Part shown: in pieces, positions 1 through 64,000 of the stretch | Layout: each line of letters begins with the position of its first letter | How positions within the stretch are numbered: position 1 is the stretch's first letter | Source of the DNA: Acutalibacteraceae bacterium | Lineage (GTDB): Bacteria > Bacillota > Clostridia > Oscillospirales > Acutalibacteraceae | Assembly: GCA_045642705.1 (NCBI GenBank) | Contig: JAZUJK010000007.1 | Location: 31,736 to 95,735, forward strand | Direction: 5' to 3' | Length of the DNA: 64,000 nucleotides | Notes under the pieces: generated by a model | What the model was told of the DNA's origin: nothing | Seen by the model: only the letters and a program-made list of their open reading frames with translations | Database searches by the model: none | Program-made: the position numbers and the translations under genes

Positions 1-1264
1 CCTCATATGATGGAGAGCGAACACCTGAGAAATATGCGATAACATCGGATGGTTTGATATTCTCAGCGACCTTCATCTCAGCCTCGAGAATCATATTGAC
101 TATCGCCGCATTGGTGGTAGTGTCCTCCCTATCCGGCGTCTCTGTCGCATCAGGTCCAACAATCATATTCTTATCAACTGTATGGATAACAGCGATACCC
201 TTGCTGGTATTCTCGTGCGACAGTGCGAACTTCACTGACTTTATCTTGTTGATAAGTCCGCCCTTGGCCTCGTCATCGAGGACAGTGATTGGGGACTTAT
301 CCATAGTGCTATTGATATATTTGCCGACCTTCTTATCAAGGATAATATCTGTACCCTTTCTAGGATGGATAGTAAATGTACGGTCACCCGCCATCTCAGC
401 AATTACATCCGAGTAAACACCTGCTGCATTGACAACAAGTTTTGGATATATGCGGCCTCTGTTGGTTAGAACGGAGATAATCTTGCCATTCTCAACCTCC
501 ATTGAGAGAGCCGCTGTATCAAGGCAAATCTTGGCACCATTTGATACAGCATTCTCAGCGAGTGCAATATTGAACTTGTATGGTGATGTAAAACCACCAG
601 TCGGCATATATAGAGCGTTATTGGTCCATGATGGAGCATAAGGCTCGAGTTCCAACAACTGCTTTCTGTTTATAACCTTTACTCCATCGATATGAAGTCT
701 AAACGAATTGAGCCAGAGTGCATATAGAAGGATCTTCTCCCATCTATCCTTGGTGATAAGGAGATGACCTGGTCGCTCAAATGGAAAGTCGAGATCTCTT
801 GAGAGTTCATCGAACATTTCGTTGCCGCGGTGGCAGTACTTGTGCTTGCCGGAATTCGGTGAGTAGTTGATTCCGACATGTACTGCACCGCCGTTACGGG
901 ACGACTGTCCCGATGCGACATCTGCACCCTTCTCAATTAGCATGATATCAAGATTGTACTTGGTGAGTTCACGCGCGGTTGCACAGCCGGTAAGGCCACC
1001 ACCGATGATAAGTACATCTGGTGTCGCGCCGTCATATAGCTCATCGTTTATCGATGGCAGTTTTACCTCCGGGGTAAAACCGCGGAGCTTTATGTCGTTT
1101 ATGACACCAAAGTATTCCTTACCGGCAGCCTTCTTGCCAGCTCTTACAATCTTGTCCCAATCGTCGAGCTCGCCACGCAGCACGATGCAGCCGCGCTCCT
1201 CTGTGACCTCGATAGAGGGATCAATCTCATGTATCTTTTTAACTTTCTTGTCAAAAGAACTCAT
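1..1264 (-). CDS. FAD-dependent oxidoreductase, DAO family (GlpA/LhgO-like); the C-terminus runs off the window
   Basis: The ATG at 1264-1262 abuts the stop of the upstream gene. My hand translation stays open down to nt 2 (421 codons, MSSFDKKVKKIHEID...). It contains a dinucleotide-binding motif DVLIIGGGLTGCATAREL at aa 83-100, and later NAAGVYSD and HPRKG. The N-terminal ~60 aa look BON-like (IEVTEERGCIVLRGELDDWDKIVRAGKKAA). It is absent from the ORF track because no stop lies in the window. The + strand ORFs 54-416, 429-641 and 867-1355 are low-complexity shadows of this gene. Confidence 0.7.
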   Translation of the reverse strand, partial: MSSFDKKVKKIHEIDPSIEVTEERGCIVLRGELDDWDKIVRAGKKAAGKEYFGVINDIKLRGFTPEVKLPSINDELYDGATPDVLIIGGGLTGCATARELTKYNLDIMLIEKGADVASGQSSRNGGAVHVGINYSPNSGKHKYCHRGNEMFDELSRDLDFPFERPGHLLITKDRWEKILLYALWLNSFRLHIDGVKVINRKQLLELEPYAPSWTNNALYMPTGGFTSPYKFNIALAENAVSNGAKICLDTAALSMEVENGKIISVLTNRGRIYPKLVVNAAGVYSDVIAEMAGDRTFTIHPRKGTDIILDKKVGKYINSTMDKSPITVLDDEAKGGLINKIKSVKFALSHENTSKGIAVIHTVDKNMIVGPDATETPDREDTTTNAAIVNMILEAEMKVAENIKPSDVIAYFSGVRSPSYE

Positions 1265-2116
1265 TTACTTAATTTCCTTTACAGCATCAGCGATTTTACC
1301 ACTTAAAAATTCCTTCTCAGACGCAATATTCCAGAGTCCGAGGCGGAGTACATAAGCTACGATATTCCAAGGAGCGCTGTCCTCTTCCTTGATACCTGTA
1401 AGCTTAGTGTAATTCTTCATATATCCGTTATAGATAAATACACGAATTGTACCGAGCAAGAAAATCTTGAGTTTGGAGCTTCCTGGGAAAAGTTCTGCAT
1501 CATGGAACAGGAAGTTCATCATAGCGACCTCTGCAAGTGGTGAACCCTTGCAAGCGGTCATCCAGTCGATAACCTGATTGTTATCGCCATCCACCAAGAT
1601 ATTATCTGTATGGAAGTCGAGATGGATGAGATTATCTGCCTCTGGAAGAGCCATGATATAGTCCTCTGCCTTCTTCTTATCCTCTGCTGAGAGGAATGCG
1701 AAAATCTCAGGGTTCTTCTCTATTGTTTCAACTGCTACTGTGCGAACATCGCGAAGTTCTGGTGCGTGCTTCTCATGAACCATTGCATGGAGTTCTGCAA
1801 TAATTCGTCCGCCCTTGAAAAGGAAAGCTGGTGACAAAGAAGTTGGTGCATCTGTAAGTGCGATGCCCTGAAGTTTCTTGAAAACAAGACCCAATCTACC
1901 ATCGATATTATACTTTCCATAGCACTCCATCGGTGTACATCCGAGTTCAAATGCTGTGCAAGTGTTCTTATACTCTATCTCTAAATTATCAGCGTCTACA
2001 TCATCAAAATAGAGCTTTAAAACCTTGTCATCGCCGATATCATACACTTCTGATGAGCGTGCTTTAAACATAGGCTCTACACCGTCTATTAGGGCCTTTA
2101 GTTCTTCATTTGTCAT
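1265..2116 (-). CDS. Phosphotransferase enzyme family protein (APH/choline-kinase-like small-molecule kinase)
   Basis: 283-aa ORF with the catalytic-loop motif HLDFHTDNILVDGDNNQVIDW (HxDxxxxN...D), typical of aminoglycoside/choline kinase-fold enzymes. The RBS AGGAGG lies upstream of the ATG. Confidence 0.7.
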   Translation of the reverse strand: MTNEELKALIDGVEPMFKARSSEVYDIGDDKVLKLYFDDVDADNLEIEYKNTCTAFELGCTPMECYGKYNIDGRLGLVFKKLQGIALTDAPTSLSPAFLFKGGRIIAELHAMVHEKHAPELRDVRTVAVETIEKNPEIFAFLSAEDKKKAEDYIMALPEADNLIHLDFHTDNILVDGDNNQVIDWMTACKGSPLAEVAMMNFLFHDAELFPGSSKLKIFLLGTIRVFIYNGYMKNYTKLTGIKEEDSAPWNIVAYVLRLGLWNIASEKEFLSGKIADAVKEIK

Positions 2117-2160
2117 ATCAGTTCCTCCTTATAATATTGTATCCGAATATAAGCATTTTT

Positions 2161-2224
2161 ATTATCTCACAAATGCCCCAAACGGTCAACAATTGTTGAC
2201 CTAAAACGCACATTATAGTATAAT
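2161..2224. promoter_or_regulatory. Divergent sigma-A-type promoter pair sharing an 18-bp perfect palindrome
   Basis: The palindrome GGTCAACAATTGTTGACC lies at 2184-2201. Plus strand: TTGACC (2196-2201), 17 nt, TATAAT (2219-2224). Minus strand: TTGACC (2189-2184), 17 nt, GATAAT (2166-2161). Both point at the flanking genes. Confidence 0.5.
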
Positions 2225-2248
2225 TAGGATGTATATTTATACCATATA

Positions 2249-3190
2249 TTGTGTTTGGGAGGTGATAGATTGACCGCTCAGAAACAATCGAATAGGTTCG
2301 TGAACCTCATTGGCATTATCATGATTGCGCTCGCGATATCCCTAACCGTTGTCAGCAGAGCAATCGATGTCGATACTATCACAGCCCCATTTGAATCCAT
2401 GATGGAGGAAACAGTTGGTGGCACATATATTGGTGACAAAGTAATTGACCGCGTTCACGAGTACGAAGCAGAGCGAAGCGCCAAGAAAGAGGATCCTAAT
2501 GCCGCTGGTAAAATAGCGACTAAGATTACAGGCAATCCAACCATCAGCAAGGCGCAAGCCTATTATATCAAGTTCCAAGCCTTCGTTGAGAAGATGGAAA
2601 ACTTGATAGCACAACTCGACAATAAATTCATCATTGTCATATCGCTTCTCCTGCTCTTCTCTATCAAATCCATCATTGCACTGATACCAGTATCGGCGAC
2701 CTGCCTTATCAGCGCCATTATTTTCCCGTTCCCGGTAGCGCTGATAATAAACCTCGCCGGATACTCGCTCATATTTACAGTCAAATATTTCTGGGGCAAG
2801 CATATAGGAGAAGGCAATGTCTCCAAACTTATGAAACATTCAGAGTTCCTCTGGAAGTTCATACAGGATGAAGAGAACGGATATGCCACTGGCAATCCTA
2901 CACTTCTATTCATCCTCCGACTTGTTCCAACAGTTCCAATCAATCCTATCAGTCAAATGTACGGAAAGATGGGATATAGTTTCCCAAAATATCTAATCCT
3001 ATCAGTGCTCGGTGCAGCAATTAAAATCATCTCATTTACCGCAATCGGTAGCAATGTTGGGGATCCATTCTCTAAACAGTTTGTAATTCCACTTATTACA
3101 ATTCTTTTCATATCCGGATTCTCCACACTTGCATTCTCATTCATACTGAAATATCGCAACTCACCAGATCGCAAGAAAATGATGGTATAA
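2249..3190 (+). CDS. TVP38/TMEM64 (DedA-related) family membrane protein
   Basis: Multi-pass membrane ORF. The motif LRLVPTVPINPISQMYGKMGYSFPKYLILSVLG resembles the conserved R-[LF]-x-P-x-x-P...G block of TVP38/TMEM64 proteins. The likely true start is the TTG at 2270, 5 nt after GGAGGTG. Confidence 0.55.
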   Translation: MCLGGDRLTAQKQSNRFVNLIGIIMIALAISLTVVSRAIDVDTITAPFESMMEETVGGTYIGDKVIDRVHEYEAERSAKKEDPNAAGKIATKITGNPTISKAQAYYIKFQAFVEKMENLIAQLDNKFIIVISLLLLFSIKSIIALIPVSATCLISAIIFPFPVALIINLAGYSLIFTVKYFWGKHIGEGNVSKLMKHSEFLWKFIQDEENGYATGNPTLLFILRLVPTVPINPISQMYGKMGYSFPKYLILSVLGAAIKIISFTAIGSNVGDPFSKQFVIPLITILFISGFSTLAFSFILKYRNSPDRKKMMV

Positions 3191-3192
3191 AT

Positions 3193-3229
3193 AAACTCCT
3201 CTTGGAATCCAAGAGGAGTTTACTTTTTA
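3193..3229. terminator. Bidirectional intrinsic terminator between convergent genes
   Basis: A 13-bp stem AAACTCCTCTTGG / CCAAGAGGAGTTT (3193-3205 / 3209-3221) is followed by a T-run on the plus strand and a weaker T-rich tract on the minus strand. Confidence 0.6.
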
Positions 3230-3231
3230 TC

Positions 3232-4446
3232 TTATTTTAAACCAAATGTCTCAATAACATAATCCATATCCTTATCTCCACGTCCTGAGAGATTTACAAG
3301 GATTGAACCATGGCGCTGCTCTCTTGCAAGTTTCATCGCATAAGCAACTGCATGTGAGCTCTCAACTGCAGGGATGATACCCTCTTTTCTTGAGAGTTCA
3401 AAGAATGCATCAATTGCAGCATCGTCATCGATTACATCATAAGTTACTCGATCAATTGATTTCCAGAATGCATGCTCTGGGCCAGATGATGGATAGTCAA
3501 GACCTGATGCGCAAGAATAAACTGGTGCTGGCTCGCCATTCGCATCCTTTAACATGATTGAATTGAAGCCATGCATGATACCCTCTTCACCATATTTGAG
3601 TGAAGCGGCATGGTCGCCGAGTTTCTCACCGCGGCCAAGTGGCTCAATACCATAAATTTTAACTGGATCTGATAGGAAACCTGAGAAGAAGCCGGCAGCA
3701 TTGGAACCGCCACCAACACAGGCAACAACAGAATCAGGAAGTTCGCCTGTCATCTCGAGGAACTGGTCATGTGCCTCAAAGCCAACTACTGACTGGAAGT
3801 CACGAACCATCATTGGGAAAGGATGAGGGCCAAGAACAGAACCGATGCAATAGATGCAATCCTTATACTCCCTTGCATATGCTGCGAAAGCTGCATCAAC
3901 AGCCTCCTTTAGAGTCTGAAGACCATCTGTTACCTCGATAACATTGGCGCCCAAAATCTTCATACGAGCAACATTTGGAGCCTGTTTCTTGATATCAACA
4001 GCGCCCATATAGATGTCGCATTCCAGGCCAAAGTGAGCTGCTGCTGTTGCAAGTGCTACGCCGTGCTGACCTGCGCCGGTCTCGGCAATGATTTTCTTCT
4101 TGCCCATATATTTCGCAAGAAGAGCCTCGCCCATGCAGTGATTAAGTTTATGTGCACCAGAATGATTGAGGTCCTCTCTCTTAACATAGATCTGAACATC
4201 ACCAATAGAGCGAGATAGGTTCTCACAATATGTAATAGGTGTTGGTCTACCCTGGAAGTTCTTACGGATCTCACGGAGCTCAGCTATGAACTTGGATGAC
4301 TTACAGATTGTGAAATAAGCCTCTGTAATCTCCTCCATAGCAGCCTTGAGTTCTGGCTCGATGTAGCAGCCACCGTAAGGGCCAAAGAAGCCCTGCTCAT
4401 CTGGATACTCTTTGAAATAGTTTGTAAAATCGAATTTTTCTGCCAT
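3232..4446 (-). CDS. trpB: Tryptophan synthase beta chain-like PLP enzyme (TrpB1-like but divergent), with no trpA adjacent
   Basis: The translation contains [23 protein letters not shown] (PLP lysine), [29 protein letters not shown] and [13 protein letters not shown] set the start at MAEKF (4446) because AGGAGT lies 8 nt upstream. The longer ORF start (4497) runs into the leader terminator. Confidence 0.85.
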
Positions 4447-4476
4447 ATTATTTGACTCCTTTCTTATGTTGGGAGT

Positions 4477-4729
4477 AAAAAAATCCTGTCCCAACAAAAT
4501 GCTGGGACAGGAATAAATTCCTGCGGTGCCACCCGGCTTGCCACTTATGTGACCACTTTTCGTACTAACATACGCAAGTTTCTATTACGTGAAACTGGTC
4601 CGTCTTCCCTACTACTGTTTCAGGTCGCCCTCAAAAGTCCATTCAGAATTACCTCCACTGCCGCGCTTCCACCGTCCGCGACTCTCTAATAGCTTCGATA
4701 AAACCTACTACTCTTTCTCATCGGTTTAT
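4477..4729 (-). promoter_or_regulatory. T-box leader, specifier UGG (Trp), with terminator expression platform
   Basis: Minus-strand reading shows a K-turn-like UGAUGAG, AGAGAG, a distal GGUGGAAG and a specifier loop GAA-UGG-A (codon at 4641-4639). The conserved T-box sequence AAGCCGGGUGGCACCGCAGG lies at 4539-4520. A terminator hairpin UCCUGUCCCA/UGGGACAGGA (4512-4484) plus U7 follows, directly upstream of the trpB RBS. Confidence 0.8.
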
Positions 4730-4735
4730 GGTGAT

Positions 4736-4764
4736 ATTTTAATTATATATAACTTATTTGTCAA
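4736..4764 (-). promoter_or_regulatory. Promoter of the T-box/trpB unit
   Basis: TTGACA (4764-4759), 17 nt, TAAAAT (4741-4736). The -35 element overlaps the stop codon of the upstream membrane-protein gene. Confidence 0.6.
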
Positions 4765-5282
4765 CCTTTTGTTGCAAAGAAAATACCGAGGAATAACATA
4801 CCCTGTGCAAAGCCATTTACGAACTGTGCAATCCAGTTCTTCTTGGCATCCTTATTAAAGTCATCACGCTTATTAGTTGACTTAACATAGCCCATAACGC
4901 CCATTCCAGCAAAGCCCAAGATAAAGAAGATGAGTGCTGGGATTGAAACAAGTGCCTTGATTATGCCACCCCAGTGAATAACCTTGAGGATTGTGCCAAG
5001 GATTGCGCCAACAATAGCAATCATAAAGCCACTTGCCATAAGTGGTACAAAGAGCTTATTAAGAATCTTGATGTCGCCTACTTTTAGTCCAAGGAGCAAT
5101 TTCCAGAGCACCTTGCATAGGCCTGAGAGTACTATAAGGATTGCTCCGATAAGGAAAATCCAAAATGTAATTCCAGCGCCAGACAATGCTGATGCGATAA
5201 TAATCATGCTAAGTGAAAAGAATATTACCGGTATTGCGTCGACAAGTGCAAGTCCGACTGTGAAGCCTTCATGTTCTTCCAT
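4761..5282 (-). CDS. Small integral membrane protein, family not recognised
   Basis: 173-aa ORF with ~5 hydrophobic spans and the RBS GGAGGA upstream. I recognise no diagnostic motif. Confidence 0.5.
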   Translation of the reverse strand: MEEHEGFTVGLALVDAIPVIFFSLSMIIIASALSGAGITFWIFLIGAILIVLSGLCKVLWKLLLGLKVGDIKILNKLFVPLMASGFMIAIVGAILGTILKVIHWGGIIKALVSIPALIFFILGFAGMGVMGYVKSTNKRDDFNKDAKKNWIAQFVNGFAQGMLFLGIFFATKG

Positions 5283-5439
5283 TACTATATCCTCCGTCTA
5301 TAATGAACAAATTCATAAAAATATTCTACAATATACAATACCACTTTGTAAAGAAAATACTTTGTTTTATTTTATATATTCTGTTATCATTATGTTGAAC
5401 GCATAAAGTTTAATTCATTTACCCATTTTGGAGGTCAAA

Positions 5440-6282
5440 ATGAAAGATTATACCGAGTTCATAGATATAACCTTATCCGACCTATCCGGCGATCCTTCTA
5501 TGAGTGAAGATATCGAAAGGTTCAAACAAAAAAGGAAAGCACAGATGCGTGACCGCGAAGTGACACTTCGCAAGCGTGGGCTTTCCGATTCCAAGGTCAT
5601 CTATGACCTAATTATCAGCGAAAATGCCGATTGTCGCCATGATTTTATCAAGGAACAGCGAGAATCACTTGAGAACAGAATTGAAAAGCGACTTTTCAAT
5701 TTAAAAATATTGCTCTCTGTCTCCTACTACATTTTTGTAGGCATTCTCTTTTTACTCGACACATTCTACAATAGAGATTTCGCTCATTCTTGGCTTATCA
5801 TTATTGCTGGAATTGTTCTCTATACGGACTTTCTTCTTGTAATGCCACCAAATCTGCATTACAAGGGTAAGCGCAGATTGCCTCTCAGTGCAAGCATCTC
5901 AGTTGCGGTACTACTTTCCGCCTTCTTCTTATGGCTTGTTATGGATGTAGTATTTAAAATGCACAACAGCGCAGTAATAATAACAGCAACGTTGCTGATA
6001 CTTACTATTTTCGACTGTTTTGTGCCAGTTCTAGCAAAAGAAAAATTTGGAATATGGCATACAATAATTGCGCCACCCGGCATAGGCACTTGGACTTATA
6101 TTACCCTCGGATTGCTCCATATGATTCATTGGCAATCTGGATGGATGCTAATCGTTGCCGGTATTGCTATATCAATTATTATATTTGTCATTTACTACAA
6201 TCGCACTCATCATCTACTTGAGCGCGCAGAGAAACTGCGTCTCGAGTCCCTAGATAGAACGGAGGTGCATATTGATGGCTAA
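5440..6282 (+). CDS. Membrane protein with a charged N-terminal cytoplasmic domain, family not recognised
   Basis: The ORF track starts it at 5428 (TTG). The ATG at 5440 follows GGAGG with better spacing. The first ~95 residues are charged and helical, followed by ~6 TM spans. Its end overlaps the next gene by 8 nt. Confidence 0.5.
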   Translation: MKDYTEFIDITLSDLSGDPSMSEDIERFKQKRKAQMRDREVTLRKRGLSDSKVIYDLIISENADCRHDFIKEQRESLENRIEKRLFNLKILLSVSYYIFVGILFLLDTFYNRDFAHSWLIIIAGIVLYTDFLLVMPPNLHYKGKRRLPLSASISVAVLLSAFFLWLVMDVVFKMHNSAVIITATLLILTIFDCFVPVLAKEKFGIWHTIIAPPGIGTWTYITLGLLHMIHWQSGWMLIVAGIAISIIIFVIYYNRTHHLLERAEKLRLESLDRTEVHIDG

Positions 6283-7576
6283 AAAAGAGAAATTAAATGC
6301 CGAGCTCTGGGACAAGATGCACTATATGTTCCGCGATTATAACGACCGCATGGTTCATGTCGTTTTAAACTACGACTATCAAATAAACATAGACGCACTA
6401 AAGAGCGTCATCATATGCTTTGTAGAAAAAATCCCTGTTCTTCATTCCAGTTTTCACTTCAGCGCAAATGATCCTTATTGGCAAGCTGAGGAATATACAA
6501 TTGAAGAACTCTTGACTGTAATAGACAATCCAAATGACTTAGATGCTGCAATAGAAGACTTCATTATGCAGTACCTCCCACCTGAGAACAACTTACAGAT
6601 AAAGTTTGCTGTTATTAACAAGGACGGCAAATCCACTCTGTGTCTAGTCGCAAACCACATGTGTATGGACGGTGGAGATCTAAAATCATTCCTTCATTCA
6701 TTCTGTGAAGGATATACCGAACTCGTCGAAAATGAAAAGAGCCCTGTTGATATCGTTCGCCAAGGCTCCCGTTCCTTTGAAGAGGTATATACAGATCTCA
6801 GTTCTACAGAAAAGCGTGCTGCCAAACGGCTATATAAGAATGTATCCAACAAGGACAAGCATGGGTTCCCATTCACAGCCGACAGCAAGAATGACAAATC
6901 ATTTATTGTAAAGCGCAAAATAGATGCCGATAAATTCGCAAAGCTCCGAGCAGCGGGCAAGTCCATCGGTGCGACAGTAAATGATACACTCGTCGGTGCT
7001 TTCCTCTATGCAATGTATGACATTGCAGAGTTCCCAACCGACGAAGAAGTCGTTGTTTCCTGCGCTATCGACTTGCGCCGCTATATGAGCAACCTCGATG
7101 AGGTTGGATATACCAACCATACCGCGTATATGCCATGTTCTACACCTGGCAAGGCACGCGATATAAAAGAGAGTGTTGAATTTGCCAAAATTTCCGCAAG
7201 AAAGAATAAGGATGATAGGTTTATGGGACTCTATGGCCTACCACTTTTGAAACTTGCCTATAATATTATGCCTTATCTCGCATCAGAGAATGTTATCAAG
7301 ATTGGGTATTCCAATCCTCTCCTATCTATGAGTAACATAGGTGTACTGGATACAGCAAAATTATCTCTATGTGGTAACCCTCCTGTTGATGGTTTTATGA
7401 CAGGTGCGGTTAAATATAAGCCATTTGCGCTTATGTCAGCAACATCAATGAATGGTGAAATGACACTCGTTATGTGTGAGCGTGGAAACGAAAAAGATAA
7501 AGAAATAATAGAAAAATTCTTTGACTTGCTCGAGAAAAATTTTGATGATTTCATAAAACTCACAGAAATCGAATAA
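6275..7576 (+). CDS. Stand-alone condensation-domain/acyltransferase superfamily protein (HxxxDG)
   Basis: ~433 aa with LVANHMCMDGGDLKSFL, an HxxxDG catalytic motif as found in NRPS C-domains, PapA5 and WS/DGAT acyltransferases. The ATG at 6275 is preceded by GGAGGTG and is translationally coupled to the upstream membrane protein. Confidence 0.55.
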   Translation: MAKKEKLNAELWDKMHYMFRDYNDRMVHVVLNYDYQINIDALKSVIICFVEKIPVLHSSFHFSANDPYWQAEEYTIEELLTVIDNPNDLDAAIEDFIMQYLPPENNLQIKFAVINKDGKSTLCLVANHMCMDGGDLKSFLHSFCEGYTELVENEKSPVDIVRQGSRSFEEVYTDLSSTEKRAAKRLYKNVSNKDKHGFPFTADSKNDKSFIVKRKIDADKFAKLRAAGKSIGATVNDTLVGAFLYAMYDIAEFPTDEEVVVSCAIDLRRYMSNLDEVGYTNHTAYMPCSTPGKARDIKESVEFAKISARKNKDDRFMGLYGLPLLKLAYNIMPYLASENVIKIGYSNPLLSMSNIGVLDTAKLSLCGNPPVDGFMTGAVKYKPFALMSATSMNGEMTLVMCERGNEKDKEIIEKFFDLLEKNFDDFIKLTEIE

Positions 7577-7584
7577 AAAAATTA

Positions 7585-7617
7585 AGCCCTTCGCAAACGC
7601 GAAGGGCTAAGTTTTTT
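7585..7617. terminator. Bidirectional intrinsic terminator
   Basis: The stem AGCCCTTCGC / GCGAAGGGCT (7585-7594 / 7599-7608) is flanked by an A-run upstream and a T-run downstream. It lies between convergent genes. Confidence 0.7.
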
Positions 7618-7618
7618 A

Positions 7619-8305
7619 TTAGAATGCAAAGCTAATTGCTGCAAGCATAAGGCCTAAGAAATATGTACCACTATTGAGGCGAAGAACTAATTTGCTCTCT
7701 GTAAATTTGAACTTGTGAAGAGAGATAAAATAGTCTGAAATCATATATAGGATAAGGCCTGAGCAGAAGAGCACTGTTTTAACTGAGAATGGTGCAAGTG
7801 CAAGAACTGCAATTGAGAGTGTACCATGAAGTGAAACGGTTCCGATATATGGTGGGAACATAAATTTCATCTCTGGCTTCTTCTCTTTCCAGATGTACCA
7901 GCCCTTGAACCAGAGAATGCAGAAAGTGCTAACGAGTGCTGCATAGATAAGTAGGAACCACCAATACTTACCAAAGCCTATTCCCTGTGCTGACATAAAT
8001 TTAAGCTGTGCTATGAAGAGAATAACATTACTGATACCGAATGAGAAACCGCCCTTGGAGAAACTCCATAGGAGCAATACATCACCGACAAATGCGAAAA
8101 ACAAACCGATTATAAAGCGGATATTCAGTGGATCTCCCCATAGTGAATGATTAAACATTTCAAATATCGCATATCCCATAAACATTGCTGCCATAAGGAT
8201 TTTATTGATTGCACGACGCTTGAAATTGCCAGATGTCTCAGAGAAGAAATATGAGACAAGGACAATGAGATAAAGTACAACGAAAATAATAGTATAAAGC
8301 TGCAT
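7619..8305 (-). CDS. YhhN family membrane protein (lysoplasmalogenase-like)
   Basis: 228 aa with ~8 TM spans. It carries the two half-motifs of the YhhN/TMEM86 family as I remember them: FAFVGDVLLLW in the first half and LYMISDYFISLHKF in the second. Confidence 0.55.
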   Translation of the reverse strand: MQLYTIIFVVLYLIVLVSYFFSETSGNFKRRAINKILMAAMFMGYAIFEMFNHSLWGDPLNIRFIIGLFFAFVGDVLLLWSFSKGGFSFGISNVILFIAQLKFMSAQGIGFGKYWWFLLIYAALVSTFCILWFKGWYIWKEKKPEMKFMFPPYIGTVSLHGTLSIAVLALAPFSVKTVLFCSGLILYMISDYFISLHKFKFTESKLVLRLNSGTYFLGLMLAAISFAF

Positions 8306-8332
8306 GATTTTCCCCCGTAATGTAGTTTTATA

Positions 8333-9229
8333 TTATTTGTTCTTACCAAAAAATGCTACCATCTTGTCAATTGCCTTGACTGAGTCTGGAATATCCGGTT
8401 CAAGAACTTGATATACATGATTAAGCGATGGCTTAAATTTGGTATCAAATTTAACCTTAGTACCATTCGCACGAAGTGCCTTATATGCATTTCTTGACTG
8501 TCCCTTGGCAATTACATCCATAAAACTTGTGAAGATAATTGTAGGTGGATATTCTCCCTTAGTTGATTTTACAACTCTGTCAAAGTCAAGATAGCGAGCA
8601 TATGGCTGCTTCTTCCACTTCTTGCCGACCACGTGGATCATATAAGGTTTCATAAGACCTGCCGGTTTGAGATATGGGCAAGGTGAAACAAGTGAAACTG
8701 CAGAAATATGCAGTTTAGGATCCACGAGGTCAAATACCTCGCGGACACGCTTCGATACTGTTGCAGCCGCAACGTATCCTGCGAGTTGTCCGCCTGCCGA
8801 ATCGCCAGTGAGATAGATTCTAGACTTGTTGCAAGGATAGTCAGAGAGATGCTTTGCAATATATTTAAGGGCAAGCATACAGTCTCTTAACTGATCTGCT
8901 ACAAGTACATCTGGAACAAGTCTGTAACTGATACCAAATACTACGAATCCCCTCTCTGCGAGATGGAGGCAGTAGTTCTTGTTAAGTTCCTTGTCGCCAT
9001 AGAACCATCCACCGCCGTGGATATCGATAATTACTGGGAGTTTCTGGCCCTGCTTCATATCACGTGGATAATAAACGTCCAGTTTGTGATACTTCTCACC
9101 ATCATCAACATAAGGAATATCGAGTACTTCCGTCAATGTATCTGGATATGTCTGCTTCGCAAGACGAGCTGCATCCATCTTCTTGTCAAAGTCCCAAAAT
9201 GCCTTGATAAGAGATATAGGTAGTGCCAT
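8333..9229 (-). CDS. Alpha/beta hydrolase, hormone-sensitive-lipase-type esterase (family IV)
   Basis: It has the oxyanion motif IDIHGGGW and the nucleophile elbow GDSAGG. I prefer the start at MALPIS (9229), which follows GGGAGG; the ORF track start is 9244. Confidence 0.75.
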   Translation of the reverse strand: MALPISLIKAFWDFDKKMDAARLAKQTYPDTLTEVLDIPYVDDGEKYHKLDVYYPRDMKQGQKLPVIIDIHGGGWFYGDKELNKNYCLHLAERGFVVFGISYRLVPDVLVADQLRDCMLALKYIAKHLSDYPCNKSRIYLTGDSAGGQLAGYVAAATVSKRVREVFDLVDPKLHISAVSLVSPCPYLKPAGLMKPYMIHVVGKKWKKQPYARYLDFDRVVKSTKGEYPPTIIFTSFMDVIAKGQSRNAYKALRANGTKVKFDTKFKPSLNHVYQVLEPDIPDSVKAIDKMVAFFGKNK

Positions 9230-9363
9230 AATTCCGCCTCCCATTATAGTCTCAAGTCGGTTGAATGACCGACATAATTACTCCTAAATTATACAATATT
9301 TTGCCTTGATATTCAATCACTATTATTGTATTATTATTCTCATAAATAAAGGAAGTGGAAGCA

Positions 9364-10371
9364 ATGGACGGACTTTTTATTCCAGAAGGCTATGAGTCAA
9401 AATTATCATTAAAAGAGACTCAGAGAGCAATTAAACTTACAAAGGATACTTTCCAGAACAACCTCGCTCGTGCACTCAATCTCGACCGTGTCACCGCCCC
9501 TGTTATCGTACGCAGTGGCTGTGGTATCAACGACGACTTGAATGGCGTTGAGCGCAAGGTTTCTTTTGACATGCAGAGCATCGGTGGAAATGCCGAAGTT
9601 GTACAGTCTCTTGCTAAATGGAAACGTATGGCTCTCAAGAGATATCACTATCAGCCAGGTGAAGGAATTTATACAGATATGTCAGCTATTCGTCGCGACG
9701 ATAGCTGCGATAACACCCATTCAATTTACGTTGACCAGTGGGACTGGGAACGTGTAATCAATGCTTCCAACCGTACAGAAGACTTCCTAAAAGGTATCGT
9801 AAGACTCATTGTAAATGCACTTGTTGACACCAAGGAAAAGGTAAATCTTGTATATCCTCAGCTCACATGCAATATGGAGCGCGACGTCTTCTTCATTACG
9901 TCAGAGGAACTGCTCCAGATGTATCCAGACCTTGATTCCAAGGCACGTGAGAATAAAATTACACAGGAGAAGAAGACTGTTTTCCTTATGAAAATCGGCG
10001 GTAAGCTCTCAAATGGTGAGCGCCACGACGGTCGTGCTCCTGACTATGATGACTGGGAACTCAATGGTGATATTCTCGTATGGGACGAGATACTCGGTTC
10101 CGCACTTGAGTTATCATCTATGGGTATCCGCGTTGATTCCAAATCAATGAAGGCGCAGTTAAAACTCGCCGACGCTGAGGATAGATTGCAATATGCATAT
10201 CATCAGGGCGTTATCGATGGCACTCTCCCACTTACAATCGGCGGAGGCATCGGTCAGTCACGTATGTGTATGTATATGCTCGAGAAGGCTCATATAGGTG
10301 AAGTGCAGGTATCCGTATGGCCTGATGAAATGATTGATCTGTGTACAGAGAACGAAATTAAATTATTATGA
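9364..10371 (+). CDS. asnA: Aspartate--ammonia ligase (asparagine synthetase A)
   Basis: The whole length reads as AsnA (class II aaRS-like): KETQRAIKLTKDTFQNNLARALNLDRVTAPVIV, RRDD..DNTHSIYVDQWDWE and GGGIGQSRMCMYML. The ATG at 9364 is preceded by AAGGAAG. Confidence 0.9.
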   Translation: MDGLFIPEGYESKLSLKETQRAIKLTKDTFQNNLARALNLDRVTAPVIVRSGCGINDDLNGVERKVSFDMQSIGGNAEVVQSLAKWKRMALKRYHYQPGEGIYTDMSAIRRDDSCDNTHSIYVDQWDWERVINASNRTEDFLKGIVRLIVNALVDTKEKVNLVYPQLTCNMERDVFFITSEELLQMYPDLDSKARENKITQEKKTVFLMKIGGKLSNGERHDGRAPDYDDWELNGDILVWDEILGSALELSSMGIRVDSKSMKAQLKLADAEDRLQYAYHQGVIDGTLPLTIGGGIGQSRMCMYMLEKAHIGEVQVSVWPDEMIDLCTENEIKLL

Positions 10372-11315
10372 TTAATAAGAAAATTATATATGGCCTCGGT
10401 TGCGGGGCCATTTCCATTTCACTTGTAGTTGCTGATATATTGCAACAAAAAGTAATTGGAATAGACAAGAACGCGCCACAGTCAAGTGGCAAGGACAAGG
10501 GAATGCTCGTTGAGCGTGACCTCCTCAATCCTATCGAGAAGGAAGGTAAGGACTGGTTCCTATCTCAGAACTATCGCGAAGTTCATATGATGAACAAGCG
10601 CGGTGAAAATCTCTGTGGTTACTTCCTTCCACCAAAAGATGGATGCAATGTTGTAGCATTCCTCATCCATGGTTATAAGTCAAATGCATTCCGCAATCCA
10701 ATGCTCTTCGCAAGGCATTATCATGAGGAATATGGCTATGGCGTATTTACAATGGACCACACAGGTATGGGCAAGAGTGAAGGTCATTATGTAGGATTCT
10801 CTGGCTATGAATCAGATGACTGTCTCCTCTGGCTCCAATATATCAAGGAGAACCTCGGTGATTACCAATTCATCATCCACGGTGTATCCATGGGCGGTGC
10901 AACCGTATGCCAGATGGCCGGCAAGGACTTGCCATCTAGTGTAAAATTTGCCATCGACGATTGCGGTTTCACCGGTGGAAAGCAACAGATCGCATATGAG
11001 TTGCAAGTAAGACATGTACCTGTTCACCCACTGATTGAAGTACTTAGCTTTGTCAACAAGATCAAGGCCGGATATACACTGGGTTATGCCGATGCGCACA
11101 AGAGAATATATGATGCGAAATGCCCTATTCTCTTTATACACGGTGAGGATGACGGATTTGTTCCTGCAAGAATGGGACGCGAGATGTATAGCGCGTGTCC
11201 TACTGAAAAGGAACTTGTCATAATTGACAAGGGCACACATGCTGCCGCTCTCCTATATGATCCAGAACTCTACTGGTCCAAAGTAGATGGATTTATAAAA
11301 AAGTATATTAAATAA
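10368..11315 (+). CDS. Alpha/beta hydrolase (membrane-anchored serine hydrolase)
   Basis: It has an N-terminal TM helix, an HGY oxyanion region, the nucleophile elbow GVSMGG and a late HG.DD block. An ATGA start/stop overlap with asnA indicates translational coupling. Confidence 0.7.
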   Translation: MINKKIIYGLGCGAISISLVVADILQQKVIGIDKNAPQSSGKDKGMLVERDLLNPIEKEGKDWFLSQNYREVHMMNKRGENLCGYFLPPKDGCNVVAFLIHGYKSNAFRNPMLFARHYHEEYGYGVFTMDHTGMGKSEGHYVGFSGYESDDCLLWLQYIKENLGDYQFIIHGVSMGGATVCQMAGKDLPSSVKFAIDDCGFTGGKQQIAYELQVRHVPVHPLIEVLSFVNKIKAGYTLGYADAHKRIYDAKCPILFIHGEDDGFVPARMGREMYSACPTEKELVIIDKGTHAAALLYDPELYWSKVDGFIKKYIK

Positions 11316-11317
11316 TT

Positions 11318-11346
11318 AAAAGGCTCCCATTTTGGGAGCCTTTTTT
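11318..11346. terminator. Bidirectional intrinsic terminator
   Basis: AAAAGGCTCCC-ATTTT-GGGAGCCTTTTTT lies between convergent genes. Confidence 0.7.
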
Positions 11347-12256
11347 ATATCTCTTCTATCGCTAGAAGTACTATTCCGATAAGTAGCAAGAAAATTGAAA
11401 TGTATTGAGCTCTTGCGAGTTTCTCTTTTAGGAATATTCTCGCGAGCATTACAGATATTATGCAATAAGCTGCAATAACTGGTGCTGCAACCTCTGCCCT
11501 GCCTGAGAGCGCATATACATAAGTAAATTGTCCTGCGGTCTCACAAATGGCGGCAAGAGGTCTGCTGCCACCGACACCTGGTGACAGTGGCTCTCTCTTA
11601 ATAAGCACAACATAGATAGCAAGCACAATTGCAACAATGAAGAATGTAAGTTCATATGAGATATTGGCCACATCTTCAAAATTTGCTTCGGTCACAGAGA
11701 GAAGCGGTGTTGTACTAATATCGTCGAGATAATAGCCGTCAAGGAATGTACCGAGCGAATCTATTACCGCATATATAATTGGCATAAAGAAAGCGACAAA
11801 GCCTATCTTATACTTCTTATCGCCATCCTCTGCCTCCTCACGTCTCTCAAATGCGCCGAGCACTATAACACCTAGTGTTACAAGCACTATTGCAACAAGT
11901 GACATCGCATCCGGCAAACGCCTTAGTACTATGCATAGGAGTATGCATGATATTGCGCCTGATGCATTCTGTATCGGGCTCGATATCGAGAGAGCAAGAT
12001 AGCGCAGACCGAAATATCCAACCGTCATAGATAGAATATACATAAGCGATACAGGCAGATAGACATATAAATTTCTAAAATCATAATCTATGCCCCGTAT
12101 AAGCATGGTCGCGATTGCAGTTATGCCCATGACAAATCCGACATATATAGTTGTCTTGATATGTGAAAAACGCTCCTCGCTATTGGCACCACGCTTGTAA
12201 AACAAGTCAGCTATGCCCCAGGCGCCGAGCGTTATCACTGTGTATATAAGCCACAT
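11345..12256 (-). CDS. EamA/DMT superfamily transporter
   Basis: 303 aa with 10 predicted TM spans arranged as two 5-TM halves, which is typical EamA composition. The RBS AGGGA lies 9 nt after the ynbB stop. Confidence 0.65.
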   Translation of the reverse strand: MWLIYTVITLGAWGIADLFYKRGANSEERFSHIKTTIYVGFVMGITAIATMLIRGIDYDFRNLYVYLPVSLMYILSMTVGYFGLRYLALSISSPIQNASGAISCILLCIVLRRLPDAMSLVAIVLVTLGVIVLGAFERREEAEDGDKKYKIGFVAFFMPIIYAVIDSLGTFLDGYYLDDISTTPLLSVTEANFEDVANISYELTFFIVAIVLAIYVVLIKREPLSPGVGGSRPLAAICETAGQFTYVYALSGRAEVAAPVIAAYCIISVMLARIFLKEKLARAQYISIFLLLIGIVLLAIEEI

Positions 12257-12265
12257 ATTATTTCC

Positions 12266-13549
12266 CTAAATTTCAATAAGTCCTGCATCAAGGAGTTTCT
12301 GCATTGACATCATTATGCCGAGCTTGGCATGTGGGAATGTAAGTCCTCCTTGGAAATATACAGCATAAGGTGGACGGATAGGTCCATCTGCTGAGAGTTC
12401 AATTGATGAGCCCTGTACGAAAGCGCCCGCTGCCATAATTACATCATCACTGTAACCAGGGATTGCCTCTGGTACTGGTGTGAAATAACTATCAACAGGA
12501 GCTGCTGCCTGAATTCCTTCACAGAATGCGCACATAGCCTCAGCTGAGCCGAGTTCTACTGACTGAATTATGTCGTGGCGAGGCTCCGTGCCATTTGGCA
12601 ATACGTGGAAGCCGAGCGTCTCATATGCACGCGCTGCAAAGATAGCGCCTTTCAGTGCGCCAGCTGTTACAGTCGGTGCGAGGAAAAGGCCTTGGTAGAG
12701 GCGTGTGTTGAGCTCGAGGCTCGCACCGACGTCCCCACCTATTCCAGGCGCTGTAAGGCGGTTCATGCAGCGCGCGATAAGTTCACGTCTGCCACAGATA
12801 TATCCGCCGATTGGAGCAAGTCCACCACCTGGATTCTTGATAAGAGAACCAACAACGAGATCAGCGCCGACATCAGATGGCTCAATTGTCTCAACAAATT
12901 CACCATAACAGTTATCTACCATCACAATGACATCAGGCTTAATCTGCTTGATAAACATTGTGAGTTCCCCTATCTCCTTAACGGAGAAGGTTGGGCGCAT
13001 TGCATAACCCTTGGAGCGCTGTATCTCAACGAGTTTGGTTTTCTCATTTATTGCGCGTCTGATATTGTCATAATCAAATGAGCCATCAGGAAGTAAATCA
13101 ACCTGTCTATATGACACACCATATTCCTTGAGCGAACCGATTCCATCACGGATACCGATTACTTCCTCCAATGTGTCATATGGCTTGCCAACTGGTGATA
13201 ACATCTCATCACCAGGTAGCAAATTAGCGGATAGAGCAATTGCAAGTGCATGCGTACCGCATGTTATCTGACCGCGCACAAGGGCTGCTTCCGTATGGAA
13301 GATGGAGGCATAAACTGCCTCGAGGGTATCACGACCCAAGTCGTCGTGACCATAGCCCGTTGTGCCCGCAAAACAGCCCGCGTTTACGCGATTGTCCTGC
13401 ATGGCCTTGATAACCTTCATTTGATTGTACTCTGCTACCGCATCGATATCGCGAAAACGCGCATCAAGTTCCCCTAGAATTTTCTCAGAGAAATCATATA
13501 CTTTGTCACCAATACCGAGTGCTCTATACATTTCATTCGAATTATTCAT
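12266..13549 (-). CDS. ynbB: YnbB / methionine gamma-lyase-family PLP protein (the so-called aluminium resistance protein family)
   Basis: 427 aa. The N-terminus ...VAEYNQMKVIKAMQDNRVNAGCFAGTTGYGHDDLGRDTLE... and the block SLIKNPGGGLAPIGGY (PLP lysine region) match the YnbB family as I remember it. Its start overlaps the livF stop (TAATG). Confidence 0.7.
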   Translation of the reverse strand: MNNSNEMYRALGIGDKVYDFSEKILGELDARFRDIDAVAEYNQMKVIKAMQDNRVNAGCFAGTTGYGHDDLGRDTLEAVYASIFHTEAALVRGQITCGTHALAIALSANLLPGDEMLSPVGKPYDTLEEVIGIRDGIGSLKEYGVSYRQVDLLPDGSFDYDNIRRAINEKTKLVEIQRSKGYAMRPTFSVKEIGELTMFIKQIKPDVIVMVDNCYGEFVETIEPSDVGADLVVGSLIKNPGGGLAPIGGYICGRRELIARCMNRLTAPGIGGDVGASLELNTRLYQGLFLAPTVTAGALKGAIFAARAYETLGFHVLPNGTEPRHDIIQSVELGSAEAMCAFCEGIQAAAPVDSYFTPVPEAIPGYSDDVIMAAGAFVQGSSIELSADGPIRPPYAVYFQGGLTFPHAKLGIMMSMQKLLDAGLIEI

Positions 13550-14268
13550 TAGTTCTTTTTCTTTCCAAGATAAGCTTCTTTTATAGTATCGTCCTCGAGA
13601 AGGTCAAGACCAGCACGATTAGTTGTGATATTACCTGTCTCAAGTACATATGCCCAGTCTGCTGTCTCGAGAGCCATAAATGCATTCTGCTCGATAAGAA
13701 GTACTGTGATACCTGCATCGTTGATTGTCTTGATAATCTTGAAAATATCAGCAACAACGAGTGGTGCAAGACCAAGAGAAGGCTCATCCATCATGATGAG
13801 CTCTGGCTTGCTCATAAGTGCACGGGCAACAGCGAGCATCTGCTGCTCACCACCTGAGAGTGTACCAGCAAGCTGCCACTCACGTTCCTTGAGTCGTGGG
13901 AATAATTCATATACGTACTCATAGTCAGCTGTGAGATCATCCTTGCGGAGATAAGCACCCATGCGAAGGTTTTCCTTTACTGTGAGGTTAGGAAAAACTC
14001 GACGTCCCTCCGGTACCAATACGACACCGGCACTTACTATCTTATCTGGTGACAAACCAATAAGTTCCTGGCCCTTGTACTTGATAGAGCCACTCTTTGG
14101 TTTTACAAGACCAGCGATAGTCTTAAGTGTTGTAGACTTTCCGGCACCGTTTGATCCGATAAGGGTTACGATCTGTCCATCATATACATCTAGGGAGATA
14201 CCTTTAACTGCTTCGATACCACCATAAGACACACAGAGGTCTTTTATTTCAAGTATCTTATCACTCAT
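13549..14268 (-). CDS. livF: Branched-chain/hydrophobic amino-acid ABC transporter ATP-binding protein (LivF type)
   Basis: Walker A GSNGAGKST, signature LSGGEQQML and Walker B LIMMDEPS. The size and C-terminus are typical of LivF. Confidence 0.85.
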   Translation of the reverse strand: MSDKILEIKDLCVSYGGIEAVKGISLDVYDGQIVTLIGSNGAGKSTTLKTIAGLVKPKSGSIKYKGQELIGLSPDKIVSAGVVLVPEGRRVFPNLTVKENLRMGAYLRKDDLTADYEYVYELFPRLKEREWQLAGTLSGGEQQMLAVARALMSKPELIMMDEPSLGLAPLVVADIFKIIKTINDAGITVLLIEQNAFMALETADWAYVLETGNITTNRAGLDLLEDDTIKEAYLGKKKN

Positions 14269-15106
14269 CGTCAGCTACCCCCAAATAAGCCTCAATAACA
14301 AGTGGATTCTTCTGAATCTCACTTGGAACACCATCGGCAATCATCTTACCAAAGTCGATAACATAAATATGATCTGAGATATCCATAACGAGGTTCATAT
14401 GGTGCTCAATTAGGAATATTGTCAAATTATACTTGTCACGAATCTCCTTGATAAATGCTGCGAGTTCCTCTGTCTCCTGTGGATTCATACCAGCCGCTGG
14501 CTCGTCGAGGAGGAGAAGCTTTGGCTCGGATGCGAGCGCACGTGCAATCTCCAAGCGACGCTGAATACCATAAGGAAGGCTTGTCGCAATATCGTCCTTG
14601 AACGCATCAAGGCCCTGCTCGCGTAGGAGTTCCATTGTCTCCTCACGCATACGCTTCTCCTCCTTGGCATTGCCACGGAAGGTTGCGCTAAATACGTTTT
14701 GATTTGCACGCATATGCTTAGCAGTCAAAACGTTATCAAATACAGTCATACTCTTCCAGAGTCTGATGTTCTGGAATGTACGGGATATACCCTTTTCTGT
14801 AATCTTATCCGGTGTCAATGCAACAACCTCACCGAGGTACTTGTCGCCATTCTCACCGAGATAGTTCTTCTTCATCTTGCCTGATGGATGGTTGCGAACG
14901 ATAGGCTCGCCCATGAATTCAACAAGACCATTTGTAGGCTCATATACGCCTGTGATGCAGTTGAAGGCTGTTGTCTTGCCGGCACCATTTGGTCCGATAA
15001 GAGCTACAATCTTGCCCTCTGGAATATCGAGGGACAAATTGTTAACGGCAACGACACCGCCGAACTGCATTGTAATATTTTCTACATGGAGGACATTATC
15101 ACTCAT
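14261..15106 (-). CDS. livG: Branched-chain amino-acid ABC transporter ATP-binding protein (LivG type)
   Basis: Walker A GPNGAGKTT, a LivG-specific insertion after Walker A, signature LPYGIQRRLEIARAL and LLLLDEPAAG. Confidence 0.85.
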   Translation of the reverse strand: MSDNVLHVENITMQFGGVVAVNNLSLDIPEGKIVALIGPNGAGKTTAFNCITGVYEPTNGLVEFMGEPIVRNHPSGKMKKNYLGENGDKYLGEVVALTPDKITEKGISRTFQNIRLWKSMTVFDNVLTAKHMRANQNVFSATFRGNAKEEKRMREETMELLREQGLDAFKDDIATSLPYGIQRRLEIARALASEPKLLLLDEPAAGMNPQETEELAAFIKEIRDKYNLTIFLIEHHMNLVMDISDHIYVIDFGKMIADGVPSEIQKNPLVIEAYLGVADDE

Positions 15107-16283
15107 TTGTCTCGCCCTCCTTAATCTCTTTTACTTTTTTCTTACGCCTAAACAGATCCGGCAACTCCTTGTCGCCCATGATACCCTGACGGAAGAAAAG
15201 AACAACAATCATAATGATGATTGAGAAAACTACCATACGGAAACCGTTCTTTAAAAGTGGAACCTGAACGCCACCAATATACATTGGGTTGTCGAGGAAA
15301 CGAAGTAACCACTCTGAGCATGCGATATAGAGGAATGATGCGATGCAGCTACCTGATACAGAACCGATACCACCAATTACAACGATGAGAAGAATCTCAT
15401 AGGTCATAGCAGATGTAAATATTTTAGCCTGAACAGTTGATGCGAACATAGCAAAGAGTGCTCCACCAACGCCTGCGAAGAATGAACTGATGCAGAATGA
15501 AAGCATCTTGTGCTTCGCAAGATTGATACCCATAGCCTCTGCTGCTACCTCATCATCGCGGATTGCCTTGAATGCACGACCGTATGATGAATTGATAAGT
15601 AAAACTATGATTGCGATACAGATACCAGCAATCAAGATTGGTATAAATGAAGAGAGTCTAAATACAACCATCCCGCTATCGTTTCTGATATTAAAATCAG
15701 AAAATGTTGGATATGAACGAAGTGCATTTGCACCATTTGTAACTTTTCCAAGTTTGCCCCATTGGAAAATCGCACGTAGGATTTCAGCAAAACCAAGGGT
15801 AGCAATAGCAAGATAGTCACTCTTGAGTCTCAGTACTGGAAGTCCGATGAGGAATGCGAAGATAGCAGCAACAAGACCTGCTGCGATACATGCAAGAAGT
15901 ACTGTTACAATGAGACCAAATGTCTCACCGAAAATGCCCTTCATCGCATCCGTCAAACTAAATCCAATAGATGAGCCATCAAAGAGATAATAAATCGAAT
16001 CACGAAGGTCACCAGGAATTGTAAGAATAGCGTATGTATAAGCACCGAGAAGCATGAATCCTGCCTGGCCAAGTGAGAAGAGGCCAGTGAAACCATTAAG
16101 TAGGTTCATTGAAACTGCAACAAGTGAATAAACAGCGCCTTTTCGTATTACCGTAAACAAAGGGGATGTAAAACTAATTGTGTTTTCAAGAACAACCGTC
16201 AAAATAATTACTGCAAGTATTACAGATAAAGTAACGAGAGTTCCCACATCGACACGTTTTTTTTCATTCATCATATAGTTCAC
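15099..16283 (-). CDS. livM: Branched-chain amino-acid ABC transporter permease (LivM type)
   Basis: 394-aa polytopic ORF with LNGFTGLFSLGQAGFMLLGAY, typical of LivM. It overlaps the neighbouring liv genes. Confidence 0.8.
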   Translation of the reverse strand: MNYMMNEKKRVDVGTLVTLSVILAVIILTVVLENTISFTSPLFTVIRKGAVYSLVAVSMNLLNGFTGLFSLGQAGFMLLGAYTYAILTIPGDLRDSIYYLFDGSSIGFSLTDAMKGIFGETFGLIVTVLLACIAAGLVAAIFAFLIGLPVLRLKSDYLAIATLGFAEILRAIFQWGKLGKVTNGANALRSYPTFSDFNIRNDSGMVVFRLSSFIPILIAGICIAIIVLLINSSYGRAFKAIRDDEVAAEAMGINLAKHKMLSFCISSFFAGVGGALFAMFASTVQAKIFTSAMTYEILLIVVIGGIGSVSGSCIASFLYIACSEWLLRFLDNPMYIGGVQVPLLKNGFRMVVFSIIIMIVVLFFRQGIMGDKELPDLFRRKKKVKEIKEGETNE

Positions 16284-16288
16284 CCTCC

Positions 16289-17164
16289 TTAAACCTTATC
16301 AGTTACCTTTTCGCCAAAGATACCAGTAGGCTTAACTACAAGGATGATGATAAGAAGTGCAAATGTGAAAGCATCTGAGAATATTGAATAATCGGTACCC
16401 TTAATAAGGGTCTCACAGATACCGATGATAAATGCACCAATTACTGCACCCGGAATAGATCCGATACCGCCAAATACGGCAGCGACGAATGCCTTAAGTC
16501 CTGGCATAGCACCTGACAAAGGGACAACTGTAGGATAGTTTGTGAAATAAAGAAGGCTACCAACTGCTGCAAGGAATGAGCCAATGATGAATGTTACAGA
16601 GATTACTGAGTTAATCTTAACACCCATGAGCTGTGATGTCTCAAAGTCCTTGGATACAGCACGCATAGCAATACCAACCTTGGTATGGTTGATAAGTGTT
16701 GTAAGGAGCGCTACAAGGAGAATAACAAGTATTGGTGTAATAACTGTTACTACGCTTGTTGGCGCGCCAAGAATATGAATTGTATTAGAAATCCATGGTA
16801 TTCTTGTATATGTCTTAGGCTGTCCACCTGTTGCATAGAGTGCAACATTCTGGAGAAGATAGCTGACACCAATTGCTGAAATCATAACAGACATTCTTGG
16901 TGCTGAGCGGAGCGGTCTATATGCTGCACGTTCAATAATGAATCCGAGAAGGACTGTTAAGATGATAGAAATCGGAATGCTGAGATAGATTGGCAGAACA
17001 GTAGACATGTAAACTACGAGAAGTCCGGCAACCATGAATACGTCACCATGGGCGAAGTTGATAAGACGAAGTATGCCATAAACCATCGTATAACCGATAG
17101 CAATCAGAGCATACTGTCCACCAAGTGACACGCCGGAAAGTATCTGAGAAATAATAAATTCCAT
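16289..17164 (-). CDS. livH: Branched-chain amino-acid ABC transporter permease (LivH type)
   Basis: 291 aa, beginning MEFIISQILSGVSLGGQYALIAIGYTMVYGILRLINFAHGD, the canonical LivH N-terminus. Confidence 0.8.
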   Translation of the reverse strand: MEFIISQILSGVSLGGQYALIAIGYTMVYGILRLINFAHGDVFMVAGLLVVYMSTVLPIYLSIPISIILTVLLGFIIERAAYRPLRSAPRMSVMISAIGVSYLLQNVALYATGGQPKTYTRIPWISNTIHILGAPTSVVTVITPILVILLVALLTTLINHTKVGIAMRAVSKDFETSQLMGVKINSVISVTFIIGSFLAAVGSLLYFTNYPTVVPLSGAMPGLKAFVAAVFGGIGSIPGAVIGAFIIGICETLIKGTDYSIFSDAFTFALLIIILVVKPTGIFGEKVTDKV

Positions 17165-17180
17165 AATTTACCTCTATCTG

Positions 17181-17211
17181 TGAAAATCAAGGGGAGCCGA
17201 GTGGGCTCCCC
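17181..17211 (-). terminator. Intercistronic hairpin / partial terminator between the binding-protein and permease genes
   Basis: GGGGAGCC-N5-GGCTCCCC (17211-17191 on the minus strand) is followed by UUGAUUUU. This arrangement is common after ABC binding-protein genes and produces an excess of SBP transcript. Confidence 0.45.
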
Positions 17212-17242
17212 TTGAACTGGTTTATAAGTTTTAACTTAAATC

Positions 17243-18415
17243 TTAGTTAGCTGTCTGCTGTGTCTCAAACACCCAAGAAACATTTGTATTGTCAGAAGTC
17301 TTGATAAATGCTGTATCACGCTTAGCATCACCAGTTTCATCAAATGCGATTGCACCAGATACACCAGTGTATGTAACCTTAGGAAGAGCAGCCTTGATAG
17401 CAGCTGGATCTGCAGAACCTGCAGCCTTGATAGCCTCAAGTGCTACGAAGTAAGCGTCATAACCCATTGCTGTTACAGCAGAGATTGTGTCGTTACCACC
17501 GTTTGTAGCCTTAGCTTCTGCATTGTTGTTGATATATTCCTTGATACCAGCATCGAACTCAGCGTTACCACCCTCAGCATAGAAAGTAGAAACATAGAGT
17601 TTGATATCAGTGTCTTTTACACCATCAAGTACAGTATTATCATCAAGTGTATCAGAACCAATAATTGGGAATTTTGCTTCAAGTTCTGCTGCTTTCTTAA
17701 CAATGTTCTGTGCATAATTGATTGAAACTGGGCAGAAGAAAACATCGCAGCCCTCTGCTTTAGCCTTGTTAATATAAGAACTAAAGTCTCCTGTATCCTT
17801 TATGAAATTATCGGATATTACTGTTCCACCAGCCTTTTCAAAAGCTGAAGTGAAAAATGTAATCAATCCCTGATCATATTCATTTCCAGACTCGCCAAGA
17901 CAATATGCTTTCTTTGCATTAAACTTATCTGCAGCAAAGTTTGCAAGAACTGTGCCCTGGAAAGGATCAAGGAAGCAAATACGGAAGTAGTGATCGTTAC
18001 CAGCTGTTACACCAGGATTAGTACATGTAACACCGAGAGCAGCTATACCAGCATCTTTAAAAATGCTTGATGCTGCCATTGAAACACTTGAGCCATATGA
18101 GCCAAGAACGATAGCAACATTCTTACCAACGAGCTCAGAAGCTGCTGTTGGAGCCTTAGCTACATCTGAAGCATTATCAGCATATACGAGTTCTACTTTG
18201 TATTCCTCGTTGCCGATAGTAACTGTAGGACACTTGGAGTTAGCATACTGCATACCAAGCATTTCCTTCTTTCCGCCTGCGCCTGAGTCGCCTGATGCTG
18301 GCTCAAATACGCCAATACGGATAACCTTTTCACCTGCGCCTGCTGGTGCTGCTGAACATCCAGCGAAGCAGAGAATCATTGCAAGTACCATTACAAGTGC
18401 AATTATTCTTTTCAT
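17243..18415 (-). CDS. Amino-acid ABC transporter substrate-binding lipoprotein (LivJ/K, Peripla_BP_6 type)
   Basis: Signal peptide with the lipobox CFAGC. The mature part reads IRIGVFEPASGD...VLGSYGSS..., the type I PBP pattern of Leu/Ile/Val-binding proteins. Confidence 0.8.
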   Translation of the reverse strand: MKRIIALVMVLAMILCFAGCSAAPAGAGEKVIRIGVFEPASGDSGAGGKKEMLGMQYANSKCPTVTIGNEEYKVELVYADNASDVAKAPTAASELVGKNVAIVLGSYGSSVSMAASSIFKDAGIAALGVTCTNPGVTAGNDHYFRICFLDPFQGTVLANFAADKFNAKKAYCLGESGNEYDQGLITFFTSAFEKAGGTVISDNFIKDTGDFSSYINKAKAEGCDVFFCPVSINYAQNIVKKAAELEAKFPIIGSDTLDDNTVLDGVKDTDIKLYVSTFYAEGGNAEFDAGIKEYINNNAEAKATNGGNDTISAVTAMGYDAYFVALEAIKAAGSADPAAIKAALPKVTYTGVSGAIAFDETGDAKRDTAFIKTSDNTNVSWVFETQQTAN

Positions 18416-18456
18416 AAATAACTCTCCTTTTATATATAAAATATAATACGCAAGAA

Positions 18457-18485
18457 ATTATAATAAAAAATTGCATTTTAGTCAA
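18457..18485 (-). promoter_or_regulatory. Promoter of the liv-ynbB-eamA operon
   Basis: TTGACT (18485-18480), 17 nt, TATAAT (18462-18457), ~40 nt upstream of the RBS AAGGAGAG. Confidence 0.6.
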
Positions 18486-18494
18486 CAATTTGGA

Positions 18495-18968
18495 TTAAAG
18501 TTGCTTTTCAAGGCAGTCCTTATATTGGAGCAGGAATGCCTTGATTTTATTCATTTCTACAATGTATTTATCTATGTCGCGTATGAGCCATGGGTCTGGT
18601 ACAGGGGCATATTTGCCGGTTGCTGCCTCTGAGAGTGTTTTGAATTTTTTATGCCACCAAACTGGCAAAAGCAACTTGTGTCCCTTGGTCATTCCGATGA
18701 TAATATCGGCTTCACGGAAGAGTTTCCAATCATAAGGTCTAAGTATAAAACCAGGTTTATGACTGTTTACATATTCCCTATCAAATCCCTCTCGGATAAG
18801 GGCTTCCGCTGTATTGGGATCTATTGCTGGAACCGGACTCATGACAGCTGATGACTTGACCTCAACCTTGCCACGTAGGATGTCCGACTCCTCCACCATA
18901 CGCCTAAACATGTACTCACAATATGGGCTTCTGCACATATTTTGCGAGCAGACAAATAATACTTTCAT
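18495..18968 (-). CDS. Low-molecular-weight phosphotyrosine-phosphatase-family protein
   Basis: P-loop VCSQNMCRSP (CX5R-S, with Q where G is usual) and a downstream VPDPW (DP acid loop). 157 aa. Confidence 0.7.
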   Translation of the reverse strand: MKVLFVCSQNMCRSPYCEYMFRRMVEESDILRGKVEVKSSAVMSPVPAIDPNTAEALIREGFDREYVNSHKPGFILRPYDWKLFREADIIIGMTKGHKLLLPVWWHKKFKTLSEAATGKYAPVPDPWLIRDIDKYIVEMNKIKAFLLQYKDCLEKQL

Positions 18969-18976
18969 AGTGCTCC

Positions 18977-20596
18977 TTAGCCATTAAGTGCTGCGAATGC
19001 AGCCTTGTTGTTCTTATAAAGTGTCTTGAATACTTCAAAGTTCTTGTCATAGATTGCCTTGTTATCTGGGTTAGGCTTGAAAGTCTTCTCAGCAGGGATG
19101 AAATCCTTAACCTTATCGAGGCTCTCAATTGCACCGATACCAACGCCGATGATTGCTGCAGCACCAACTGCGCCAACATTCTGAGGACTTGCAACTGTCT
19201 CAACTGTCTTGCCAAGTACATCTGCAAGAATCTGGCAAGTTACATCTGAGAGAGCGCCACCACCTACGAAGCGAACTGTATCTGATACATCAACCTTCTT
19301 AGCCTGCTGCTCATACATCCAGCGATTCTGGAAGCATACGCCCTCGATTACGGCACGGATAAGGTCACGTTTGCCTGTATCTATGCTGATATTGAAGAAC
19401 ATACCTGCAGCATTTGGATCCTCAAATGGGCAGCGGTTGCCATGGAGCCAAGGTGTGAAAATAACACCATTTGAGCCAGCTGGAGTCTCACGCATAACTT
19501 TGGATAGATAGTCATAGAGTGATGTATATGCAACCTCAAAAGTCTCAGGAGATTCTGTAACATCCTTCTTCTCGAGATAGATGCCAATCTCATCGAGTGC
19601 CAAATGATTCTTTACCCACTCAAGGCATTTTCCTGATGTCTCATGCTCTGCAAAGTAGTTGTATCTTCCCTCATCAGCACCTACAATTGCGGCGATCATT
19701 GCGCCTGTATCAACTGTCTGTTTTTCAACTACAGTTGATACCCATCCTGATGTGCCGGAATAGATATGTGTGTCACCTGGGAGAACTGCGCCGGCACCTA
19801 CACCGATGAGCGATGCATCGCCGCCACCACCAAATACAGGAGTGCCCTCAAGGAGACCGAGATCATCAGCTGCTGATTTGGTAAGTCCACCTACAACATC
19901 TGTTGATTTTACAATATCTGCGAGGTGTTCTGGGTTTACGTCAACGAGTTTGCAAACCGGCTTACACCAACCCTCATGACCCTTTCTTGTGTCATAGAGA
20001 AGCTGGCCGAAAGCTGAGTCTGGAGTCATTACGATTTTGCCTGTCATACGGGCAATAATCGACTCCTTAACATCGACAATTTTATAGATTTTCTTGAAGA
20101 CTTCTGGCTCGTGAGCCTCAATCCATTTATACTTCCAAATTGGGTCCTTAACAGAGCATGAAACTGCTCCTGTATAGTAGAGATATGGAAGGAGTTTAAA
20201 TACGTTAGCACCTGCAATTTGAATGCCGTTTGCGATGCCCTTCTTGATCTCTTCCTTAGCACGTTGATCCATATAAGACATAGGTCTGCGAAGTACGTTG
20301 CAGTCCTTATCAAGAGCTACAAGACCCTGCATCTGTGAGCAGAAAGAGATACCTTCTATCATCTCTTTTGTAACTCCGAGCGCCTTGACTTCATCGCTCT
20401 CAAAGATCTCTTTTGTGGTTGCTGACATAGCGTTCCACCACTCGTCAAAATCCTGCTCGGCGCCACCATTTTCCACCATGTAAAGTCCGTATCCCATGGA
20501 TGATGCAGCCTTGAGAACAATTGTCTTATCGATCTCGAAAAGGCATGTCTTTACGCCTGTTGTTCCGATATCATAAGCGATTACATACTTTCCCAT
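18977..20596 (-). CDS. FGGY-family carbohydrate kinase (xylulokinase/ribulokinase-like, substrate unknown)
   Basis: 539 aa with the N-terminal YVIAYDIGTTGVKTCLF phosphate-1 motif, GGGDASLIGVGAG, and C-terminal FVGGGALSDVTCQILADVLG. Confidence 0.8.
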   Translation of the reverse strand: MGKYVIAYDIGTTGVKTCLFEIDKTIVLKAASSMGYGLYMVENGGAEQDFDEWWNAMSATTKEIFESDEVKALGVTKEMIEGISFCSQMQGLVALDKDCNVLRRPMSYMDQRAKEEIKKGIANGIQIAGANVFKLLPYLYYTGAVSCSVKDPIWKYKWIEAHEPEVFKKIYKIVDVKESIIARMTGKIVMTPDSAFGQLLYDTRKGHEGWCKPVCKLVDVNPEHLADIVKSTDVVGGLTKSAADDLGLLEGTPVFGGGGDASLIGVGAGAVLPGDTHIYSGTSGWVSTVVEKQTVDTGAMIAAIVGADEGRYNYFAEHETSGKCLEWVKNHLALDEIGIYLEKKDVTESPETFEVAYTSLYDYLSKVMRETPAGSNGVIFTPWLHGNRCPFEDPNAAGMFFNISIDTGKRDLIRAVIEGVCFQNRWMYEQQAKKVDVSDTVRFVGGGALSDVTCQILADVLGKTVETVASPQNVGAVGAAAIIGVGIGAIESLDKVKDFIPAEKTFKPNPDNKAIYDKNFEVFKTLYKNNKAAFAALNG

Positions 20597-20615
20597 ATTT
20601 ATTCTCCTTTATATT

Positions 20616-21299
20616 TTATTTACCAAATTTTTTAACGTCATCGTGAGCGAATGTAAATGCGGCCTCAATGAATTTTAGCAGTTCACTTACCATTCTCTCA
20701 TTGTCATCGAAAATATCCTCACCGCAATAGATTTTTAGCCTCTCACGGTAATAATCACAAGTGTAAGAAAACTGAAGTGACATAAGGAGTGAGTCAAAGA
20801 AGAATGCGAACATAGCCGGGTCGCAGTCGTCTCTTATATCCCCTTTTTCTTTCGCTGCCGCGATGAAATCGCGGTATGTGCGCGCGGAGATATCCTCAAC
20901 GCGTTTCGCAAGGACAGCGGCGCCCTCGTTTTCAGACAACTTGGTAATTTCATTATATAATTTTACATACTTAGAGTCGGCGCCGGATGTCGCCTGGATA
21001 GCGCGTATCAATTTCTCCGCGCGCACCAGAATTTTGTCATCCGAGTTGACGACGCCATCAATTATCTCTTCGAGGGTTGTCATAGCCTCGTCAACGCAGG
21101 TGAGAAAATAGTCCTCTTTCGTATCGAAATACTTGTAGAGAAGTCCTACAGACACCCCTGCCTTTTTAGCGATAATATTGATATTTGCTTTCTCTAGACC
21201 GAGCTCTGAAAACTCATTGATACCAGCGGTTATAACCGCCGATTTATACTTGGGGTCAGCACGGTCAAAAGCCTCTTTATGATGCGGTTTTTCAGCCAT
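20616..21299 (-). CDS. TetR/AcrR-family transcriptional regulator
   Basis: N-terminal HTH (...NINIIAKKAGVSVGLLYKYFDTKEDYF). I prefer the start at MAEKPHH (21299), which follows GAGGAGG; the ORF track TTG start is at 21314. Confidence 0.85.
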   Translation of the reverse strand: MAEKPHHKEAFDRADPKYKSAVITAGINEFSELGLEKANINIIAKKAGVSVGLLYKYFDTKEDYFLTCVDEAMTTLEEIIDGVVNSDDKILVRAEKLIRAIQATSGADSKYVKLYNEITKLSENEGAAVLAKRVEDISARTYRDFIAAAKEKGDIRDDCDPAMFAFFFDSLLMSLQFSYTCDYYRERLKIYCGEDIFDDNERMVSELLKFIEAAFTFAHDDVKKFGK

Positions 21300-21323
21300 T
21301 GTATACCTCCTCAATACGGAGTT

Positions 21324-21339
21324 GTGAGTATTTGCTCAC
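21324..21339. promoter_or_regulatory. Candidate TetR operator 1 (inverted repeat)
   Basis: GTGAGT-ATTT-GCTCAC is a 6-4-6 inverted repeat with one mismatch. It lies in the 5' UTR of the tetR-kinase operon. Confidence 0.45.
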
Positions 21340-21410
21340 TATGGCTAAATTGTATCAATAAATTTGTTAAAATTCAATATAGATTTGTGCTTTTATTTTA
21401 CCATTAATAG

Positions 21411-21419
21411 TGGTATAAT
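21411..21419 (+). promoter_or_regulatory. Extended -10 promoter element for the aminotransferase-aldolase operon
   Basis: TGGTATAAT (TGnTATAAT), ~65 nt upstream of the ATG at 21484. The -35 region is weak. Confidence 0.45.
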
Positions 21420-21433
21420 TTTATTGTAAATAT

Positions 21434-21449
21434 GTGAGCAGCCGCTCAC
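21434..21449. promoter_or_regulatory. Candidate TetR operator 2 (perfect inverted repeat)
   Basis: GTGAGC-AGCC-GCTCAC is a perfect 6-4-6 palindrome with the same half-site as operator 1. It lies 15 nt downstream of the -10, a roadblock position. Confidence 0.5.
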
Positions 21450-21483
21450 GACACTATATTTTTTAAGTTTTGGAGGTATACAA

Positions 21484-22974
21484 ATGGACACAAGATTTGC
21501 TATTTCCGAGTACCCAGATGCGATAGCCATCAACAAGGAACTCGATGAACTTATCAAGAAGCCAATCTATTCTCTCAACAGAACTGCCCTCAAGAATTAT
21601 GAGGAAGAGTATTTTGAGAAGAAGTGCAAGAAGTCTAAAGAGATGATTACAGAGGCTCGCGACTATATACCAGGTGGCGTACAGCACAACCTCGCTTTCA
21701 ACCACCCATTCCCTATCGTTATGACTAAGGCCGAGGGCGCTTATCTCTACGATATCGATGGTAACCGTTACTATGACCTTCTCCAGGCAGGCGGTCCTAC
21801 AATTCTCGGTTCTAACGATCCAGTAGTTCGTGACGCTGTAATCGACCTTCTCAATACATGTGGTCCATCAACAGGTCTTTTCCATGAGTATGAGATGAAA
21901 CTCGCAAAGAAGATTTCTGAATGTGTTCCATCAGTTGAGATGTTCCGTATGCTCGGTTCAGGTACTGAGGCTTGCATGTGCGCAGAGCGTGTAGCACGTC
22001 TTGCAACAGGCCACAAGAACATCTTAAAGATGGGTGGCGCATACCACGGCTGGTCAGATATGATTGCATGGGATATGCGTATTCCAGGCACAATGAATCT
22101 CCAGTCTAAGGGTATTCCTATGTATGCATTCCGTCATACACAGGGCTTCTTCCCAGGCGACCTCGAGGATCTCGAGAAAAAGCTCAAGCTCAACGAACTC
22201 AACGGCGGTACAGCTGGCGTATTCATCGAGCCAATCGGCCCAGAGTCAGCAACTCGTCCTGTTACTCGTGAATTTGTTAAGGGTGTTGAAGCACTCTGTC
22301 ATAAATATGGTGCACTTCTCATCTGTGATGAAGTTGTATCTGGTTTCCGTATCGGTCTTGCTGGTGCTCAGGGTTACTATGGTATCGACCCAGACATCAC
22401 AATCTTCGGTAAAGTAATCGCTGGCGGTTACCCAGGTGCAGGCGGAATCGGCGGTCACAAGGATGTTATGAAACATCTCGGCGCTGGCCTTGACGCATCT
22501 GGCAAGAAGGTTAAGAAGGCAATGTGCGGTGGTACAATGGCAGCTACTCCAATCTCTTGCGTTGCTGGATATACAGCAATCTGCGAGATTGAGAAGCGCA
22601 ACGCTTGCCAGGTAGCAGGCCAGATGGGTGACCGCCTCACTAAGGGCATCCAGGCTTCTATCAAGAAGTACAACCTCCCATTCGTTGCATTCAACGTTGG
22701 TTCAGTTTGTCACCTTGATACAGTTGGTACAATGCAGTTCGCAATCGACCTCAAGAAGGCTTGGGAGATTCCAGGCATCCTTGATCAGACAGGTGTTCGT
22801 CAGGTTGAGATGCAGAACATGGGTGCTGCATACATGGCAGAAGGCCTCGTAACACTTGCAGGCTCACGTCTCTATACATCTGCTGCTTATACAGAGGAAA
22901 TGATCGACGATTGTATCGCTCGTTTCGACAAGGTTCTCTCACAGTGTGAACTTATCCCAACTAAGAAGAAATAA
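21484..22974 (+). CDS. Class III (fold type I) PLP enzyme, glutamate-1-semialdehyde-2,1-aminomutase-like, with a ~60-aa N-terminal extension
   Basis: 496 aa with GGVQHN...AEGAYLYDIDGNRYYDL, GSGTEACMCAERVAR, ICDEVVSGFRIG and the PLP-lysine block IFGKVIAGGYPGAGGIGG (compare HemL LGKIIGGGLP). Confidence 0.8.
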   Translation: MDTRFAISEYPDAIAINKELDELIKKPIYSLNRTALKNYEEEYFEKKCKKSKEMITEARDYIPGGVQHNLAFNHPFPIVMTKAEGAYLYDIDGNRYYDLLQAGGPTILGSNDPVVRDAVIDLLNTCGPSTGLFHEYEMKLAKKISECVPSVEMFRMLGSGTEACMCAERVARLATGHKNILKMGGAYHGWSDMIAWDMRIPGTMNLQSKGIPMYAFRHTQGFFPGDLEDLEKKLKLNELNGGTAGVFIEPIGPESATRPVTREFVKGVEALCHKYGALLICDEVVSGFRIGLAGAQGYYGIDPDITIFGKVIAGGYPGAGGIGGHKDVMKHLGAGLDASGKKVKKAMCGGTMAATPISCVAGYTAICEIEKRNACQVAGQMGDRLTKGIQASIKKYNLPFVAFNVGSVCHLDTVGTMQFAIDLKKAWEIPGILDQTGVRQVEMQNMGAAYMAEGLVTLAGSRLYTSAAYTEEMIDDCIARFDKVLSQCELIPTKKK

Positions 22975-22987
22975 TTGAGGTACAAAT

Positions 22988-24196
22988 ATGGCTTATGAAA
23001 TAAACGAAGCAAAGGCACTGGTTGTTGAGGCTGGTAAAAAGCTCGTTGAATCAGGTCTTATTGCTAGAACTTGGGGTAACGTATCTGCTCGTATCTCAGA
23101 TACTCAGTTCGTTATCACTCCATCAGGCCGTGCCTATGAGACACTTACACCTGATGAAATCGTTGTTGTAAATATTGCTGACTGTGAGTATGAAGGTGAT
23201 ATCAAGCCATCATCTGAAAAAGGTGTTCATGCTGACGCATATAAACTCCGTCCAGATGTTGATTTCATCATTCACACTCATCAGGTCAATGCATCAATAA
23301 TCTCTGCAGCTGGTATCCCAATCAAGGATATCCCTGCCAAGGATGCTAAGGTTCTCGGACCTATCGTTCCAGTTGGTGCTTATGGCATGCCATCAACAGG
23401 CGCTCTTCGCGAAGGCGTTGCGGCTGCTGTTGAAATAAACCCTGAGAGCAAGGCAGTAATCATGAAGCATCACGGCGCACTCTGCATGGGTGCCAGCCTT
23501 GATGAGGCCTTCAAGATTGCTGAGACACTTGAGGCTCTCTGTGCCAAGGAAGTTGGTCGCCTAACAGAATTTGCTTGTGGCAAGAAGTACAAGCCAGACA
23601 ATCTCTATAAGGCTTTCGCTACAGTCTTCCCAGGCAGCGGCGACGCACCTGTTGATCTCGGATCATCCAAGCGCATCAGTGATGAATTATTCGAGCTCTC
23701 TATGGAGAATGGCACACACTATGTCTGCACAATGCAAGGTGTTGGCAAGAATGGTATCGCTCCTCGTGTTGCCCTTATCCACGCTGCTATCTACAGAAAT
23801 TGCAAAGTTAAATTCATCGTTCCTTTCGCATCAGATGATGTTAAGGCACTCTCATATGGAGTAGATAAGCTTACACCTTATCTCGACGACTTCGCTCAGA
23901 TTGCTGGTCGCGATGTCAAGGTATGCAACTGGCTTAGAGCTTCATATCGTACAGATGCAGATGAAATTGGCAAGGCAGCCAAGGGTCGTAGCGCAATCGT
24001 TATCCGTGGCCAAGGAGCTCTATGCACAGGCAACTCAATGTTCGATATCGACGCTGTAAAGCTCGTACTTGAGAAGGAGTGCAAGACTGAGATGTATTCA
24101 CTCATCAAGTCTGGTGTAAAATCACTCTCTCCTATCGACTGCGCAATAATGAGAACAATTTATGTACTCAAATATTCAAAGCAGGCTAGCAAATAA
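22988..24196 (+). CDS. Tandem class II aldolase/adducin-fold protein (intact N-terminal domain plus degenerate C-terminal domain)
   Basis: In aa 1-~200 I read TWGNVSARI, PSSEKGVHADAY, metal ligands IIHTHQ and MKHHGALCMG. Residues ~230-402 repeat the fold (ALIHAAIY..., VIRGQGALCTGNS) but have VPFAS where HTH should be. Confidence 0.75.
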   Translation: MAYEINEAKALVVEAGKKLVESGLIARTWGNVSARISDTQFVITPSGRAYETLTPDEIVVVNIADCEYEGDIKPSSEKGVHADAYKLRPDVDFIIHTHQVNASIISAAGIPIKDIPAKDAKVLGPIVPVGAYGMPSTGALREGVAAAVEINPESKAVIMKHHGALCMGASLDEAFKIAETLEALCAKEVGRLTEFACGKKYKPDNLYKAFATVFPGSGDAPVDLGSSKRISDELFELSMENGTHYVCTMQGVGKNGIAPRVALIHAAIYRNCKVKFIVPFASDDVKALSYGVDKLTPYLDDFAQIAGRDVKVCNWLRASYRTDADEIGKAAKGRSAIVIRGQGALCTGNSMFDIDAVKLVLEKECKTEMYSLIKSGVKSLSPIDCAIMRTIYVLKYSKQASK

Positions 24197-24206
24197 TAAA
24201 TAATAA

Positions 24207-24245
24207 GAAAAGCCCTCAGTTTAAAAAACTGAGGGCTCTTTTTTA
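24207..24245. terminator. Bidirectional intrinsic terminator
   Basis: The stem AGCCCTCAGT / ACTGAGGGCT (24211-24220 / 24228-24237) is flanked by an A-run and a T-run. It lies between convergent operons. Confidence 0.75.
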
Positions 24246-24377
24246 TTCAATTTAATACAAGCAAGGGCCAAAGCCACTCAGCCTAAATATAGTTGTGTCC
24301 AATAATAGGAGATGAAATTAGACAAATGTGGGCTGTGGTGGTAAGCCCTTGACTGAGTGGTTAAAGTCCTGTGGTAA

Positions 24378-27284
24378 TTATTTAATTTCAACAACTACCT
24401 TGCTTGCATGTTTAATTGATGCGCCTTGGTTAGTTTCAGTAATGAAACGAAGTGGACCGTCACTATTCGCTACCAGTCCTGTGTATCCTTCATCATTTTC
24501 ATCAAATACGAGTGGATAACCCTGTATTGCATAGCAGACTATAATTGGTTTTCGTGTACCATCTGCAGCAACAATACCCTTTTCCAATGCATCCATAGAG
24601 AAAATTGATAAGAAATCTTTGGAATAGTTATCAGATGCGACTGCTGAAACCTTAATTGGATTAGAAAGATCTACATCTGGGCCTACAGAAGCCTTAACAA
24701 GTTTCCATAGATTGATACCTTCGCAGACACCAAAGTCACGAACGAAATATTCCGTTCTTTCAACAAGATCCGTCATATTTTCCAGTTCTTCCAGTGTATA
24801 TTCATATGTCTTCTCTCCAGCACCTGTCTTTAATACAACTGAGAAAGTTTCTTTAAGGAATGGTGTATAGAGATCAGATGCGCTATGGTTCCAAGATGCC
24901 ATTTCTACTGCTGTTACTTCTACTTTCGCAACTGACTTCACTTTCTTACTATCAGATACGAACATAAGTGGTCCGTTATCTGTAAGTAGAGGTGAGCCAA
25001 CTTTCTTAGCCTGTGTTGTATCACCAACTCCGAAAGCAAGAAGTGGTGCGGACTTACCCTTTTCACCACGCAAATCACCGAGTTTAAAGGTTTCTTTTGA
25101 ACCATCAATTGATGTGATTATTACTTCACTTGCATTATAACGGAGACCAACATTTAGAAGAAGATCATACATTGGAATACCTCTGTATCTCTCCTTACCA
25201 TAGTCAAATGTCTTGGCCATCTTTTGCATACCTTCAAGGTCAGCAACTGTATATGCCTTCTTGGCATTTACACCCTCACCATAGAACTCTATTGTCTTAC
25301 CAGCAAGTACAGCAGCATCACCCTTTAAATGAGCATACTGGTCTGGTTCCACATTGACAACAATAGATGTGAGATTCTTAACATACTTATTTCCATCTGC
25401 CGTTGGAACAATAACCATAAGTGGTCCGCCAACATTGTCAACTTTGTATTCAGCGGGGTCGTTCTTTCCAAATGGATTTAGCTTATATGATGCAACATAT
25501 CCATCGCTATTCTCGTTTGGTACAAGAGGAGAGCCGTTCTTGGCGAATGCCACAATCGACTTCTGCTCAAAGAGATCCGAGAGTTCTACTTTGAGTTCAT
25601 CCTTACCATTTGAGAAAGTTACAGTACCATTTGTACCCGGGATACCAATTATATCTGAAAGCATAAATTCAAGATTTACGCCCTCATAGATATTGTCATC
25701 ATATACTGCTTTAACCTTAGCAGATTTTATCTGATTACTAGTTACATCCTCACCGTAGATTAGATCTTCAATTTTAGAAACAGTATATGAAGCATCAGAC
25801 AATACAGAACCGTCAACATTATTAACCTTAATCTGTACTTTATCCTGTGTATACTCCTGCTGTGCTTCAACACGAGATCCACTATGTGTTGAGAGTGTAT
25901 AGTTCGCACCAACAACTATATTGGAAAGGAACTGAATCTGATTGGAGCCATTTGCATGATTATAATCAATCTTACCAAAAATGACTCTCATTGGGCCGCC
26001 ATCGTTAGCAAGTCCAGGAACAAATCCTTCATCCTCGCTTGTGATTGTATACGGATAATTATTTACGCCATATGCAAGCATTACTGGATAACCTGTCTTT
26101 ACAAGGTCTGCATTAGTTGATACATATGTGCCATCATCAAGGTCAGCTGAATTCTTTTTATAATAACCAAAATTATTAGGATCAGAAAGCTGAGCCATTG
26201 TAAATTTCTCAGCAGATGTGTATCCATCTGACGCAGAGAAAGTTACTTTTGTCTTTTCAGCGTCAGCTCCAAGAGCCTCAGCACTTGGAACGCCACAATA
26301 CTGAAGGAATTTATAAAGTTCAAGTCCCTCATACTCATTTACATACCAATATGTATTATTTGCGAGTGAGTAGAAGTCCTTATATCCGAGACCGCCTTCC
26401 TTAACGGAACCGTCTCTATTGTGTTCAACAAGGGCCTCAAGCTGTTTTACAGTAAAATCAAGTTCATAACCAAGTGTTTTACCGCCAACAGAGATAATAT
26501 AATTTGTGAGGTTTTCATTTGCATAAGCCTCATTTGTTGCCTCACTGTGCTTAAATCCAGGAGTCTTCTCCTCCTCTACATAGAGGTAAGCACAGTTTGA
26601 GAATGTCTTATAGTTCTTGTTACTACCATACTTTGTATAGTTATATACAAGTTTTAAGCATCCATCCTCATTGTTGAGAACATCAATAAATCCTTGTGTA
26701 TGCTCACCCTTATTGGCACCGCTAAATACGTAAGGTGCCACTGTCTTACAGGCCTCATCGCCGATACCATAAGTAATAAGAACAGGCTGTTTATCATCAT
26801 GAGCCTTCTTAATATCGGCAAGAGTTAGAGTTGCAACATCTTCACGGTTCGCATTCTTAAATACAACTTTATAAGCAGTATCAGTCATAGAAATAGAATT
26901 ATCGCCATCACCCATATTATTAAGCAGGTAATAAACGTCAATTCCTTCATATGCTTTAAGACCTGTCTTATCCTTATAAAGACCACGTACAAGTCCTGCA
27001 TCTGTGTTTTCAAGTTCTTTTGTTGAGAATGGTACAGACGAGTCCATACCAGGTCCTTCTATCGTAAGTGTTGCACCAGTTATCGCATTGATATTGTAAG
27101 GGGTTTCTCCACCCTTACCGCCATTTGTAATATGCTTAAATGGTGAATTTGAAAAATCAACATTAGAAAAAAGTTTTACATCATACTTGCCACAAGCTGT
27201 CAGGCAAAACATGAACATGACAGCAAAGACAACTAATGAAACTATCCTAAACAAATTAGCCTTTTTCATTGATTTTTTCTCCAT
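24378..27284 (-). CDS. Large surface lipoprotein built from five SUOX/YedY-type Moco-domain-like modules (function unknown)
   Basis: 968 aa with a signal peptide and lipobox (MFCLTAC-GK). Five tandem modules share the blocks [FY]-T-x-x-x-[LI]-E, Y-x-G-[IVL]-x-[LVM], DG, [LIV][LV]A[YF], GGP[LM] and K-x-[VL]-x-x-[IV]-x-V. It overlaps the upstream gene by 14-29 nt; an alternative start MKKANLF lies at 27269. Confidence 0.55.
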   Translation of the reverse strand: MEKKSMKKANLFRIVSLVVFAVMFMFCLTACGKYDVKLFSNVDFSNSPFKHITNGGKGGETPYNINAITGATLTIEGPGMDSSVPFSTKELENTDAGLVRGLYKDKTGLKAYEGIDVYYLLNNMGDGDNSISMTDTAYKVVFKNANREDVATLTLADIKKAHDDKQPVLITYGIGDEACKTVAPYVFSGANKGEHTQGFIDVLNNEDGCLKLVYNYTKYGSNKNYKTFSNCAYLYVEEEKTPGFKHSEATNEAYANENLTNYIISVGGKTLGYELDFTVKQLEALVEHNRDGSVKEGGLGYKDFYSLANNTYWYVNEYEGLELYKFLQYCGVPSAEALGADAEKTKVTFSASDGYTSAEKFTMAQLSDPNNFGYYKKNSADLDDGTYVSTNADLVKTGYPVMLAYGVNNYPYTITSEDEGFVPGLANDGGPMRVIFGKIDYNHANGSNQIQFLSNIVVGANYTLSTHSGSRVEAQQEYTQDKVQIKVNNVDGSVLSDASYTVSKIEDLIYGEDVTSNQIKSAKVKAVYDDNIYEGVNLEFMLSDIIGIPGTNGTVTFSNGKDELKVELSDLFEQKSIVAFAKNGSPLVPNENSDGYVASYKLNPFGKNDPAEYKVDNVGGPLMVIVPTADGNKYVKNLTSIVVNVEPDQYAHLKGDAAVLAGKTIEFYGEGVNAKKAYTVADLEGMQKMAKTFDYGKERYRGIPMYDLLLNVGLRYNASEVIITSIDGSKETFKLGDLRGEKGKSAPLLAFGVGDTTQAKKVGSPLLTDNGPLMFVSDSKKVKSVAKVEVTAVEMASWNHSASDLYTPFLKETFSVVLKTGAGEKTYEYTLEELENMTDLVERTEYFVRDFGVCEGINLWKLVKASVGPDVDLSNPIKVSAVASDNYSKDFLSIFSMDALEKGIVAADGTRKPIIVCYAIQGYPLVFDENDEGYTGLVANSDGPLRFITETNQGASIKHASKVVVEIK

Positions 27285-27861
27285 AGTATTTTTTTACATG
27301 ATAATCGAATAGAGACTTAATACATGACGTTATATTGCTTGTAGAAACCGATGCAGAGGTTACTGCATCAACATCTATTCCATCAACTTGTGTTTTATAT
27401 CCCTTCCAGGCATCAAAATCAGCTTTTGTCTTTCCTACCATAGGCTGTATGAAATTCGCGTCGAAATATTCTGGCGTGTAATTTGTTGTTCCATATGTCG
27501 GATTACTATCACCCCACATACCTTTTCCGTCTGAGAAGGTAATAGTTCTGATAGATGCTTTATCTGGAGTCTCCTTAGTATTAAGGATTTCTATATACAT
27601 AACTGAGTAATAGTTAACGCTTACATCCCTACAAGTACAAGAAATGAACGCCACTTGATAAGATGTAAACGTTTCATTTGCATACTCGAAAAGAATTACT
27701 GCAGTCTCATCTTCCTCTGTGCCACCAGAAGCGTAGTGCGTGTAATGGAACATATCATAAGGTTGATTCCCATCACTAGGACTCGCTTCACTTTTGGCAC
27801 ATCCGGTAAGACCTGTGATTGCAAGTATGAAGCATAATACTAAAGCAATACTTCGTCTCAT
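27256..27861 (-). CDS. FMN_bind-domain-like lipoprotein
   Basis: I prefer the start MRRSIALV (27861), which follows GGGAG; the ORF track start is 27873. The lipobox is LTGC-AK. The C-terminal layout ...FIQPMVGKTKADFDAWKG...VDGIDVDAVTSASVSTSNITSCIKSL matches FMN_bind domains ending in D-[AS]-x-[ST]-[GS]-A-[ST]. Confidence 0.5.
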   Translation of the reverse strand: MRRSIALVLCFILAITGLTGCAKSEASPSDGNQPYDMFHYTHYASGGTEEDETAVILFEYANETFTSYQVAFISCTCRDVSVNYYSVMYIEILNTKETPDKASIRTITFSDGKGMWGDSNPTYGTTNYTPEYFDANFIQPMVGKTKADFDAWKGYKTQVDGIDVDAVTSASVSTSNITSCIKSLFDYHVKKYYGEKINEKG

Positions 27862-27873
27862 AAAGTCTCCCAA

Positions 27874-28434
27874 TTATTCAGCAACAATTTCTACTACATA
27901 CTTTGCATAGAATTCAGATGTCTCTTCAAGGCATGGTGCGAACCAAACTGTTCCATCTTCGCCTGTCTCTTTATTCTTCTCAATAGCAACAAGAGTATAA
28001 GGAGCGTTCTCTTCTGTAATTACGAATGGTGCATCACTCTCGTGACCATCACTGCACTTAGCAGTAATCTTAGTTGCATTTTCACAACCAGCTGCCTTCA
28101 AAACGTCCTTGATTGCATATCCGCCATATGTAGCTTCCTTAGTATTGCCTGATGAATTTGTTGTTTCTACTGTAATCTTGTAGAAAGAGCAATCTTTAAG
28201 ATCTGCATTTGTGATAGCTTTACCATTTACTTTGAATGAGAAATCACCAACAGTTACTTTGTCTGTTGCATCTTTGATTTCTGGAGCACCATCATTAGTT
28301 GGCGCCTGGCTAGCTGGCTCTGAAGCTGCTGGCTTAGAAGGCTCTTCTGGAGCAGCTGGAGCCTTAGCGCATGCTGCAAAGCTAAGTACCATAACAAGTG
28401 AAAGTACGAGTGCGAGAATTTTTGAAAGTTTCAT
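27874..28434 (-). CDS. Lipoprotein with one copy of the module repeated in the 968-aa protein
   Basis: The lipobox is SFAAC-AK, followed by a Pro/Ala-rich linker. The domain reads FSFKVNGKAITNADLKD...ATYGGYAIKDVLKAAG...DG...YTLVAIEKN...AKYVVEIV. The RBS AAAGGGG lies upstream. Confidence 0.5.
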   Translation of the reverse strand: MKLSKILALVLSLVMVLSFAACAKAPAAPEEPSKPAASEPASQAPTNDGAPEIKDATDKVTVGDFSFKVNGKAITNADLKDCSFYKITVETTNSSGNTKEATYGGYAIKDVLKAAGCENATKITAKCSDGHESDAPFVITEENAPYTLVAIEKNKETGEDGTVWFAPCLEETSEFYAKYVVEIVAE

Positions 28435-28463
28435 TTAAATTACCCCTTTTTAATTAATATTTA

Positions 28464-29243
28464 TCAAATGTTAGGAGGAATAATAATATCCCTACCAACA
28501 TCATCTACAAATTTTAGTTTTAGTTTAGTTCCATAAACTCTCTTTAAGGTTTCTTCAGTAATTATTTTGTCGCTGTCACCAACCGTTAGGTGGCCATCTC
28601 TATCAAGGATAGCAGTTGTACCGCCAAGCATAATTGCATGATCGGGATTGTGCGTTGTAATAATAATTGCGTAGCCTTTCTCTTTTAATGATTTAATCAT
28701 CTTGAGAGTCTTTAACTGATTTCCAAAATCGAGATGAGACGTTGGCTCATCGAAAAGAATAGCGCGAGGCTCTTGGACAAGTGCTCTTGCAATTGTTGCC
28801 TGCTGACGCTCACCACCAGAAATTTCTGTATATGGCTTATCCGCGAGTCCAGCAATACCAACTTCTTCCAATGCTTTCTCAACCAATTCAAAATCATACG
28901 CATGTGGTCGTTCAAACATGCCAATCTTAGGAGCGCGTCCCATAAGTACAAAGTTGAACACTGTATATGAAAAAGCTGGTGTATGCGTCTGTGGCACGTA
29001 GCTTAAAATGGAAGCCACTTCCTTCGGCTTCATTTTAGTTGTATCCTTGCCACAGAGTTTGATTGTACCGCTATCTGGTTTGTTCAGTGCAGCAAGCAAA
29101 TTAAGTAATGTACTCTTGCCCGCTCCGTTTGGGCCGAGTATCGAAATTACTTGTCCTTCATCAAGTGTAAGTGACACATCGTGAAGTATTTGCCTATCGT
29201 TCTTGTTATACGAAAAGTTTATATTCTCTGCTTCTATAATCAT
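28464..29243 (-). CDS. ABC transporter ATP-binding protein, FecE/FhuC/BtuD type
   Basis: Walker A GPNGAGKST, signature ISGGERQQATIARAL and Walker B ILFDEPTSHLD. 259 aa. Confidence 0.85.
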   Translation of the reverse strand: MIIEAENINFSYNKNDRQILHDVSLTLDEGQVISILGPNGAGKSTLLNLLAALNKPDSGTIKLCGKDTTKMKPKEVASILSYVPQTHTPAFSYTVFNFVLMGRAPKIGMFERPHAYDFELVEKALEEVGIAGLADKPYTEISGGERQQATIARALVQEPRAILFDEPTSHLDFGNQLKTLKMIKSLKEKGYAIIITTHNPDHAIMLGGTTAILDRDGHLTVGDSDKIITEETLKRVYGTKLKLKFVDDVGRDIIIPPNI

Positions 29244-30316
29244 GTCAGTGTCTTCCTTTGCCTATATAGAAGTATTGCATAGAACGGAGCTCCGATAAGA
29301 CCTGTCAAGATGCTTACAGGCATCTCTGCAACACTTATCGTCCTTGTTATCGTATCAACAAGAAGTAAGAATATACCACCCATCAGTCCCGCTGCTGGGA
29401 TAAGTTTTGTATTGTTAGGACCAACTATCATTCGAGCAAAATGTGGAATTACAAGTCCTATCCAACCGATTGTACCTGAAATACAAACCGCACTTGCAGT
29501 CATCAGTGTTGCACAAGCAATAGCAATATTTCTTACAATCACAATGTTGGCACCGAGTGACTTGGCCTCTGACTCACCCATGGATAAGATATCTAGCCAC
29601 CAAGACATAGCAAAGAGAATGATACAAGGAATAATCATTGTCCAGATTACTCCACCTATCTCATCGAGTGTTACATATGAGAAACTACCCATTGTCCAAT
29701 AAGTGATTGCTGCAAGTTCAGTCTCCGGATCAGCAACATATTTAATGAAGCCCAATATTGAACTCATCGCTCCTCCGACAATTACACCGGACAGTACCAA
29801 CATAATATTGGAGTCTGATTTCATAACGGACGGAATCATAACAGTTATTGTTACTGCTAAAATGCCACCAATAAATGCAAAAATTGACAAATATAGTCCC
29901 GAGAGGCCCATAAGGATCGCAATTGCAGCACCTATACATGCACCATTTGACACGCCGAGGAAGTCAGGTGATACAAGTGGGTTTTTGAAAATGCTCTGGT
30001 ATGATACACCTGAAATAGCCAGCATCATTCCACATAGTACGCTTGCCACGATTCGCGGAATTCTAAGACCAATTACAACATTTCTTGTCATCTCGGAGTA
30101 GGAGCCACCCCTACCAAAGAGTTCTCCGAAAAGCACTTCAATACTTTCCTTTGGAGTAATAGGATACTTTCCAGCACAGAGAGCAATCACTATACAAATT
30201 GCAAGAATAGCAAGCAAGAGAATGTCAAAACCTATTGCATAAAAAGTGCTTCTATTTGATTTTTTTGTTACTTTAGAAGCTGTATCCAATCTCATCACCT
30301 GTGAATGTTCTTCCAT
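29240..30316 (-). CDS. FecCD-family ABC permease (iron-chelate/heme/cobalamin type)
   Basis: 358-aa polytopic ORF with RIPRIVASVLCGMMLAISG, GASIGAA-like blocks and the C-terminal GAPFYAILLYRQRK typical of FecCD/BtuC. The true start may lie downstream of 30316. Confidence 0.85.
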   Translation of the reverse strand: MEEHSQVMRLDTASKVTKKSNRSTFYAIGFDILLLAILAICIVIALCAGKYPITPKESIEVLFGELFGRGGSYSEMTRNVVIGLRIPRIVASVLCGMMLAISGVSYQSIFKNPLVSPDFLGVSNGACIGAAIAILMGLSGLYLSIFAFIGGILAVTITVMIPSVMKSDSNIMLVLSGVIVGGAMSSILGFIKYVADPETELAAITYWTMGSFSYVTLDEIGGVIWTMIIPCIILFAMSWWLDILSMGESEAKSLGANIVIVRNIAIACATLMTASAVCISGTIGWIGLVIPHFARMIVGPNNTKLIPAAGLMGGIFLLLVDTITRTISVAEMPVSILTGLIGAPFYAILLYRQRKTLT

Positions 30317-31316
30317 ATAGGAATGAATAATAATTATCTATCTTTTCCTGAAGCATATCATTTGGTACTTTATCAGGATATAAGCGATTCATCATATAGT
30401 ACATAGCTAATATGAAACCTGGGCCTGGCATATCCCAAGAATCAAATTTTGCAGGAATCTGAGAGATGCTATGAGTCTTGACAGCACTTACTGCGCTCCA
30501 AGCAGAATCCTCATAGAAATCTCCCATTTTATAATCAAGTACCGTAGAACTTGTAACGAAAATATATTCTGGGTTGAGTTCAAACACCTTTTCAACACCA
30601 CAGTCAGCCCAATATCTTTCCTCTTTACCTACGACACCATCCACAAGTGTCTTAGCACCAATACGCTTTAGCATTATTGTTTGAATCATATCTTCGCCAG
30701 CAATACGTGAAAAACGAGATCCAAGGCAAATAGCAGTAATCTTATCATCTTCCTTGATAGTTGCTGCAAGAGCATCTATCTCATCGAGTTCGCCTTGAAT
30801 ATAGTCATTAATCTCTTTTGCTCGTGCCTCAACACCAAAGATCTGTCCAAACATTGTATAAGCTTTCATTACTTCCTCTGGAGTCTCAGCAGACAAAGTA
30901 ATTGATGGAATACCAAGTGTGGCTGCTATTTCAATCTTAGGAGTATCTGAAATTCTACATATATAAACGCTAGGATTTATGGTTGCAAGTGCTTCTTGGT
31001 CAAGTGTATTCGTTGTACCAATATTACCTGTACCAACTATCACCTCATCACACAACCTATAGAATGACTTATTCTTAAAATTACATGCAACTACTCTATC
31101 AGAGAGGTTAAGCGTAGATAAGAATGGAGTTGCTACACCATAAGTTGAAGCAATAGTAGTTGACTTTGTATCCTTAGGCACTTGTACTTCCCGTCCCGCC
31201 ATATCTGTGACAGTTATTGTATTATTGTCAGTTTGCGACTCAGTCTGTCTCCCTGCACAAGAAGCTAGAGAGAAACACATAACGATTACGAGCAGTAAAG
31301 AGATATACTTTTTCAA
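30273..31316 (-). CDS. Peripla_BP_2-type substrate-binding lipoprotein (siderophore/heme/cobalamin class)
   Basis: The lipobox is SLASC-AG. It has the two-lobe pattern with the terminal ...SWDMPGPGFILAMYYM. I set the start at the TTG (31316) after GGAGG. The longer ORF (to 31367) would translate through the leader terminator hairpin. Confidence 0.8.
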   Translation of the reverse strand: MKKYISLLLVIVMCFSLASCAGRQTESQTDNNTITVTDMAGREVQVPKDTKSTTIASTYGVATPFLSTLNLSDRVVACNFKNKSFYRLCDEVIVGTGNIGTTNTLDQEALATINPSVYICRISDTPKIEIAATLGIPSITLSAETPEEVMKAYTMFGQIFGVEARAKEINDYIQGELDEIDALAATIKEDDKITAICLGSRFSRIAGEDMIQTIMLKRIGAKTLVDGVVGKEERYWADCGVEKVFELNPEYIFVTSSTVLDYKMGDFYEDSAWSAVSAVKTHSISQIPAKFDSWDMPGPGFILAMYYMMNRLYPDKVPNDMLQEKIDNYYSFLYGRTFTGDEIGYSF

Positions 31317-31328
31317 AATAATTCCTCC

Positions 31329-31365
31329 AAAACAAAAAGTGGACTTCTCAGAGAGAGAAGTCCAC
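31329..31365 (-). terminator. Intrinsic terminator inside the 5' leader (attenuator)
   Basis: The stem GUGGACUUCUC / GAGAAGUCCAC (31365-31355 / 31349-31339) is followed by UUUUUGUUUU. It sits 10 nt upstream of the RBS of the SBP gene. Confidence 0.65.
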
Positions 31366-31494
31366 ATATGTTATCTAGTATACTCTGCCCTCTTTTCAAT
31401 AAGGAAGGTGAATTCGTTTCCAAATCCGCCCCGGTCAAGAACCCATGGCAAAATGCTTTAGGGTAAATGACTCGAAAGCTATTATTTAATTTAC
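31366..31494 (-). promoter_or_regulatory. Unclassified structured leader (candidate riboswitch/attenuator aptamer region)
   Basis: ~130 nt lie between the predicted TSS and the terminator. The 5' AUCUAG can pair with CUAGAU ~130 nt downstream, enclosing the hairpin GGUAAAU...AUUUACC and a GC-rich core (GACCGGGGCGGAUUUGGAAACGAAUUCACC). I see no B12 box and no other riboswitch signature I recognise. Confidence 0.35.
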
Positions 31495-31500
31495 CTAGAT

Positions 31501-31529
31501 ATTATACAACACAATTGTATCAAAAGCAA
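31501..31529 (-). promoter_or_regulatory. Promoter of the ABC/lipoprotein operon
   Basis: TTGCTT (31529-31524), 17 nt, TATAAT (31506-31501). Confidence 0.55.
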
Positions 31530-31542
31530 TTATGTATTTTTC

Positions 31543-32796
31543 TTAATCGAGGCCACGCTCATCAAAGCGGAATGCAGTCTCAAGAAGTGTGTTGATGCCT
31601 GCCTTGATTGTGCGCTCATCGAGATTGTCTGCTGTGTCAAGACGTGTGTGATAATAGCGAGCTGGAGTTGGATCCATTGCTGCGAGGCAGCAAGCTTTCA
31701 TACCACCCTGAGCAAGAGCTGCAGCATCTGATGAACCAAAGAATACATTTGCATAAGGAAGGTCAAGACCAGCAGTCTTAGAACACTCCTTAACAAGTGC
31801 AGCTGTCTTGGCATCAAGCTTTACAGTGCCTGTCATATCCTTGTTATAGATACCCATGAAATCAAAGTCACGAAGTGTATCTGTGCATACTGCGATTGTC
31901 TCGATACCTGAGTCGGCATATTCCTTGGCATGCTTCTTAACGAAAGCCTTGGCACCGCGGAGACCAGCCTCCTCAGATGACATTGAAATAGATACAACCT
32001 CTGTATTTTCGAAACGGATATCATTGTCATTTAAGTACTGCATAACAGCCATAGATGCGAAAACACCTGAGAGGTTATCGTTAGCGCCATCAACACAAAT
32101 GCTCCAGTTCATAAAGAAGAGAACGAGTATCATTGCAGGAACTGAAAGAATTGCGAAAATCTTGGCAACGATAGTAAACCAAGTAGCTGCAACGCCACAT
32201 ACTGTGAGGATTACGATAACAAGATCTGCAACGAGGCATACAATGCCAGTTGCGATAATTGCTGTAAGTAAATGTCCGCCACCGAGATATGTATAGCGCC
32301 ACTCCCAAGCTGAATCAACATGTCCAGAGAAAATGATACGGCGTTTTGTCTCGCCTGCAGCTTTTCTTGTACATACTACATTATATGCATCCTTCTTAGG
32401 GAAAAGTGGATCGAGCAATTCCTTATAGAAAAGAAACTCACCGAGAATACATACTACAGAAATAACTGTTAGGATAAGTGCAACAATGGCAAGAGCTGTT
32501 ATTGGCTTTACGAAGAAGTAGATGATGAGAAGAACTGCTGTAATTAGCATGCATATACCATCTACAAGTACCCATCCCATAAAAGCCTTAGGATGAAGTG
32601 TAAAGTCCTCTTTATCAATCTTATCAGCAACTTTACCCATGTGGTCAATTACATAATCCTGAGCCTTGTGCTCCTCTGGATAACCAGATGCACGACCACC
32701 GCACATATCAATTACTGTCTTAATCTGAGTCTTGACATAATCTGTATACTTATCAAGTTGCTCATCATAGTTTTTTACGCTTTCTTTTGCAAGCAT
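31543..32796 (-). CDS. M28-family metallopeptidase with membrane-spanning insertions (paralog 2)
   Basis: The M28 ligand set is readable: FSGHVDSAW, DGANDNLSG, SSEEAGLRG, GSSDAAA and YYHTRLD. About 6 TM helices are inserted before and between GHVDS and DGANDN. Confidence 0.65.
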   Translation of the reverse strand: MLAKESVKNYDEQLDKYTDYVKTQIKTVIDMCGGRASGYPEEHKAQDYVIDHMGKVADKIDKEDFTLHPKAFMGWVLVDGICMLITAVLLIIYFFVKPITALAIVALILTVISVVCILGEFLFYKELLDPLFPKKDAYNVVCTRKAAGETKRRIIFSGHVDSAWEWRYTYLGGGHLLTAIIATGIVCLVADLVIVILTVCGVAATWFTIVAKIFAILSVPAMILVLFFMNWSICVDGANDNLSGVFASMAVMQYLNDNDIRFENTEVVSISMSSEEAGLRGAKAFVKKHAKEYADSGIETIAVCTDTLRDFDFMGIYNKDMTGTVKLDAKTAALVKECSKTAGLDLPYANVFFGSSDAAALAQGGMKACCLAAMDPTPARYYHTRLDTADNLDERTIKAGINTLLETAFRFDERGLD

Positions 32797-32814
32797 TAAA
32801 AAACATCTCCCTTT

Positions 32815-32848
32815 TATATTATAAGAGGCTAGGCATTCGCCTAGCCTC
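32815..32848 (-). terminator. Hairpin / weak terminator between the two M28 paralogs
   Basis: The stem GAGGCTAGGC / GCCTAGCCTC (32825-32834 / 32839-32848) is followed on the minus strand by UUAUAAUAUAAAA. The U-tract is poor, and the sequence may also carry a TATAAT box. Confidence 0.4.
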
Positions 32849-32860
32849 AGTTAAATCAAA

Positions 32861-34102
32861 TTACTGCTTTGCGCCCTCATCGAACTTATCAAGTACACGA
32901 ACAGATACTGCATAGCAATCTGCAAGTCCCTTGTTATCCATGTTGTCATATGAGTCACGGCGTGTATGATAGTAATTCTCAAGCTTGTGGTTAAGTCCTG
33001 TAATACCTGTTGAACGGAAACCGCCCTGTGCAAATGCTGCATTATCTGTAGCACCGCCAAGTGGTGGAACCATACCCTTCTTGCACTGGATATTAAGTTC
33101 CTGTGCTGCTTCCATGAAGAGGTCAGATACATCCTTATCAGCCTTAACTGTTGCATTGAGGTCACGATAGTTAGTAAGAAGATACTTAGGATCGTGAATT
33201 GTATCATAAGAATAAATGAATGTTGGAACATCCTGGAACTCACCCTTGTGAGCTTCGCACCATGCCTTAGAACCACGGAGACCAGCTTCCTCTGAACCGG
33301 AGAGGATAACGCCTACTTCTGTGTTCTCAAGCTCGATGCCTGCATCCTTCATAGCCTTGAGGATTGCAATACCCATGTAGCAACCAGAAAGGTTGTCGTT
33401 AGCACCATCAACGATGCGATAACGGTTCCACATAAAGAACATATAAATCCAGAAAGGAACGAAGATAAGTCCGATATAAGCCATCTTAGCAATTGTAGAT
33501 GTAAGACCAGCTACAAGAATAGCGATATCAAGACCAAGATAATAAAGTGTACCAATAGCTGAGATAATGATAAGTCCCTCAAAGAGAATACCACCACCGA
33601 GGTAGTTTGCTGGCCACTCCCAAGCTGCGTCCTGGTGACCGTTGAAGAAAATTCTTCTCTTAACTTCACCCTTGCAAGACTTGATAGCTGTAACGTTAGT
33701 ACCAACCTTCTTTGGGAACATAAAGTCTACAACTTTCTTGTAGAGACCGAACTGAAGAAGTGCAAGAATCCAACCGAAAAGAATACAAGCAATACCAACG
33801 ATTGCTGCAACCTTGCTACCTGGGCAAAGTGGGATAAGAATAAGTGCGATGAAGCAAAGTGTGAATGTGATATGAATCCAGCCATAGAATGAACCTGGGT
33901 TCTCATCAAATGACTCGATGTCAACCTTTTCACATCCGCAGTCATTCTTCAATACATCTGCCATGTATTCACTTGCAAGTCTCTCACCCTCTGAACCTGG
34001 ATCTCTCTTAGGCAAATTCTTACAAATGTGAGTAATCTCGTTTACGATATACTCTGCGCTTTTGTCCTTCTCTGCAATTAAAGCGTCAAATTTTTCACTC
34101 AT
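32861..34102 (-). CDS. M28-family metallopeptidase with membrane-spanning insertions (paralog 1)
   Basis: It has the same motif set as its neighbour: FNGHQDAAW, DGANDNLSG, GSEEAGLRG, GATDNAA and YYHTRRD, with the same TM architecture. Confidence 0.65.
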   Translation of the reverse strand: MSEKFDALIAEKDKSAEYIVNEITHICKNLPKRDPGSEGERLASEYMADVLKNDCGCEKVDIESFDENPGSFYGWIHITFTLCFIALILIPLCPGSKVAAIVGIACILFGWILALLQFGLYKKVVDFMFPKKVGTNVTAIKSCKGEVKRRIFFNGHQDAAWEWPANYLGGGILFEGLIIISAIGTLYYLGLDIAILVAGLTSTIAKMAYIGLIFVPFWIYMFFMWNRYRIVDGANDNLSGCYMGIAILKAMKDAGIELENTEVGVILSGSEEAGLRGSKAWCEAHKGEFQDVPTFIYSYDTIHDPKYLLTNYRDLNATVKADKDVSDLFMEAAQELNIQCKKGMVPPLGGATDNAAFAQGGFRSTGITGLNHKLENYYHTRRDSYDNMDNKGLADCYAVSVRVLDKFDEGAKQ

Positions 34103-34154
34103 ATTGCATACCTCCTATATTATATTTCCGAATAAAAGCACTTATATTTTAACA

Positions 34155-34187
34155 TAAAAAGCGCTCGAGTGTAAACCACTCGAGCGC
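34155..34187 (-). terminator. Intrinsic terminator ending the CODH/ACS operon
   Basis: GCGCUCGAGUGG-UUUA-CACUCGAGCGC is followed by UUUUU on the minus strand, 15 nt after the acsC::acsE stop. Confidence 0.75.
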
Positions 34188-34201
34188 AATTTTTAATATT
34201 T

Positions 34202-36487
34202 TTACATATCGAGATAAGAGTCAGAATAGAGCTCGTTATTCTTGAATATGTCACAGGACTTAATTGTCTCCATAAGTCTCTTGTCACATGGGTTTACGAT
34301 AGCAGATGTAAGACCCTGCATCATACACATAGCAACGAGAGCTGAGTCCATAATTGGACGAACTTCCTTAGGAGCGCCGTTTGAGTTGTTAGAAAGACCA
34401 CCTGTTGACTTGAGTCCCTCATCAGCGAACATCTTGATAGCAGCAAGTACATCCATCTGCTTATCCTGCATGCCCTTTACAACGAGGAAGAGTGGGTCAA
34501 ACCAGAGATCATCTGACTCCATGCCGAGTGACATACCGAGGTCGAGCATCTTATGGCAGTGAGCCATGCGCTCCTCGTTGTCCTTAGCAATACCATCAGC
34601 TGAGCAAAGTGCGATACAGATAGCATCATTTGCAGCAGCAAGATTGATGTTATCAATACGTGAGCCAGCATCAGCTGAGTTTACGATTGGCTTACCATTT
34701 GTACGGTTATATACCTTGATACCAGCCTCGATAGCCTTCTTGTTAGCTGTATCGAGAGCAAGTGGCACGTTGTTGAAGTTCTCCTGGAGAAGTTTAACAG
34801 CCCAAGTCATAAGCTCAGGACCATTTGACTCTGCAGGTCCGATATTAACATCAAGATATGTTGCGCCGGCAGCAATCTGCTCAGCAGCTCTCTTGAGGAT
34901 TGGCTCTGGATCCATGTTATCCATAGCAGCCTTGATTGTAGGGCTGATGCAGTGGATACGCTCACCAATTGTTACGAACTTGTTAGAATCAACATTTCTT
35001 GTCTTGTACTGAACGCCCATATCAACAACCTTGATTTCTGGGATGCTTGCAGCGATCTTATCGAAATCAAGTGGTGCGTTCTCGTCTACCACCTTGGCCT
35101 CAGCCGTAGGTGCATCAGCCTTCTGAGCAGCAACTGCCTCTGCAGCCTTCTTATACTCGCCATCCTTGAGATACTTAACGATCTCAACAGCTTCACGAGT
35201 ACCAACTACAACATTCCACTCAGGAAGTTTGTCAGCGATTTCGCCCTTCATAACTGCAACCTTACCAGGGAGGATAAGTGTGCGGCTGTTGATCTTAGAT
35301 GCTACATCGAATTCCTCAAATGTCTTCTTAACAGAAGATGATGAGAACTTACCAGCAGCCCAAGCTGTAAGTACTGACATACCAGATGCATCAGTGATAA
35401 GAAGGTTTACTGGAACCTTAGAACGCTCAAGTTCACCTGTAACAAGGAAATATGTAAGAGCGAAGTCAACTGTGAGCATAACTGGATCATCAGGACCTGC
35501 ACCATTGATAGGATAGATACCTGGCTCAACCTTCATTGGCTTCTGAGGGTCAGTGTAGATATTCTGACGGAGACCATAAAGTGGAAGAGCCTCAGCCATT
35601 GTGATGTTTTCCATAACAATGATTGAACCATATTTAAGTGTGAAGAGTGCAGCATAAGCTGTCTGGAGATGTAAATCACCCTTAGCAAACTTAGGAAGTT
35701 TTACGATTGAAGGATAACCGAGTGACTTATCGCCATCCTTGATAGCGCCACGACGGCAGAATACAGCATTCTTGAGTGTTTCCTTAATATCAGCACCTGT
35801 GATGTTGATGATAAGATTCTTATTGCCTGCATCCTCGAGTGCCTTGATTGTGTCATAGATGTCCTCGATGCTGTCGCCACATACGCCAAGAGCGATGCCA
35901 GCAGCAGTAGCGATTTCGTTCATTGCGGCAAAGTTGTCCTTGTTAGCACCGCAGAGAACTGGCTTAGTATCCTTAATAGCGTCGATAGCAGCTTTTGCAA
36001 CAGCAGCATCTGTTGTCTCAACGATAACAGTACGGCCTGTTGCAGCAGCCTTCTTAGCGAGTTCTACGAGCTTGTCGCCCTCGCCGTGAACAAATACTGT
36101 CTCAACGAATTCGCGCTCGCCGATACGCTCGTAATCAATTTTCTTGAGTCCTTCAAGTTTTTCATCAATTGCAGCATCGTCCATGCATGTGCATACAGGA
36201 ACTGCAAATACGTTCTTGGAAACGAGTGTCTTCTCGTGACGGTAGAGAACTGTCTCACCACCGAGTGTGATTTCAGCATCTCCTGCGCCGATTTTGATTG
36301 TCTTCATTGCTGGAGCTGTAGCCTCAGAAAGAAGAGCCTTAGCCTCGTCAGACATATGTGGGCACTGATCAATTGATACTGCACCCTGAGCAACCTTCAT
36401 GCAGAAAGCCATACATGTTGGGCTTCCGCACTCCTTACAGTTTGTCTTAGGAGATAACTTGAAAATATCTAGTCCTTTAACAGCCAT
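34202..36487 (-). CDS. acsC-acsE: Fusion of the corrinoid iron-sulfur protein large subunit (AcsC) with the methyl-H4folate:corrinoid methyltransferase (AcsE/MeTr, pterin-binding domain)
   Basis: In aa 1-~445 I read the N-terminal 4Fe-4S motif CKECGSPTCMAFC...QCPH followed by the AcsC/CdhE TIM-barrel and Rossmann-type body. Residues ~446-502 are an Ala/Lys-rich linker. Residues ~503-761 read as a pterin-binding barrel (GERIHC..., GATYLDVNIG, ALDT, VNSA, FDPL, GLSNNSNG). It is a single uninterrupted 761-codon ORF. Confidence 0.8.
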   Translation of the reverse strand: MAVKGLDIFKLSPKTNCKECGSPTCMAFCMKVAQGAVSIDQCPHMSDEAKALLSEATAPAMKTIKIGAGDAEITLGGETVLYRHEKTLVSKNVFAVPVCTCMDDAAIDEKLEGLKKIDYERIGEREFVETVFVHGEGDKLVELAKKAAATGRTVIVETTDAAVAKAAIDAIKDTKPVLCGANKDNFAAMNEIATAAGIALGVCGDSIEDIYDTIKALEDAGNKNLIINITGADIKETLKNAVFCRRGAIKDGDKSLGYPSIVKLPKFAKGDLHLQTAYAALFTLKYGSIIVMENITMAEALPLYGLRQNIYTDPQKPMKVEPGIYPINGAGPDDPVMLTVDFALTYFLVTGELERSKVPVNLLITDASGMSVLTAWAAGKFSSSSVKKTFEEFDVASKINSRTLILPGKVAVMKGEIADKLPEWNVVVGTREAVEIVKYLKDGEYKKAAEAVAAQKADAPTAEAKVVDENAPLDFDKIAASIPEIKVVDMGVQYKTRNVDSNKFVTIGERIHCISPTIKAAMDNMDPEPILKRAAEQIAAGATYLDVNIGPAESNGPELMTWAVKLLQENFNNVPLALDTANKKAIEAGIKVYNRTNGKPIVNSADAGSRIDNINLAAANDAICIALCSADGIAKDNEERMAHCHKMLDLGMSLGMESDDLWFDPLFLVVKGMQDKQMDVLAAIKMFADEGLKSTGGLSNNSNGAPKEVRPIMDSALVAMCMMQGLTSAIVNPCDKRLMETIKSCDIFKNNELYSDSYLDM

Positions 36488-36504
36488 TTTCTTCTACCTC
36501 CTTC

Positions 36505-37398
36505 TTAGTTAAGTGCTGCAATCATTGCAGCAATAGTTTTAATAGCTTCTGGATGACGCATAATTACAGCGTCAGCGCCGCCTGTAAGTGCAGCGGCAGC
36601 AGTTGTGATTTCCATCTCGATGATACGCTCATCAAGTGAACCCCACTCTGGCATTTCTTCTTCTGCCATAATTGATTCCTTAACACCCCATGTCTCTGTT
36701 GAAACAGGTGTGATAATTGGCATTGCAAGCTGAGCATCGCCCTGTGTGAGTGCAGCAAGACGAATTCTATCGAGTGTTGATGCAACATACTCATAACCAT
36801 AACCTGCAGCTGCAGAACCAGCGTTCATAACGATTGTCTTCTCATCTACGCCGAGCTGAGAAAGCATTGTATTGAGCTGCTTTGCAAGGTTGATATCAAC
36901 TGCTGATTCAGCGCCAACCTTCTGTCCATAAGCAAGACCAGCACTAGCGCCAACCTGCTTGTAGTTCTCCTCACGTGCTGAGAGAACAAGGATATTCTTG
37001 CCTTCAAGAGCCTCAGAGACCTTATTGAAAATCTCTGCATCCTTCTCTACTGCCTTACAACCCATGATTACAAGTGGAAGTGGAGTTGCGTCTGAAACTG
37101 CCTTTGCAAGGGCTACACAATCCTCAACGCTCTTGTTTTCACCATTAGGATCAGCAGATTGGAGATGTAGGCATACGAATGATACGCCCTCCATTGATTC
37201 TGCCTTCTTGGCATTTTCAACAGCGTTCTCATCGTCCAAAATCTCAAGACCGATTTTCTGTGGGTTTTCGATTGCAGCATCAAATGAGTAGAAAGGCATT
37301 ACGTTCTGGCCACCGATTGTGATAGCCTTGTCGCCTGTACCAATTGTTACTGCGTTAACCTTTGAGTTAAATGCTTGGAGTTTTGCTTCAAAAGCCAT
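36505..37398 (-). CDS. acsD: Corrinoid iron-sulfur protein small subunit (AcsD/CdhD-like)
   Basis: ~297 aa, beginning MAFEAKLQAFNSKVNAVTIGTGDKAITIGGQNVMPFY..., the TIM-barrel subunit pattern of CFeSP delta. It is adjacent to acsC. The ORF track start is 37407. Confidence 0.8.
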   Translation of the reverse strand: MAFEAKLQAFNSKVNAVTIGTGDKAITIGGQNVMPFYSFDAAIENPQKIGLEILDDENAVENAKKAESMEGVSFVCLHLQSADPNGENKSVEDCVALAKAVSDATPLPLVIMGCKAVEKDAEIFNKVSEALEGKNILVLSAREENYKQVGASAGLAYGQKVGAESAVDINLAKQLNTMLSQLGVDEKTIVMNAGSAAAGYGYEYVASTLDRIRLAALTQGDAQLAMPIITPVSTETWGVKESIMAEEEMPEWGSLDERIIEMEITTAAAALTGGADAVIMRHPEAIKTIAAMIAALN

Positions 37399-37442
37399 TT
37401 GTCTCAATCCTTTCTTAATATGACTAATTAATTAATACCAAA

Positions 37443-38210
37443 TTAAATGTCGATCTCACGGAGGAGTTCGAAAAGTTTTGCTTTGACTGGGGTGGTGTCA
37501 GGGACATAAGCCGTAGGCTTACCATCACAGTCATATTCATAAACGAGGTCATCGTGAGGAAGCACTCCGAGAAGCGGTAAATTGAACTTCTCTATCTCCT
37601 CTTTTACTCCTTCACTGAGTTCCCCGTTTGGAGCCCTATTTACAATGAGATGAATCTCACCTGGATTAAGTTTAAGCTCATCAATCATGTCACGAATTCT
37701 AGCAACCGCTTGAATTCCGCGACGTGAGCAGTCTGAGATTAAGAACATTACATCAACTGGTGGAAGTGTTCCACGGCTGATATGTTCAAGTCCAGCCTCA
37801 TTGTCGATTACAGTGTAACTGTAATTCTTAATGTACTTATCTATCTGAGTCTTCAGTAGGCCGTTTACAAAGCAATAGCAGCCTTGGCCCTGTGTGCGAC
37901 CCATAACTATCATATCGAAGTCTTTTTCCTCGATAAGTGCATCTTCAAATTTAAATTCAGCGTAGTCAGCCTTGGACATGCCCTCTGGAATTTTTCCATC
38001 GATTTCAGAATGGGCAATCTCCTCTCGGATAGAACCGAGTGTGATATCCGCCTCTACGCCAAGTACTTCATTGAGGTTAGAATTGGCATCTGCATCAACC
38101 ACGAGTATTGGCTCATTTGACTTGCGAATTAGGTAGTCAATAGCCATGCCACAAGTGGTTGTCTTTCCAACGCCACCTTTTCCTACAACAGCAATAGTTT
38201 TATTTGCCAT
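37443..38210 (-). CDS. cooC: CooC/AcsF-type Ni-insertion ATPase (copy 2)
   Basis: Deviant Walker A VVGKGGVGKTT (MinD/ParA class), a CxC-like metal motif region (GQGCYCF) and 255 aa. Its start overlaps the cooT stop (TAATG). Confidence 0.8.
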   Translation of the reverse strand: MANKTIAVVGKGGVGKTTTCGMAIDYLIRKSNEPILVVDADANSNLNEVLGVEADITLGSIREEIAHSEIDGKIPEGMSKADYAEFKFEDALIEEKDFDMIVMGRTQGQGCYCFVNGLLKTQIDKYIKNYSYTVIDNEAGLEHISRGTLPPVDVMFLISDCSRRGIQAVARIRDMIDELKLNPGEIHLIVNRAPNGELSEGVKEEIEKFNLPLLGVLPHDDLVYEYDCDGKPTAYVPDTTPVKAKLFELLREIDI

Positions 38211-38401
38211 TATGCTCTCTCCTTAACAATTACCTTGCTGGAAAGTAAATCAACTGAAACGAGATCACCGTCTATTTCAAGTTTTCTCTCCATAAGATCT
38301 GTAAGTACTACAAGATTATCTAAAATTTCGATCTTGGCAACATTGCTCATTAGGATGTTTCCAGAATCGATATCATTTCCATAAACAGTTGAAAGACACA
38401 T
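38210..38401 (-). CDS. cooT: CooT-family small nickel-binding protein
   Basis: 63 aa starting MC (Cys2 is the Ni ligand in R. rubrum CooT). The beta-rich sequence has CooT length and sits between Ni-maturation genes. The RBS is AGGAGG. Confidence 0.6.
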   Translation of the reverse strand: MCLSTVYGNDIDSGNILMSNVAKIEILDNLVVLTDLMERKLEIDGDLVSVDLLSSKVIVKERA

Positions 38402-38415
38402 ATTGTACCTCCTAT

Positions 38416-38664
38416 TTATGCGAGTTTGGACAGCGCCTCTGCGAGGATATCATTACCCTTGTGATAATTTTCTACTGCAGCCATAACCTCTGCATAGACT
38501 TCCTCATTACCAGCGTCCTTGATATCAAGTGCCAGATGCTCCAATTCATGTGTATGTTCTGCATTGTGACCAACCATATATTTCATAAGAGCAACGAGTT
38601 CTTCTACTGGTGTTGCCATACTATCGTGGTCGTGGTGTTCATGGTGCATATGCATATCAATCAA
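38416..38664 (-). CDS. Histidine-rich small helical protein (candidate Ni-binding chaperone, family not recognised)
   Basis: ~80 aa. The N-terminus is M(ID)MHMHHEHHDHD, and further His residues follow (GHNAEHTHELEH, NYH). Two long predicted helices are present. Its start overlaps the end of the DUF3786 gene. Confidence 0.5.
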   Translation of the reverse strand: MIDMHMHHEHHDHDSMATPVEELVALMKYMVGHNAEHTHELEHLALDIKDAGNEEVYAEVMAAVENYHKGNDILAEALSKLA

Positions 38665-39283
38665 GCTCCTTCATTTTGATTTTTAACAGTGTTATTAGCA
38701 TCTCTGCCATTACTACTCTGTCCTCAGCCGCAAATGAGCCCTCGAAATTATCAGAGTAGAGAATCTGTGAGTTTGGTGGGAATTCGTCGTCGCCTTCCCA
38801 AACTAAAATTTGGATAAAATAGCCAGGCATAACTTCAAATTCATAGCCCGCGTCACCGTGGTTTATTTTGGTTGCACCGAGTGCCTCTGATGCGGCGCAA
38901 AATTTTGGAACGCAAGTTCCAAAAGTAAATGCTGCGCGTTTAATACAGCGACCGGTGAAAGGTTCTATATACATCTCACCCCAAGACATTTCGCGGAATG
39001 TCTTGAATGTGCCAAGCGACATTCTCCTCTCGAATTCTAGGAGAATTCGCATGAGGAATGTCTTGGCCTTGAGATCAGAGAGGCAAAATGCACTCTCATT
39101 ACTTGAAGTTACAGAAAACTCCGGCCATGTGATTTTATAATCATCGAACAGGAAGTCGAGCGAGAATACACCGTCGCTGTATTTTGCGCCGCTCCTGTCC
39201 ATTGCATCCATTGGATCAAGTTTTTTAAAGAGTTCCTCATAATGTGCAAAAGGAACTTCTTTTATATTGTTTTGTACTTCCAT
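38657..39283 (-). CDS. DUF3786-like protein (commonly found in acs clusters)
   Basis: 208 aa. The C-terminal block ILVWEGDDEFPPNSQILYSDNF...EDRVVMAEML matches the conserved DUF3786 core as I remember it. Confidence 0.55.
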   Translation of the reverse strand: MEVQNNIKEVPFAHYEELFKKLDPMDAMDRSGAKYSDGVFSLDFLFDDYKITWPEFSVTSSNESAFCLSDLKAKTFLMRILLEFERRMSLGTFKTFREMSWGEMYIEPFTGRCIKRAAFTFGTCVPKFCAASEALGATKINHGDAGYEFEVMPGYFIQILVWEGDDEFPPNSQILYSDNFEGSFAAEDRVVMAEMLITLLKIKMKELD

Positions 39284-41221
39284 TTAAAACTCCTGTTTTG
39301 CACTTGGAAATCTGGACAAATCTGTATGTGGCAAGAAACAAGCAGCAATAAAGTTATCCATATATCCTGGATAAGTTGAGAGTTCAATATATGTCATATT
39401 ACGTGATAATTCATTGACTTTCTTCTCTGCATTTCTTGATAGCACACAGGTATAAGAACCTGCGAGTGAAGAGTTTCCGATATATTCATACTTATCAAGT
39501 TCGATATCTGGGAACATACCAATATTAATAGCATTCTTGATATTGATACCGCTTCCAATTCCGCCTGCAACATAGAAATGTTCAATGACAGATGCATCCA
39601 TATCAAGGCTGGATAGAAGTGTATCTATTCCAGAATAAATAGCGCCCTTGGCTCTTACAAAGCTCTCGATATCAACCTCAGTCAGAACAATTTCACGACC
39701 GGTCTCGGAGTCGGATGAATTTACAACAACATAGCTGCCCATTCCGTACTCGTCATACTTTATTCTGTCGCCCTGTCTCACATATCTGCCCTTGGAATTA
39801 ACAATTCCACAACGGTAGAGTTCTGAGATTATATCAATAATTCCTGAGCCACATAGGCCGATTGGCTTTTGACCAGCGTCGCCGATAATCTCATATGTCG
39901 GCTCCATAGTCTCAGCATCAATCTTGATAGACTGAATAGCTCCGTCTGTTGCTCTCATGCCACAACTGATATCTCCACCCTCAAATGCAGGGCCAGCTGA
40001 GCATGCGCAGCTCATCATAAAGTCTCTATTTCCAAATACGATCTCACCATTGGTACCAAGGTCAACGAAGAGGGACAATTCATCCTTATCCCACAGAAGT
40101 GTTGCGAGTGTACCAGCAGTAATATCTCCGCCTACATAAGAGCCAATATTAGGACAAATTATGAGGCGAGCATTAGGATTTACATGAATTCCAATCTCCA
40201 TTGCAAAGATGTCATCTGCAAGGAAGAAAGTTGGAATATATGGTTCCATGCGAACCGGATTCGCATCCACGCCGAGCAAGAGATGATTCATCGTCGTGTT
40301 GGATGCGACGCATACCTTTAATATCTTCTTAGGTGAAATATTTGCAGTCTCACAGAGTCTCGTTACAAGAGGCTCAATTGTCTCGCGTACAACAGCGTCC
40401 TTTAGGCGCTTTACACCACCTGTCTTGCCCTGCTCGATGATACGGTTGATAACGTCCGCACCATATCTTATCTGGCCATTGCCAGATGAAGCCTTGGCAA
40501 GGAGTTCTCCGCCCTTCAAGTTAACAAGAACTGCTGATACTGTTGTTGTACCAATATCGATAGCAAGACCGCAGAGAGGCTCATGATCCTCAAATGATGA
40601 AACTCCATATACGAAGAAGTCTGGACCTCTATGCTCACCTATTACTCTTACTTTAAAATCATTCTCACGGAGAACTCTTGCGAGGTCCCTTGTAACTGAG
40701 AATGGAATTGTTACTTTTGAAACGCCAAAAGCCGCTTTTACAGCATTCACGAAGCGCTCGTTGTCTGGAAGCGTATCATCGAGAGTAGGCTCTGGGAGCT
40801 CGATGCGCTCTGCAGCAAATGTGTTTACAAGATCTATACCAGCGCCCTTGATATCGCTAAGTAGTTTTTCAAAAATAGCAATTTCTGTGCCACTTGAGAG
40901 ATCTGCAGTCTGCATTCTGCTCTGGTATGCAGTGGCAATATCAGGAACCATAACTGTTACGTCAGATATAACTTTTGAACCACATGAGAGAACCCAGCCC
41001 TCGGCCAGTTCCTCATCTGTGATATGACTTGAAGGCCAGCAGTTCAGCTCGCCCTCGATACGTCTTACTTTACATTTACCGCATGCGCCATTGCCACTGC
41101 ATGGTGCATCAATAGCGACATTGGCATGTTGTGCCACCTGGAGCAGATTTGCTCCAGGCGCACAAGATACCGTCACCGGTTGTCTGTCTTCATTTTCAAA
41201 TGTAAAGGTTACATCAAACAT
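39284..41221 (-). CDS. acsV: Reductive activator of corrinoid protein (RACo/AcsV; 2Fe-2S ferredoxin domain plus ASKHA ATPase)
   Basis: An N-terminal plant-type 2Fe-2S motif CSGNGACGKCKV...C is followed by ASKHA phosphate motifs (LAIDIGTTTV, VDLGTNGE) and C-terminal GNSSLAG. 645 aa. Confidence 0.8.
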   Translation of the reverse strand: MFDVTFTFENEDRQPVTVSCAPGANLLQVAQHANVAIDAPCSGNGACGKCKVRRIEGELNCWPSSHITDEELAEGWVLSCGSKVISDVTVMVPDIATAYQSRMQTADLSSGTEIAIFEKLLSDIKGAGIDLVNTFAAERIELPEPTLDDTLPDNERFVNAVKAAFGVSKVTIPFSVTRDLARVLRENDFKVRVIGEHRGPDFFVYGVSSFEDHEPLCGLAIDIGTTTVSAVLVNLKGGELLAKASSGNGQIRYGADVINRIIEQGKTGGVKRLKDAVVRETIEPLVTRLCETANISPKKILKVCVASNTTMNHLLLGVDANPVRMEPYIPTFFLADDIFAMEIGIHVNPNARLIICPNIGSYVGGDITAGTLATLLWDKDELSLFVDLGTNGEIVFGNRDFMMSCACSAGPAFEGGDISCGMRATDGAIQSIKIDAETMEPTYEIIGDAGQKPIGLCGSGIIDIISELYRCGIVNSKGRYVRQGDRIKYDEYGMGSYVVVNSSDSETGREIVLTEVDIESFVRAKGAIYSGIDTLLSSLDMDASVIEHFYVAGGIGSGINIKNAINIGMFPDIELDKYEYIGNSSLAGSYTCVLSRNAEKKVNELSRNMTYIELSTYPGYMDNFIAACFLPHTDLSRFPSAKQEF

Positions 41222-41243
41222 AACAGTCTCCCGTTTTTATGAA

Positions 41244-43382
41244 TTAGATATCCATAGGCTCCATCTCAAGTACTGGATGGCCAACCTCTGAAAGATATGC
41301 AAGAAGTTCCTCTGGATCTCCTGAACCGCATACTGTCTCATCAGCAATCATATCAGCGAAGTTCTCAATACCATATACTTCACTTGCTGTTGCATTGATC
41401 TTGTCGCGAATCTGCTCCTTGAGATCAGATGGCAACCATACGAGACGAGGAAGTCCGCCCTCAGCCTTCAAGAATTTCTTAGAAGCGATATAGTGCTTGC
41501 CGTGTCCCATGAATCCTGGTGTCTGAACACCGCCACCTGTCATTGATGCCATCTCAGAGAATGTCATACCAAGTGGTGTGATACCTGTATGCTCACGTGT
41601 TGTAATAACAACACCCATTGAGCAAGGCTCGATACCGCAGATACACTCAAAGCATCCGCATGATGTCATAGGATCCTCGAGGAGTGAGTAAAGTGTTACA
41701 TGCTCGAGTGCGCCATGTGAGAGGTTGTTTACTACTTCGTCAACATCCTCGTAACGACCAACACGCTCGTCAAGGCACTTCTCCTTGGTTACTACCTGGC
41801 AAGGACCTGTTGGGTCGAGCTCGTTAGTAGCCTTCGCATCAAGCCATGATACAGCACCGCAGAGTCCGAGACGCTCAGGTGTTACAATGCAAACGTGGCT
41901 TGGTGAGAATGCCTGGCACATGATACATGAATAGAATACAGGTACTGATTCATCAGTCATGGACTTGAGTCTTTCATCACGCTTATCGAATATCTTATTA
42001 GCCTCAGCACGAAGAGCCTTATTCTTCTCTTCGTCGATTACGATCTTAACCTGGCACTTATCAACAACAGTGTCAAAGTCAGACATAATCTTGGCATATA
42101 GAACTTCACCTATATGCTTAAACTTGAATCCTGCCTCATAGTCAGCCTTGCTGATACGGATACGAATCATATCACGCTGACCTGTGTGCATAAGACCCTC
42201 TACGCAGTTGAGGTAAGAGTGGAACTTACGCTCAAATACTGACTCGAAGTCTGTCTGCATGTTCTTACCAGCAACTTCTACTGTGTAAGAAGCTGAGAGC
42301 TTAGCACCCTCTGGGAACTCATCAATCTCAGGACCTTCAACTGTGATCTTGTGATCCTCAATCTCTGTAGCGTCCTTAGTCTGAACGAGCTCGAAGCAGT
42401 CAACACGAGAACCATCGATTTCAACCTGCATGTCTGCCTTACGAATGATTTCGCCTTCGAATGCAGTTGAGAATGAAACTGGGATATCAATCTTAGTTAC
42501 CTTAATCTTGATTCCACGTGCTTCAAGAGATGTATCAATCCAGTCCTTAGTATCCTCATTGATAACGAGTGACTTAGGTACTGACCACATATCATCTGTA
42601 TCATTTGTAATTACTGGGAAGCCAAGCTTGATAGCACCAGCGCCGCAGGCAACTGTGATATCAGGAACTGGCTTGTAAGCGTTTACAAATGCATTGATTC
42701 TATCAAATGTGTATCTATGGAAACCATCCCAGTCACCTGGCTGAACATTACCAAAGATCATTGCTGTACGTGTTACAAGAGAAATGATGTGGCCTACGCC
42801 CCAAATTTCATCTGTAACAGGTACAAGACGTACTGGGAATCCCATGTTTACGCCTGCCTCATACATCTGGTCAATAATGCCACCGATGAGGAAGATAAAG
42901 ATACCACGTGACTGGTATCCCTTTACGATTTCAACAGCTTCCTCTGTTGATGGTGCAGGACCAATCATTACAACGAAGCCAGGGATATCGTTTGTTACAA
43001 GTGGAACACCGAGTTCACGTACTTCTGCATCTGAGAAGTGACCATGATACTTTGTTCCCTCATAAGGAGTTGGTGTCTCAACATACTTACATGCTTCAAT
43101 CATTTCTGCTGCGATTGCTGTACCTACGCCAGACCAAAAGATTGACTTTGTTCGTGGTTCGCGAAGCATCATAGCCTTGACATCAGCAAGTGCATCTTGA
43201 AGTTCACCAGTTGTTGTTACTTTTTTACCTATATATGCATAGATGCAAGCGAGATAATATGCTGTATTAGGCATATTAAGTGGCGCATCTCTTCCGACTT
43301 TTTCGACGATAGCGTTTACCTCAGCTTCTGCTTTTGCAAACATCTCGTCTGAACCACGGAATACTCTTTCAAAAAGTGCCAT
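41244..43382 (-). CDS. acsB: Acetyl-CoA synthase (CO-methylating) alpha subunit
   Basis: 712 aa with A-cluster cysteines in CIMCQAFSPSHVC...LCGA and SCGCFECI, and the NMPNTAYYL N-terminal region typical of bacterial AcsB. Confidence 0.9.
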   Translation of the reverse strand: MALFERVFRGSDEMFAKAEAEVNAIVEKVGRDAPLNMPNTAYYLACIYAYIGKKVTTTGELQDALADVKAMMLREPRTKSIFWSGVGTAIAAEMIEACKYVETPTPYEGTKYHGHFSDAEVRELGVPLVTNDIPGFVVMIGPAPSTEEAVEIVKGYQSRGIFIFLIGGIIDQMYEAGVNMGFPVRLVPVTDEIWGVGHIISLVTRTAMIFGNVQPGDWDGFHRYTFDRINAFVNAYKPVPDITVACGAGAIKLGFPVITNDTDDMWSVPKSLVINEDTKDWIDTSLEARGIKIKVTKIDIPVSFSTAFEGEIIRKADMQVEIDGSRVDCFELVQTKDATEIEDHKITVEGPEIDEFPEGAKLSASYTVEVAGKNMQTDFESVFERKFHSYLNCVEGLMHTGQRDMIRIRISKADYEAGFKFKHIGEVLYAKIMSDFDTVVDKCQVKIVIDEEKNKALRAEANKIFDKRDERLKSMTDESVPVFYSCIMCQAFSPSHVCIVTPERLGLCGAVSWLDAKATNELDPTGPCQVVTKEKCLDERVGRYEDVDEVVNNLSHGALEHVTLYSLLEDPMTSCGCFECICGIEPCSMGVVITTREHTGITPLGMTFSEMASMTGGGVQTPGFMGHGKHYIASKKFLKAEGGLPRLVWLPSDLKEQIRDKINATASEVYGIENFADMIADETVCGSGDPEELLAYLSEVGHPVLEMEPMDI

Positions 43383-43399
43383 AATTCATCTATCCTTTC

Positions 43400-44167
43400 T
43401 TATAGTCGATTGTCGAGTTTTTCCTTGATTGCTCTGATTTCATCAAGAGCCTCAGGGCTACAATCGTATGGAGAGAGGCCTCTGCGGTCCGCATCAATTA
43501 CGTCCGCATTATAACTTATGAATCCGAGTAGATCTTCTTCTGGGATTTTAGATTTAATAAACTCCCTATCACTGTCATCGCGAATCTTGTTCGCAACTAC
43601 GTAAACCTTATTTACGCCAATATCTGCTGCAAGTCGTTTTACATTCTCATATGTCTGAATTGAACGAGCGCCTGGCTCGATAACTACGATAAAGAAATCA
43701 ACGAGGCTTGCCGTGCCACGTGCCAGATGTTCAAGTCCTGCTTCCATGTCCATAACGACCACGTCGTCACGGCGGAAAACGAGCGCTGACAGTACGGACT
43801 TTAGCATCACATGCTCAGGACATACACAGCCGGAACCGCCGGTTTCGACTGTTCCCATAACGAGGAGTTTAACCCCGTTTATGTCCTTGCCGTACTTGTC
43901 AGGTATATCTGACACCTCTGGGTTGAGCTTAAAGAATTTGTTGGCATCATTTGCGCCGGTTCTCTCCTCAACCAAGGTACGCATCTTGGATATTGGAACT
44001 ATTTGATTTACTTCTTCAAGTGAAAGGCCAAGTGCAAGTCCGAGATTAGCATCCGGATCAACGTCGGCTGCGAGCACTGTTCTGCCCTCATCGGCGTATA
44101 GCCTTGCAAGTGTTGATGACAATGTTGTCTTGCCAACTCCACCCTTGCCTGTAATCGCAAGTTTCAT
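43400..44167 (-). CDS. cooC: CooC/AcsF-type Ni-insertion ATPase (copy 1)
   Basis: Walker A ITGKGGVGKTT, metal motif GSGCVCPEH and 255 aa. It lies between acsA and acsB. Confidence 0.8.
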   Translation of the reverse strand: MKLAITGKGGVGKTTLSSTLARLYADEGRTVLAADVDPDANLGLALGLSLEEVNQIVPISKMRTLVEERTGANDANKFFKLNPEVSDIPDKYGKDINGVKLLVMGTVETGGSGCVCPEHVMLKSVLSALVFRRDDVVVMDMEAGLEHLARGTASLVDFFIVVIEPGARSIQTYENVKRLAADIGVNKVYVVANKIRDDSDREFIKSKIPEEDLLGFISYNADVIDADRRGLSPYDCSPEALDEIRAIKEKLDNRL

Positions 44168-44189
44168 AAGTCGTCCTCTTTAATGTTTA

Positions 44190-46088
44190 CTAAATGCAGA
44201 GTGCTGCACGTTTATTCTCGATAGCCTCAATCATAAGGTCGCCGAGCTTGTCGATATCTTTCTCAACTGTGAAGTTAGCCTCAACCCACTTCTTGGTTCC
44301 AGACTCTCCACGGAGAAGTTCGATAACTTCCTCGGAACCCTCACAGAAAGGCTCAACGCCGAGATATGTATCGATACCAGTTGCTACTACGTAGTTACCG
44401 ATTGATACAGCCTTCTCGGACATCCACTCAGGTGCACAACCTACAAGTGGAATCTGTGAGATATTAATACCCCAGTCATTTGCTATATCTGTTGCAAGGA
44501 TCATCATACGAGAGATATCTACGCATGAGCCCATGTGAAGAATTGGTGGGATACCAACGAGTTCACATACACGACGGAGACCCTCACCGCAGCAGTCCTT
44601 AGCTTCGAGGTCCATAAGACCAGCCTTGGCAGCTGCTTGAGCAGAACATCCAGATACGACAACAATGATGTCGTTCTCGATAAGTTTCTTCATAAGCTCG
44701 ATATGAGCATAGTCAGCACGAACCTTAGGGTTGTTACAACCTACCATTGCAACTGCGCCGCGGATAACACCTGACTTAACTGCATCAACGAGAGGCATCA
44801 TTGTGCCAGTCTCATCAACGTGGCTGTTTGTTACGCCGTCAAGGCACTTCTTGATAGCCTCAACTGAGTAACCTACACGAGCGTTGGTCTTGATGTCAGG
44901 AATATTTACAAGCTCAGGATTACGATTCTTAAAGTTTTCACAAGCAAGCTTTACGATTTCCTTAGCATTTTCTGCTGCTGTCTTGTCTGTGAACTCAATG
45001 AAATCAGAATCAGGCATACGAGCGATTTTGCTTGTTGTAATGAACTTGGTGTGGAAGCACTTGGAAAGAGGTCCGAGTGCTGGGAAGATACACTGTACGT
45101 CAACAACAATTGCTTCGCATGCACCAGTTAGTACAACGTTCTCCTGCTGGAGGAAGTTACCTGCCATTGGAATACCATGACGCATTGCAACTTCATTAGA
45201 TGTACAACATACACCAGCGATGTTGATGCCAGTCGCGCCGTTTGCCTTAGCGAGGGCGATCATCTCTGGGTCCTGTGCATAGAAAACAATCATCTCTGAG
45301 AGTGATGGGTCATGGCCATGAACGATAATATTAACCATGTCCTTCTCCATAACTCCGAGGTTTGCGTGAGTATCAATAGGCTTAGGTGTACCGAAAAGTA
45401 CATCTGAGAACTCTGTACCCATCATTGAACCGCCCCAGCCGTCTGACAAACCGGCGCGGAGTGAATGCTTGATAAGAGCTTCTGGAAGTGAAGAACATCC
45501 CATATGTGTCATATGGAGAGCCTGTGATACCTCGCGGTCAATTGCGCGTGGTAAAATGTCAGCCTCTTCCCAGAGTTTTCTTGTATGCTCTGGTGCACGC
45601 TCTGTGAAACGAAGATTTCCGAATGGCTTACCATATTCGAGAAGTCCTGTCTCTGCTACTTCATGTGCGATATCATAGATGTCGCGACCTTCTGTAGCGA
45701 TTCCCCACTCACCAGCAATCTTTATTAGCTTGTCTGGATCCTTTACTTGGTAAGCACCATCTTCTGATGTGCTATATAGAGTATGTGCGATTGAGCGGCC
45801 GTGGTCTGAATGAGTTGCAGAACCGCCAGCTGTAAATCTCAAGTAGTTACGAGCAACTATACCGTGAGCATCGCATCCGCATATTCCGCGCGGTGACTTA
45901 GGTGTTATACGGCAAGGTCCCATACTACAGATTCGGCAACAAATACCCTGCTCGCCAAACTTACAATGTGGAGTCTGGTTTTCTACACGTTGTTGCCAAG
46001 AGTCAGCTCCAACTTTCTTGCCTGTATCAAGCAAGGCCTGAGTTGCAGCTTCCATCTCTTCAATTGAAATAAGTTTATCCCAATTCAC
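44190..46088 (-). CDS. acsA: Anaerobic Ni-Fe carbon monoxide dehydrogenase catalytic subunit
   Basis: B/D-cluster motif HCKFGEQGICCRICSMGPCRI and downstream C-cluster Cys/His blocks (HGHD, GVCCT, GCNN, MGSCVD). I set the start at the GTG (46088), 7 nt after AGGAGG. The ORF track TTG (46106) contains that RBS. Confidence 0.9.
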   Translation of the reverse strand: MNWDKLISIEEMEAATQALLDTGKKVGADSWQQRVENQTPHCKFGEQGICCRICSMGPCRITPKSPRGICGCDAHGIVARNYLRFTAGGSATHSDHGRSIAHTLYSTSEDGAYQVKDPDKLIKIAGEWGIATEGRDIYDIAHEVAETGLLEYGKPFGNLRFTERAPEHTRKLWEEADILPRAIDREVSQALHMTHMGCSSLPEALIKHSLRAGLSDGWGGSMMGTEFSDVLFGTPKPIDTHANLGVMEKDMVNIIVHGHDPSLSEMIVFYAQDPEMIALAKANGATGINIAGVCCTSNEVAMRHGIPMAGNFLQQENVVLTGACEAIVVDVQCIFPALGPLSKCFHTKFITTSKIARMPDSDFIEFTDKTAAENAKEIVKLACENFKNRNPELVNIPDIKTNARVGYSVEAIKKCLDGVTNSHVDETGTMMPLVDAVKSGVIRGAVAMVGCNNPKVRADYAHIELMKKLIENDIIVVVSGCSAQAAAKAGLMDLEAKDCCGEGLRRVCELVGIPPILHMGSCVDISRMMILATDIANDWGINISQIPLVGCAPEWMSEKAVSIGNYVVATGIDTYLGVEPFCEGSEEVIELLRGESGTKKWVEANFTVEKDIDKLGDLMIEAIENKRAALCI

Positions 46089-46180
46089 TGATGTAACCTC
46101 CTGCAAAATAATTTTTTAAAATTAACCAATTAATATTTTATCAAATGTAATTAATAAAAGCCTTACCTCGTTTTGTGTAA

Positions 46181-46214
46181 AAATAAGAAAAGCGCGCTAC
46201 AAAGTGTAGCGCGC
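46181..46214 (-). terminator. Intrinsic terminator separating the DUF362 operon from the acs operon
   Basis: The stem GCGCGCTACA / TGTAGCGCGC (46192-46201 / 46205-46214) is followed on the minus strand by UUUUCUUAUUUUU. Confidence 0.7.
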
Positions 46215-46238
46215 TTTTATCAAGAGCAAAATATCAAA

Positions 46239-47942
46239 TTACTTATTCTGTCCGTGCTTGTAATTCATATTGATTGGAAGTGGGAGTGCACAGAGAAGGA
46301 TGTATGCCTGATTAATAATCTGACGGCACTTCTCAATTGGTCCCATCTTAGGAAGTGGATAAGGAACGAAATCCTTCTTCATATCAGCCTTAGAGAGCTT
46401 CTTTGGAATATCAAATACACGGTCATCATGTGAGATACGAGGAGCATCTACATATCTGCCACCAGCGATTGTCTTCATTCTCTTGAGAATCATCTTGATA
46501 AGACCAAAGCCGGTTGGAAGAAGGTTGCTATTGGATGGAGATACGATTGGGATAAGAGCGCCACCTGCCATGCAGATGAGTGATGCGTTCTTAGCTGGGT
46601 CGCAACAACCTGTTGCTTTCCAGAAGCAGATATCGCCAACCTGTGCAAGTGTGCAGTTACCCATACCAAACTTCTTGATAGGAAGAGCTGCGAGATCTTC
46701 CTTAGTATATGGCTTACCATTCTTATCGAACCAGTAACGAACACCATTGATTGGAATACCTGGGCCCTCGATTACACATACTTTAAGCTTCTCGCCCTTC
46801 ATTGACTTCTTGTGATTGAAGAAATCAAGACCGAACTTGATAGATGCAAGGCATCCGCCCATACAAGCCTGCTCAATTTCAAGAGCAAGTTCAGGTGTAA
46901 CAGCATTTGGATCTGTGATCTTAGGTGCACCTGGAAGTGTATGGCCAACTACTGCCATGAGGTTAGGGAATTCACGTGCTGTCTTTTCATCAAGAAGTGA
47001 TGAAATTGCAGGACGGAATTTTGTAACAGTTGTGTCACCAATAATCTCAACTGATGGATCACCAAAGTTACGCTTTGTAGCCTCAATCATGAGCTTATTC
47101 TTCTCTGGATCAAAGCCCATCATATATGTTGTAATTCTGTCTGCTTCAACAGAGTTGTTAGATACAACAATCTTGCCAACCTTAACTGGGTCAACTGGTG
47201 ATGGTGTATTACCCTCACCACCGATGATACCATCGATTACTGTGAGGTCAGGCTTGAAGAGATAGAGAAGGTCAGCGAGTTTCTTATCGATATCGTGTGT
47301 GTGATTACGCTCACGGAGGAAGTATGGAATTGTACCCATAGCATTCTTGAAGCCAAGTGTTACGCCTGTGTAGAGGTTAGTCTTCATCTTAGGTACGGAT
47401 ACATAGAATGCTTCGCCCTGTACAACCATGTCGAGAATCTCTGGAAGATAAACTTCCTTCATAACCTCAGCCTTAGGAAGAATGTAGCGAACAACTGGCT
47501 GTGTCTCGAGAGCTACGAGACCAGTGTTATAGTACTTAGCAATCTTGTCATATCCAGCAACTTTGAAAGCAACCTCTGTAGGATAAGGCTTACCAGCTGA
47601 CTCAACAATTGTGATATTGTCTGTGTACTTCTTGAGCCACGCGATAACTGCCTCAAATACACGTGGGTCAGTATTTTCTGGATAGTCCTTCTTGTCGAGG
47701 CCAGAATTGTGATAAACGAAAACGAGGTTTGGCTTTACAAGAACCTGCTTGTAATTCTTGAGATTCTTGGCAAAATCAGTCTTGGCATTGAGGTCATCGA
47801 GACCTGCCCATACTGTTTCACGAATAGCCTTGATGTCAGGACGATTAAAGTACTTCTTAGTACCATAATTCTTAGGAAGGCTACAGAAGTTATTCATGTA
47901 GTCCATTTTAGGTGCGTCCTTTATAAATACGTAACTTGCCAT
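46239..47942 (-). CDS. Long DUF362-domain protein with a Cys-rich C-terminal extension
   Basis: Residues ~60-330 show the DUF362 pattern: VLVKPNLV...ENTDPRVFEAVIAWL...IVESAG, PKMKTNLYTGVTLGFKNAMG, and VIDGIIGGEGNTPSPVDPV...VVSNNSVEADR. Residues ~330-567 are extra, with CMGGC and NC...C...GCC...C. Confidence 0.6.
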   Translation of the reverse strand: MASYVFIKDAPKMDYMNNFCSLPKNYGTKKYFNRPDIKAIRETVWAGLDDLNAKTDFAKNLKNYKQVLVKPNLVFVYHNSGLDKKDYPENTDPRVFEAVIAWLKKYTDNITIVESAGKPYPTEVAFKVAGYDKIAKYYNTGLVALETQPVVRYILPKAEVMKEVYLPEILDMVVQGEAFYVSVPKMKTNLYTGVTLGFKNAMGTIPYFLRERNHTHDIDKKLADLLYLFKPDLTVIDGIIGGEGNTPSPVDPVKVGKIVVSNNSVEADRITTYMMGFDPEKNKLMIEATKRNFGDPSVEIIGDTTVTKFRPAISSLLDEKTAREFPNLMAVVGHTLPGAPKITDPNAVTPELALEIEQACMGGCLASIKFGLDFFNHKKSMKGEKLKVCVIEGPGIPINGVRYWFDKNGKPYTKEDLAALPIKKFGMGNCTLAQVGDICFWKATGCCDPAKNASLICMAGGALIPIVSPSNSNLLPTGFGLIKMILKRMKTIAGGRYVDAPRISHDDRVFDIPKKLSKADMKKDFVPYPLPKMGPIEKCRQIINQAYILLCALPLPINMNYKHGQNK

Positions 47943-47956
47943 ACTAACTGCTCCTT

Positions 47957-48796
47957 TTATTTTTTTAGTAACTGGATATACTTTGGTATTGCTTGTTCAA
48001 AGTTTACCCCGTACCAATTATAATTTTCTTCTTTCAGTGTGCATCTCATAGACTCGAGAGTATATTCGACTGCAACAACCAGTGCATCAGCAACAGAGAG
48101 GTCGTTCATAAGAGCGCCTGTGAAACTGGATGCAAATATATCGCCAGTGCCATGGAAAGAAACTGGAAGTTTCTCGTTGTAGTACTCAAAGAATTCATCC
48201 TTTTCCTTGTCATAACACATAACGCCGAGTTTGCCGTCCTCAAAGGACATGCCGGTGAGGACAGAGTAGCGAGGGCCAAGCGCGCCAAGCTTCTTCAAAA
48301 TATTTTCTATGTAGTCGCGGCTATATCCCTCGCCTACATACTCCTCACCTAGCATAAAGCAAGCCTCGGTGAGGTTAGGTACAACAACATCCGCCTTGGC
48401 ACATACAGTTCCCATTGCCTTGGCAAATTCTGGTGTAAAGCCCTTGTAGAGACAGCCATTATCGGCCATTGCTGGATCTACAACTATGCATGTCTTATCG
48501 GACTTGAAATCATCAAAGAATTTCTTAACAAGGTCAATCTGCTCAAAAGAACCGAGATAACCTGTATATATTGCATCAAAGTTAAATTTTTCCTTTTTCC
48601 AATGCTCTGAAATAGGCGTAATTTCACCTGTCAAATCATGGAAGGTAAAGCCCTCCTTGAATGCTGTATGAGTTGATAAAACTGCTGTCGGCAAGATAGC
48701 AGCCTCCACGCCTGCTGCGGAAATAATTGGAAGTGCAACAGTTAGAGAACATTTACCAACGCATGATATGTCTTGAATACTAACGATTCTTTTCAT
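47957..48796 (-). CDS. pdxK: Pyridoxal/pyridoxine/pyridoxamine kinase (ribokinase superfamily)
   Basis: VSIQDISCVGKCSLTVALPIISAAGVE..., DAIYTGYLGS, VVDPAMADNG and the anion-hole motif FHGTGDIFAS. The start ATG overlaps the EamA stop (ATGA). The ORF track start is 48808. Confidence 0.8.
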   Translation of the reverse strand: MKRIVSIQDISCVGKCSLTVALPIISAAGVEAAILPTAVLSTHTAFKEGFTFHDLTGEITPISEHWKKEKFNFDAIYTGYLGSFEQIDLVKKFFDDFKSDKTCIVVDPAMADNGCLYKGFTPEFAKAMGTVCAKADVVVPNLTEACFMLGEEYVGEGYSRDYIENILKKLGALGPRYSVLTGMSFEDGKLGVMCYDKEKDEFFEYYNEKLPVSFHGTGDIFASSFTGALMNDLSVADALVVAVEYTLESMRCTLKEENYNWYGVNFEQAIPKYIQLLKK

Positions 48797-49722
48797 TGCT
48801 CGATCCATCTCTCTTCGATTTCTGTTTCTTTATTGTTTCCAGGTATCTGCGACAAAATCACAGCCCCGAACATTATAAGGCAACCGAGATATTCTCTTGG
48901 CTCCATTTTCTCATGTAAAATAATTGCTCCTGACAGTGTGGCAAATACAGACTCGAGACACATAAGCAGTGATACGAGAGTTGTATTTGCTCCCTTCTGG
49001 GCAAATACTTGCAATGTATACGCGACGCCGCTGGACATTATCGCGGTATATAGGAGCGGTCCTATGCTGCTCCTTATCATGTCCCAAGTTGGGACCTGAT
49101 GCGATATCAGCATGAATATCGCCGATACGACCGCCGCCACCGCGAACTGATAGCATGACAGCCGCGTCTCATCAACAGTCTCCACATAGTGTGCAACAAG
49201 AAGCATTTGAATGGTAAACATTATTGCACATCCCAGCAAATAGATGTCTGTTGTCTCAATCTTAAATCCATCCTTGATGCATAGCAGATATAGGCCTATT
49301 ACGGCAATGACGACTGCCGCCCACACACGTGGCGATTGCTTTCTTCCCAGAAAGATTGAGAAAAGTGGGATAAGTACAACATAGAGAGTGGTGATAAATC
49401 CTGACTTTCCTGCGCCAGATGCAATTCCAAGTTGTTGGAGATTCATAGCAAATCCGAGCGATATTCCACAGAGTGTTCCACCTACGAACAAATCGCGATT
49501 GGAATGCTTATAATCTGGCTGAAAATCTGGGTTCTTCTTACGCACTTTATCAAAGACAAGCACAATAATAGCCAGGAACCATATGGCAATAAAATTCCTG
49601 GACGCATTAAAAGCAAAGGCCGGCATTGAATCGGCGCCCATATACTGAGCAACAAATGCCGTACCCCATATTATCGCTGCTACCAGCGGGAAAAGTGTCT
49701 GTCTAAGTGATAAGTTATTCAT
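48793..49722 (-). CDS. EamA/DMT superfamily transporter
   Basis: 309 aa with 10 TM spans in two halves. It is the first gene after the leader terminator. Confidence 0.65.
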   Translation of the reverse strand: MNNLSLRQTLFPLVAAIIWGTAFVAQYMGADSMPAFAFNASRNFIAIWFLAIIVLVFDKVRKKNPDFQPDYKHSNRDLFVGGTLCGISLGFAMNLQQLGIASGAGKSGFITTLYVVLIPLFSIFLGRKQSPRVWAAVVIAVIGLYLLCIKDGFKIETTDIYLLGCAIMFTIQMLLVAHYVETVDETRLSCYQFAVAAVVSAIFMLISHQVPTWDMIRSSIGPLLYTAIMSSGVAYTLQVFAQKGANTTLVSLLMCLESVFATLSGAIILHEKMEPREYLGCLIMFGAVILSQIPGNNKETEIEERWIEQ

Positions 49723-49769
49723 GCATATTATTCTATATCAAAGGTTACATAAAATCAAATATATAATAT

Positions 49770-49801
49770 AAAAAAAATGGCGGTAGCTTTTCGCTACCGC
49801 C
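49770..49801 (-). terminator. Intrinsic terminator at the end of a ~245-nt leader or small transcript
   Basis: GGCGGUAGC-GAAAA-GCUACCGCC is followed by A-U8 on the minus strand, 48 nt upstream of the EamA start. Confidence 0.75.
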
Positions 49802-50014
49802 TCGTAATTACTTCATTGGAGTTTACCTCATCAATGTATTTTGATTAGAAGCTAAACTAGATGTCCTTTTGGACTCACCCTTTCATTATTATTTCAATGA
49901 AACATCTGGTGGATTTTCCTCATTTAAAATCATTTCAATCAACTCCGTATTAGTTAATCAAAACCTCTTTGTGCATTGGACTCAGTCCTTTCTATGAACT
50001 GTCTTTGTCTTTCT
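49802..50014 (-). promoter_or_regulatory. Unclassified leader RNA or sRNA upstream of eamA-pdxK-DUF362
   Basis: It lies between a consensus promoter and the terminator. It contains the small hairpins GGAC-UGA-GUCC, GUCC-AAAA-GGAC and UUUCAUU-N8-AAUGAAA. It also contains a 14-codon mini-ORF (49933-49889, MILNEENPPDVSLK) with GGAG 9 nt upstream. It matches no riboswitch class I can recognise. Confidence 0.3.
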
Positions 50015-50020
50015 GTCTTC

Positions 50021-50049
50021 ACTATATACCATTCAATCTGATATGTCAA
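50021..50049 (-). promoter_or_regulatory. Promoter of the leader/eamA-pdxK-DUF362 unit
   Basis: TTGACA (50049-50044), 17 nt, TATAGT (50026-50021), located 70 nt downstream of the Na/Pi transporter stop. Confidence 0.55.
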
Positions 50050-50118
50050 CAAAATTCACAAAAAATAGTTTGACAACTTTTAAACAATTGTGAAACTTGC
50101 ACAACGGTTTGTTTCACA

Positions 50119-51777
50119 TTATATTGTTTGTTCATTTACAGGAGGTGCATCTAGTCCGTTGTAATGATATCTAACCTTAGCAGCCTGCGCAATATTAAGA
50201 GCGTGGTCTGCTACACGTTCGAGATCGGTCAGTGTCTCAACGAAGATCATACCTGATGATGATTCACAGAGATTTTCATTTAGACGATCAAAGTGAGACT
50301 CCTTCATAACTTCTACAAGGTCATCTATTGCTGCCTCTTGTAGATAGATATTGTTATATGCCTCTTGAGATGGTTCGAAGAGATGTACACAAGCATCATC
50401 AAGGATATGTATAACCATAGTTATGAGCTCTTTCAGTTCAACCATTGCTGCAGGAGAGAACTTTTTATCCTCATCTATCATACGGTTGGCATAATCAATG
50501 AGGTTCTCAGCGTGGTCGCCGATACGCTCAAGGTCAGTCAAAACGTGATAGAGGTGACCAGCGTGCTTCGCATCCTTATCAGTCATCTTCATAGCAGATG
50601 CCTTAATAAGTGCATCTGTAATTGCCTTGTTTAGATAGTCAATCGTAAACTCGGTATCCATAAAGTCATCTTTATCAAATACCTTGTCTGAGAAGAATGT
50701 ATCTGTTGCGATCTTGAGGTTCTGTTTGGTGAGAGATTCCATACGACGAACCTCTGCATCAATTTGCTCAATAAGAATATCTGATGAAGCAAGACCTGCC
50801 TCTGTAATGTACTCAAGCTTTGCCTCATTATTCTCTTCATCATCGCCTCTTATAATCTTGTGTGAGAGCCATGCGATAAATGGAGCAATTGGGAATGTAA
50901 CAAGACACATAACAATACTGAATATAGTATTCGCATTAGCCATCTGACGGCTAGGATTGTCCGATGTCATTTGAAGAACATCAATGATTTGTGGGAAAAG
51001 TAAAACTGCAAGCGTAAATACAATTGCACCAATAACTTCAATTTCTACTACAATTGCTGCTACACGCTTGGCATCTTTACGTCCGCCTATTGATGCAAGA
51101 ATCGGTGCAATAGAAGCACCAATATTCATACCAAGCATTATAAATAGAGCTGGTCTAAAATCCATAGCTCCAGAAAGCAAGAGCATCTGGAGAATACCTA
51201 CTGATGCAGATACAGACTGCATGATTGTTGTGAATACAACTCCAAATAGTATTCCAAGCAATGGGTTAGATAATCCCTTTACCAAATCCAAGAACCACTC
51301 AAGTTCCCTAAGTGGCTCCATCGATGTTTTCATAAGACCGAGGCCCATAAATAATACGCCGAGGCTCGCAATAACATTTCCGAAATACTTAACCTTTTGG
51401 TTTTTAAAAAACATACTACATACAACGCCAAAGAAGATTAAGAGAGGTGCTTGTTCCGAAATGTTAAAAGCAATAAGTTGTCCAGTGATAGTTGTACCTA
51501 TCTTGGCGCCAATAATAATTCCAACGGATCGTTCCAGTTGCATAAGACCCGCGTTTACAAATCCAACTACCATTGCACAGATCGCATTGGAACTCTGGAT
51601 AAGCGCTGTAAGTCCTGCACCTACAAGTACTGCAACAAATCGTTTTTCAGTCAGTTTGGCAAGAATCTTTTTAAGATAGTTTCCTGCCATATCTTTTAGG
51701 TTTTCGCCCATTTCGTTCATACCAAAGATGAACATCGCGATACCGCCAAGAAGAGTTGCTACATTAGTAAAGGTCAT
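50119..51777 (-). CDS. Na+/phosphate cotransporter family protein with C-terminal PhoU-like domains
   Basis: The N-terminal half has the duplicated Na_Pi_cotrans pattern (LLGGIAMFIFGM..., QSSNA, QSVSA). The C-terminal ~220 aa contain two PhoU-like helical repeats (ERIGDHAEN, ERVADHALN). Confidence 0.8.
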   Translation of the reverse strand: MTFTNVATLLGGIAMFIFGMNEMGENLKDMAGNYLKKILAKLTEKRFVAVLVGAGLTALIQSSNAICAMVVGFVNAGLMQLERSVGIIIGAKIGTTITGQLIAFNISEQAPLLIFFGVVCSMFFKNQKVKYFGNVIASLGVLFMGLGLMKTSMEPLRELEWFLDLVKGLSNPLLGILFGVVFTTIMQSVSASVGILQMLLLSGAMDFRPALFIMLGMNIGASIAPILASIGGRKDAKRVAAIVVEIEVIGAIVFTLAVLLFPQIIDVLQMTSDNPSRQMANANTIFSIVMCLVTFPIAPFIAWLSHKIIRGDDEENNEAKLEYITEAGLASSDILIEQIDAEVRRMESLTKQNLKIATDTFFSDKVFDKDDFMDTEFTIDYLNKAITDALIKASAMKMTDKDAKHAGHLYHVLTDLERIGDHAENLIDYANRMIDEDKKFSPAAMVELKELITMVIHILDDACVHLFEPSQEAYNNIYLQEAAIDDLVEVMKESHFDRLNENLCESSSGMIFVETLTDLERVADHALNIAQAAKVRYHYNGLDAPPVNEQTI

Positions 51778-51788
51778 TTATATCCTCC

Positions 51789-52751
51789 TTAAATGGATAT
51801 CTCGTGTGCCATTCTGTATGTATTGGCATCAAGTTCTTTCGTCATAGCAAGTGCTACATCAATCGGATAGTCGACGATAGCGCCGGCGTTCTCTGCAACA
51901 ACACAGCTCTTATCGTCATATTTGAGGAGACGTGTTGCATAGTTGCCCATACGTGATGCAAGAACACGGTCCTTGACTGTTGGGGAACCGCCACGCTGAA
52001 CGTGGCCCAGTATTGTTGCACGTGATTCAACGCCGGTGCGCTCCTCAATAAGCTTAGCCATTTCTGTTGCGTCTCCGCAGCCCTCAGCTACGATTACAAC
52101 GAAATGGCGCTTGCCGGTAGTGATAGTGTGCTTCATTACGTCAACAACATCTTTTTCAAAATCATATTCGAACTCTGGGACAAGGATAATTGTTGCACCG
52201 ACAGCAATACCTGCGTAGAGTGCGATATAACCAGCATCACGGCCCATAACCTCAACTACTGAGCAACGGGAGTGTGACTCTGTTGTATCACGAATTTTAT
52301 CGACCATGTCCATAACAGTGTTCATTGCTGTGTCATAGCCGATAGTATTGTCTGTACATGCGATATCATTATCAATTGTTCCAGGGATTCCAATGCATGT
52401 AATGCCGTGGTGAGCGAGCGCCTGTGCGCCACGGAATGAACCGTCACCGCCGATTACGATGAGGCCCTCTATTCCAAGTGCATGGCACATCTCGGCAGCC
52501 TTAGCCTGTCCCTCAGGTGTCTTGAACGCCTCGGAACGTGCGCTGTGGAGAATAGTACCACCACGGTTGATGATATTGGATACTGAACGCAAATTCATCT
52601 CGACAACATCGCCGGTCATGAGTCCTTCATAACCATTGTTTATGCCGAGAATGTGCATGTCATTTTCAATTGCTGTACGAACTACCGCACGAATCGCAGC
52701 GTTCATTCCTGGCGCATCACCGCCACTTGTCAATACAGCTATAGTTTTCAT
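51789..52751 (-). CDS. pfkA: ATP-dependent 6-phosphofructokinase
   Basis: MKTIAVLTSGGDAPGMNAAIRAVVR, IGGDGS, PGTIDND and MGR are the canonical PfkA motifs. 320 aa. Confidence 0.9.
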   Translation of the reverse strand: MKTIAVLTSGGDAPGMNAAIRAVVRTAIENDMHILGINNGYEGLMTGDVVEMNLRSVSNIINRGGTILHSARSEAFKTPEGQAKAAEMCHALGIEGLIVIGGDGSFRGAQALAHHGITCIGIPGTIDNDIACTDNTIGYDTAMNTVMDMVDKIRDTTESHSRCSVVEVMGRDAGYIALYAGIAVGATIILVPEFEYDFEKDVVDVMKHTITTGKRHFVVIVAEGCGDATEMAKLIEERTGVESRATILGHVQRGGSPTVKDRVLASRMGNYATRLLKYDDKSCVVAENAGAIVDYPIDVALAMTKELDANTYRMAHEISI

Positions 52752-52836
52752 TTATTTTTCCCCCAAAAGGTTAATAAAATTCGAATTTTTTCCATTTTAC
52801 AGTATGGCATTAAATATACTCTAAGTCAATTATAAT

Positions 52837-55800
52837 TTATTGTAGAACTATATTATCTTCTCCTAAGATTGAACATAATTTATTAATAACATCATCATTT
52901 GGATCAATTGTAGACTTAAAAGATTCACTGTCATAACGTTTTTCGTCCAAATAGTAGAGATATACAGGTACTTGTCCATCATCCTTGGCCATTGTCGAGA
53001 GCAGTTTGAGAACAGGAACTACATTCTCATCCCCTGCAGAATTAAAGCGGATAAATAGACCAGCTTTCTTTTTCTTGGTATAAGGTCTCACCTTCATTAC
53101 TTTCAGTGAAGGTTTTTCATCCGCGCTCACCGAGAGGCGTGCGTCGATTATATAGATGCCATTTTCATGAAGCATACCGCCATATTGCTGGTATATCTTC
53201 GGGAAAATGGTCAGCTCAATGCCACCGGTCATATCCTCGGCATAGGCGCTCGCCATAGTGGTCGATGAGCGAGTTAGTCTTACATGGATACCGCTGACAA
53301 GGCATAATAGGACAACAGCATCGTTGTCTTTATACTTGGTTGTACCATCCTCACTCGCTTCAAGAAGTTCACATACCTTGGCAGAGTTCAGTGCCTTGGC
53401 AGCCTCTTGATAATCTTTCATTGGATGGCCAGAAATATAGAGTCCGGTCATCTCCTTTTCATATTGGAGAATCTCTGTCTCTGAAAACTCTGTAAGTTCT
53501 GGAATAGTCGGCGCAGATGACTCAGATGAATAAACATCCATATCAAAGAGACCCAACTGTCCCTCAACATTCCTGCGCCTGTCATTATCGAGTTCGCCAA
53601 GTATGTCTGGCAATGCTGTAAGCATCTGTCTCCTGTTAGCACCAAGGCCATCAAGTGCGCCACATTTAATAAGTGACTCTGCACATTTACGATTGAGTGC
53701 TGGGCCATGCATGCGACGCAAGAAATCATAATATGAAGTGAATTCACCCTCGAGTTCACGGTTACGAACGAGCTCGTTTATGAAATTTCGACCGATTCCC
53801 TTTACGCCAAGTAGGCCAAAAACAACATCACCGTCCATGATTGTAAACTCAGCAAAGCTGTAATTTACATGTGGTGGGAGGACCTTGATACCGAGGTTGT
53901 TGCACTCTGAAATATATTGAACTACCTTCTCATTAAAACCTATGACACTGGTTATCTGAGATGCCATAAACTCTGCTGGGAAGTGACATTTGAGATATGC
54001 TGTCTGGAATGCAAGATTGGCATAGCAAGCTGCATGCGACTTGTTAAAAGCATATGATGCGAAGGATATCATATCATCGAAAATAGAATTTGCAGCATCC
54101 TCTTGTATTCCATTATTCTTGCATCCTGAGACAAAAGTTTCTCTCTCCTGCTGCATAACATCATGCTTTTTCTTGGACATAGCACGACGCACAATATCAG
54201 CATGGCCAAGCGAATATCCAGCAAGTTCACGACATATTTGCATTACTTGCTCCTGATAAACCATACAGCCATAGGTGACATCGAGTATGTTTTTAAGTTC
54301 TGGTGTCTTGTACTTGATATCTGACGGATTATGTCTGTTATGTATATATGTTGGAATAGAATCCATAGGTCCAGGCCTATAGAGAGATGTAAGCGCTATG
54401 AGATCCTCGACCGATGTAGGTCTAAATTGCATAAGGACATTTTTAAGACCTGATGACTCAAATTGGAAGACACCATCTGTCTCGCCCCTACCAAACATTT
54501 CGAATGTTTTCCTGTCTGTAAAGTCAATATCCTTTACAGAGAACTCTGGTATGCGTTCACGCACCAATTTTTCGCAATCCGAAATTACAGTGAGTGTTCT
54601 AAGGCCTAGGAAATCCATCTTGAGAAGTCCCAGCTCATCTAGGGCTGTCATCGTATATTGTGTAACTATAGAATCGTCCTTTTTAGCCATAGGTACGTAG
54701 GTATAGACAGGATCCTTAGTGATTACAACACCCGCCGCATGGGTGGATGTATGACGTGGCATGCCCTCGATTTTTAGAGAATAATCAATGAGCATTTTAA
54801 TCTCTTCATCACTGTCTATCATTTCCTGCAATCCAGGTACAATCTCGATGGCACGTCTGAGGTCATGGCCGAGTCGCCAAGGAATCTTCTTGGTGACGGC
54901 ATCAACCTTGGCATAGGATATGCCAAGTACACGTCCTACATCCTTGATAGCGGCGCGCGCAGCAAGTGTACCAAATGTTACAATTTGAGCAACATGGTCA
55001 GCACCATATTTCGATACGACATAATCGATTACCTCTGGGCGTCTCTCATAACAAAAGTCGATATCAAAGTCAGGCATTGATACACGCTCAGGATTGAGGA
55101 AACGCTCAAAGAGCAAATTATATTTCATAGGATCAATGTCGGTGATTCCAATGCAGTATGCAACAATACTGCCCGCTCCAGAACCACGGCCTGGTCCCAC
55201 TGGAATCCCGCTCTGCTTGGCAAATCTTACAAAGTCATAGACGATGAGATAATAATCTGTATATCCCATCTTATCCACAACAGAGAGCTCGTAGTCCATA
55301 CGCTCTCTGTATTTTTCTATAAGTTCTGCACTAAATCCTCTATATCTCTTATTAAGGCCTGCGCTTGCAAGGGAGCGCAGATATTCCGCATGGTCTCTGC
55401 CATCTGGCACCTCAAAATGCGGAAGTTTTATTTTGCCAAATTCAAATTCTACATTACACCTATCTGCAATAATTCCTGTATTATCTATTGCCTCAGGTGC
55501 CATCATGAAGAGTTTTCTCATCTCCTCCTCACTCTTGACATAAAATTCATCTGTACGGAAATCGAGGCCTGTATCCTCGTCTATTGTATGGTTCGTCTGT
55601 ATACATACGAGTATCTTTTGGATTTTGGAATCCTCAGGCAATAGATAGTGGCAGTCATTGGTAGCCACAAGAGGGATGCCTGTCTCACGTGATAGACGAA
55701 CAAGTTTTGGAAGGACTCTCTCCTCCTCTGGGATTCCGTGATTCTGTATCTCTATATAGAAATTGCCCTCACCCATAATCTCGTTATATTCGCGGGCAAT

Positions 55801-56274
55801 CTCCATTGCACCATCATAGTCACCTGCTGATAGTTTAGCTGGTATCTCACCTTGGAGACATGCGGATAGTGCTATAAGGCCCTCATGATGTTCACGGAGC
55901 AAGGCCTTATCTATACGAGGTTTGGAATAAAATCCATCTGTAAATGAGTCAGATACCATCTTAATTAGATTCTGGTATCCTATATTATTCTCGCACAGGA
56001 GCACCAGATGGTGCCTTATCTTGGCAGCGGCGCTTGTCTTGTCATACATATCGTCGGAGACATATACTTCACAGCCAATAATAGGCTTCACTCCACGGCT
56101 CCGACATGCTTTGTAAAAGTCAATAGCCCCGTACATACATCCGTGGTCCGTCATAGCCACAGCTGTCTGTCCGAGGTTACTAATAACATCCGGCAACTCG
56201 TTTATCTTACAAGCGCCGTCTAGCAAGCTATATTCAGTATGTAAGTGCAAATGAGTAAAACTCACGCCTTCCAC
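52837..56274 (-). CDS. dnaE: DNA polymerase III alpha subunit (DnaE type)
   Basis: 1145 aa with the PHP domain FTHLHLHTEYSLLDG, the palm motif PDFDIDF and a C-terminal OB region. It overlaps the whiA end by 13 nt and has a GTG start. Confidence 0.9.
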   Translation of the reverse strand: MEGVSFTHLHLHTEYSLLDGACKINELPDVISNLGQTAVAMTDHGCMYGAIDFYKACRSRGVKPIIGCEVYVSDDMYDKTSAAAKIRHHLVLLCENNIGYQNLIKMVSDSFTDGFYSKPRIDKALLREHHEGLIALSACLQGEIPAKLSAGDYDGAMEIAREYNEIMGEGNFYIEIQNHGIPEEERVLPKLVRLSRETGIPLVATNDCHYLLPEDSKIQKILVCIQTNHTIDEDTGLDFRTDEFYVKSEEEMRKLFMMAPEAIDNTGIIADRCNVEFEFGKIKLPHFEVPDGRDHAEYLRSLASAGLNKRYRGFSAELIEKYRERMDYELSVVDKMGYTDYYLIVYDFVRFAKQSGIPVGPGRGSGAGSIVAYCIGITDIDPMKYNLLFERFLNPERVSMPDFDIDFCYERRPEVIDYVVSKYGADHVAQIVTFGTLAARAAIKDVGRVLGISYAKVDAVTKKIPWRLGHDLRRAIEIVPGLQEMIDSDEEIKMLIDYSLKIEGMPRHTSTHAAGVVITKDPVYTYVPMAKKDDSIVTQYTMTALDELGLLKMDFLGLRTLTVISDCEKLVRERIPEFSVKDIDFTDRKTFEMFGRGETDGVFQFESSGLKNVLMQFRPTSVEDLIALTSLYRPGPMDSIPTYIHNRHNPSDIKYKTPELKNILDVTYGCMVYQEQVMQICRELAGYSLGHADIVRRAMSKKKHDVMQQERETFVSGCKNNGIQEDAANSIFDDMISFASYAFNKSHAACYANLAFQTAYLKCHFPAEFMASQITSVIGFNEKVVQYISECNNLGIKVLPPHVNYSFAEFTIMDGDVVFGLLGVKGIGRNFINELVRNRELEGEFTSYYDFLRRMHGPALNRKCAESLIKCGALDGLGANRRQMLTALPDILGELDNDRRRNVEGQLGLFDMDVYSSESSAPTIPELTEFSETEILQYEKEMTGLYISGHPMKDYQEAAKALNSAKVCELLEASEDGTTKYKDNDAVVLLCLVSGIHVRLTRSSTTMASAYAEDMTGGIELTIFPKIYQQYGGMLHENGIYIIDARLSVSADEKPSLKVMKVRPYTKKKKAGLFIRFNSAGDENVVPVLKLLSTMAKDDGQVPVYLYYLDEKRYDSESFKSTIDPNDDVINKLCSILGEDNIVLQ

Positions 56275-57218
56275 CCTAGCCCTTCTGCGATTTCTAATAT
56301 CTTAGATAATCTATGATTTACACCTGACTTGGATATTGGCTCCTTCAAATTATCTGCGAGATCCTTTAGCGTATAGTCCTCATTTTCAAGGCGAAGCAAT
56401 GCGAGCTCGCGCAAATCATCTGGTAGATATCCTATGCCCTGTGTCTCTTCTATATATTCAATAGCCTTAATCTGCTTATATGCCGCGTCAAATGCTCTAC
56501 TTGAGTTGGCATTTTCAAAATTCATTTTACGGTTTACTCTATTGCGCATGTCCTTGTACATGCGAGCGCCCATAATCTGGAGCGCAGCATCTGACGCGCC
56601 AATATACGTGAGCAAATTCTCAATTTGCTCACCATCCTTGAAATATACAACATGTACACCACGTCTCTGTACATACTTTGGTGTGAATTCAATTATATTG
56701 CCAGTCGCATCATCAGCGATAGTAATCTCTGAAATAAGTTTTCTAAGGTCATCAGAGAGAACCTTGTGTGACATTACAAATTCGAGATGATAATCCTTCT
56801 CTGGGTCTGTAACAGTGCCGCAGGATAGGAATGCGCCACGCAGTATTGCTGCCATGCAGCACTCATCCTCTACGTTGGCGCGGTTCATGCGGCGGTTCAC
56901 CTCGTCACCGCTGTGGCCAAAGTAATCAAGTATTGCTTTGCGCTCACGAGCATTTCGAATTGTTACTTTATACTTTCCAGAATTTGAAAAATCAACTCGA
57001 GGCTCTGCACCGGTAATGGTCTGTGAATAGTCTGAGAATAACTCTGCTACACCCTCTTGCTCTGTCTTGATACAGATTGTCGCAGGAGTAAGATCACGGC
57101 AAAACAGGAATAAGCCGTACATCTCAGCATGGATGCAGCATGGTCGCATTCCGCCCATAGTTCTGGCAAGAACGCTTTTTTCTATCAATTCATCTTTTAC
57201 CGTTTTAGCAAATGACAC
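56262..57218 (-). CDS. whiA: DNA-binding protein WhiA
   Basis: 318 aa. FAKTVKDEL... is followed by a degenerate LAGLIDADG-like middle region and a C-terminal HTH (LKDLADNL..ISKSGVNHRL). Confidence 0.85.
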   Translation of the reverse strand: MSFAKTVKDELIEKSVLARTMGGMRPCCIHAEMYGLFLFCRDLTPATICIKTEQEGVAELFSDYSQTITGAEPRVDFSNSGKYKVTIRNARERKAILDYFGHSGDEVNRRMNRANVEDECCMAAILRGAFLSCGTVTDPEKDYHLEFVMSHKVLSDDLRKLISEITIADDATGNIIEFTPKYVQRRGVHVVYFKDGEQIENLLTYIGASDAALQIMGARMYKDMRNRVNRKMNFENANSSRAFDAAYKQIKAIEYIEETQGIGYLPDDLRELALLRLENEDYTLKDLADNLKEPISKSGVNHRLSKILEIAEGLGWKA

Positions 57219-57233
57219 TACTTTGTCCTCACT

Positions 57234-58133
57234 TTAGATAATTCTTACTTCTGGCTCGAGCTCTACGCCCTTCTGTTCTCTTACTGTGTCCTCAACAAGT
57301 TTCATAAGGTCGAGAACATCCTTGGATGTCGCATCACCAATGTTGATAACAAATCCAGCATGCTTCTCAGATACCTGAGCGCCACCAACTGTCTTGCCCT
57401 TTAGGCCACATTCGTCAATCAGTGCTGCAGCAAAATAGCCTTCTGGTCTCTTGAATGTGCTGCCTGCTGATGGATAATCAAGTGGCTGCTTTGCGCGACG
57501 TCTATTTAGTACATCAGTCATATTATTCTTAATACCCTCAGCATTGTCAGGCTCCAGGTGGAAGATTACTGATGTGATGATAAGGTCACTGTCAACATAG
57601 GCTGAATGACGATATGAGAAATCAAGCTGCGAGCCCTGGAATGAGCCACGCTCACCATCTAGATTCATATGGTTTACAACCCATATTACATCCTTCATCT
57701 CTCCGCCATATGCGCCGGCATTCATGAATGCTGCGCCACCTACTGTGCCTGGTATACCATAGGCAAATTCCATGCCGCCCAGTGAATATTCAAGAGCAAA
57801 TTTGCATAGATTTACAAGTTTCGCTCCCGCTTCAACACGGACGAGGTCATTACCTGCATATTCAATCTTGGAGAAACTGTCTCCCATTACTATTACGACA
57901 CCATCAATGCCCTCGTCACGGATAAGCACATTGCTACCGTTGCCGAGTACGATTGGCTTAATACCCTCTACCTTGCAAGCCTTCAGTATCTCGGACAATG
58001 CATCAACAGAGTTTGGCTCGACCAAAAGTTTCGCTGGTCCGCCAATCTTGAATGTCGTATATTTTGCCATATTGGCATTTTCAACATAGTTGCAACCGTT
58101 ATCACGGGCAGCCTTAATAATCTTTTCAAACAT
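57234..58133 (-). CDS. murB: UDP-N-acetylenolpyruvoylglucosamine reductase
   Basis: MAKYTTFKIGGPAKLLVEP, GNGSNVL, GAGSTFKRP-like SAGSTFKRP and AGGAQVSEKHAGF. 299 aa. Confidence 0.9.
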   Translation of the reverse strand: MFEKIIKAARDNGCNYVENANMAKYTTFKIGGPAKLLVEPNSVDALSEILKACKVEGIKPIVLGNGSNVLIRDEGIDGVVIVMGDSFSKIEYAGNDLVRVEAGAKLVNLCKFALEYSLGGMEFAYGIPGTVGGAAFMNAGAYGGEMKDVIWVVNHMNLDGERGSFQGSQLDFSYRHSAYVDSDLIITSVIFHLEPDNAEGIKNNMTDVLNRRRAKQPLDYPSAGSTFKRPEGYFAAALIDECGLKGKTVGGAQVSEKHAGFVINIGDATSKDVLDLMKLVEDTVREQKGVELEPEVRII

Positions 58134-59042
58134 TTAAAATTCTCCCATAGCAGCACCGATTATGCCTGCATCGTTTCCAAGTTCTGCAATTTTAATCTCT
58201 GTCTGCTTCTCTGAATTTTTAGTATAACGCTTTTCCTCTATCTTGCGGCAAAGTGGCTCAAGCAAATAGTCACCTTGTCCTGCAACGCCACCGCCAAGAC
58301 AGATAATCTCTGGCTGGAATATATTAATGAGATTGGAAAGTCCTGTGCTTAGATAGTCATAGTATGAATCGAGAACTTCCAGTGCAATTAGATTGTCACT
58401 CTTGGCAAGTTCAAAAATATCGCGAGCGCCGGCAACATCGAGACCCTTCTCTCTAGCATCTCGGATGAGAGCAGTCGCTGATGCATATTGCTCAAAGCAA
58501 CCTATTCTGCCACATTTGCAAGGGATACCCTGGTGGTCAATCACCATATGACCTATCTCACCAGCGGCTCCATTGACACCTGTAAGAAGCTTGCCATCAA
58601 TGATAATTCCGCCACCGATACCGGTGCCGAGTGTTACAGCAATGAAGTTTCGAGCGCCACGTCCTGCACCTGCAATCTGTTCGCCAAGAGCTGCACAATT
58701 TGCATCATTATATACTCTTGTAGGCTTGCCGAGTCGCTCTTCTACGAGAGCGCGAAGTGGCGTATTTTGAAATCCCAAGTTGGCATCGTTTTCTACAACG
58801 CCCTGGGCATTTACTGCCCCAGGTGTTCCGACGCCAACGGATGCGATATCATCCATTGTGACGCCCGCAGCGTCTAGCGCCAGTCGCGCAGCATCTGCTA
58901 TCGCATCTGCAATCTCCCCCGCCGTGCGTGGAAGTGCTGTTGGTACGCTACCGCGCCCAACAATATTGCAGCCGTCGTCCACGACGCCGGCAGCGATATT
59001 TGTGCCACCGAGATCTATTCCAATTCTAAGCAAGGTTTTCAC
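58134..59042 (-). CDS. glcK: ROK-family glucokinase
   Basis: IGIDLGGTNIAAG, the ROK signature with the zinc motif CKCGRIGCFEQYAS, and C-terminal GNDAGIIGAA. It has a GTG start after AGAGG and abuts murB. Confidence 0.8.
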   Translation of the reverse strand: MKTLLRIGIDLGGTNIAAGVVDDGCNIVGRGSVPTALPRTAGEIADAIADAARLALDAAGVTMDDIASVGVGTPGAVNAQGVVENDANLGFQNTPLRALVEERLGKPTRVYNDANCAALGEQIAGAGRGARNFIAVTLGTGIGGGIIIDGKLLTGVNGAAGEIGHMVIDHQGIPCKCGRIGCFEQYASATALIRDAREKGLDVAGARDIFELAKSDNLIALEVLDSYYDYLSTGLSNLINIFQPEIICLGGGVAGQGDYLLEPLCRKIEEKRYTKNSEKQTEIKIAELGNDAGIIGAAMGEF

Positions 59043-59064
59043 CTCTTATATATAGTAATACAGA

Positions 59065-59092
59065 TAATATAATACCATAAATATAGGTCAAA
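59065..59092 (-). promoter_or_regulatory. Promoter of the glcK-murB-whiA-dnaE unit
   Basis: TTGACC (59092-59087), 16 nt, TATTAT (59070-59065), immediately after the upstream terminator. Confidence 0.5.
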
Positions 59093-59122
59093 AAAAAGTG
59101 GGTAAGCAATTGCTTACCCACA
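59091..59122 (-). terminator. Intrinsic terminator ending the aminotransferase-transketolase operon
   Basis: GUGGGUAAGC-AAUU-GCUUACCCAC (59122-59099) is followed by U8 on the minus strand. Confidence 0.8.
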
Positions 59123-59145
59123 ATTTTTAAGCGATATCGCCTATC

Positions 59146-59943
59146 TTATTTAGCAAGTGCGCCAACTGTAGCCATATGGTCACCAAGCTGTACGCCGAAC
59201 TCTGGGCCGCCCTTCATGATGAGCTGACGATTAGCTGTCATCTCAAACATGTCGCCGATCTCCATAAGGATAAGGAGAGCTGACTCTGGGCAGTCAAATG
59301 CCATTGTAAAGAATGGATCTGAACGCTCATAGAGGCCCTTACCTGCCTTAGAGTTACCGTGATCAATTCTAATGTGTGCAGCAATCTCTGGATGGCCGAT
59401 AACTTCCCACTGGTAGCAACGGTCAGGAGATTCCTTAACCCACTTAGAAATTGTTGGATGTCCCATCTTATTAAGAGCTGAGATACCTGTTGAAAGAAGA
59501 GCGAAATAGAGCTTTGTAAGAAGAAGCTGTGTATCAGGATCCTCAGGAACTTCTGTTGCTGTAAGAAGTGAAGACATCTTAAGAAGAACAGCCATGAAGA
59601 GGCCGAACTTTGCAACGTTCTTGATCTTGAAGCCTGGAAGCTTAGTCATATCTCCGCACATAAATGCGTTCATCTTTTCCATTGATGAGAAAGCAAGTTC
59701 ACCATCAATCTGATTCTTACCTGAGTAGAGACCCTGGTATACTTCCCACTTACCATCAGTTACTACGAAATGAACTGCTTCCTTCTTGCCATCAGCCTTA
59801 GCTGATACCTGGTAAACAGCATTGATCTTAGGAATTGTGAAAAGCTTATTAAGTGTTGGATCGTCTGTAGCGATGATTTTCAATAGAGGCAAAGCAGCTG
59901 CCATGAAAACTTTATTCGCATAACGTACTTCATCTGTAGGCAT
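59146..59943 (-). CDS. Unassigned 265-aa protein, possibly a tandem SCP2-like fold; distant paralog of 63201-63965
   Basis: It has a strong RBS (AAGGAGGA) and is soluble, with no catalytic motif I recognise. The C-terminal half (...FTMAFDCPESALLILMEIGDMFEMTANRQLIMKGGPEFGVQLGDHM) resembles the SCP2 pattern ending in G-x-[LI]-x-[IM]-x-G. Confidence 0.35.
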   Translation of the reverse strand: MPTDEVRYANKVFMAAALPLLKIIATDDPTLNKLFTIPKINAVYQVSAKADGKKEAVHFVVTDGKWEVYQGLYSGKNQIDGELAFSSMEKMNAFMCGDMTKLPGFKIKNVAKFGLFMAVLLKMSSLLTATEVPEDPDTQLLLTKLYFALLSTGISALNKMGHPTISKWVKESPDRCYQWEVIGHPEIAAHIRIDHGNSKAGKGLYERSDPFFTMAFDCPESALLILMEIGDMFEMTANRQLIMKGGPEFGVQLGDHMATVGALAK

Positions 59944-59960
59944 AATTCTTTTCCTCCTTA

Positions 59961-60974
59961 TTAATATTCATCTGCCCAATCAGTATTAGCAGCAAGATTC
60001 TTGCCGAGGAGGCTTGCAGCAGCTGCAGCAACGCCATTAGCGTCGATACCAGCGATTGTAAGCAAGTCTTCCTGAAGACCGATTGTTGAGAAGTTGTTGT
60101 CATGACCGAGCATCTTGAGCTTGCATGGCTTGCCATATTCAGCAATTACTTCTGCTACTGCAGAACCAAGACCGCCCTGGATTACGTGGTCCTCTACTGT
60201 TACGATGCAGCCTGTCTCATCAATTGCCTTGATGATAGCTTCCTTGTCGATTGGCTTTAGTGTATGCATGTTAAGAACACGAGCATTAACACCAAGGTCA
60301 GACTTCAAGATATTAGCTGCCTGAAGTGACTGATAAACGCCAGCGCCGATACCGATGATTGTAGCATCGTTACCGTCCTTGAGCTGATCAGCCTTATCCC
60401 ATACGAAGTTAACTGAGTCTGGGCCGCCCTCATATACAACTGCGTCGAAACCACGGTTGATACGAATGTAAACAGGACCAGGAATGTCATATGAAGCCTT
60501 AACGAGCTTGTAAGCCTCAGCACCATCAGCTGGGCACATAACTGTCATATGAGGAAGTGATCTTGCAACTGCGAGGTCGATAATAGCATGGTGTGTTGAA
60601 CCAGCCTGACCGAAAGATGTACCTGCATGTGATGCAAGGATCTTAACAGGAACGTTCTGATAGCAGATATCTGTATGAATCTGATCAAGAGAACGAGCAG
60701 CTGCGAAAATTGAGAATGTAGATGCATAAGGAACGAATCCGTTCTTAGCAAGACCAGCAGCGATACCGAACATGTTCTGCTCAGCAATACCACAGTTGAT
60801 AAGTCTGTCAGGGAAAGCCTTTACGAAAGGAGCAATCTTAGTAGACTTAGCAAGGTCAGCAGTAAGAGCAATAACGTCTGGATGCTCTTCGCCTAGGTCA
60901 TGGAGTGCCTTACCATAGTACTCAGCTGTAGTAAGTCTCTCAGCTTCGATAGAAGTATATACCATACCACCCAT
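59961..60974 (-). CDS. Transketolase, C-terminal (pyrimidine-binding) subunit
   Basis: ...CGIAEQNMFGIAAGLA..., FSIFAAARSLDQI and GAGSTHHAI-like GQAGSTHHAI. The ATG at 60974 follows AAGGAGGG, 2 nt after the stop of the N-terminal subunit. The ORF track start is 61007. Confidence 0.85.
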   Translation of the reverse strand: MGGMVYTSIEAERLTTAEYYGKALHDLGEEHPDVIALTADLAKSTKIAPFVKAFPDRLINCGIAEQNMFGIAAGLAKNGFVPYASTFSIFAAARSLDQIHTDICYQNVPVKILASHAGTSFGQAGSTHHAIIDLAVARSLPHMTVMCPADGAEAYKLVKASYDIPGPVYIRINRGFDAVVYEGGPDSVNFVWDKADQLKDGNDATIIGIGAGVYQSLQAANILKSDLGVNARVLNMHTLKPIDKEAIIKAIDETGCIVTVEDHVIQGGLGSAVAEVIAEYGKPCKLKMLGHDNNFSTIGLQEDLLTIAGIDANGVAAAAASLLGKNLAANTDWADEY

Positions 60975-60976
60975 GA

Positions 60977-61870
60977 TTATTTGCCCTCCTTTTCTGCGCG
61001 AGCACAACGCTCAGCATAATACTTATCAAGTGAATCGAAAGCATCCTTAGCCTTCTTATCATCAAGAGAACCATAGTGCCAGAGATAGTTATCCTTCATG
61101 AAGTCAACGCCTTCACCCTTGAATGTATCAAGGATAATTGCTGTTGGCTTGTCGCCCTTCTTAGCGTTTTCGATAGCTGCCTCAATAGCAATATTGAGCT
61201 GTGAGAAGTCATGACCATCAACACGATATACGTTGAAGTTGAAAGCCTTAAACTTCTTATCGATTGGCTCGATGTTCATTTCATCTGCAACACGACCATC
61301 GATCATGCACTTGTTGTTATCAACCATAACAACAAGATTTGAAAGCTTGAACTGAGCGGCACTCATGATACCTTCCCAGTTTGAACCTTCGTTCATCTCA
61401 CCGTCACCGCAGATTACATATGTCATGTAATCCTTACCCTTGAGCTTAGCTGCGAGAGCAGCACCAACACCAAGAGAAATACCGTGACCAAGAGAACCTG
61501 TTGAGAAATCTACGCCCTTAACCTTATTAGAATCAAGGTGCATACCGATCTTGGCACCTGTGAGGTTGAAGATCTGGAGTTCCTCGATTGGCATAAAGCC
61601 ATAATCAACAAGAACAGGAGCATAACCTACTGCTGCGTGACCCTTTGAAAGTACAAAACGGTCTCTGTCCTCATAATTTGGATTGTGTGGATCAAGCTTC
61701 ATGAATCTATGATAGAGAATTGTCATAGCATCCATAGCAGACATTGCGCCACCAATATGTCCTGAACCGCCCCAAATAGCTGTCTGAAGAGTCAACTTTC
61801 TGAGTTCATGAGCTTTTGCTTCAAGGCGGAGCCATTCAGCCTTATCAAAAGGCTTATAATTTGCTGGCAT
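60977..61870 (-). CDS. Transketolase, N-terminal (TPP-binding) subunit
   Basis: GSGHIGGAMS, SKGHAAVGYAP, the TPP motif GDGEMNEGSNWE and VDNNKCMIDG. I prefer the start MPANYK (61870); the ORF track start is 61888. Confidence 0.85.
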   Translation of the reverse strand: MPANYKPFDKAEWLRLEAKAHELRKLTLQTAIWGGSGHIGGAMSAMDAMTILYHRFMKLDPHNPNYEDRDRFVLSKGHAAVGYAPVLVDYGFMPIEELQIFNLTGAKIGMHLDSNKVKGVDFSTGSLGHGISLGVGAALAAKLKGKDYMTYVICGDGEMNEGSNWEGIMSAAQFKLSNLVVMVDNNKCMIDGRVADEMNIEPIDKKFKAFNFNVYRVDGHDFSQLNIAIEAAIENAKKGDKPTAIILDTFKGEGVDFMKDNYLWHYGSLDDKKAKDAFDSLDKYYAERCARAEKEGK

Positions 61871-61910
61871 GAATATATCCCCTTTCATTCAAAAAATATG
61901 AATAAAAATT

Positions 61911-63185
61911 TTATTTAATTAAACCGAGATCAGGATGACGCTCAGCAACTACTGAGAATGCGTCATTAGCAACATCGATTGTATAATCGATATCCTCATC
62001 TGTAAGAGCTGCATTGATGAAGTGGTTGTGATGTGATGCGAAGAAGATACCACGGCTTACGCACTCAGCAACCCACTCCTGATGAAGCATAAGGTTATCA
62101 TCATTAGCAATTCTGAAATAGAAGAGTGCTGGCTCACCAGATGTAACAAGATTGATGTTGTGCTCTTTACCTGCTGCTACAAGACCATCGAGGAGCTTAG
62201 TACCCTTCTGACGGAACATTGTAGGAGTATCGAGTGCCTTCATCTTGTTGATACAAGCGATACAAGCTGCAAATGGCTCAGCTGAAAGCCAATAAGAACC
62301 TGTATATACAACTGATGAAGCTGTTGACTTCATGTGCTCCTGGCCGCATACGCAAGACATGTTATATCCGTTTGCAAGAGCCTTGCAGAAGCAGATAAGG
62401 TCTGCCTTGAAACCGTAGTAATGGTCAGAACCAGCGAGGTCAAGACGGAAGCCTACGCGAACGTCGTCGATGATAAGAAGCATACCGTGATCATCGCAGA
62501 ACTTACGAACTGCAGCCCACTGCTCCTTAGTAGCGCAAACGTTGTCATAGAAGTTACCATGGTCATATGGCTGAGCGATGATAGCAGCAACGTCGCCGTT
62601 GTTCTCATCATATACTCTCTGAAGTGCTTCCATATCGAACCAAGGAATTACAACGTTGTTAGCAACTTCCTCTGGAAGAATACCAGGATAGTCAGCCTTC
62701 TGAGCCCACTGGAAGTCACCATGATAGTAACCTTTGAAGAATACGATCTTCTTCTTGCCAGTATGTGCACGTGCGCACATTACTGAGAATGTTGTAGCGT
62801 CTGAACCGTTCTTCATGAAGAAAGCCCAGTCAGCGCAGTTAACTGTGTCCTTAAGAAGTTCTGCGCACTCAACCATCTTATAAGATACAGAAGTTGTGCA
62901 GTTACCCTTCTTAAGTTGCTCGATTGCTGCTGCATCAACGTCGTCATCGCAGTAACCGAGTACGTTAGGACCGTATGCGCACATATAGTCGATGTAACGG
63001 TTTCCGTCTACATCCCAGAAATATGTGCCCTTAGCATGGTCGCACATAAGAGGCCACTTTGTGATTGGAAGGAAAAGTCCTTCTGATGGGCCGAGGTGAC
63101 CATAAACGCCTGATGGAACAGCTGCGAGTGCTCTATCAAACCATTTTTTAGATTCAACATGTGAATATTCTGGATATTTACTCAT
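61911..63185 (-). CDS. Class III PLP enzyme, glutamate-1-semialdehyde-aminomutase-like (second copy in the window)
   Basis: 424 aa with AKGTYFWDVDGNRYIDY, NGSDATTFSVMCAR, IIDDVRVGFR and the PLP-lysine block CFCKALANGY. Confidence 0.8.
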   Translation of the reverse strand: MSKYPEYSHVESKKWFDRALAAVPSGVYGHLGPSEGLFLPITKWPLMCDHAKGTYFWDVDGNRYIDYMCAYGPNVLGYCDDDVDAAAIEQLKKGNCTTSVSYKMVECAELLKDTVNCADWAFFMKNGSDATTFSVMCARAHTGKKKIVFFKGYYHGDFQWAQKADYPGILPEEVANNVVIPWFDMEALQRVYDENNGDVAAIIAQPYDHGNFYDNVCATKEQWAAVRKFCDDHGMLLIIDDVRVGFRLDLAGSDHYYGFKADLICFCKALANGYNMSCVCGQEHMKSTASSVVYTGSYWLSAEPFAACIACINKMKALDTPTMFRQKGTKLLDGLVAAGKEHNINLVTSGEPALFYFRIANDDNLMLHQEWVAECVSRGIFFASHHNHFINAALTDEDIDYTIDVANDAFSVVAERHPDLGLIK

Positions 63186-63200
63186 TATCTGTTCCCTCCT

Positions 63201-63965
63201 TTAAGCAAGATAAATTGAAACTCTATCAAGAATACGGTTGATGTTGTCAAGCATGTTGATCATGCCGCTCATGTAGATGTTACCAGCGCAGAGTTCGCCC
63301 ATTGTAGAAGCTGTGCCATTAAAGAGTCCGTTTGCAAGCTCAATTGTCTTGAACTCCATGATTGCACGTGGCTTCTCGCACTTCTCTTTCTTAAGTGTGA
63401 GATGGTGATCCTTAGCTGTTACTGTTACGTAAACCTTATCTGTGATACCCATAGAGATATCACCGTCAACGATGTAAGAAGCTGAAAGCTTAGAAATCTC
63501 ATCGTTGTTACCGAGTGCGCAGATAGCGCCGCCGATTACGTACATTGTAAGGATTGTTGACTTCTCGAAGAAGTCCTTGTTCTTGAGATCCTCATCAGAA
63601 GCTCTAAGATACTTTACGAGAATATTAGTGAGCTTGGTGAAAGGACCGAGCAAGAAAGTGAGTACCTGTACAGGATTCTTTGTTGGAATACCTGGCTTAG
63701 AATTGTCAATGAGGTCATTGAACTTTTCTGGAGATGAGAAAGACATCTTGCAAGTGCATCCGTCTTCGCCCTCTGTAAATTTACAACCTTCAGTTGTGAA
63801 ATTAAGTGTGAAGCAAGGGCCATCTTTTACATCAAAGCAAAATGATACAGGATTCTTAATCTTGCTACATACTTTTTTAGCATCTGCATCCATCTCGCAA
63901 AGATTTTCGAGTGCTGCGAGAACGCCATAAGCATTAGCAAATGCCATTGCTCTTGGATCTTTCAT
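63201..63965 (-). CDS. Unassigned 254-aa protein, distant paralog of 59146-59943; first visible gene of the operon
   Basis: It has a strong RBS (AAAGGAGGAAA). Shared blocks with the 265-aa protein include MSFSSPEKFNDLI versus LAFSSMEKMNAFM, and the C-terminal ...NIYMSGMINMLDNINRIL versus ...LIMKGGPEFGVQLGDHM. The window ends 35 nt upstream. Confidence 0.35.
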   Translation of the reverse strand: MKDPRAMAFANAYGVLAALENLCEMDADAKKVCSKIKNPVSFCFDVKDGPCFTLNFTTEGCKFTEGEDGCTCKMSFSSPEKFNDLIDNSKPGIPTKNPVQVLTFLLGPFTKLTNILVKYLRASDEDLKNKDFFEKSTILTMYVIGGAICALGNNDEISKLSASYIVDGDISMGITDKVYVTVTAKDHHLTLKKEKCEKPRAIMEFKTIELANGLFNGTASTMGELCAGNIYMSGMINMLDNINRILDRVSIYLA

Positions 63966-64000
63966 GTTATTTCCTCCTTTTTAAAAAATACGCGAAAGAT

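Follow-up and report, generated by a model that had tools for sequence, protein, structure and literature searches.

Organization of the divergent locus

The locus lies at positions 18495-24196 of the window, which is the whole 64,000-nt stretch of DNA that was analysed, and contains five genes in two divergent units. On the minus strand, the gene for a TetR-family repressor (20616-21299; TetR_N 38.6 bits) is followed, with intergenic gaps of 19 and 8 nt, by genes for a XylB-like FGGY carbohydrate kinase of 539 aa (18977-20596; FGGY_N and FGGY_C) and a phosphatase of 157 aa with the LMW-PTP fold (18495-18968; Pfam LMWPc 58.6 bits). On the plus strand, a class III PLP enzyme of 496 aa, probably a GSAM/D-PhgAT-like transaminase (21484-22974; Aminotran_3 160 bits), precedes by 13 nt a tandem class II aldolase of 402 aa (22988-24196; Aldolase_II 175 bits, in two stretches). 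A predicted bidirectional intrinsic terminator (24208-24240) marks the end of the plus unit. Reading the sequence of the window recovered the five genes and their spacings where the first-pass annotation had placed them, together with two palindromes with identical half-sites. The ATG at 21299, which stands 7 nt after GGAGG, is a likelier start for tetR than the mechanically called TTG at 21314. All proteins of the module carry generic annotations only.

The two palindromes, GTGAG-N6-CTCAC, are predicted operators. Operator 1 (GTGAGTATTTGCTCAC, 21324-21339) lies between the -10 element and the ribosome binding site of tetR, and operator 2 (GTGAGCAGCCGCTCAC, 21434-21449) begins 15 nt 3' of the -10 element of the PLP-aldolase unit. 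The tetR-kinase-phosphatase unit has a promoter-like site on the minus strand (21349-21377, TTGAAT-17-TACAAT with TG). For the PLP-aldolase unit, an extended -10 element (TGGTATAAT, 21411-21419, plus strand) was read directly from the sequence; it was missed by the promoter consensus scan because the -35 element is weak. The TetR_N domain and the conserved palindrome in the divergent promoter region point to a TetR repressor/operator unit. Similarly, TetR-tetA, QacR, and Bacillus FadR combine a divergent repressor gene with two palindromic operators over both transcription units. The regulator there is a TetR protein, whereas an FCD-type GntR takes its place in the Paenibacillus loci of the module. 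A separate promoter (18485-18457, 11/12 consensus) serves the adjoining LIV ABC operon, which encodes a binding protein of the branched-chain-amino-acid type.

Conservation of the core and properties of its enzymes

The genes for TetR, the FGGY kinase, the class III PLP enzyme, and the tandem class II aldolase form a four-gene core that is a conserved functional unit, which supports the first-pass reading of the block. They are kept together, in several gene orders, in about 246 loci from several hundred Bacillota species, and co-occur in essentially all of the 80 nearest loci; distant Bacillota have the same core genes together but rearranged. A tblastn search over all fetched loci found the PLP enzyme in 168, the aldolase in 156, the FGGY kinase in 145, and TetR in 141. 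The genes for the PLP enzyme and the aldolase invariably stand side by side. In 115 of 166 loci, where 0.02 would be expected, a GTGAR-N6-YTCAC palindrome occurs no more than 260 nt upstream of the PLP gene. The gene arrangement is far beyond chance. The hosts are gut and soil Firmicutes, among them uncultured gut Oscillospirales with genomes of 1.5-2 Mb, and cultured carriers include Paenibacillus, Anaerotignum, Sedimentibacter, and Evansella. The first-pass annotation had remarked that the block lacks an isomerase and that it could name no described pathway with this enzyme set. Consistent with this, the partner gene clusters that were annotated across the 246 loci included no isomerase, and no published description of such a pathway was found in the literature.

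The PLP enzyme shows, in addition to its domain match (PF00202), the PLP lysine of the class III aminotransferase fold, K310 in FGKVIAGGYP, which is invariant in 61 sequences. Its fold resembles GSAM and D-PhgAT (TM 0.84-0.88, normalised to target), its top sequence and fold matches are to the HemL type, and the HemL lysine context (GKIIGGGLP) is alike. The enzyme could accordingly be taken for the HemL of the genome, or for another aminomutase, with incidental clustering, but this is extremely improbable. Its score against TIGR00713 is 259 bits, half of the cut-off of 527.3, and no protein in the whole 1.5-Mb genome passes that cut-off. The family-invariant IPGGVQHNLAFN stands where GSAM has GGVNSPVRAF, and Ser29 and Arg32 are therefore missing; in Synechococcus GSAM, these two residues belong to the substrate-carboxylate site. 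AGSRLYT replaces APSQFE of GSAM, with Tyr in place of Glu406 and a conserved Arg at the second position ahead of this Tyr. In GSAM, the active-site lid (KAGSG...GxP) retains the diamino intermediate; the PLP enzyme has a 7-residue gap at the position of the KAGSG motif, and its loop 186-209 is predicted with pLDDT below 50. It also differs from HemL in about 45 extra N-terminal residues, in a C-terminal insert, and in gene context, with no tetrapyrrole genes nearby and tight linkage to the aldolase in 156 loci. Its orthologues are at least 57% identical, after which identity falls across a gap to 39%, the hemL level. The score, the missing residues, the linkage, and the orthologue gap all contradict a HemL identity. 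None of the findings that the first-pass annotation had named as fatal to its proposal appeared: the PLP enzyme is not hemL, the genes are co-conserved, and no known pathway was matched.

Judged by its sequence, the PLP enzyme belongs to an orthologous group of its own among GSAM-like class III enzymes, one without the GSAM substrate residues, and it looks like a transaminase rather than an aminomutase. The nearest characterised relatives, GntE, PigE, the aminoglycoside C-6' aminotransferases, and D-phenylglycine aminotransferase (D-PhgAT), belong to the same class III subgroup and use an external amino partner to interconvert aldehydes or ketones and amines. Their substrates are specialised metabolites rather than nutrients, and the PLP enzyme falls under each family cut-off (212.6 against 525 for GntE). 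Glutamate dehydrogenase lies within the operon in two loci (L106 and L132), which appears to back the transaminase reading. Of the earlier description as an aminotransferase/aminomutase, the first part is thus retained, while the second is opposed by the absent KAGSG motif, the Glu406 replacement, and the two glutamate dehydrogenase genes.

The N-terminal domain of the aldolase (aa 1-195, 22988-23572, plus strand) is of the FucA-type class II family (PF00596) and has conserved GNVS, TPSG, SSE77, H96-T-H98, and H162. N31, T44-P-S-G47, S75-S76-E77, H96, H98, and H162 are invariant or nearly so. It superposes on E. coli FucA with an rmsd of 1.6 A over 190 columns, and scores 80 bits against the L-fuculose-phosphate aldolase family TIGR01086 (cut-off 400). 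The C-terminal domain (aa about 225-402, 23660-24196, plus strand; AF2 pLDDT 94.4, pTM 0.92) is a metal-less pseudo-aldolase domain; it lacks HxH and the His ligands and has none of the zinc, Glu-base, or phosphate-site residues of the N-domain. It carries the loop L299-D300-D301-F302-A-Q304-I-x-G307, with the general form LDD(F/M)xQIxG, in which D300, D301, Q304, and G307 never vary across 57 diverse sequences. Other loci have the two aldolase halves swapped, or split over separate genes, and these forms share the loop (LDDM/LEDM-SQI-G). The aldolase is therefore predicted to be a FucA-type catalytic domain that binds zinc and phosphate, paired with a pseudo-subunit.

Both FGGY domains are present in the kinase (135.9 and 95.4 bits). 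Its best NCBIfam match is XylB (TIGR01312, 256.7 bits, below the cut-off of 380.25), and it scores 72 bits against FucK and 30 bits against RhaB. Three kinase types, 33% identical to each other, occur across the loci and are all XylB-like (257-327 bits), the other two scoring 303-327 bits against TIGR01312. The second-best matches are FGGY gluconokinases (216-279 bits), which would suit a hydroxy-amino acid as substrate: 4-hydroxythreonine, for example, would be phosphorylated by a gluconokinase-like FGGY enzyme and transaminated to 2-oxo-3-hydroxy-4-phosphobutanoate, and an OtnC-like step of the class II aldolase family would give DHAP and CO2. Matches to OtnC-type decarboxylases (70-86 bits), the FCD-type GntR instead of TetR in Paenibacillus, and the LIV ABC system beside the module in two lineages also fit this route. 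We nevertheless regard it as very unlikely, since the separate promoter of the LIV operon and its binding protein of the branched-chain-amino-acid type speak against it, and since it leaves the aldehyde dehydrogenase and phosphatase partners described below unaccounted for. In addition, the ligands of FLVCR transporters, a family represented among the partners, are cations, and betaine, which carries a carboxylate, is not transported (PMC11168923).

Candidate route and the partner genes

Our tentative proposal is that the module serves the TetR-repressed assimilation of a small hydroxylated primary amine by aldehyde capture, with ethanolamine as the best candidate; this is possible but falls somewhat short of probable. 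An inducer would free both GTGAG-N6-CTCAC operators from TetR. The transaminase would pass the amino group to 2-oxoglutarate and yield a reactive hydroxy-aldehyde (glycolaldehyde from ethanolamine), which the aldolase would at once join with DHAP to form a pentulose 1-phosphate. The LDDFxQIxG loop of the pseudo-domain might complete the aldolase active site in the way that an adjacent subunit completes that of FucA. The 1-phosphate would be removed by a phosphatase, the co-transcribed LMW-PTP here and another enzyme elsewhere, and the XylB-like kinase would rephosphorylate the pentulose at C5. The product would be pentulose-5-P, so that carbon would enter the pentose-phosphate pool and nitrogen would leave as glutamate. 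We infer the capture direction from the XylB-like kinases, the recruitment of two Cys-phosphatases, and the adjacency of the PLP and aldolase genes; retention in the aldolase of the DHAP-phosphate pocket and Glu base of FucA also appears to back it. We know of no established ethanolamine:2-oxoglutarate transaminase, which counts against this route.

A gene for an MFS transporter of the FLVCR family is located inside the operon in 37 loci. It matches human FLVCR1/2 with 130 bits (E 1e-36), against 35 bits for the next family. The equivalents of FLVCR1 W125, Q214, F348, and Q471 are invariant in 37/37 of these proteins, and that of Y349 is Asn in 37/37; all five residues have ligand roles in FLVCR1 (PMC11168923). 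These residues suggest a likeness to the human choline/ethanolamine uniporters (SLC49), not a specificity. Further small-solute carriers among the partners are GtrA-like, YdcZ, and GPH proteins, and together with the FLVCR-family MFS they suggest a small amino alcohol as the substrate. Most gut loci lack any transporter, which likewise agrees with a small amino alcohol. The genome of the window has no FLVCR-type gene, which speaks against the ethanolamine reading.

The phosphatase has the CX5R(S) P-loop CSQNMCRS (C7-R13-S14) and the VPDPW acid loop of LMW-PTPs (PF01451). Its gene lies directly 3' of the kinase gene in 13 loci only, and it is a lineage-specific accessory of the module; the earlier remark on a phosphatase in the same operon holds here and does not extend to the core. 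An unrelated Cys-phosphatase, Y_phosphatase3, is encoded in three loci at no more than 6 kb from the PLP gene, and in the two Paenibacillus loci among them it lies between the regulator and PLP genes. LMW-PTPs act poorly on alkyl phosphates, and the phosphatase required by the capture scheme is missing from most loci; both points count against that scheme.

Recruited phosphatases would also have a place in biosynthesis, in which the aldolase would condense DHAP with an aldehyde to a ketose 1-phosphate, the transaminase would aminate this product, and the phosphatase would release an aminopolyol or iminosugar precursor for export by a membrane carrier. YdcZ belongs to a family described as putative exporters (PF04657), and Bacillus GabT1/Yktc1 in deoxynojirimycin synthesis are a precedent. 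This direction is improbable: the kinase found in 145 loci would have no role, a ring-closure oxidoreductase is not present, and the aldehyde and glutamate dehydrogenase partners suit catabolism. It also fits poorly with a module that genomes of 1.5-2 Mb and hundreds of species retain, and that a simple repressor controls.

The most serious rival to aldehyde capture is a cleavage route, although we consider it somewhat unlikely. The FGGY kinase would phosphorylate C1 of a 2-amino-1,3,4-polyol (an amino-alditol or similar), transamination would then give a ketose 1-phosphate, and the FucA-like aldolase would split this into DHAP and an aldehyde, which would be oxidised or reduced elsewhere. An FGGY kinase and a FucA-like aldolase are the classical cleavage pair. 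A class-3 aldehyde dehydrogenase is encoded 3' of the kinase or aldolase gene in 12 loci and at least three arrangements, and it fits an aldehyde-releasing aldolase better than an aldehyde-consuming one. GSAM-like transaminases act on ketose and DHAP phosphates in Bacillus (GabT1, deoxynojirimycin synthesis) and C. jejuni (Cj1437), and the family-invariant polar residues Q67, H68, N69, N73, R462, and Y464 of the PLP enzyme could bind phosphate. However, every kinase type is closer to the C5 kinases (XylB) than to the C1 kinases FucK and RhaB, the two kinds of recruited phosphatases would have no role, and the pocket of the FLVCR-type partner points to a very small ligand. To our knowledge, there is no abundant natural small 2-amino-1,3,4-triol.

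In a special case of cleavage, phytosphingosine-type 2-amino-1,3,4-triols would be phosphorylated, transaminated, and split into DHAP and a fatty aldehyde, to be oxidised by the class-3 (fatty/aromatic) aldehyde dehydrogenase, whose scores against ALDH3A1/ALDH3A2-type enzymes are 428-494 bits. The lack of a transporter in many loci, the often lipophilic effectors of TetR proteins, and the plant-fed gut and soil hosts agree with such long-chain bases, and the D-erythro C3/C4 configuration of phytosphingosine is the stereochemistry of FucA. Even so, it is quite unlikely, as no FGGY kinase or FucA-type aldolase is known to act on anything but small polar substrates, and the family keeps polar residues invariant near the transaminase site. 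The most frequent transporter partner has a choline/ethanolamine-type site that is small and polar, and sphinganine, without a 4-OH, could not be cleaved in this way. The order given by the first-pass annotation, from amino sugar to keto-sugar and through phosphorylation to cleavage, stands as a serious competitor, while the FLVCR-family partner and the XylB-like kinases fit a small amino alcohol and joining at least as well.

Relation to known pathways and biological meaning

The module shares an FGGY kinase and a FucA-fold zinc aldolase with L-fucose, D-arabinose, and L-rhamnose catabolism; FucA is the best structural match of its aldolase (1.6 A), with the DHAP-phosphate pocket and Glu base kept. 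The fucose/rhamnose-type ketose pathways, in contrast, have an isomerase where the module has a class III transaminase, and FucK or RhaB where the module has a XylB-like kinase. FucA is a homotetramer, whereas the module aldolase joins a catalytic domain to a pseudo-domain and probably works toward condensation, not cleavage. The B12-dependent ammonia-lyase EutBC serves the same proposed nutrient, ethanolamine, by wholly different chemistry, and the module has no B12, microcompartment, or acetaldehyde. No match to EutB (PF06751) was found in the genome of the window or in 6 other module genomes sampled, but this absence in 7/7 is not significant because the background is 32/401. Aldehyde capture on DHAP through glycolaldehyde, by a heteromeric-type FucA-like aldolase, might be a widespread means by which gut and soil Firmicutes assimilate ethanolamine or a near analogue without B12, microcompartment, or oxygen, although this wider claim is rather doubtful.

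Assignment of a function would name four protein families at once, and would account for a new class II aldolase architecture of catalytic subunit and pseudo-subunit. If the ethanolamine reading is true, the PLP enzyme would be a new type of transaminase, for ethanolamine, class II aldolases would gain a new physiological role in synthesis, and the FLVCR-type proteins would be bacterial ethanolamine carriers. The use of ethanolamine is known to matter in gut ecology. The module reaches several hundred species-level genomes, including abundant uncultured gut Oscillospirales, and could reveal a new use of a host- and diet-derived amine by gut bacteria.

Organization, control and distribution of the module

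The genes of the module are arranged in two divergent units, whose positions and spacings in the first-pass annotation were reproduced to the base by an ORF map of the window. On the minus strand, the genes for an LMW-PTP (18495-18968), an FGGY kinase (18977-20596) and a TetR regulator (20616-21314) are separated by 8 and 19 nt, while the plus strand carries the genes for a 496-aa class III PLP enzyme (21484-22974) and a 402-aa tandem aldolase (22988-24196), 13 nt apart. All five families were supported by Pfam, with two Aldolase_II stretches in the 402-aa protein. The tetR gene probably starts at the ATG at 21299, with GGAGG 7 nt before it. The 185-nt intergenic region contains two predicted operator palindromes with identical half-sites, GTGAGTATTTGCTCAC (21324-21339) and GTGAGCAGCCGCTCAC (21434-21449), together with a promoter-like site on the minus strand (21377-21349) and an extended -10 element, TGGTATAAT (21411-21419). 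A strong bidirectional terminator (24208-24240) closes the plus unit. Of 166 loci, 115 have the motif GTGAR-N6-YTCAC in the 260 nt before the PLP gene, whereas the same DNA would be expected to give 0.02; this recurrence indicates that TetR is the dedicated regulator of the module. In some Paenibacillus, an FCD-type GntR regulator takes the place of TetR.

The first-pass annotation asked whether the block is conserved, and it is indeed co-conserved elsewhere. A scan of the PLP protein against species-representative genomes gave 299 relatives; as far as the contigs extend, each of the 80 best loci has genes for TetR, the kinase, the PLP enzyme and the aldolase. In distant genomes, from the even sample described below and from two further scans (≥499 and ≥585 relatives), these genes recur in rearranged orders, namely TetR-PLP-aldolase-kinase-MFS, PLP-aldolase-MFS-kinase, GtrA-PLP-aldolase-kinase-TetR, and kinase-TetR divergent from PLP-aldolase. 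Among all fetched loci, tblastn detected the PLP enzyme in 168, the aldolase in 156, the kinase in 145 and TetR in 141. Of 401 genomes sampled evenly across the phylum, 7 carried a PLP orthologue (57-100% identity) and the next-best proteins dropped to 39%, the level of hemL; the family thus has a sharp boundary and a patchy distribution. Among the carriers are cultured Paenibacillus species, Anaerocolumna, Anaerotignum propionicum, Sedimentibacter acidaminivorans, Evansella tamaricis and Gorillibacterium. Several MAGs whose labels read Bacteroidaceae, Muribaculaceae, Paludibacteraceae or Bacteroides (loci L017, L018, L020, L021, L022, L068 and L073) have a module 78-81% identical to that of the window, which is from Firmicutes, and mis-binned contigs seem a more likely source than inter-phylum transfer. 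A sister branch from Acutalibacteraceae and relatives (loci L174-L200) has a PLP enzyme about 56% identical, a 190-aa TetR gene overlapping the PLP start (-3 or -7 nt), and often no aldolase or kinase gene beside the PLP gene. A sodium:alanine symporter gene directly follows the PLP gene in L176 and lies within 6 kb of it in L191.

The module is adjoined by a LIV-type ABC operon (11345-18485), which we rejected as part of the core. It has its own near-consensus promoter downstream of the phosphatase gene (TTGACT-17-TATAAT, 11/12 consensus; 18485-18457), its binding protein is nearest to solved branched-chain amino-acid binders, and it accompanies the module only in near relatives and in the related locus L089. 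A hairpin (17187-17215) follows the binding-protein gene.

The PLP enzyme and the aldolase

The PLP protein carries only a generic name in the sources, and its top family matches are GSA aminomutase (GSAM) models. The possibility that it is the genome's true hemL, named in the first-pass annotation as a finding that would refute its reading, was not borne out: its TIGR00713 score (259 bits) is half of the curated cut-off (527.3), the GSAM motifs are replaced and part of the lid is missing. No protein of the window's own genome (1.52 Mb, 97% complete) exceeds that cut-off, and the organism may rely on imported corrinoids or tetrapyrrole precursors. When 14 diverse members of the family were aligned with solved GSAMs and with two true HemL proteins of the same phylum, the family-invariant IPGGVQHNLAFN(H/Y)PFP was seen to stand where GSAM has GGVNSPVRAF, AGSRLYT to occupy the position of APSQFE, and the lid to lack its KAGSG part. 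From Synechococcus GSAM, we take the first motif to hold the substrate carboxylate through Ser29 and Arg32, Glu406 of APSQFE to exclude keto acids, and the KAGSG lid to trap the diamino intermediate. Because these features are gone, the enzyme is unlikely to act as an aminomutase and is likely a transaminase that uses an external keto acid as its partner. A transaminase also fits the full-length alignment with D-phenylglycine aminotransferase, the nearest named families (GntE, PigE and C-6' aminotransferases, all carbonyl/amine interconverters), and a glutamate dehydrogenase gene lying between the kinase and MFS genes in two loci. Confidence in the AF2 model is moderate (pLDDT 81.5), and its lid region is disordered.

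The N-terminal domain of the aldolase retains all FucA catalytic and phosphate-pocket residues (GNVS, TPSG, SSE77, H96-x-H98, H162) and can be superposed on FucA of E. coli with a deviation of 1.6 A. The C-terminal domain has no metal ligand; invariant in it are the loop L-D300-D301-F-A-Q304-I-x-G307 and residues D353, K363, Y392 and Y396. In FucA, the segment with Tyr113 is inserted into the active site by the neighbouring subunit. The C-terminal loop aligns to this segment, and the corresponding segment of the catalytic domain itself is poorly conserved. The halves are in reverse order within one protein in locus L090, and in other lineages they are encoded by two adjacent genes, that for the pseudo-subunit preceding that for the catalytic subunit; an LDDM/LEDM-SQI-G loop is present in the pseudo half of every swapped or split form. 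We infer that the catalytic subunit and the pseudo-subunit are obligately paired. The acidic loop would give the aldehyde-side pocket its shape, its contact with the catalytic site being deduced from the FucA alignment. The model of the 402-aa protein is very confident (pLDDT 94.4, pTM 0.92), and none of its 50 best PDB fold matches is a tandem-type structure. The window's genome encodes no other class II aldolase.

A second transaminase operon in the window

The second HemL-like enzyme noted beside a transketolase at 59-64 kb proved to be part of another conserved operon, of five genes and without annotation (59146-63965, minus strand). A 254-aa protein with no family match is encoded first, followed by a GSAM/GntE-like class III transaminase (61911-63185), a split transketolase (N part, 60977-61888; C part, 59961-61007), and last a 265-aa protein with no family match. 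Counted over the 80 best related loci, the two upstream genes occur in 80, TktN in 74, TktC in 71 and the gene for the 265-aa protein in 69. Eubacterium coprostanoligenes ATCC 51222 is one of the carriers. The adjoining ROK (glucokinase-like) and MurB genes are not co-conserved. The operon repeats the pattern of a transaminase beside a C-C bond enzyme.

Partner genes and the probable substrate

Partner genes at most 6 kb from the PLP gene were counted in 246 module loci: an MFS_1 transporter in 37, class-3 ALDH and GPH-type MFS_2 in 12 each, GtrA-like and Y_phosphatase3 in 3 each, and YdcZ and GDH in 2 each. The MFS_1 protein belongs to the FLVCR family (130 bits, E 1e-36 to human FLVCR1 and FLVCR2; next family 35 bits). 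FLVCR1/2 are choline/ethanolamine uniporters in which the amine is caged by W125, Y349 and F348 and the hydroxyl is held by Q214 and Q471 (PMC11168923). Aligned with these, all 37 bacterial proteins have the identical ligand-site W, Q, F and Q, and all 37 have Asn in place of Y349. A transporter is missing from most gut loci, and the window's genome has no FLVCR-type gene; this clue comes from relatives. EutB was absent from the 7 module genomes versus present in 32 of 401 genomes overall, a difference that is not significant, so an anti-correlation with the module was dismissed.

The kinase scored highest with XylB (TIGR01312, 256.7 bits; cut-off 380), followed by FGGY gluconokinase (216), LsrK (155), FucK (72) and RhaB (30). 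Elsewhere the same PLP-aldolase pair is served by two other kinase types, about 33% identical to the window's kinase and likewise XylB-like (303-327 bits). The window's genome encodes one further FGGY protein. The LsrK match raised AI-2 processing, which was rejected since LsrF/LsrG are missing and nothing would be left for the transaminase to do. In the LMW-PTP, both the CX5R(S) loop and the DP loop are intact. As first noted, it is in the operon of the window, after the kinase, but it is not a general part of the module: it was found in only 13 loci versus 145 for the kinase, restricted to Acutalibacteraceae-like lineages and always directly 3' of the kinase. In parallel, three loci (L139:7497-8252, L170 and L023) have Y_phosphatase3, a Cys-phosphatase unrelated to LMW-PTP, no more than 6 kb from the PLP gene; in the two from Paenibacillus it lies between regulator and PLP gene, and the third is from gut Clostridia. 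Methionine-salvage-like logic (kinase, MtnB-like enzyme, phosphatase, transaminase) was discarded, as the isomerase/dioxygenase are missing.

Family membership, conserved residues and gene neighbourhood are the basis of our mechanistic readings. We tentatively prefer an order in which the amine would be transaminated to a hydroxy-aldehyde, the aldolase would join this to DHAP to give a ketose 1-phosphate, a phosphatase would take off the 1-phosphate, and the XylB-like kinase would form the ketose 5-phosphate. Such capture of the aldehyde could account for the XylB-likeness of three kinase types, the recruitment of two phosphatases, the invariable PLP-aldolase adjacency (a toxic aldehyde being removed), the ethanolamine-type transporter, and the need to form a C-C bond if a C2 unit is to be assimilated without oxidation. 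Cleavage, as in the first-pass reading, is a serious but less likely alternative; here the kinase would phosphorylate an aminopolyol, transamination would give a ketose 1-phosphate and the aldolase would release DHAP and an aldehyde. This order better explains the ALDH partner, which is placed in at least three arrangements and matches a bacterial class-3 enzyme (494 bits) and human ALDH3A1/3A2 (428-454 bits); however, it leaves the phosphatases and kinase type unexplained and offers no obvious abundant substrate. Less likely are variants that involve long-chain bases or hydroxy amino acids, or that serve biosynthesis. Arylserinol and sphinganine are excluded on chemistry, because a 4-OH is needed for retro-aldol cleavage.

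The earlier remark that no described pathway could be named for this enzyme set agrees with our full-text literature searches, which found no description of the combination, of ketose-1-phosphate/amino-alcohol routes, of serinol phosphate, or of a route that is independent of B12 and uses an ethanolamine transaminase. Every enzyme family is a known one; what these searches leave undescribed is their combination, the aldolase with its pseudo-subunit and the probable substrate. Taken together, the module fits a repressor-gated role, catabolic or assimilatory, for a small hydroxylated primary amine.

Follow-up and report, generated by a model that had tools for sequence, protein, structure and literature searches.

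A riboswitch-headed operon of an ABC importer and three lipoproteins in an Acutalibacteraceae bacterium, probably for scavenging tungsten or molybdenum

Positions 24208 to 31529 of the window (the whole stretch of 64,000 nucleotides analysed) are one operon, in which a riboswitch of the molybdenum cofactor (Moco) family heads six genes for a type II ABC importer and three additional lipoproteins. The operon very likely serves the supply of tungsten or molybdenum cofactor rather than of iron, heme, or B12. This assignment draws on the P3-less RF01055 aptamer with its terminator, the Mo/W-cofactor genes near the cluster in relatives, the PruR-like fold and the Oxidored_molyb match of the lipoproteins, the fusions of a lipoprotein module to the substrate-binding protein (SBP), and the flavinylation motifs conserved in both the 205-aa and 968-aa families. 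All features described below lie on the minus strand.

Operon structure and leader

The six open reading frames were all found where an earlier note on this DNA had placed them, and its view of a single transcription unit, in which three Sec-type lipoproteins are added to a type II ABC importer, is supported. The sigma-70-type promoter that it had read at 31501..31529 (TTGCTT-17 nt-TATAAT) is confirmed; the -10 box matches the consensus perfectly, whereas the -35 box agrees at only 3 of 6 positions, which is why the promoter is missing from the consensus-scan list. The operon ends at a bidirectional intrinsic terminator (24208..24240) with a 15-bp stem, including 6 G-C pairs, and a T-run. The leader of about 180 nt does contain its own terminator, as had been noted, and it is also a Moco/tungsten-cofactor (Wco) riboswitch, which the first reading had overlooked. 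Rfam cmscan places an RF01055 aptamer of the P3-less "tungsten cofactor" variant at 31373..31489, with 61.3 bits (gathering score, 36) and E = 2.7e-12. The match spans the whole model (1-135) except for the P3 positions, which are deleted; P3 is also missing from all nine aligned riboswitch copies of relatives. The P3-less class correlates with tungsten cofactor (Tuco) metabolism, and cofactor-using enzymes are also found downstream of Moco riboswitches (PMC2408646). The expression platform is an intrinsic terminator (31339..31365) with an 11-bp stem followed by TTTTTGTTTT. The promoter layout and the aptamer-plus-terminator arrangement are the same in a relative, L073. Given the identity of the aptamer, a cobalamin element was rejected for the leader, and Rfam detects no cobalamin riboswitch in the entire 64-kb window.

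The first gene encodes the SBP, a class III lipoprotein of 347 aa (30273..31316; lipobox LASC) with the Peripla_BP_2 domain that the earlier note had suggested (Pfam, E = 2.9e-14). Its translation almost certainly starts at TTG 31316 and not at ATG 31367: GGAGG at 31324-31328 stands 7 nt upstream of the TTG, the product begins MKKYISLLL...LASC, and the ATG falls within the leader terminator stem. The next genes encode a FecCD/BtuC-type permease of a type II importer (358 aa, 29240..30316; Pfam FecCD, 278 bits, E = 1e-82) and an ABC ATPase (259 aa, 28464..29243; Pfam ABC_tran, E = 6.9e-33), and they share a 4-nt overlap. The permease is under every substrate-specific NCBIfam equivalog cutoff (BtuC, FhuB, FecC/D). 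The SBP belongs to a tight clade of 60 matches; its best PDB match is an uncharacterised SBP, 4hn9 (E = 3.5e-32), and MolA (3psa) matches over a partial stretch only (E = 1.3e-6).

Three lipoproteins with SUOX/PruR-like modules and flavinylation-type motifs

The three lipoproteins are predicted to be Sec-exported and placed on the outer face of the membrane. The 968-aa protein (24378..27284) consists of a conserved N-terminal region and five SUOX-Moco-domain-like modules, M1 (26550-27032), M2 (25875-26477), M3 (25320-25847), M4 (24870-25319), and M5 (24381-24869), and profile-profile comparison bears out their proposed homology (hhalign probability, 94-99%; E = 1e-7 to 1e-19). Oxidored_molyb matches M4 with 44.8 bits (Pfam gathering score, 24), and the top PDB matches of the M4 profile are SorA (E = 0.06). 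The N-terminal region carries the flavinylation motif N-A-I-T-G-A-T (27069-27095), and nearly all of the 39 family members have ...KHxxNGG...PYN[IV]DAITGATxTVEGP there.

The 186-aa protein (27874..28434) has a low-complexity linker and one PruR-like, truncated SUOX-fold module (residues ~53-186). Its own Oxidored_molyb score of 15.8 bits is under the Pfam threshold, and two-module homologs of this type are above it (38.4 bits) and have precomputed PF00174 matches. Its AlphaFold2 model (pLDDT 81.9) has a SUOX-fold-like neighbour, as the earlier note had anticipated: the sole significant Foldseek match in the PDB is PruR (7KOM; E = 6.5e-4, probability 1.0, TM 0.62), which is a pterin-binding protein. 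The suggestion that the 186-aa and 968-aa proteins share a module holds for the five copies in the latter, whereas the 186-aa copy is only remotely related; it aligns to M4 with 85.7% probability (E = 5.5e-6), and its HMM fails to retrieve the 968-aa protein. Likewise, the statement that conserved Cys residues are lacking stands for the Mo-ligand position, with no invariant Cys in M4, but not beyond it, since the 968-aa family has two conserved non-lipobox Cys residues (C209 and C854) and an A-P-C motif occurs in most 186-aa homologs.

The gene of the 205-aa protein (27256..27873) abuts the 186-aa gene at 27873/27874 and overlaps the 968-aa gene at 27256-27284, as described before, and its probable start is ATG 27861. 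The protein has a putative, divergent FMN_bind-like domain, an SCTCRD motif (27625-27642) that is invariant in the family alignment, and the previously noticed flavinylation-type motif DAVTSAS (27349-27369; family consensus, D-A-V-[TS]-G-A-[ST]). It scores 17.3 bits against FMN_bind (Pfam threshold, 22), and two fused relatives with C-terminal Rhodanese domains, P0206 and P0215, reach 21.8 and 22.3 bits over the same region. The family is rare, with only 111 cluster representatives among 1.84 billion proteins. Both the 205-aa and the 968-aa proteins may be flavinylated, judging from their motifs. Two observations count against the reading preferred here: the confident AlphaFold2 model of the 205-aa protein (pLDDT 83.4) has no significant PDB neighbour and no FMN_bind structural match, and no ApbE gene is seen in the window and no membrane electron donor in the conserved cluster.

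These features might also be read as a real extracytoplasmic Moco/Wco-dependent oxidoreductase of the MsrP/YedY type, fed by covalent flavins. The riboswitch would then match production of the enzyme to the cofactor available, in line with the Moco riboswitches upstream of cofactor-using enzymes, and the ABC system would bring in its substrate or product. Flavinylation motifs typify extracytosolic electron transfer (PMC8238504), and the Oxidored_molyb match above threshold fits an enzyme as well. However, this explanation is highly improbable: the Mo-ligand Cys is missing, a non-enzymatic binder is the best structural match, Pfam finds no Mo-co_dimer or heme domain, and the module-SBP fusions point to binding and transport. 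In addition, exported molybdoenzymes need the Tat pathway because their cofactor is inserted in the cytoplasm, and the signal peptides here are Sec lipoboxes without a twin-arginine motif.

Relatives and their gene neighbourhoods

The gene set is found again in about 75 species-level loci, and synteny is kept across three gene orders. Of the 72 loci located through the 205-aa family (tblastn), about 30 have the complete set of six genes; the layout of L073 is identical to that of the window, and an alternative order is riboswitch-968-SBP-permease-ATPase-186x2-LP229-205. In five SBP relatives (55-60% identical), a 186-type module is fused to the N-terminus (HMM E = 1e-33 to 1e-36), and these fusions adjoin moa genes or stand behind riboswitches. 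Together with the synteny, they strongly support the earlier proposal that an extracytoplasmic capture layer supplies the importer. Of the 44 surveyed loci with upstream DNA, 13 have the P3-less riboswitch at the head of the cluster, as do four loci fetched separately (L073, L074, L076, and L077). The riboswitch occurs in two copies each in L065, L071, L076, and L077; it is missing in about two-thirds of the loci with upstream DNA, which counts against the preferred reading. In L001-L010, L074, and L075, moaA/moaC/mog/moeA stand behind a second riboswitch, along with XdhC; a tungsten AOR adjoins the cluster in six loci; and TupA-like transporter genes occur in L048 and L007. Close relatives have de novo molybdopterin (MPT) synthesis genes beside the cluster and so need not rely on salvage, a further point against the preferred reading.

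The ferric chelate, heme, or corrinoid cargo of the earlier note finds no backing in the leader or in these neighbours. Such an importer, with the riboswitch merely co-regulating iron supply for iron-rich tungstoenzymes, is improbable. It would agree with the annotation of a distant SBP relative as "ABC-type Fe3+-hydroxamate transport," which is homology-based, with weak IsdE and BtuC matches, and with the "fetABC" operons of E. limosum, which have the same riboswitch class as the window operon and were interpreted as iron uptake. Thorgersen et al. described two "Fe ABC-type" transporters there that have Tuco riboswitches upstream, as well as higher cellular iron on lactate; fetABC1 has a riboswitch-terminator architecture and is de-repressed under tungsten limitation (PMC11725836). 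However, an OFF switch relieved by tungsten starvation has the wrong polarity for iron supply during tungstoenzyme synthesis, every substrate-specific NCBIfam model is far under its cutoff, the SBP occurs fused to a SUOX/PruR-like module, and no iron, heme, or B12 gene is recurrent among the cluster neighbours, where Mo/W-cofactor genes recur. The lack of a cobalamin riboswitch in the window also argues against corrinoid, and the CODH/ACS proximity that had favoured it is not kept in related loci.

A further lipoprotein, LP229, is present in 53 of the 72 loci. It aligns to the rhodanese domain (97% probability, E = 1e-10), with its loop C-G-G-G-G-Y on the active-site loop C-A-G-G-T-R. It is possible, although less likely, that the cargo is a metal oxyanion and not a pterin. 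The importer would then be a MolABC-like type II system for tungstate, molybdate, or their thio-forms, and the lipoproteins would capture whichever forms occur in sulfidic gut contents and turn them into species that can be transported; the rhodanese-like Cys loop, for instance, might bind or desulfurate thiotungstate or thiomolybdate, while flavin domains recycle the persulfide or shift the redox state. The rhodanese alignment and the natural 205-like-Rhodanese fusions agree with this, as do the match to MolA, a class III SBP for molybdate/tungstate, the known tupABC targets of the riboswitch class, and the Tup-like genes following the 968 homolog in L007. In L048, an LP229-205 pair without a SUOX-like module lies in a riboswitch-controlled TupA-like/BPD_transp_1/ATPase operon, which suits oxyanion processing no less than salvage of cofactor and counts against pterin capture. 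However, the MolA likeness is partial and weaker than that to uncharacterised SBPs, the fusion partner of the SBP is a pterin-binder-like module and no oxyanion-binding domain, and the six to seven SUOX/PruR-like modules would be left without a role. Type II importers overwhelmingly transport bulky chelates. The window operon, in addition, manages without LP229, an absence that also counts against the preferred reading.

Proposed capture and import of cofactor

A pterin-type cargo is nearly an even proposition, and candidates are Wco/Moco, metal-free molybdopterin, or a precursor or breakdown pterin. In the source organism, plentiful W/Mo-pterin cofactor would cause the riboswitch to repress through its intrinsic terminator, with transcription ending in the leader, and scarcity would allow the six genes to be expressed. 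Ligand binding would fall to the five SUOX-like modules of the 968-aa protein together with the PruR-like one of the 186-aa protein, a role read as non-catalytic because the Mo-ligand Cys is absent. The modules would pass the ligand on to the SBP, from which the FecCD/ATPase unit would pump it inward. The 205-aa protein and the 968-aa N-terminus may carry out extracytoplasmic redox chemistry through ApbE-type flavinylation motifs, keeping an oxidation-prone pterin/dithiolene reduced or freeing it from carriers, and in most relatives the rhodanese-like lipoprotein may be added to this redox layer. The relay from module to SBP would resemble heme capture by NEAT proteins for IsdE/IsdF, and its control would resemble that of BtuFCD under a B12 riboswitch; the lipoprotein layer of the operon is undescribed.

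According to a published description, Moco would not fit into the small pocket of PruR (PMC13259868), which counts against the preferred reading. Uptake or sensing of a non-Moco pterin (monapterin, neopterin, or folate-type, as bound by PruR), unrelated to tungsten or molybdenum, would be consistent with the PruR fold match, the fit of small pterins to PruR pockets, and a niche left open by the lack of any known pterin transporter. It is nevertheless quite improbable, since the riboswitch is of the Moco/Wco class and not THF or another, the neighbouring genes are of the moa/moe, XdhC, AOR, and TupA-like kinds, and a DcpA-type partner is absent. The overall reading, cofactor-starvation-induced capture and import of W/Mo species that are most likely pterin-bound, is evenly balanced. 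The operon is probably an undescribed system with which the bacterium scavenges tungsten or molybdenum, possibly as ready-made pterin cofactor.

The leader riboswitch and the importer genes

The six minus-strand ORFs of the operon (24208-31529) lie at the positions that the earlier note gave, and the promoter it proposed at 31501-31529 was borne out, reading TTGCTT-17 nt-TATAAT. The RF01055 Moco RNA motif, in the leader at 31373-31489, is the sole Rfam match in the whole window (61.3 bits against a gathering score of 36; E = 2.7e-12; model positions 1 to 135, not truncated), and the positions of the P3 stem are deleted in its alignment. The Moco riboswitch class is split by the presence of P3, and its P3-less members track the metabolism of the tungsten cofactor (Tuco/Wco) (Regulski et al. 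2008, PMC2408646). The leader, whose identity the earlier note missed, is a P3-less Moco/Wco riboswitch, and it therefore wires the operon to the W/Mo-pterin cofactor pool and not to iron, heme, or cobalamin. Seven nucleotides beyond the aptamer, the sequence contains the leader terminator, an 11-bp hairpin with a T-run (31339-31365, minus strand), which is followed by a ribosome-binding site and a TTG start. On the basis of this order of hairpin, GGAGG, and TTG, the start of SBP, the 347-aa substrate-binding lipoprotein, was placed at the TTG at 31316 (minus strand) instead of the mechanical ATG at 31367, which sits inside the terminator hairpin and was rejected. A terminator scan found a strong bidirectional terminator at the operon end (24208-24240, minus strand) and no comparable terminator inside the unit.

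Converging on the bidirectional terminator are a class-III aminotransferase gene (496 aa) and a gene for a 402-aa protein with two class-II aldolase/adducin domains (21484-24196, plus strand), which appear unrelated to the operon. Directly upstream of the riboswitch promoter lie tandem paralogous M28 peptidase genes (31543-34102, minus strand; products of 417 and 413 aa, each hydrophobic in its N-terminal half). An M28 gene is also found near the cluster of the related locus L073 (18629-19849), and M28 genes are otherwise not conserved.

Related loci (handles beginning with L) were collected by a scan with the family of the 205-aa lipoprotein, taking one genome per species, which gave 72 loci. 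Upstream of the cluster, a P3-less RF01055 was found directly in six of seven sampled distant loci by Rfam, and all nine aligned copies lack P3 (115 to 118 nt each). A model built from the relatives' riboswitch copies found 18 copies over 15 loci plus the window and further copies in L073, L074, L076, and L077. The first covariance model, which covered the P4 stem only and served for the census and not for structural claims, agreed with Rfam on the nine loci that lack an Rfam riboswitch. In these nine (L012, L013, L014, L017, L018, L020, L023, L024, and L026), RF01055 is absent at the Rfam gathering score upstream of the homolog of the 968-aa lipoprotein gene, and the clusters are otherwise canonical. 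A riboswitch heads the cluster in 13 of the 44 loci that have DNA upstream of the first cluster gene. The riboswitch-cluster link is thus frequent and phylogenetically broad but not universal.

Pfam confirmed, all above threshold, the type-II importer genes in one operon: a class III SBP (Peripla_BP_2, 53.5 bits, E = 2.9e-14), a FecCD permease (278 bits, E = 1e-82), and an ATPase (ABC_tran, 114.6 bits). The earlier note had proposed a ferric chelate, heme, or corrinoid as the cargo, and importers of this class include such systems among the substrate-specific equivalogs in NCBIfam (FhuB, FecCD, IsdE, and BtuC); the window importer reaches none of their cutoffs, scoring 192.9 against 334 with BtuC, at most 175 against cutoffs of at least 554 with FhuB models, and 34.8 against 298.65 with IsdE. 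Iron, heme, and cobalamin genes do not recur among the neighbors of the related loci, which, together with the identity of the leader, turned us from these cargoes; an importer of iron, heme, or B12 is a weak alternative. The attraction of corrinoid lay in the neighboring complete CODH/ACS (Wood-Ljungdahl) cluster (34202-46106, minus strand). This cluster adjoins the operon in the window only and not in the related loci, and Rfam finds no cobalamin riboswitch in the window, so corrinoid was rejected. A 761-aa protein of the CODH/ACS cluster carries FeS, CdhD, and Pterin_bind domains and is apparently an AcsC-AcsE-type fusion. Also encoded there are a second CdhD protein, two CooC-type ATPases, DUF3786, RACo, AcsB, and a Prismane/CODH subunit; there is no formate dehydrogenase in the window.

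The link between this riboswitch and an "Fe-type ABC" importer is not new. Eubacterium limosum has five P3-less riboswitches, upstream of WOR1, tupABC, focA, fetABC1, and fetABC2 (Thorgersen et al., PNAS 2024/25, PMC11725836). The last two are "Fe ABC-type" transporters, which the authors read as tungsten-cofactor control of iron uptake, and fetABC1, preceded by an aptamer and a terminator hairpin, is induced by W limitation (PMC11725836). Like fetABC1, the window importer lies directly under a P3-less RF01055 and a terminator, and the induction of fetABC1 under W limitation provides an experimental analogue for the polarity: by this analogy, the window riboswitch would be an OFF switch in the presence of cofactor. 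Unlike the window operon, the fetABC operons are described as ABC genes only, with no SUOX/PruR-like, FMN_bind-like, or rhodanese-like lipoproteins reported. There is no E. limosum protein among 60 SBP relatives or in the 72 loci.

Lipoproteins of the operon and its relatives

The 968-aa lipoprotein matches Oxidored_molyb at 44.8 bits against a gathering score of 24, as the earlier note expected. The 186-aa lipoprotein remains sub-threshold (15.8 bits), while its homologs, mostly of two modules, exceed the threshold (38.4 bits). All members of the 186-aa family are "hypothetical" proteins, which come from metagenome-assembled genomes of Oscillospiraceae and further Clostridia. Since BLASTP of the 968-aa protein against itself revealed no repeats, profile methods were used, and these upheld the five homologous modules, M1 to M5 (hhalign probability 94 to 99%, E = 1e-7 to 1e-19). 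The further claim that the 186- and 968-aa proteins share one module stood only as remote kinship (M4, 24870-25319, against 186-aa, hhalign 85.7%, E = 5.5e-6), since the 968-aa modules went undetected by an iterated HMM built on the 186-aa module. Every top PDB match of the M4 profile is to SorA (E = 0.06), which is a sulfite dehydrogenase Moco subunit, in an alignment spanning the W/Y-R-G-[VI]-P-L...DG...LAY...PL core; neither the 186-aa profile nor the complete 968-aa protein matches a PDB sequence significantly.

The AlphaFold2 model of the 186-aa protein (pLDDT 81.9) has PruR (7KOM) as its sole significant Foldseek neighbor in the PDB (E = 6.5e-4, probability 1.00; target-normalized TM 0.62). 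PruR is a non-enzymatic periplasmic pterin-binding protein with a truncated SUOX fold lacking the Mo-ligand Cys (PMC11194511). On this model, the 186-aa protein is predicted to have a PruR-type fold and, like PruR (7KOM/7KOS, PMC11194511), would be a small, secreted, SUOX-like protein without the Mo-ligand Cys. Proteins of the PruR type are marked by the residues of the pterin sandwich, Asn-x-Tyr and a Trp in place of the Cys, and by a pruR-dcpA operon. As a sequence motif alone, N-x-Y-x-G is kept in M2 (N316 and Y318), and the Tyr of Y-x-G is kept in most modules. The 186-aa profile gives no sequence-level match to PruR, and no DcpA gene lies at the clusters. PruR is described in Proteobacteria only, where its partner is the c-di-GMP enzyme DcpA and its role is in signaling; the window-type modules are instead lipoproteins of Clostridia, present in one, two, or five copies, linked or fused to an importer SBP and associated with a Moco/Wco riboswitch.

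The SUOX-like modules raise the possibility of a true molybdoenzyme, whose cofactor would be loaded in the cytoplasm before Tat export. All four exported proteins of the operon have Sec-type lipoboxes (LASC, FAAC, LTGC, and LTAC) and lack a twin-arginine motif; their signal peptides include MKLSKILALVLSLVMVLSFAAC and MKKANLFRIVSLVVFAVMFMFCLTAC. The absence of a conserved Mo-ligating Cys was upheld by the family alignments: M4 lacks an invariant Cys, the Mo-ligand position shows no conserved Cys in the 186-aa family, and the only conserved Cys residues of the 968-aa family, C209 and C854, equate to the "GGP" and "Y-x-G" motifs and do not lie upstream of the W/Y-x-G core. A molybdoenzyme is therefore a weak reading, and a standard Moco enzyme was rejected on account of Sec export and the missing Cys ligand.

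The 205-aa family is small and highly conserved, with 111 representatives among 1.84 billion proteins and an invariant SCTCRD motif. The C-terminal DAVTSAS motif reported for the 205-aa protein is present, with the family form D-A-V-[TS]-G-A-[ST]. At a threshold of 22, FMN_bind (PF04205) scores 17.3 bits with the 205-aa protein and 13.6 bits with the 968-aa N terminus. The regions homologous to 205-aa in its fused relatives P0215 and P0206 score 22.3 and 21.8 bits, and in distant multidomain relatives, an FMN_bind-threshold region is fused to Rhodanese domains. The confident AlphaFold2 model (pLDDT 83.4) has no significant Foldseek neighbor in the PDB, so the protein was not called an FMN_bind fold, and its profile matches nothing significant among PDB sequences. 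As the homologous region reaches threshold in multidomain relatives while the model has no PDB neighbor, we call it a putative divergent FMN_bind-like domain. The 968-aa N terminus is strongly conserved and has D/N-A-I-T-G-A-T in nearly all of 39 members, which reads as a canonical ApbE flavinylation motif; the pattern D-x-x-[ST]-G-A-[ST] is found in both families, and by this motif, flavinylation of the 205-aa protein is plausible. The 205-aa protein resembles NqrC, RnfG, and PplA (Meheust et al. 2021, PMC8238504) in being a secreted lipoprotein with this motif at the start of the C-terminal helix, and differs in its sub-threshold Pfam score, its lack of a match to a solved FMN_bind structure, and its additional SCTCRD. 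Unlike ApbE-flavinylated systems, the window-type cluster has neither ApbE nor a membrane electron donor, and the scanned window ORFs and the conserved neighbor families yielded no ApbE gene. Mo, W, and pterin systems are not mentioned in the flavinylation survey (PMC8238504).

A further lipoprotein of 229 aa, LP229, is absent from the window and occurs in 53 of the 72 loci, always adjoining the 205-aa gene (e.g., L015:9309-9998, L003:9226-9948, and L073:5583-6287). LP229 matches no Pfam family, and its profile gives only sub-threshold rhodanese and FNR matches in the PDB. It aligns with the Rhodanese domain of a natural 205-like-Rhodanese fusion (hhalign 97%, E = 1e-10), with its invariant loop FLMC-GGGGY, which has Tyr in place of Arg, falling on the active-site loop FLMC-AGGTR. 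From the natural fusions, this alignment, and the loop overlay, we identify LP229 as a divergent, rhodanese-like extracytoplasmic protein in which the catalytic Cys is retained. L073, whose operon is otherwise identical to that of the window, has LP229 and a second 205-aa paralog just upstream of the riboswitch. Orphan LP229-205 pairs lie beside a 2,492-aa giant protein with a MerR regulator upstream (L064:4616-12094) and beside a Tat-signal DUF169 protein (L058:10542-11459).

Related loci and gene neighborhoods

The 72 loci come mostly from Oscillospiraceae, and also from Christensenellales, Peptococcaceae, Anaerovoracaceae, and related groups, in gut, rumen, and digester sources that include the isolate Christensenella sp. 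MSJ-20. By tblastn, about 30 loci hold all six window genes, which upholds their co-conservation. The commonest order differs from that of the window, being [riboswitch]-968-SBP-permease-ATPase-(two-module 186)-LP229-205-NTPase; the window order recurs in L073, with the same promoter-aptamer-terminator leader. In a third architecture (L075 to L077), a 186-type module is at the SBP N terminus, accompanied by a MotA/ExbB and DUF2149 pair, and such N-terminal fusions of the module to SBP were found in five relatives. An uncharacterized protein of ~400 aa, the MotA/ExbB-like channel, and DUF2149 are encoded directly upstream of the fused SBP (L075:7860-10004, L076:7085-9278, and L077:4208-6401), and in this Gram-positive background, the pair suggests a proton-motive uptake accessory. 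The conserved content in shuffled order and the fusion are strong evidence that the operon proteins work together, and the proposal of a capture layer feeding the importer holds up on these observations. At the two Christensenella sp. MSJ-20 loci (L068 and L071; NZ_CP076563), 968, SBP, two-module 186, LP229, and 205 are kept, with one riboswitch in L068 and two in L071. The permease and ATPase genes are missing there, so this SBP may work with a transporter whose genes lie elsewhere, or its role may be a different one.

In the closest relatives of the window (L001 to L010 and L074), the operon also encodes an XdhC-type Moco chaperone, a metallophosphoesterase, a radical-SAM protein, and a 386-aa protein without a family, and a second riboswitch comes next, driving moaA-moaC-mog-moeA-moeA(PBP_like). 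The insert, with an AmmeMemoRadiSam-like radical-SAM protein, lies between 186 and 205 in L003:5283-9225 (also L002, L004 to L006, L010, and L067); it was lost from the window or was never there. In L075, the fused SBP is directly downstream of a moa/moe operon, and six loci have a tungsten aldehyde:ferredoxin oxidoreductase gene flanking the cluster. The window has no Mo/W enzyme, moa/moe gene, or Tup/Mod transporter. SAM-dependent methyltransferases (Methyltransf_31/25) occur in or beside the cluster in L074:2362-7029, L048:8396-9250, L007:5490-8246, and L002:8180-9031, among them a 553-aa protein with a ModA-like SBP_bac_11 domain fused to the methyltransferase; in L074, a riboswitch precedes the methyltransferase gene.

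In L048, a riboswitch controls an operon in which LP229-205 is accompanied by a type-I permease, an ATPase, and a PBP_like_2 SBP that is matched best in NCBIfam by TupA (E = 2e-38); L007 has the same Tup-like genes after the 968 homolog. This pairing with a TupABC-type system speaks for the main rival explanation, in which the operon takes up tungstate, molybdate, or a thio-form and the lipoproteins are capture or conversion factors, as does the rhodanese-like chemistry of LP229. TupABC shares the P3-less riboswitch regulon class with the window operon, but it is a type-I importer with an oxyanion-specific PBP_like_2 SBP, and it is unrelated in sequence to the window SBP and permease. The MolABC system of Haemophilus influenzae (HI1470-72) also speaks for this rival, as a precedent for oxyanion uptake, being a type-II importer with a Peripla_BP_2 SBP, a FecCD-type permease, and an ATPase, in which the class III SBP MolA binds molybdate/tungstate. 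Unlike the window operon, MolABC has no accessory lipoproteins, we know of no Moco riboswitch controlling it, and MolA (3psa) matches the window SBP weakly and partially (E = 1.3e-6; residues 236 to 338, ~100 residues).

Cargo and implications

Most simply, the operon belongs to the W/Mo-cofactor economy as an acquisition system induced by cofactor starvation. Over oxyanion uptake, we favor a pterin-type cargo, namely Wco/Moco, molybdopterin (MPT), or a related pterin, because this importer class carries bulky organometallic chelates, because the surface arrays consist of Cys-less SUOX/PruR-like modules, one of them fused to SBP in five relatives, because cofactor riboswitches typically control salvage transporters of their own ligand, and because the XdhC and phosphoesterase of the relatives could handle an imported cofactor. 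The Cys-less surface lipoproteins would capture Wco, Moco, or MPT from other gut microbes or food, its protection or release would fall to the flavinylated and rhodanese-like partners, it would enter the cell through the dedicated class III SBP and FecCD importer, and the cofactor-sensing riboswitch would give feedback on uptake. That this is the first bacterial uptake system for the Mo/W pterin cofactor itself, or for the metal-free pterin, is a serious possibility that we rate somewhat short of even.

Such a relay resembles the Isd system (NEAT surface proteins, IsdE SBP, and IsdF FecCD permease) and BtuG/BtuFCD, in which a scarce organometallic cofactor, caught by multi-module surface proteins, is fed to a class III SBP and a type-II importer; in B12 systems, a cofactor-sensing riboswitch likewise represses the operon. 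Here, the modules are SUOX/PruR-like and not NEAT or beta-propeller domains, the regulator and presumed cargo differ, and neither Isd nor BtuG/BtuFCD has counterparts of the flavinylation-motif and rhodanese-like proteins. The novelty is the combination of a riboswitch-controlled cofactor/metal ABC importer with surface relay proteins. To our knowledge, the established prokaryotic routes of W/Mo entry are TupABC, ModABC, and WtpABC only, and we neither know of nor found a Moco or pterin transporter identified in any organism. Sharing of Moco between bacteria and an animal (C. elegans) does occur. Likewise, according to a 2026 pterin review (PMC13259868), there is no known transporter of pterins, and PruR is confined to Proteobacteria. 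The lipoprotein layer is not described in that review, the flavinylation survey (PMC8238504), a riboswitch-regulon survey (PMC3766115), or a 2026 WOR paper (PMC13328260), and none of the three lipoproteins is covered by an NCBIfam model.

The system is conserved in at least 70 species of Clostridia from the gut, rumen, and digesters, with all components annotated as hypothetical, and it provides a concrete candidate, open to testing, for W/Mo acquisition at the cofactor level or by an alternative route. Christensenella sp. MSJ-20, which is cultured and has a complete genome and a cluster with two riboswitches, is the obvious experimental entry point. The system would prompt a reinterpretation of the "iron transporters" under Tuco riboswitches in E. 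limosum, would extend PruR-like pterin-binding modules from proteobacterial signaling into Firmicute transport, and would give extracytosolic flavinylation a new functional context. In the gut, tungsten enzymes (AOR/WOR and FDH) are important to the production of short-chain fatty acids and the detoxification of aldehydes, and the W supply of these organisms therefore bears on microbiome physiology.

Follow-up and report, generated by a model that had tools for sequence, protein, structure and literature searches.

The operon and its leader

The window, the whole 64,000-nucleotide stretch of DNA from an Acutalibacteraceae bacterium that was analysed, carries on its reverse strand an operon of six genes. 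A FecCD-type ABC importer is followed by a one-module paralog, an FMN_bind lipoprotein and, in last place, the large lipoprotein P0001. The features are given here in order of transcription.

31501–31529, (−) strand: promoter-like site TTGCTT-17 nt-TATAAT, a consensus match only
31373–31489, (−) strand: Moco/Tuco riboswitch aptamer RF01055, P3-less variant (61.3 bits against a gathering score of 36)
31329–31365, (−) strand: intrinsic terminator of the expression platform, an 11-bp stem GTGGACTTCTC/GAGAAGTCCAC followed by TTTTTGTTTT
30273–31316, (−) strand: SBP, a Peripla_BP_2 lipoprotein with lipobox LASC (Pfam PF01497, 53.5 bits)
29240–30316, (−) strand: FecCD/BtuC-type (type II) ABC permease (PF01032, 278 bits)
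28464–29243, (−) strand: ABC ATPase (PF00005, 114.6 bits)
27874–28434, (−) strand: P0002, a 186-residue lipoprotein with one SUOX/PruR-like module (weak Pfam match of 15.8 bits; ortholog alignment)
27256–27873, (−) strand: P0003, a 205-residue FMN_bind lipoprotein with the motif D169-AVTSAS (PF04205, 17.3 bits, below cut-off)
24378–27284, (−) strand: P0001, a 968-residue lipoprotein with signal and lipobox (residues 1–31), flavinylation motif N66-AITGAT72 and five SUOX/PruR-like modules
27069–27089, (−) strand: codons of NAITGAT (residues 66–72), the candidate ApbE flavinylation site of P0001, matching the C-terminal part of FMN_bind
24208–24240, (−) strand: strong terminator closing the operon, a 15-bp stem and then a T tract, 138 nt past the stop codon

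The Peripla_BP_2 SBP, FecCD permease and ABC ATPase form a type II importer set within one operon. Re-reading of the sequence corrected the start of the SBP to a TTG at 31316, behind the RBS GGAGG. Among solved structures, the protein comes closest to the ‘iron complex’ SBP 4hn9 (E = 4e-32). Matches to IsdE are weak, as is that to MolA/HI1472 (3psa; E = 1.5e-6, C-terminal 100 residues only), which is no better than those to nickel, haem and siderophore binders. On the permease, the NCBIfam BtuC/FhuB models reach ~190 bits, under their cut-offs.

The single-module paralog that the original prediction had placed at 27874–28434 is real. Orthologs of P0002 elsewhere have two modules (333 residues, with 38.4 bits to PF00174 at locus L019), and both halves of the L019 protein align to P0002, at 48% and 33% identity. 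The P0003 ortholog at the same locus scores 24.8 bits to PF04205.

Control of the operon by a Moco/Tuco riboswitch had gone unnoticed in that earlier reading of the sequence. The aptamer lies upstream on the sense strand and aligns to the full RF01055 model (1–135) with the P3 hairpin deleted; the host genome holds no other match. In a fold of the transcript ending before the 3′ arm of the terminator, the P1 3′ strand AGAGGG pairs into the 5′ arm and loop. A terminator follows the aptamer both in this operon and in all 10 further loci examined. Judged from the sequence, this layout, in which the terminator is independent and the P1 3′ strand takes part in an antiterminator, appears to fit an OFF switch. 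Ligand-dependent repression has been tested for the E. coli member only (PMC2408646), and the P3-less variant was linked to Tuco use by Regulski et al.

Modules, fold and flavinylation motif of P0001

P0001 is translated from a stop-free frame of 968 codons. It begins with a Sec-type lipoprotein signal, MEKKSMKKANLFRIVSLVVFAVMFMFCLTAC, with lipobox LTAC, and a twin arginine is absent. The original prediction had described the protein as a lipid anchor bearing five degenerate Moco-domain-like modules. Single-sequence self-comparison is nearly blind to this organisation: blastp of P0001 against itself returned the self-match only, and phmmer between modules gave matches in register at i-E values from 1e-7 to 0.9. 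Profiles make the internal homology visible. An alignment of 41 orthologs (47–75% identity) was cut at the module limits first proposed and compared all-versus-all with hhalign, and 10 of 10 pairs matched at 83–98% probability (E = 9e-6 to 2e-14), modules 2 and 5 and modules 3 and 4 being the closest. Global hhalign also reproduced the predicted collinear motif series: [FY][ST]xxx[LI]E, [YC]-x-G-[ILV]-x-[LVM], D-G/N, A-[YF], G-P-[LM] and a final strand.

The assignment of these modules to the sulfite oxidase (SUOX) fold is borne out by both sequence and structure. Pfam Oxidored_molyb (PF00174) scores 44.8 bits on the entire protein against a cut-off of 24, and matches single modules 3 (E = 7e-5) and 4 (E = 1.4e-3). 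The AlphaFold2 model of P0001 (mean pLDDT 83.8) shows compact α/β units at residues ~85–240, 262–460, 480–647, 662–793 and 812–968; the limits given originally therefore mark the cores correctly. Foldseek matches the model to SorA, nitrate reductase and plant sulfite oxidase at E = 1e-6 to 1e-5, with YedY among the matches (by PDB entry, 2blf, 2bih, 1ogp and 1xdq at E = 6e-7 to 3e-4). SorA and YedY/MsrP, the comparisons suggested at the outset, thus both match, while the best per-domain match is PruR (7kp2, 7kou, 7kom and 7rkb; TM(target) 0.64–0.70, rmsd 3.0–3.4 Å, ~150 columns). The modules are not DUF4430-like. In P0001 the sulfite-oxidase/PruR pterin-binding fold is repeated five times in tandem, in a non-enzymatic form.

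The register to E. coli MsrP was set by hhalign, pairing YRGIPMYDLL with W155-IGFPLHKLL and GPLMFV with APVRLIVP, and was extended to all five modules through the inter-module alignments. The reference residue is Cys146 of the MsrP precursor, in RMRCVEAWS, ~9 residues before W-x-G-F-P-L. In this register, the 25–45 residues before [YC]-x-G contain no Mo-ligating Cys in modules 1–4; the preceding segment is short in P0001 and Cys-free in these four. Two Cys residues are invariant among the orthologs, Cys209 in module 1 and Cys854 in module 5, and the latter aligns with the aromatic W155 of MsrP, off the Cys146 position. The canonical ligand is therefore missing from modules 1–4, which argues against an ordinary oxidoreductase, and module 5 presents an invariant Cys elsewhere. 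In calling the modules cofactor-less-looking, the original prediction probably put the emphasis wrongly, since the evidence favours a pterin cofactor as cargo. Of its proposed re-use for binding or adhesion, the binding half gains from the PruR-type match; nothing in the data points to adhesion.

Relative to the SUOX molybdoenzymes (YedY/MsrP, 1xdq/1xdy; SorA, 2blf; plant sulfite oxidase, 1ogp; nitrate reductase, 2bih), the modules share the fold and the motifs W/Y-x-G-[VIF]-P-[LM], G-x-P-[VLM]-R and the final strand. They differ in the Mo ligand, in Sec export with a lipid anchor rather than a cytoplasmic or Tat-dependent location, in having five copies per chain, in lacking dimerisation and haem domains, and in a host genome without the means to make Moco. 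Experiments have shown PruR to bind pterins without acting as an enzyme; its Moco site is truncated and contains no Cys (PMC11194511). It resembles the modules as a minimal SUOX fold of ~140 residues that is exported and non-enzymatic, with the Cys hairpin of the enzymes short and Cys-free. Of the pterin-sandwich residues of A. tumefaciens PruR, N102-x-Y104 lies on a strand whose putative counterpart in sequence alignment bears an invariant D-G-Y or D-N-Y in modules 2 and 5 and not in 1, 3 or 4, and counterparts of W160 and the PW motif were not located.

PruR of Agrobacterium, Vibrio and Klebsiella is a single-domain protein of Proteobacteria, with the c-di-GMP enzyme DcpA as its partner and small folate-branch pterins as its signal (PMC11194511). 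Here, by contrast, one, two or five (up to ~nine) tandem modules are carried on lipoproteins of Clostridia, and the partners are importers, flavin-binding proteins and a Moco/Tuco riboswitch. A DcpA-type diguanylate cyclase/phosphodiesterase is not found in the operon, where the neighbours are the ABC importer and FMN_bind lipoproteins.

P0001 also bears an N-terminal ApbE-type motif that was overlooked originally. The surrounding ~50 residues align to FMN_bind over its C-terminal part alone. All 41 orthologs keep A71 and T72, and 34 of them retain the strict motif. ApbE is encoded in 13 of 13 genomes tested, the host included (G000:C4:82925-83773, 241 bits). With the motif D/N-x-x-[ST]-[GS]-A-[ST], a predicted extracytosolic location and ApbE in the genome, P0001 and P0003 both qualify as candidate ApbE substrates, and they resemble known flavinylated proteins (PplA and FMN_bind proteins of the RnfG/NqrC type) in carrying [DN]-x-x-[ST]-[GS]-A-[ST] on exported lipoproteins. 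The survey of Meheust et al. 2021 found flavinylated proteins co-localised with importers, there for iron; its main text does not mention ‘molyb’, ‘FecCD’ or ‘ABC transporter’ (PMC8238504).

Distribution and cofactor enzymes

P0001-type proteins occur in 107 genomes across Clostridia. Cultured carriers include Christensenella sp. MSJ-20 and Lutispora saccharofermentans. Among 80 fetched loci, ~40 hold 45 riboswitch matches, mostly 60–350 nt upstream of the five-module gene, and about half of the loci share the order riboswitch, five-module gene, SBP, permease, ATPase, two-module protein, rhodanese-like lipoprotein and FMN_bind protein. The link between P0001 and an ABC importer that the original prediction had suspected thus extends beyond their common operon, being conserved across families. 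In Lutispora-type loci the operon contains an electron conduit of NapH type but no importer; one locus encodes, behind the riboswitch, an FMN_bind-Oxidored_molyb fusion and a Fer4_5 (NapH-like)-FMN_bind protein.

Further neighbours bear on the nature of the ligand. One locus (L012) adds XdhC, of a Moco chaperone family, and a lipoprotein Metallophos phosphoesterase. Another (L074) combines a membrane-anchored nucleotide pyrophosphatase, an ECF S component, a one-module SUOX protein, EcfAA′T and MobB, and at L019 an aldehyde:ferredoxin oxidoreductase (AOR) gene lies directly upstream. The accessory genes for XdhC, MobB and surface phosphoesterases point to a pterin (di)nucleotide cofactor. AOR is present in 49 of 50 other carrier genomes and MoaC in 41 of 50, so salvage is not obligatory. 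MoaC and MoeA are both missing in 8 of the 50, all MAGs, a count not clearly above the expectation from incompleteness.

The host genome (1.52 Mb, 97.1% complete, a draft of 26 contigs) contains three intact AOR genes. MoaC, MoaE, MoeA_N and PF00384 had no match in this draft. The same result came from tblastn with MoaA, MoaE, MoaB, MoeA, MoeA-PBP and MoaC of a relative whose five-module protein is 84% identical and whose moa/moe genes directly follow the five-module gene. Within the genus, 16 of 18 genomes contain MoaC, including MAGs of only 55–85% completeness. The biosynthesis genes form a single operon in relatives, so one unassembled piece could hide them all from the draft. A truncated MoeA-like protein persists in the host genome and counts against the cofactor reading developed below; a conserved rhodanese-like lipoprotein is encoded elsewhere. 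The pairing of missing cofactor biosynthesis with retained tungsten enzymes had not been noted in the original prediction.

Proposed cofactor capture and competing explanations

The Isd haem relay comprises the multi-NEAT receptors IsdH/IsdB, IsdA/IsdC, the SBP IsdE and the FecCD permease IsdF, and has a B12 counterpart in BtuG/BtuFCD. The P0001 operon resembles it in combining tandem, putatively cofactor-binding surface modules with a Peripla_BP_2 lipoprotein and an importer of FecCD type. The binding fold is SUOX instead of NEAT, the presumed cargo differs, the anchor is lipid rather than sortase-dependent, control lies with a riboswitch rather than Fur, and flavin and rhodanese-like partners are present. 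Given the PruR/SUOX fold, the importer operon, the riboswitch and AORs without cofactor genes, P0001 is therefore probably the capture arm of a cofactor uptake system. We assign a probability of roughly 0.55 to the reading that the operon is an Isd-like surface relay capturing extracellular tungsto-/molybdopterin cofactor for import, with flavin and rhodanese-like partners conditioning the putative cargo.

Under this model, cofactor shortage would leave the P3-less riboswitch unliganded and permit readthrough of the terminator, switching on the six genes, as the RNA architecture and the E. coli precedent suggest. The SBP, one-module, FMN_bind and five-module proteins, all with lipoboxes, would be exported by Sec and lipidated on the outer face of the membrane. 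By analogy with Isd, the five modules may bind extracellular pyranopterin (Tuco, Moco or molybdopterin) from other organisms and hand it to the SBP of the type II (BtuCD/Isd-type) importer, perhaps with the one-module protein as intermediary, much as in the series IsdH/B-IsdA-IsdC-IsdE-IsdF. More speculatively, ApbE could place FMN on Thr72 of P0001 and on the FMN_bind lipoprotein, and the flavins and rhodanese-like lipoprotein could keep the oxidation-prone pterin-dithiolene reduced or repair it. Imported cofactor would then be loaded into the three AORs, and a rising pool would shut the operon through the riboswitch. Most relatives would use the system in addition to making the cofactor de novo, a combination familiar from B12 and thiamine importers; the host would have no other cofactor source.

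An unlikely alternative, though the best of those considered, is that the operon acquires tungsten (or molybdenum) with high affinity, in the way of MolBC-A. The importer would carry tungstate, thiotungstate or a W/Mo chelate, and the surface proteins, flavins and rhodanese-like protein would free or condition the metal for biosynthesis. MolBC-A of Haemophilus influenzae (HI1470/71/72), a type II molybdate/tungstate importer, shares the transporter class and the Mo/W economy, and its existence, with the weak match of the SBP to MolA, counts against cofactor capture. So does the frequent adjacency to the biosynthesis operon, which would be just as natural for a metal importer: the five-module gene of close relatives directly precedes riboswitch-moaA-moaE-moaB-moeA-moaC, and the 41 MoaC-bearing carriers make their own pterin. 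Molybdate and tungstate transporters are, moreover, classic targets of Moco-class riboswitches (PMC2408646). However, MolBC-A lacks pterin-fold receptors, flavoproteins and a riboswitch, and the SBP here is nearer to uncharacterised ‘iron complex’ binders, its MolA match being unexceptional. The receptor fold is the pterin-binding PruR/SUOX fold, unlike any oxyanion binder. A host without MoaA, MoaC, MoaE and full-length MoeA that still keeps three AORs and the riboswitch could make no use of metal alone. With XdhC, MobB and surface phosphodiesterases in relatives, a pterin (di)nucleotide is a more natural cargo than an ion, and modules of the P0001 type are also found coupled to an ECF (vitamin-type) importer, from a class that has no oxyanion precedent. 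Even as a metal importer, the locus would represent a new and widespread tungsten-acquisition architecture.

Less likely again is an extracytosolic redox enzyme, in which P0001, the FMN_bind proteins and sometimes a NapH-like membrane protein pass electrons to pterin- or Moco-loaded SUOX modules that would reduce or oxidise a substrate outside the cell much as MsrP/MsrQ do, the importer having another purpose or supplying the product. Flavinylated modules are hallmarks of extracytosolic electron transfer (PMC8238504), and the motifs on P0001 and P0003, the presence of ApbE, and the importer-free Lutispora-type loci with their fusion and NapH-like conduit favour such a role; the invariant Cys854 and Cys209 could be ligands, and we count their invariance, like the Lutispora arrangement, against cofactor capture. 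Yet P0001 has no Tat signal, so cytoplasmically loaded Moco could not be exported with the protein, and the host cannot make Moco to load. The missing ligand in modules 1–4 and the conserved importer linkage also speak against an enzyme, and a leader that shuts off expression at high cofactor levels would make little sense for an enzyme dependent on that cofactor. Very improbable, finally, is PruR-like binding or sensing of non-Moco pterins (neopterin, monapterin or folate-type), or adhesion, with no tie to Mo/W cofactor supply: the best single-domain matches are PruR proteins with small pterin ligands, and D-[GN]-Y of modules 2 and 5 falls at the N-x-Y position, but the riboswitch class conserved directly ahead of the gene in many genomes responds to Moco/Tuco rather than to folate or any other pterin, a DcpA-type partner is absent, AOR, XdhC, MobB or Moco operons co-occur, and no observation indicates adhesion.

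Returning to cofactor capture, we hold its broader form more tentatively, at slightly less than even odds: that gut and digester Clostridia import intact W/Mo pyranopterin through riboswitch-controlled tandem-SUOX/PruR receptors, with covalent surface flavins and a rhodanese-like lipoprotein keeping it reduced or repairing it ahead of uptake, and that some species, the host included, have given up biosynthesis altogether and are auxotrophs. Moco and Tuco are commonly held to be too unstable for exchange between cells, and the known case of Moco uptake is that of nematodes feeding on bacteria. To our knowledge, no bacterial transporter or surface receptor for Moco/Tuco has been described, and our literature search found no published description of such a system.

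If the cofactor reading is true, the operon would provide a salvage route for the last major coenzyme without a known one, and would explain tungsten enzymes in genomes that lack moa/moe genes. It would also establish a second non-enzymatic function of the SUOX fold beyond PruR signalling, and single modules, the SBP and cultured carriers would provide tractable reagents. Moco/Tuco would thereby join the cross-fed cofactors of gut and rumen communities.

A lipoprotein built from five SUOX-fold modules

The five-module lipoprotein (968 aa; 24378-27284, minus strand) begins with MEKKSMKKANLFRIVSLVVFAVMFMFCLTAC, a Sec-type lipoprotein signal with the lipobox LTAC and without a twin arginine. Self-blastp and single-sequence phmmer left its repeats barely visible and not demonstrable, so profiles were needed. 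For these, 41 full-length orthologs (47-75% identity) were aligned and the alignment was cut at the module limits of the original prediction. In profile-profile comparison with hhalign, all 10 module pairs are homologous (probability 83-98%, E 9e-6 to 2e-14), the closest being 2 with 5 and 3 with 4. Global profile alignments place the motif series collinearly in every module, in the order first described; in module 1, N-D-D-G-C-L-K replaces N-x-G-G-P-[LM]-[RKM]. The AlphaFold2 model (mean pLDDT 83.8) comprises five compact units and, together with the ten homologous pairs, bears out five tandem modules at the coordinates first proposed. The one-module paralog placed at 27874-28434 is likewise real.

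Pfam Oxidored_molyb matches the protein at 44.8 bits (cut-off 24), and source annotations for the family read 'molybdopterin-dependent oxidoreductase', 'YedYZ catalytic subunit' or hypothetical. A whole-family sequence profile found no PDB chain at E <= 1; only fold comparison worked. Foldseek matched the model to SorA sulfite dehydrogenase, assimilatory nitrate reductase and plant sulfite oxidase (E 6e-7 to 3e-5), and also to YedY/MsrP. Both structures put forward in the original prediction for comparison, YedY/MsrP and SorA, are thus recovered, while the DUF4430/transcobalamin-like fold it raised as an alternative has no match in Pfam or Foldseek searches. The best single-whole-chain fits are to PruR (7kp2, 7kou, 7kom and 7rkb; target-normalised TM 0.64-0.70, rmsd 3.0-3.4 Å over about 150 columns).

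We set the register of the modules against E. coli MsrP. Modules 3 and 4 alone fixed it; for modules 1, 2 and 5, hhalign with MsrP as a single sequence returned only chance-level local matches. YRGIPMYDLL of module 4 corresponds to MsrP W155-IGFPLHKLL, GPLMFV pairs with APVRLIVP, and VKSVAKVEVT pairs with IKSIVSIKLT. The molybdenum ligand of MsrP, Cys146, lies nine residues N-terminal to W155. Throughout the segment matching this region, sequence and profile alignments show no cysteine in modules 1-4. The 41-ortholog alignment contains two invariant cysteines elsewhere: Cys854 of module 5, at the W155 position itself, and Cys209 of module 1, where the G-P-[LM] motif has proline. A Sec signal combined with the missing ligand cysteine rules out, within the limits of sequence evidence, an ordinary Moco oxidoreductase. 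PruR is the sole documented SUOX-fold case without the molybdenum-ligating cysteine; its Moco cleft is truncated, it is exported to bind pterin and not to catalyse a reaction, and it prefers tetrahydropterin (PMC11194511). The five-module protein resembles PruR in its SUOX fold, its predicted export and, in modules 1-4, the loss of the enzyme cysteine.

A molybdenum/tungsten cofactor riboswitch and its operon

The single element in an Rfam scan of the 64-kb window is a molybdenum/tungsten cofactor (Moco/Tuco) aptamer, RF01055 (61.3 bits; threshold 36), just upstream of the transporter genes.

Features of the leader and operon, in transcription order (promoter, leader terminator and translation start read from the sequence)
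Before the aptamer, minus strand: promoter-like TTGCTT-17-TATAAT, first in the leader
31373-31489, minus strand: RF01055 aptamer
31365-31329, minus strand: intrinsic terminator, an 11-bp GC-rich hairpin followed by TTTTTGTTTT
31316, minus strand: TTG start preceded by GGAGG, opening the lipoprotein signal MKKYISLLLVIVMCFSLASC
Gene order: Peripla_BP_2 substrate-binding lipoprotein (SBP), FecCD permease, ABC ATPase, one-module lipoprotein, FMN_bind lipoprotein, five-module protein
24240-24208, minus strand: strong terminator closing the operon

The aptamer lacks the P3 hairpin in the model alignment, and P3-less Moco riboswitches track tungsten-cofactor metabolism (Regulski et al., PMC2408646). 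When the transcript is folded up to the 3' arm of the terminator, the P1 3' strand AGAGGG pairs into the terminator 5' arm and loop. OFF switches are usually laid out in this way, which suggests OFF logic here. Since GGAGG and the TTG at 31316 open a lipoprotein signal, the SBP gene starts 17 codons later than its longest ORF suggests. The six genes of the transcription unit overlap or are separated by gaps of <=29 nt. Directly upstream of the promoter, outside the riboswitch-controlled unit, lies a tandem pair of M28-family peptidase paralogs (417 and 413 aa; 31543-34102, minus strand).

The FMN_bind lipoprotein of the operon carries D-A-V-T-S-A-S. Residues 66-72 of the five-module protein, N-A-I-T-G-A-T, match the C-terminal part of FMN_bind and are essentially invariant; a gene for the flavin transferase ApbE is present in the genome. 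A further pair of lipoprotein genes lies elsewhere in the assembly.

G000:C21:156302-157577 (L086:10302-11577), minus strand: 232-aa lipoprotein (P0125), then a second FMN_bind lipoprotein (194 aa)

Relatives of P0125, to which it is 64-66% identical, lie within the operon at 41 other loci, and the pair appears to have moved out of it in this species. P0125, with an invariant Cys159, is unrecognised by Pfam and NCBIfam, and a PDB sequence search gave noise. Its model (pLDDT 85) draws uniform but weak Foldseek matches almost only to rhodanese-fold proteins, and one source annotation names a relative a rhodanese-related sulfurtransferase; together these weakly suggest a rhodanese-like protein. 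Speculatively, a sulfur-carrier role toward the cofactor dithiolene is conceivable.

Conservation of the five-module protein family across Clostridia

In a pattern scan that took one genome for each species, 107 genomes encode the five-module protein, mostly Oscillospiraceae and other Clostridia, with one Coriobacteriales MAG; the isolates include Christensenella sp. MSJ-20 and Lutispora saccharofermentans. Roughly half of 80 fetched loci, searched by tblastn with the window's proteins, share a recurrent order: five-module gene, SBP, permease, ATPase, the small protein in a two-module form, a 229-aa lipoprotein, an FMN_bind lipoprotein and often an NTPase. Rfam saw the riboswitch in 3 of 7 loci tested. 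A covariance model built from five examples detected the riboswitch 45 times, in about 40 of the 80 loci; most of these matches lie on the same strand and 60-350 nt upstream of the five-module gene, and an intrinsic terminator follows the aptamer in each of ten leaders examined. Because the riboswitch recurs upstream of this gene across loci, the tie of the family to a Moco/Tuco sensor is direct, conserved and not specific to the window.

Neighbouring genes extend this picture. At L012, whose five-module protein is 84% identical to the window's, the operon adds XdhC, a lipoprotein Metallophos phosphoesterase, a radical SAM protein and a 240-aa lipoprotein; directly 3' of the five-module gene are a riboswitch and then moaA-moaE-moaB-moeA-moeA/PBP-moaC. 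XdhC belongs to the Moco-chaperone family of xanthine dehydrogenase maturation. At L019, a gene for aldehyde:ferredoxin oxidoreductase (AOR) lies immediately upstream.

In Lutispora (L062), the riboswitch drives a 1690-aa protein of SUOX modules and a Reg_prop beta-propeller, together with a one-module protein. Further 3' are an FMN_bind-Oxidored_molyb fusion and a NapH-like Fe-S membrane protein (polyferredoxin) fused to FMN_bind, a set that would carry electrons all the way from the membrane to the pterin-fold modules. The riboswitch, the 1690-1709-aa SUOX/Reg_prop protein and the one-module protein form a second family architecture, at L062:6897-15805 and L074:6900-15739; the ORFs at the corresponding downstream positions of L074 are of 526 and 404 aa. 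This Lutispora-like unit of L074 adjoins an ECF operon encoding, in order, a membrane-anchored nucleotide pyrophosphatase, ECF S component, one-module SUOX protein, EcfA, EcfA', EcfT, MobB and a kinase-like protein. From the FecCD-type loci and this ECF operon, therefore, one receptor fold works with two importer classes that are unrelated to each other and each characteristic of cofactor uptake.

Individual loci vary further. A Tepidanaerobacteraceae MAG with three AOR genes and neither MoaC nor MoeA has tandem Moco/Tuco aptamers (6433-6553 and 6683-6804; L068:6433-6804) before a large SUOX-module gene. An Anaerovoracaceae MAG with six AOR genes, also without MoaC and MoeA, carries two five-module paralogs in one locus (L041; 8001-10952 and 14414-17056). 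In Christensenella sp. MSJ-20, a second riboswitch (L026:12205-12319) lies within the cluster between the SBP and two-module genes, and permease and ATPase genes are absent nearby.

Proposed cofactor import and probable loss of biosynthesis

The genome (1.52 Mb, 97.1% complete) encodes three intact AORs of 586-679 codons. Whole-genome family searches found no MoaC, MoaE or MoeA_N, no DMSO-reductase-family Molybdopterin domain (PF00384) and no second Moco riboswitch, in an assembly of 26 contigs where one unassembled fragment could hide all the biosynthesis genes, which form one operon in relatives. The one MoCF_biosynth match corresponds only to the molybdopterin-binding domain of MoeA (about residues 133-327), and no other gene resembling Moco biosynthesis remains.

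G000:C13, L005:1267-1968: truncated MoeA-like protein (233 aa), flanked by an [FeFe] hydrogenase and the formate transporter FocA

This protein may be a relic, or it may handle the cofactor in the cytosol; tblastn with a close relative's six biosynthesis proteins and XdhC found nothing beyond it. MoaC occurs in 16 of 18 species representatives of the genus, including MAGs 55-85% complete; the only two without it are this genome and one other (97% complete). Among 50 other carriers of the five-module protein, 49 have AOR and 41 have MoaC. A general rule that carriers lack MoaC accordingly failed; what remains is an apparent absence in the present genome, in one congener and in eight MAGs. These eight are the ones among the nine MoaC-less carriers that also lack MoeA_N, and each has one to six AOR genes.

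CODH/ACS genes are present, and no formate dehydrogenase is recognisable because no PF00384 protein is encoded; the Wood-Ljungdahl pathway may be formate-dependent and incomplete. Within the CODH/ACS cluster, a 761-aa ORF (34202-36487, minus strand) joins CdhD, the corrinoid Fe-S protein large subunit with its N-terminal Fe-S motif, to a Pterin_bind methyltransferase domain, an AcsC-AcsE-type fusion. The corrinoid Fe-S protein genes of this island had suggested B12 uptake for the nearby operon, which we reject because its riboswitch is Moco-class and not cobalamin-class.

The best-supported reading, at a probability of roughly 0.55, is capture and import of a pyranopterin cofactor. Surface proteins with tandem modules would bind molybdopterin-type ligands and feed the Peripla_BP_2 lipoprotein and FecCD importer, the captured cargo passing to the SBP. 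The intracellular level of the end product would control operon expression, with the riboswitch acting by OFF logic. More speculatively, flavins (at Thr72 of the five-module protein, on FMN_bind lipoproteins and in the NapH-like conduits of some genomes) could keep the pterin reduced, which would echo the tetrahydropterin preference of PruR, and phosphoesterases on the surface of relatives could trim the cofactor's dinucleotide forms. The logic would parallel that of the Isd haem relay, where surface proteins with tandem cofactor-binding modules feed a lipoprotein of the Peripla_BP_2 type and a FecCD importer.

The serious alternative is uptake of tungsten or molybdenum metal by a MolBC-A type system. 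Although it suits the riboswitch class, the frequent moa/moe adjacency and a weak match of the SBP to MolA, we consider it unlikely: it leaves unexplained a pterin-binding fold as receptor, the presence of XdhC, MobB and phosphodiesterases, and a genome unable to use bare metal. An extracytosolic redox enzyme would account for the flavin and NapH-like partners, but it is distinctly improbable given export by Sec, the absent ligand, a leader that represses and the linkage to an importer. Small-pterin sensing or adhesion, for which the resemblance to PruR speaks and nothing else, is very improbable, and the probability left over belongs to something not considered.

To our knowledge, no bacterial uptake system for the proposed Moco/Tuco cargo has been reported. 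Literature searches on Moco riboswitches with transporters, Moco salvage or uptake, auxotrophy and cross-feeding, and tungsten-cofactor transporters found no such system, and the main text of a flavinylation survey, searched by term, mentions neither molybdenum nor ABC transporters (PMC8238504). On the cofactor reading, a cofactor importer under riboswitch control, with a relay at the surface, would be the familiar part of this system, and the receptor fold and cargo the new part.

We read the pattern across carriers to mean that the system normally accompanies cofactor biosynthesis. In the species studied here, we read biosynthesis as having been lost, with the tungsten enzymes, the sensor and the operon kept; the same loss has probably occurred in a few other carriers.
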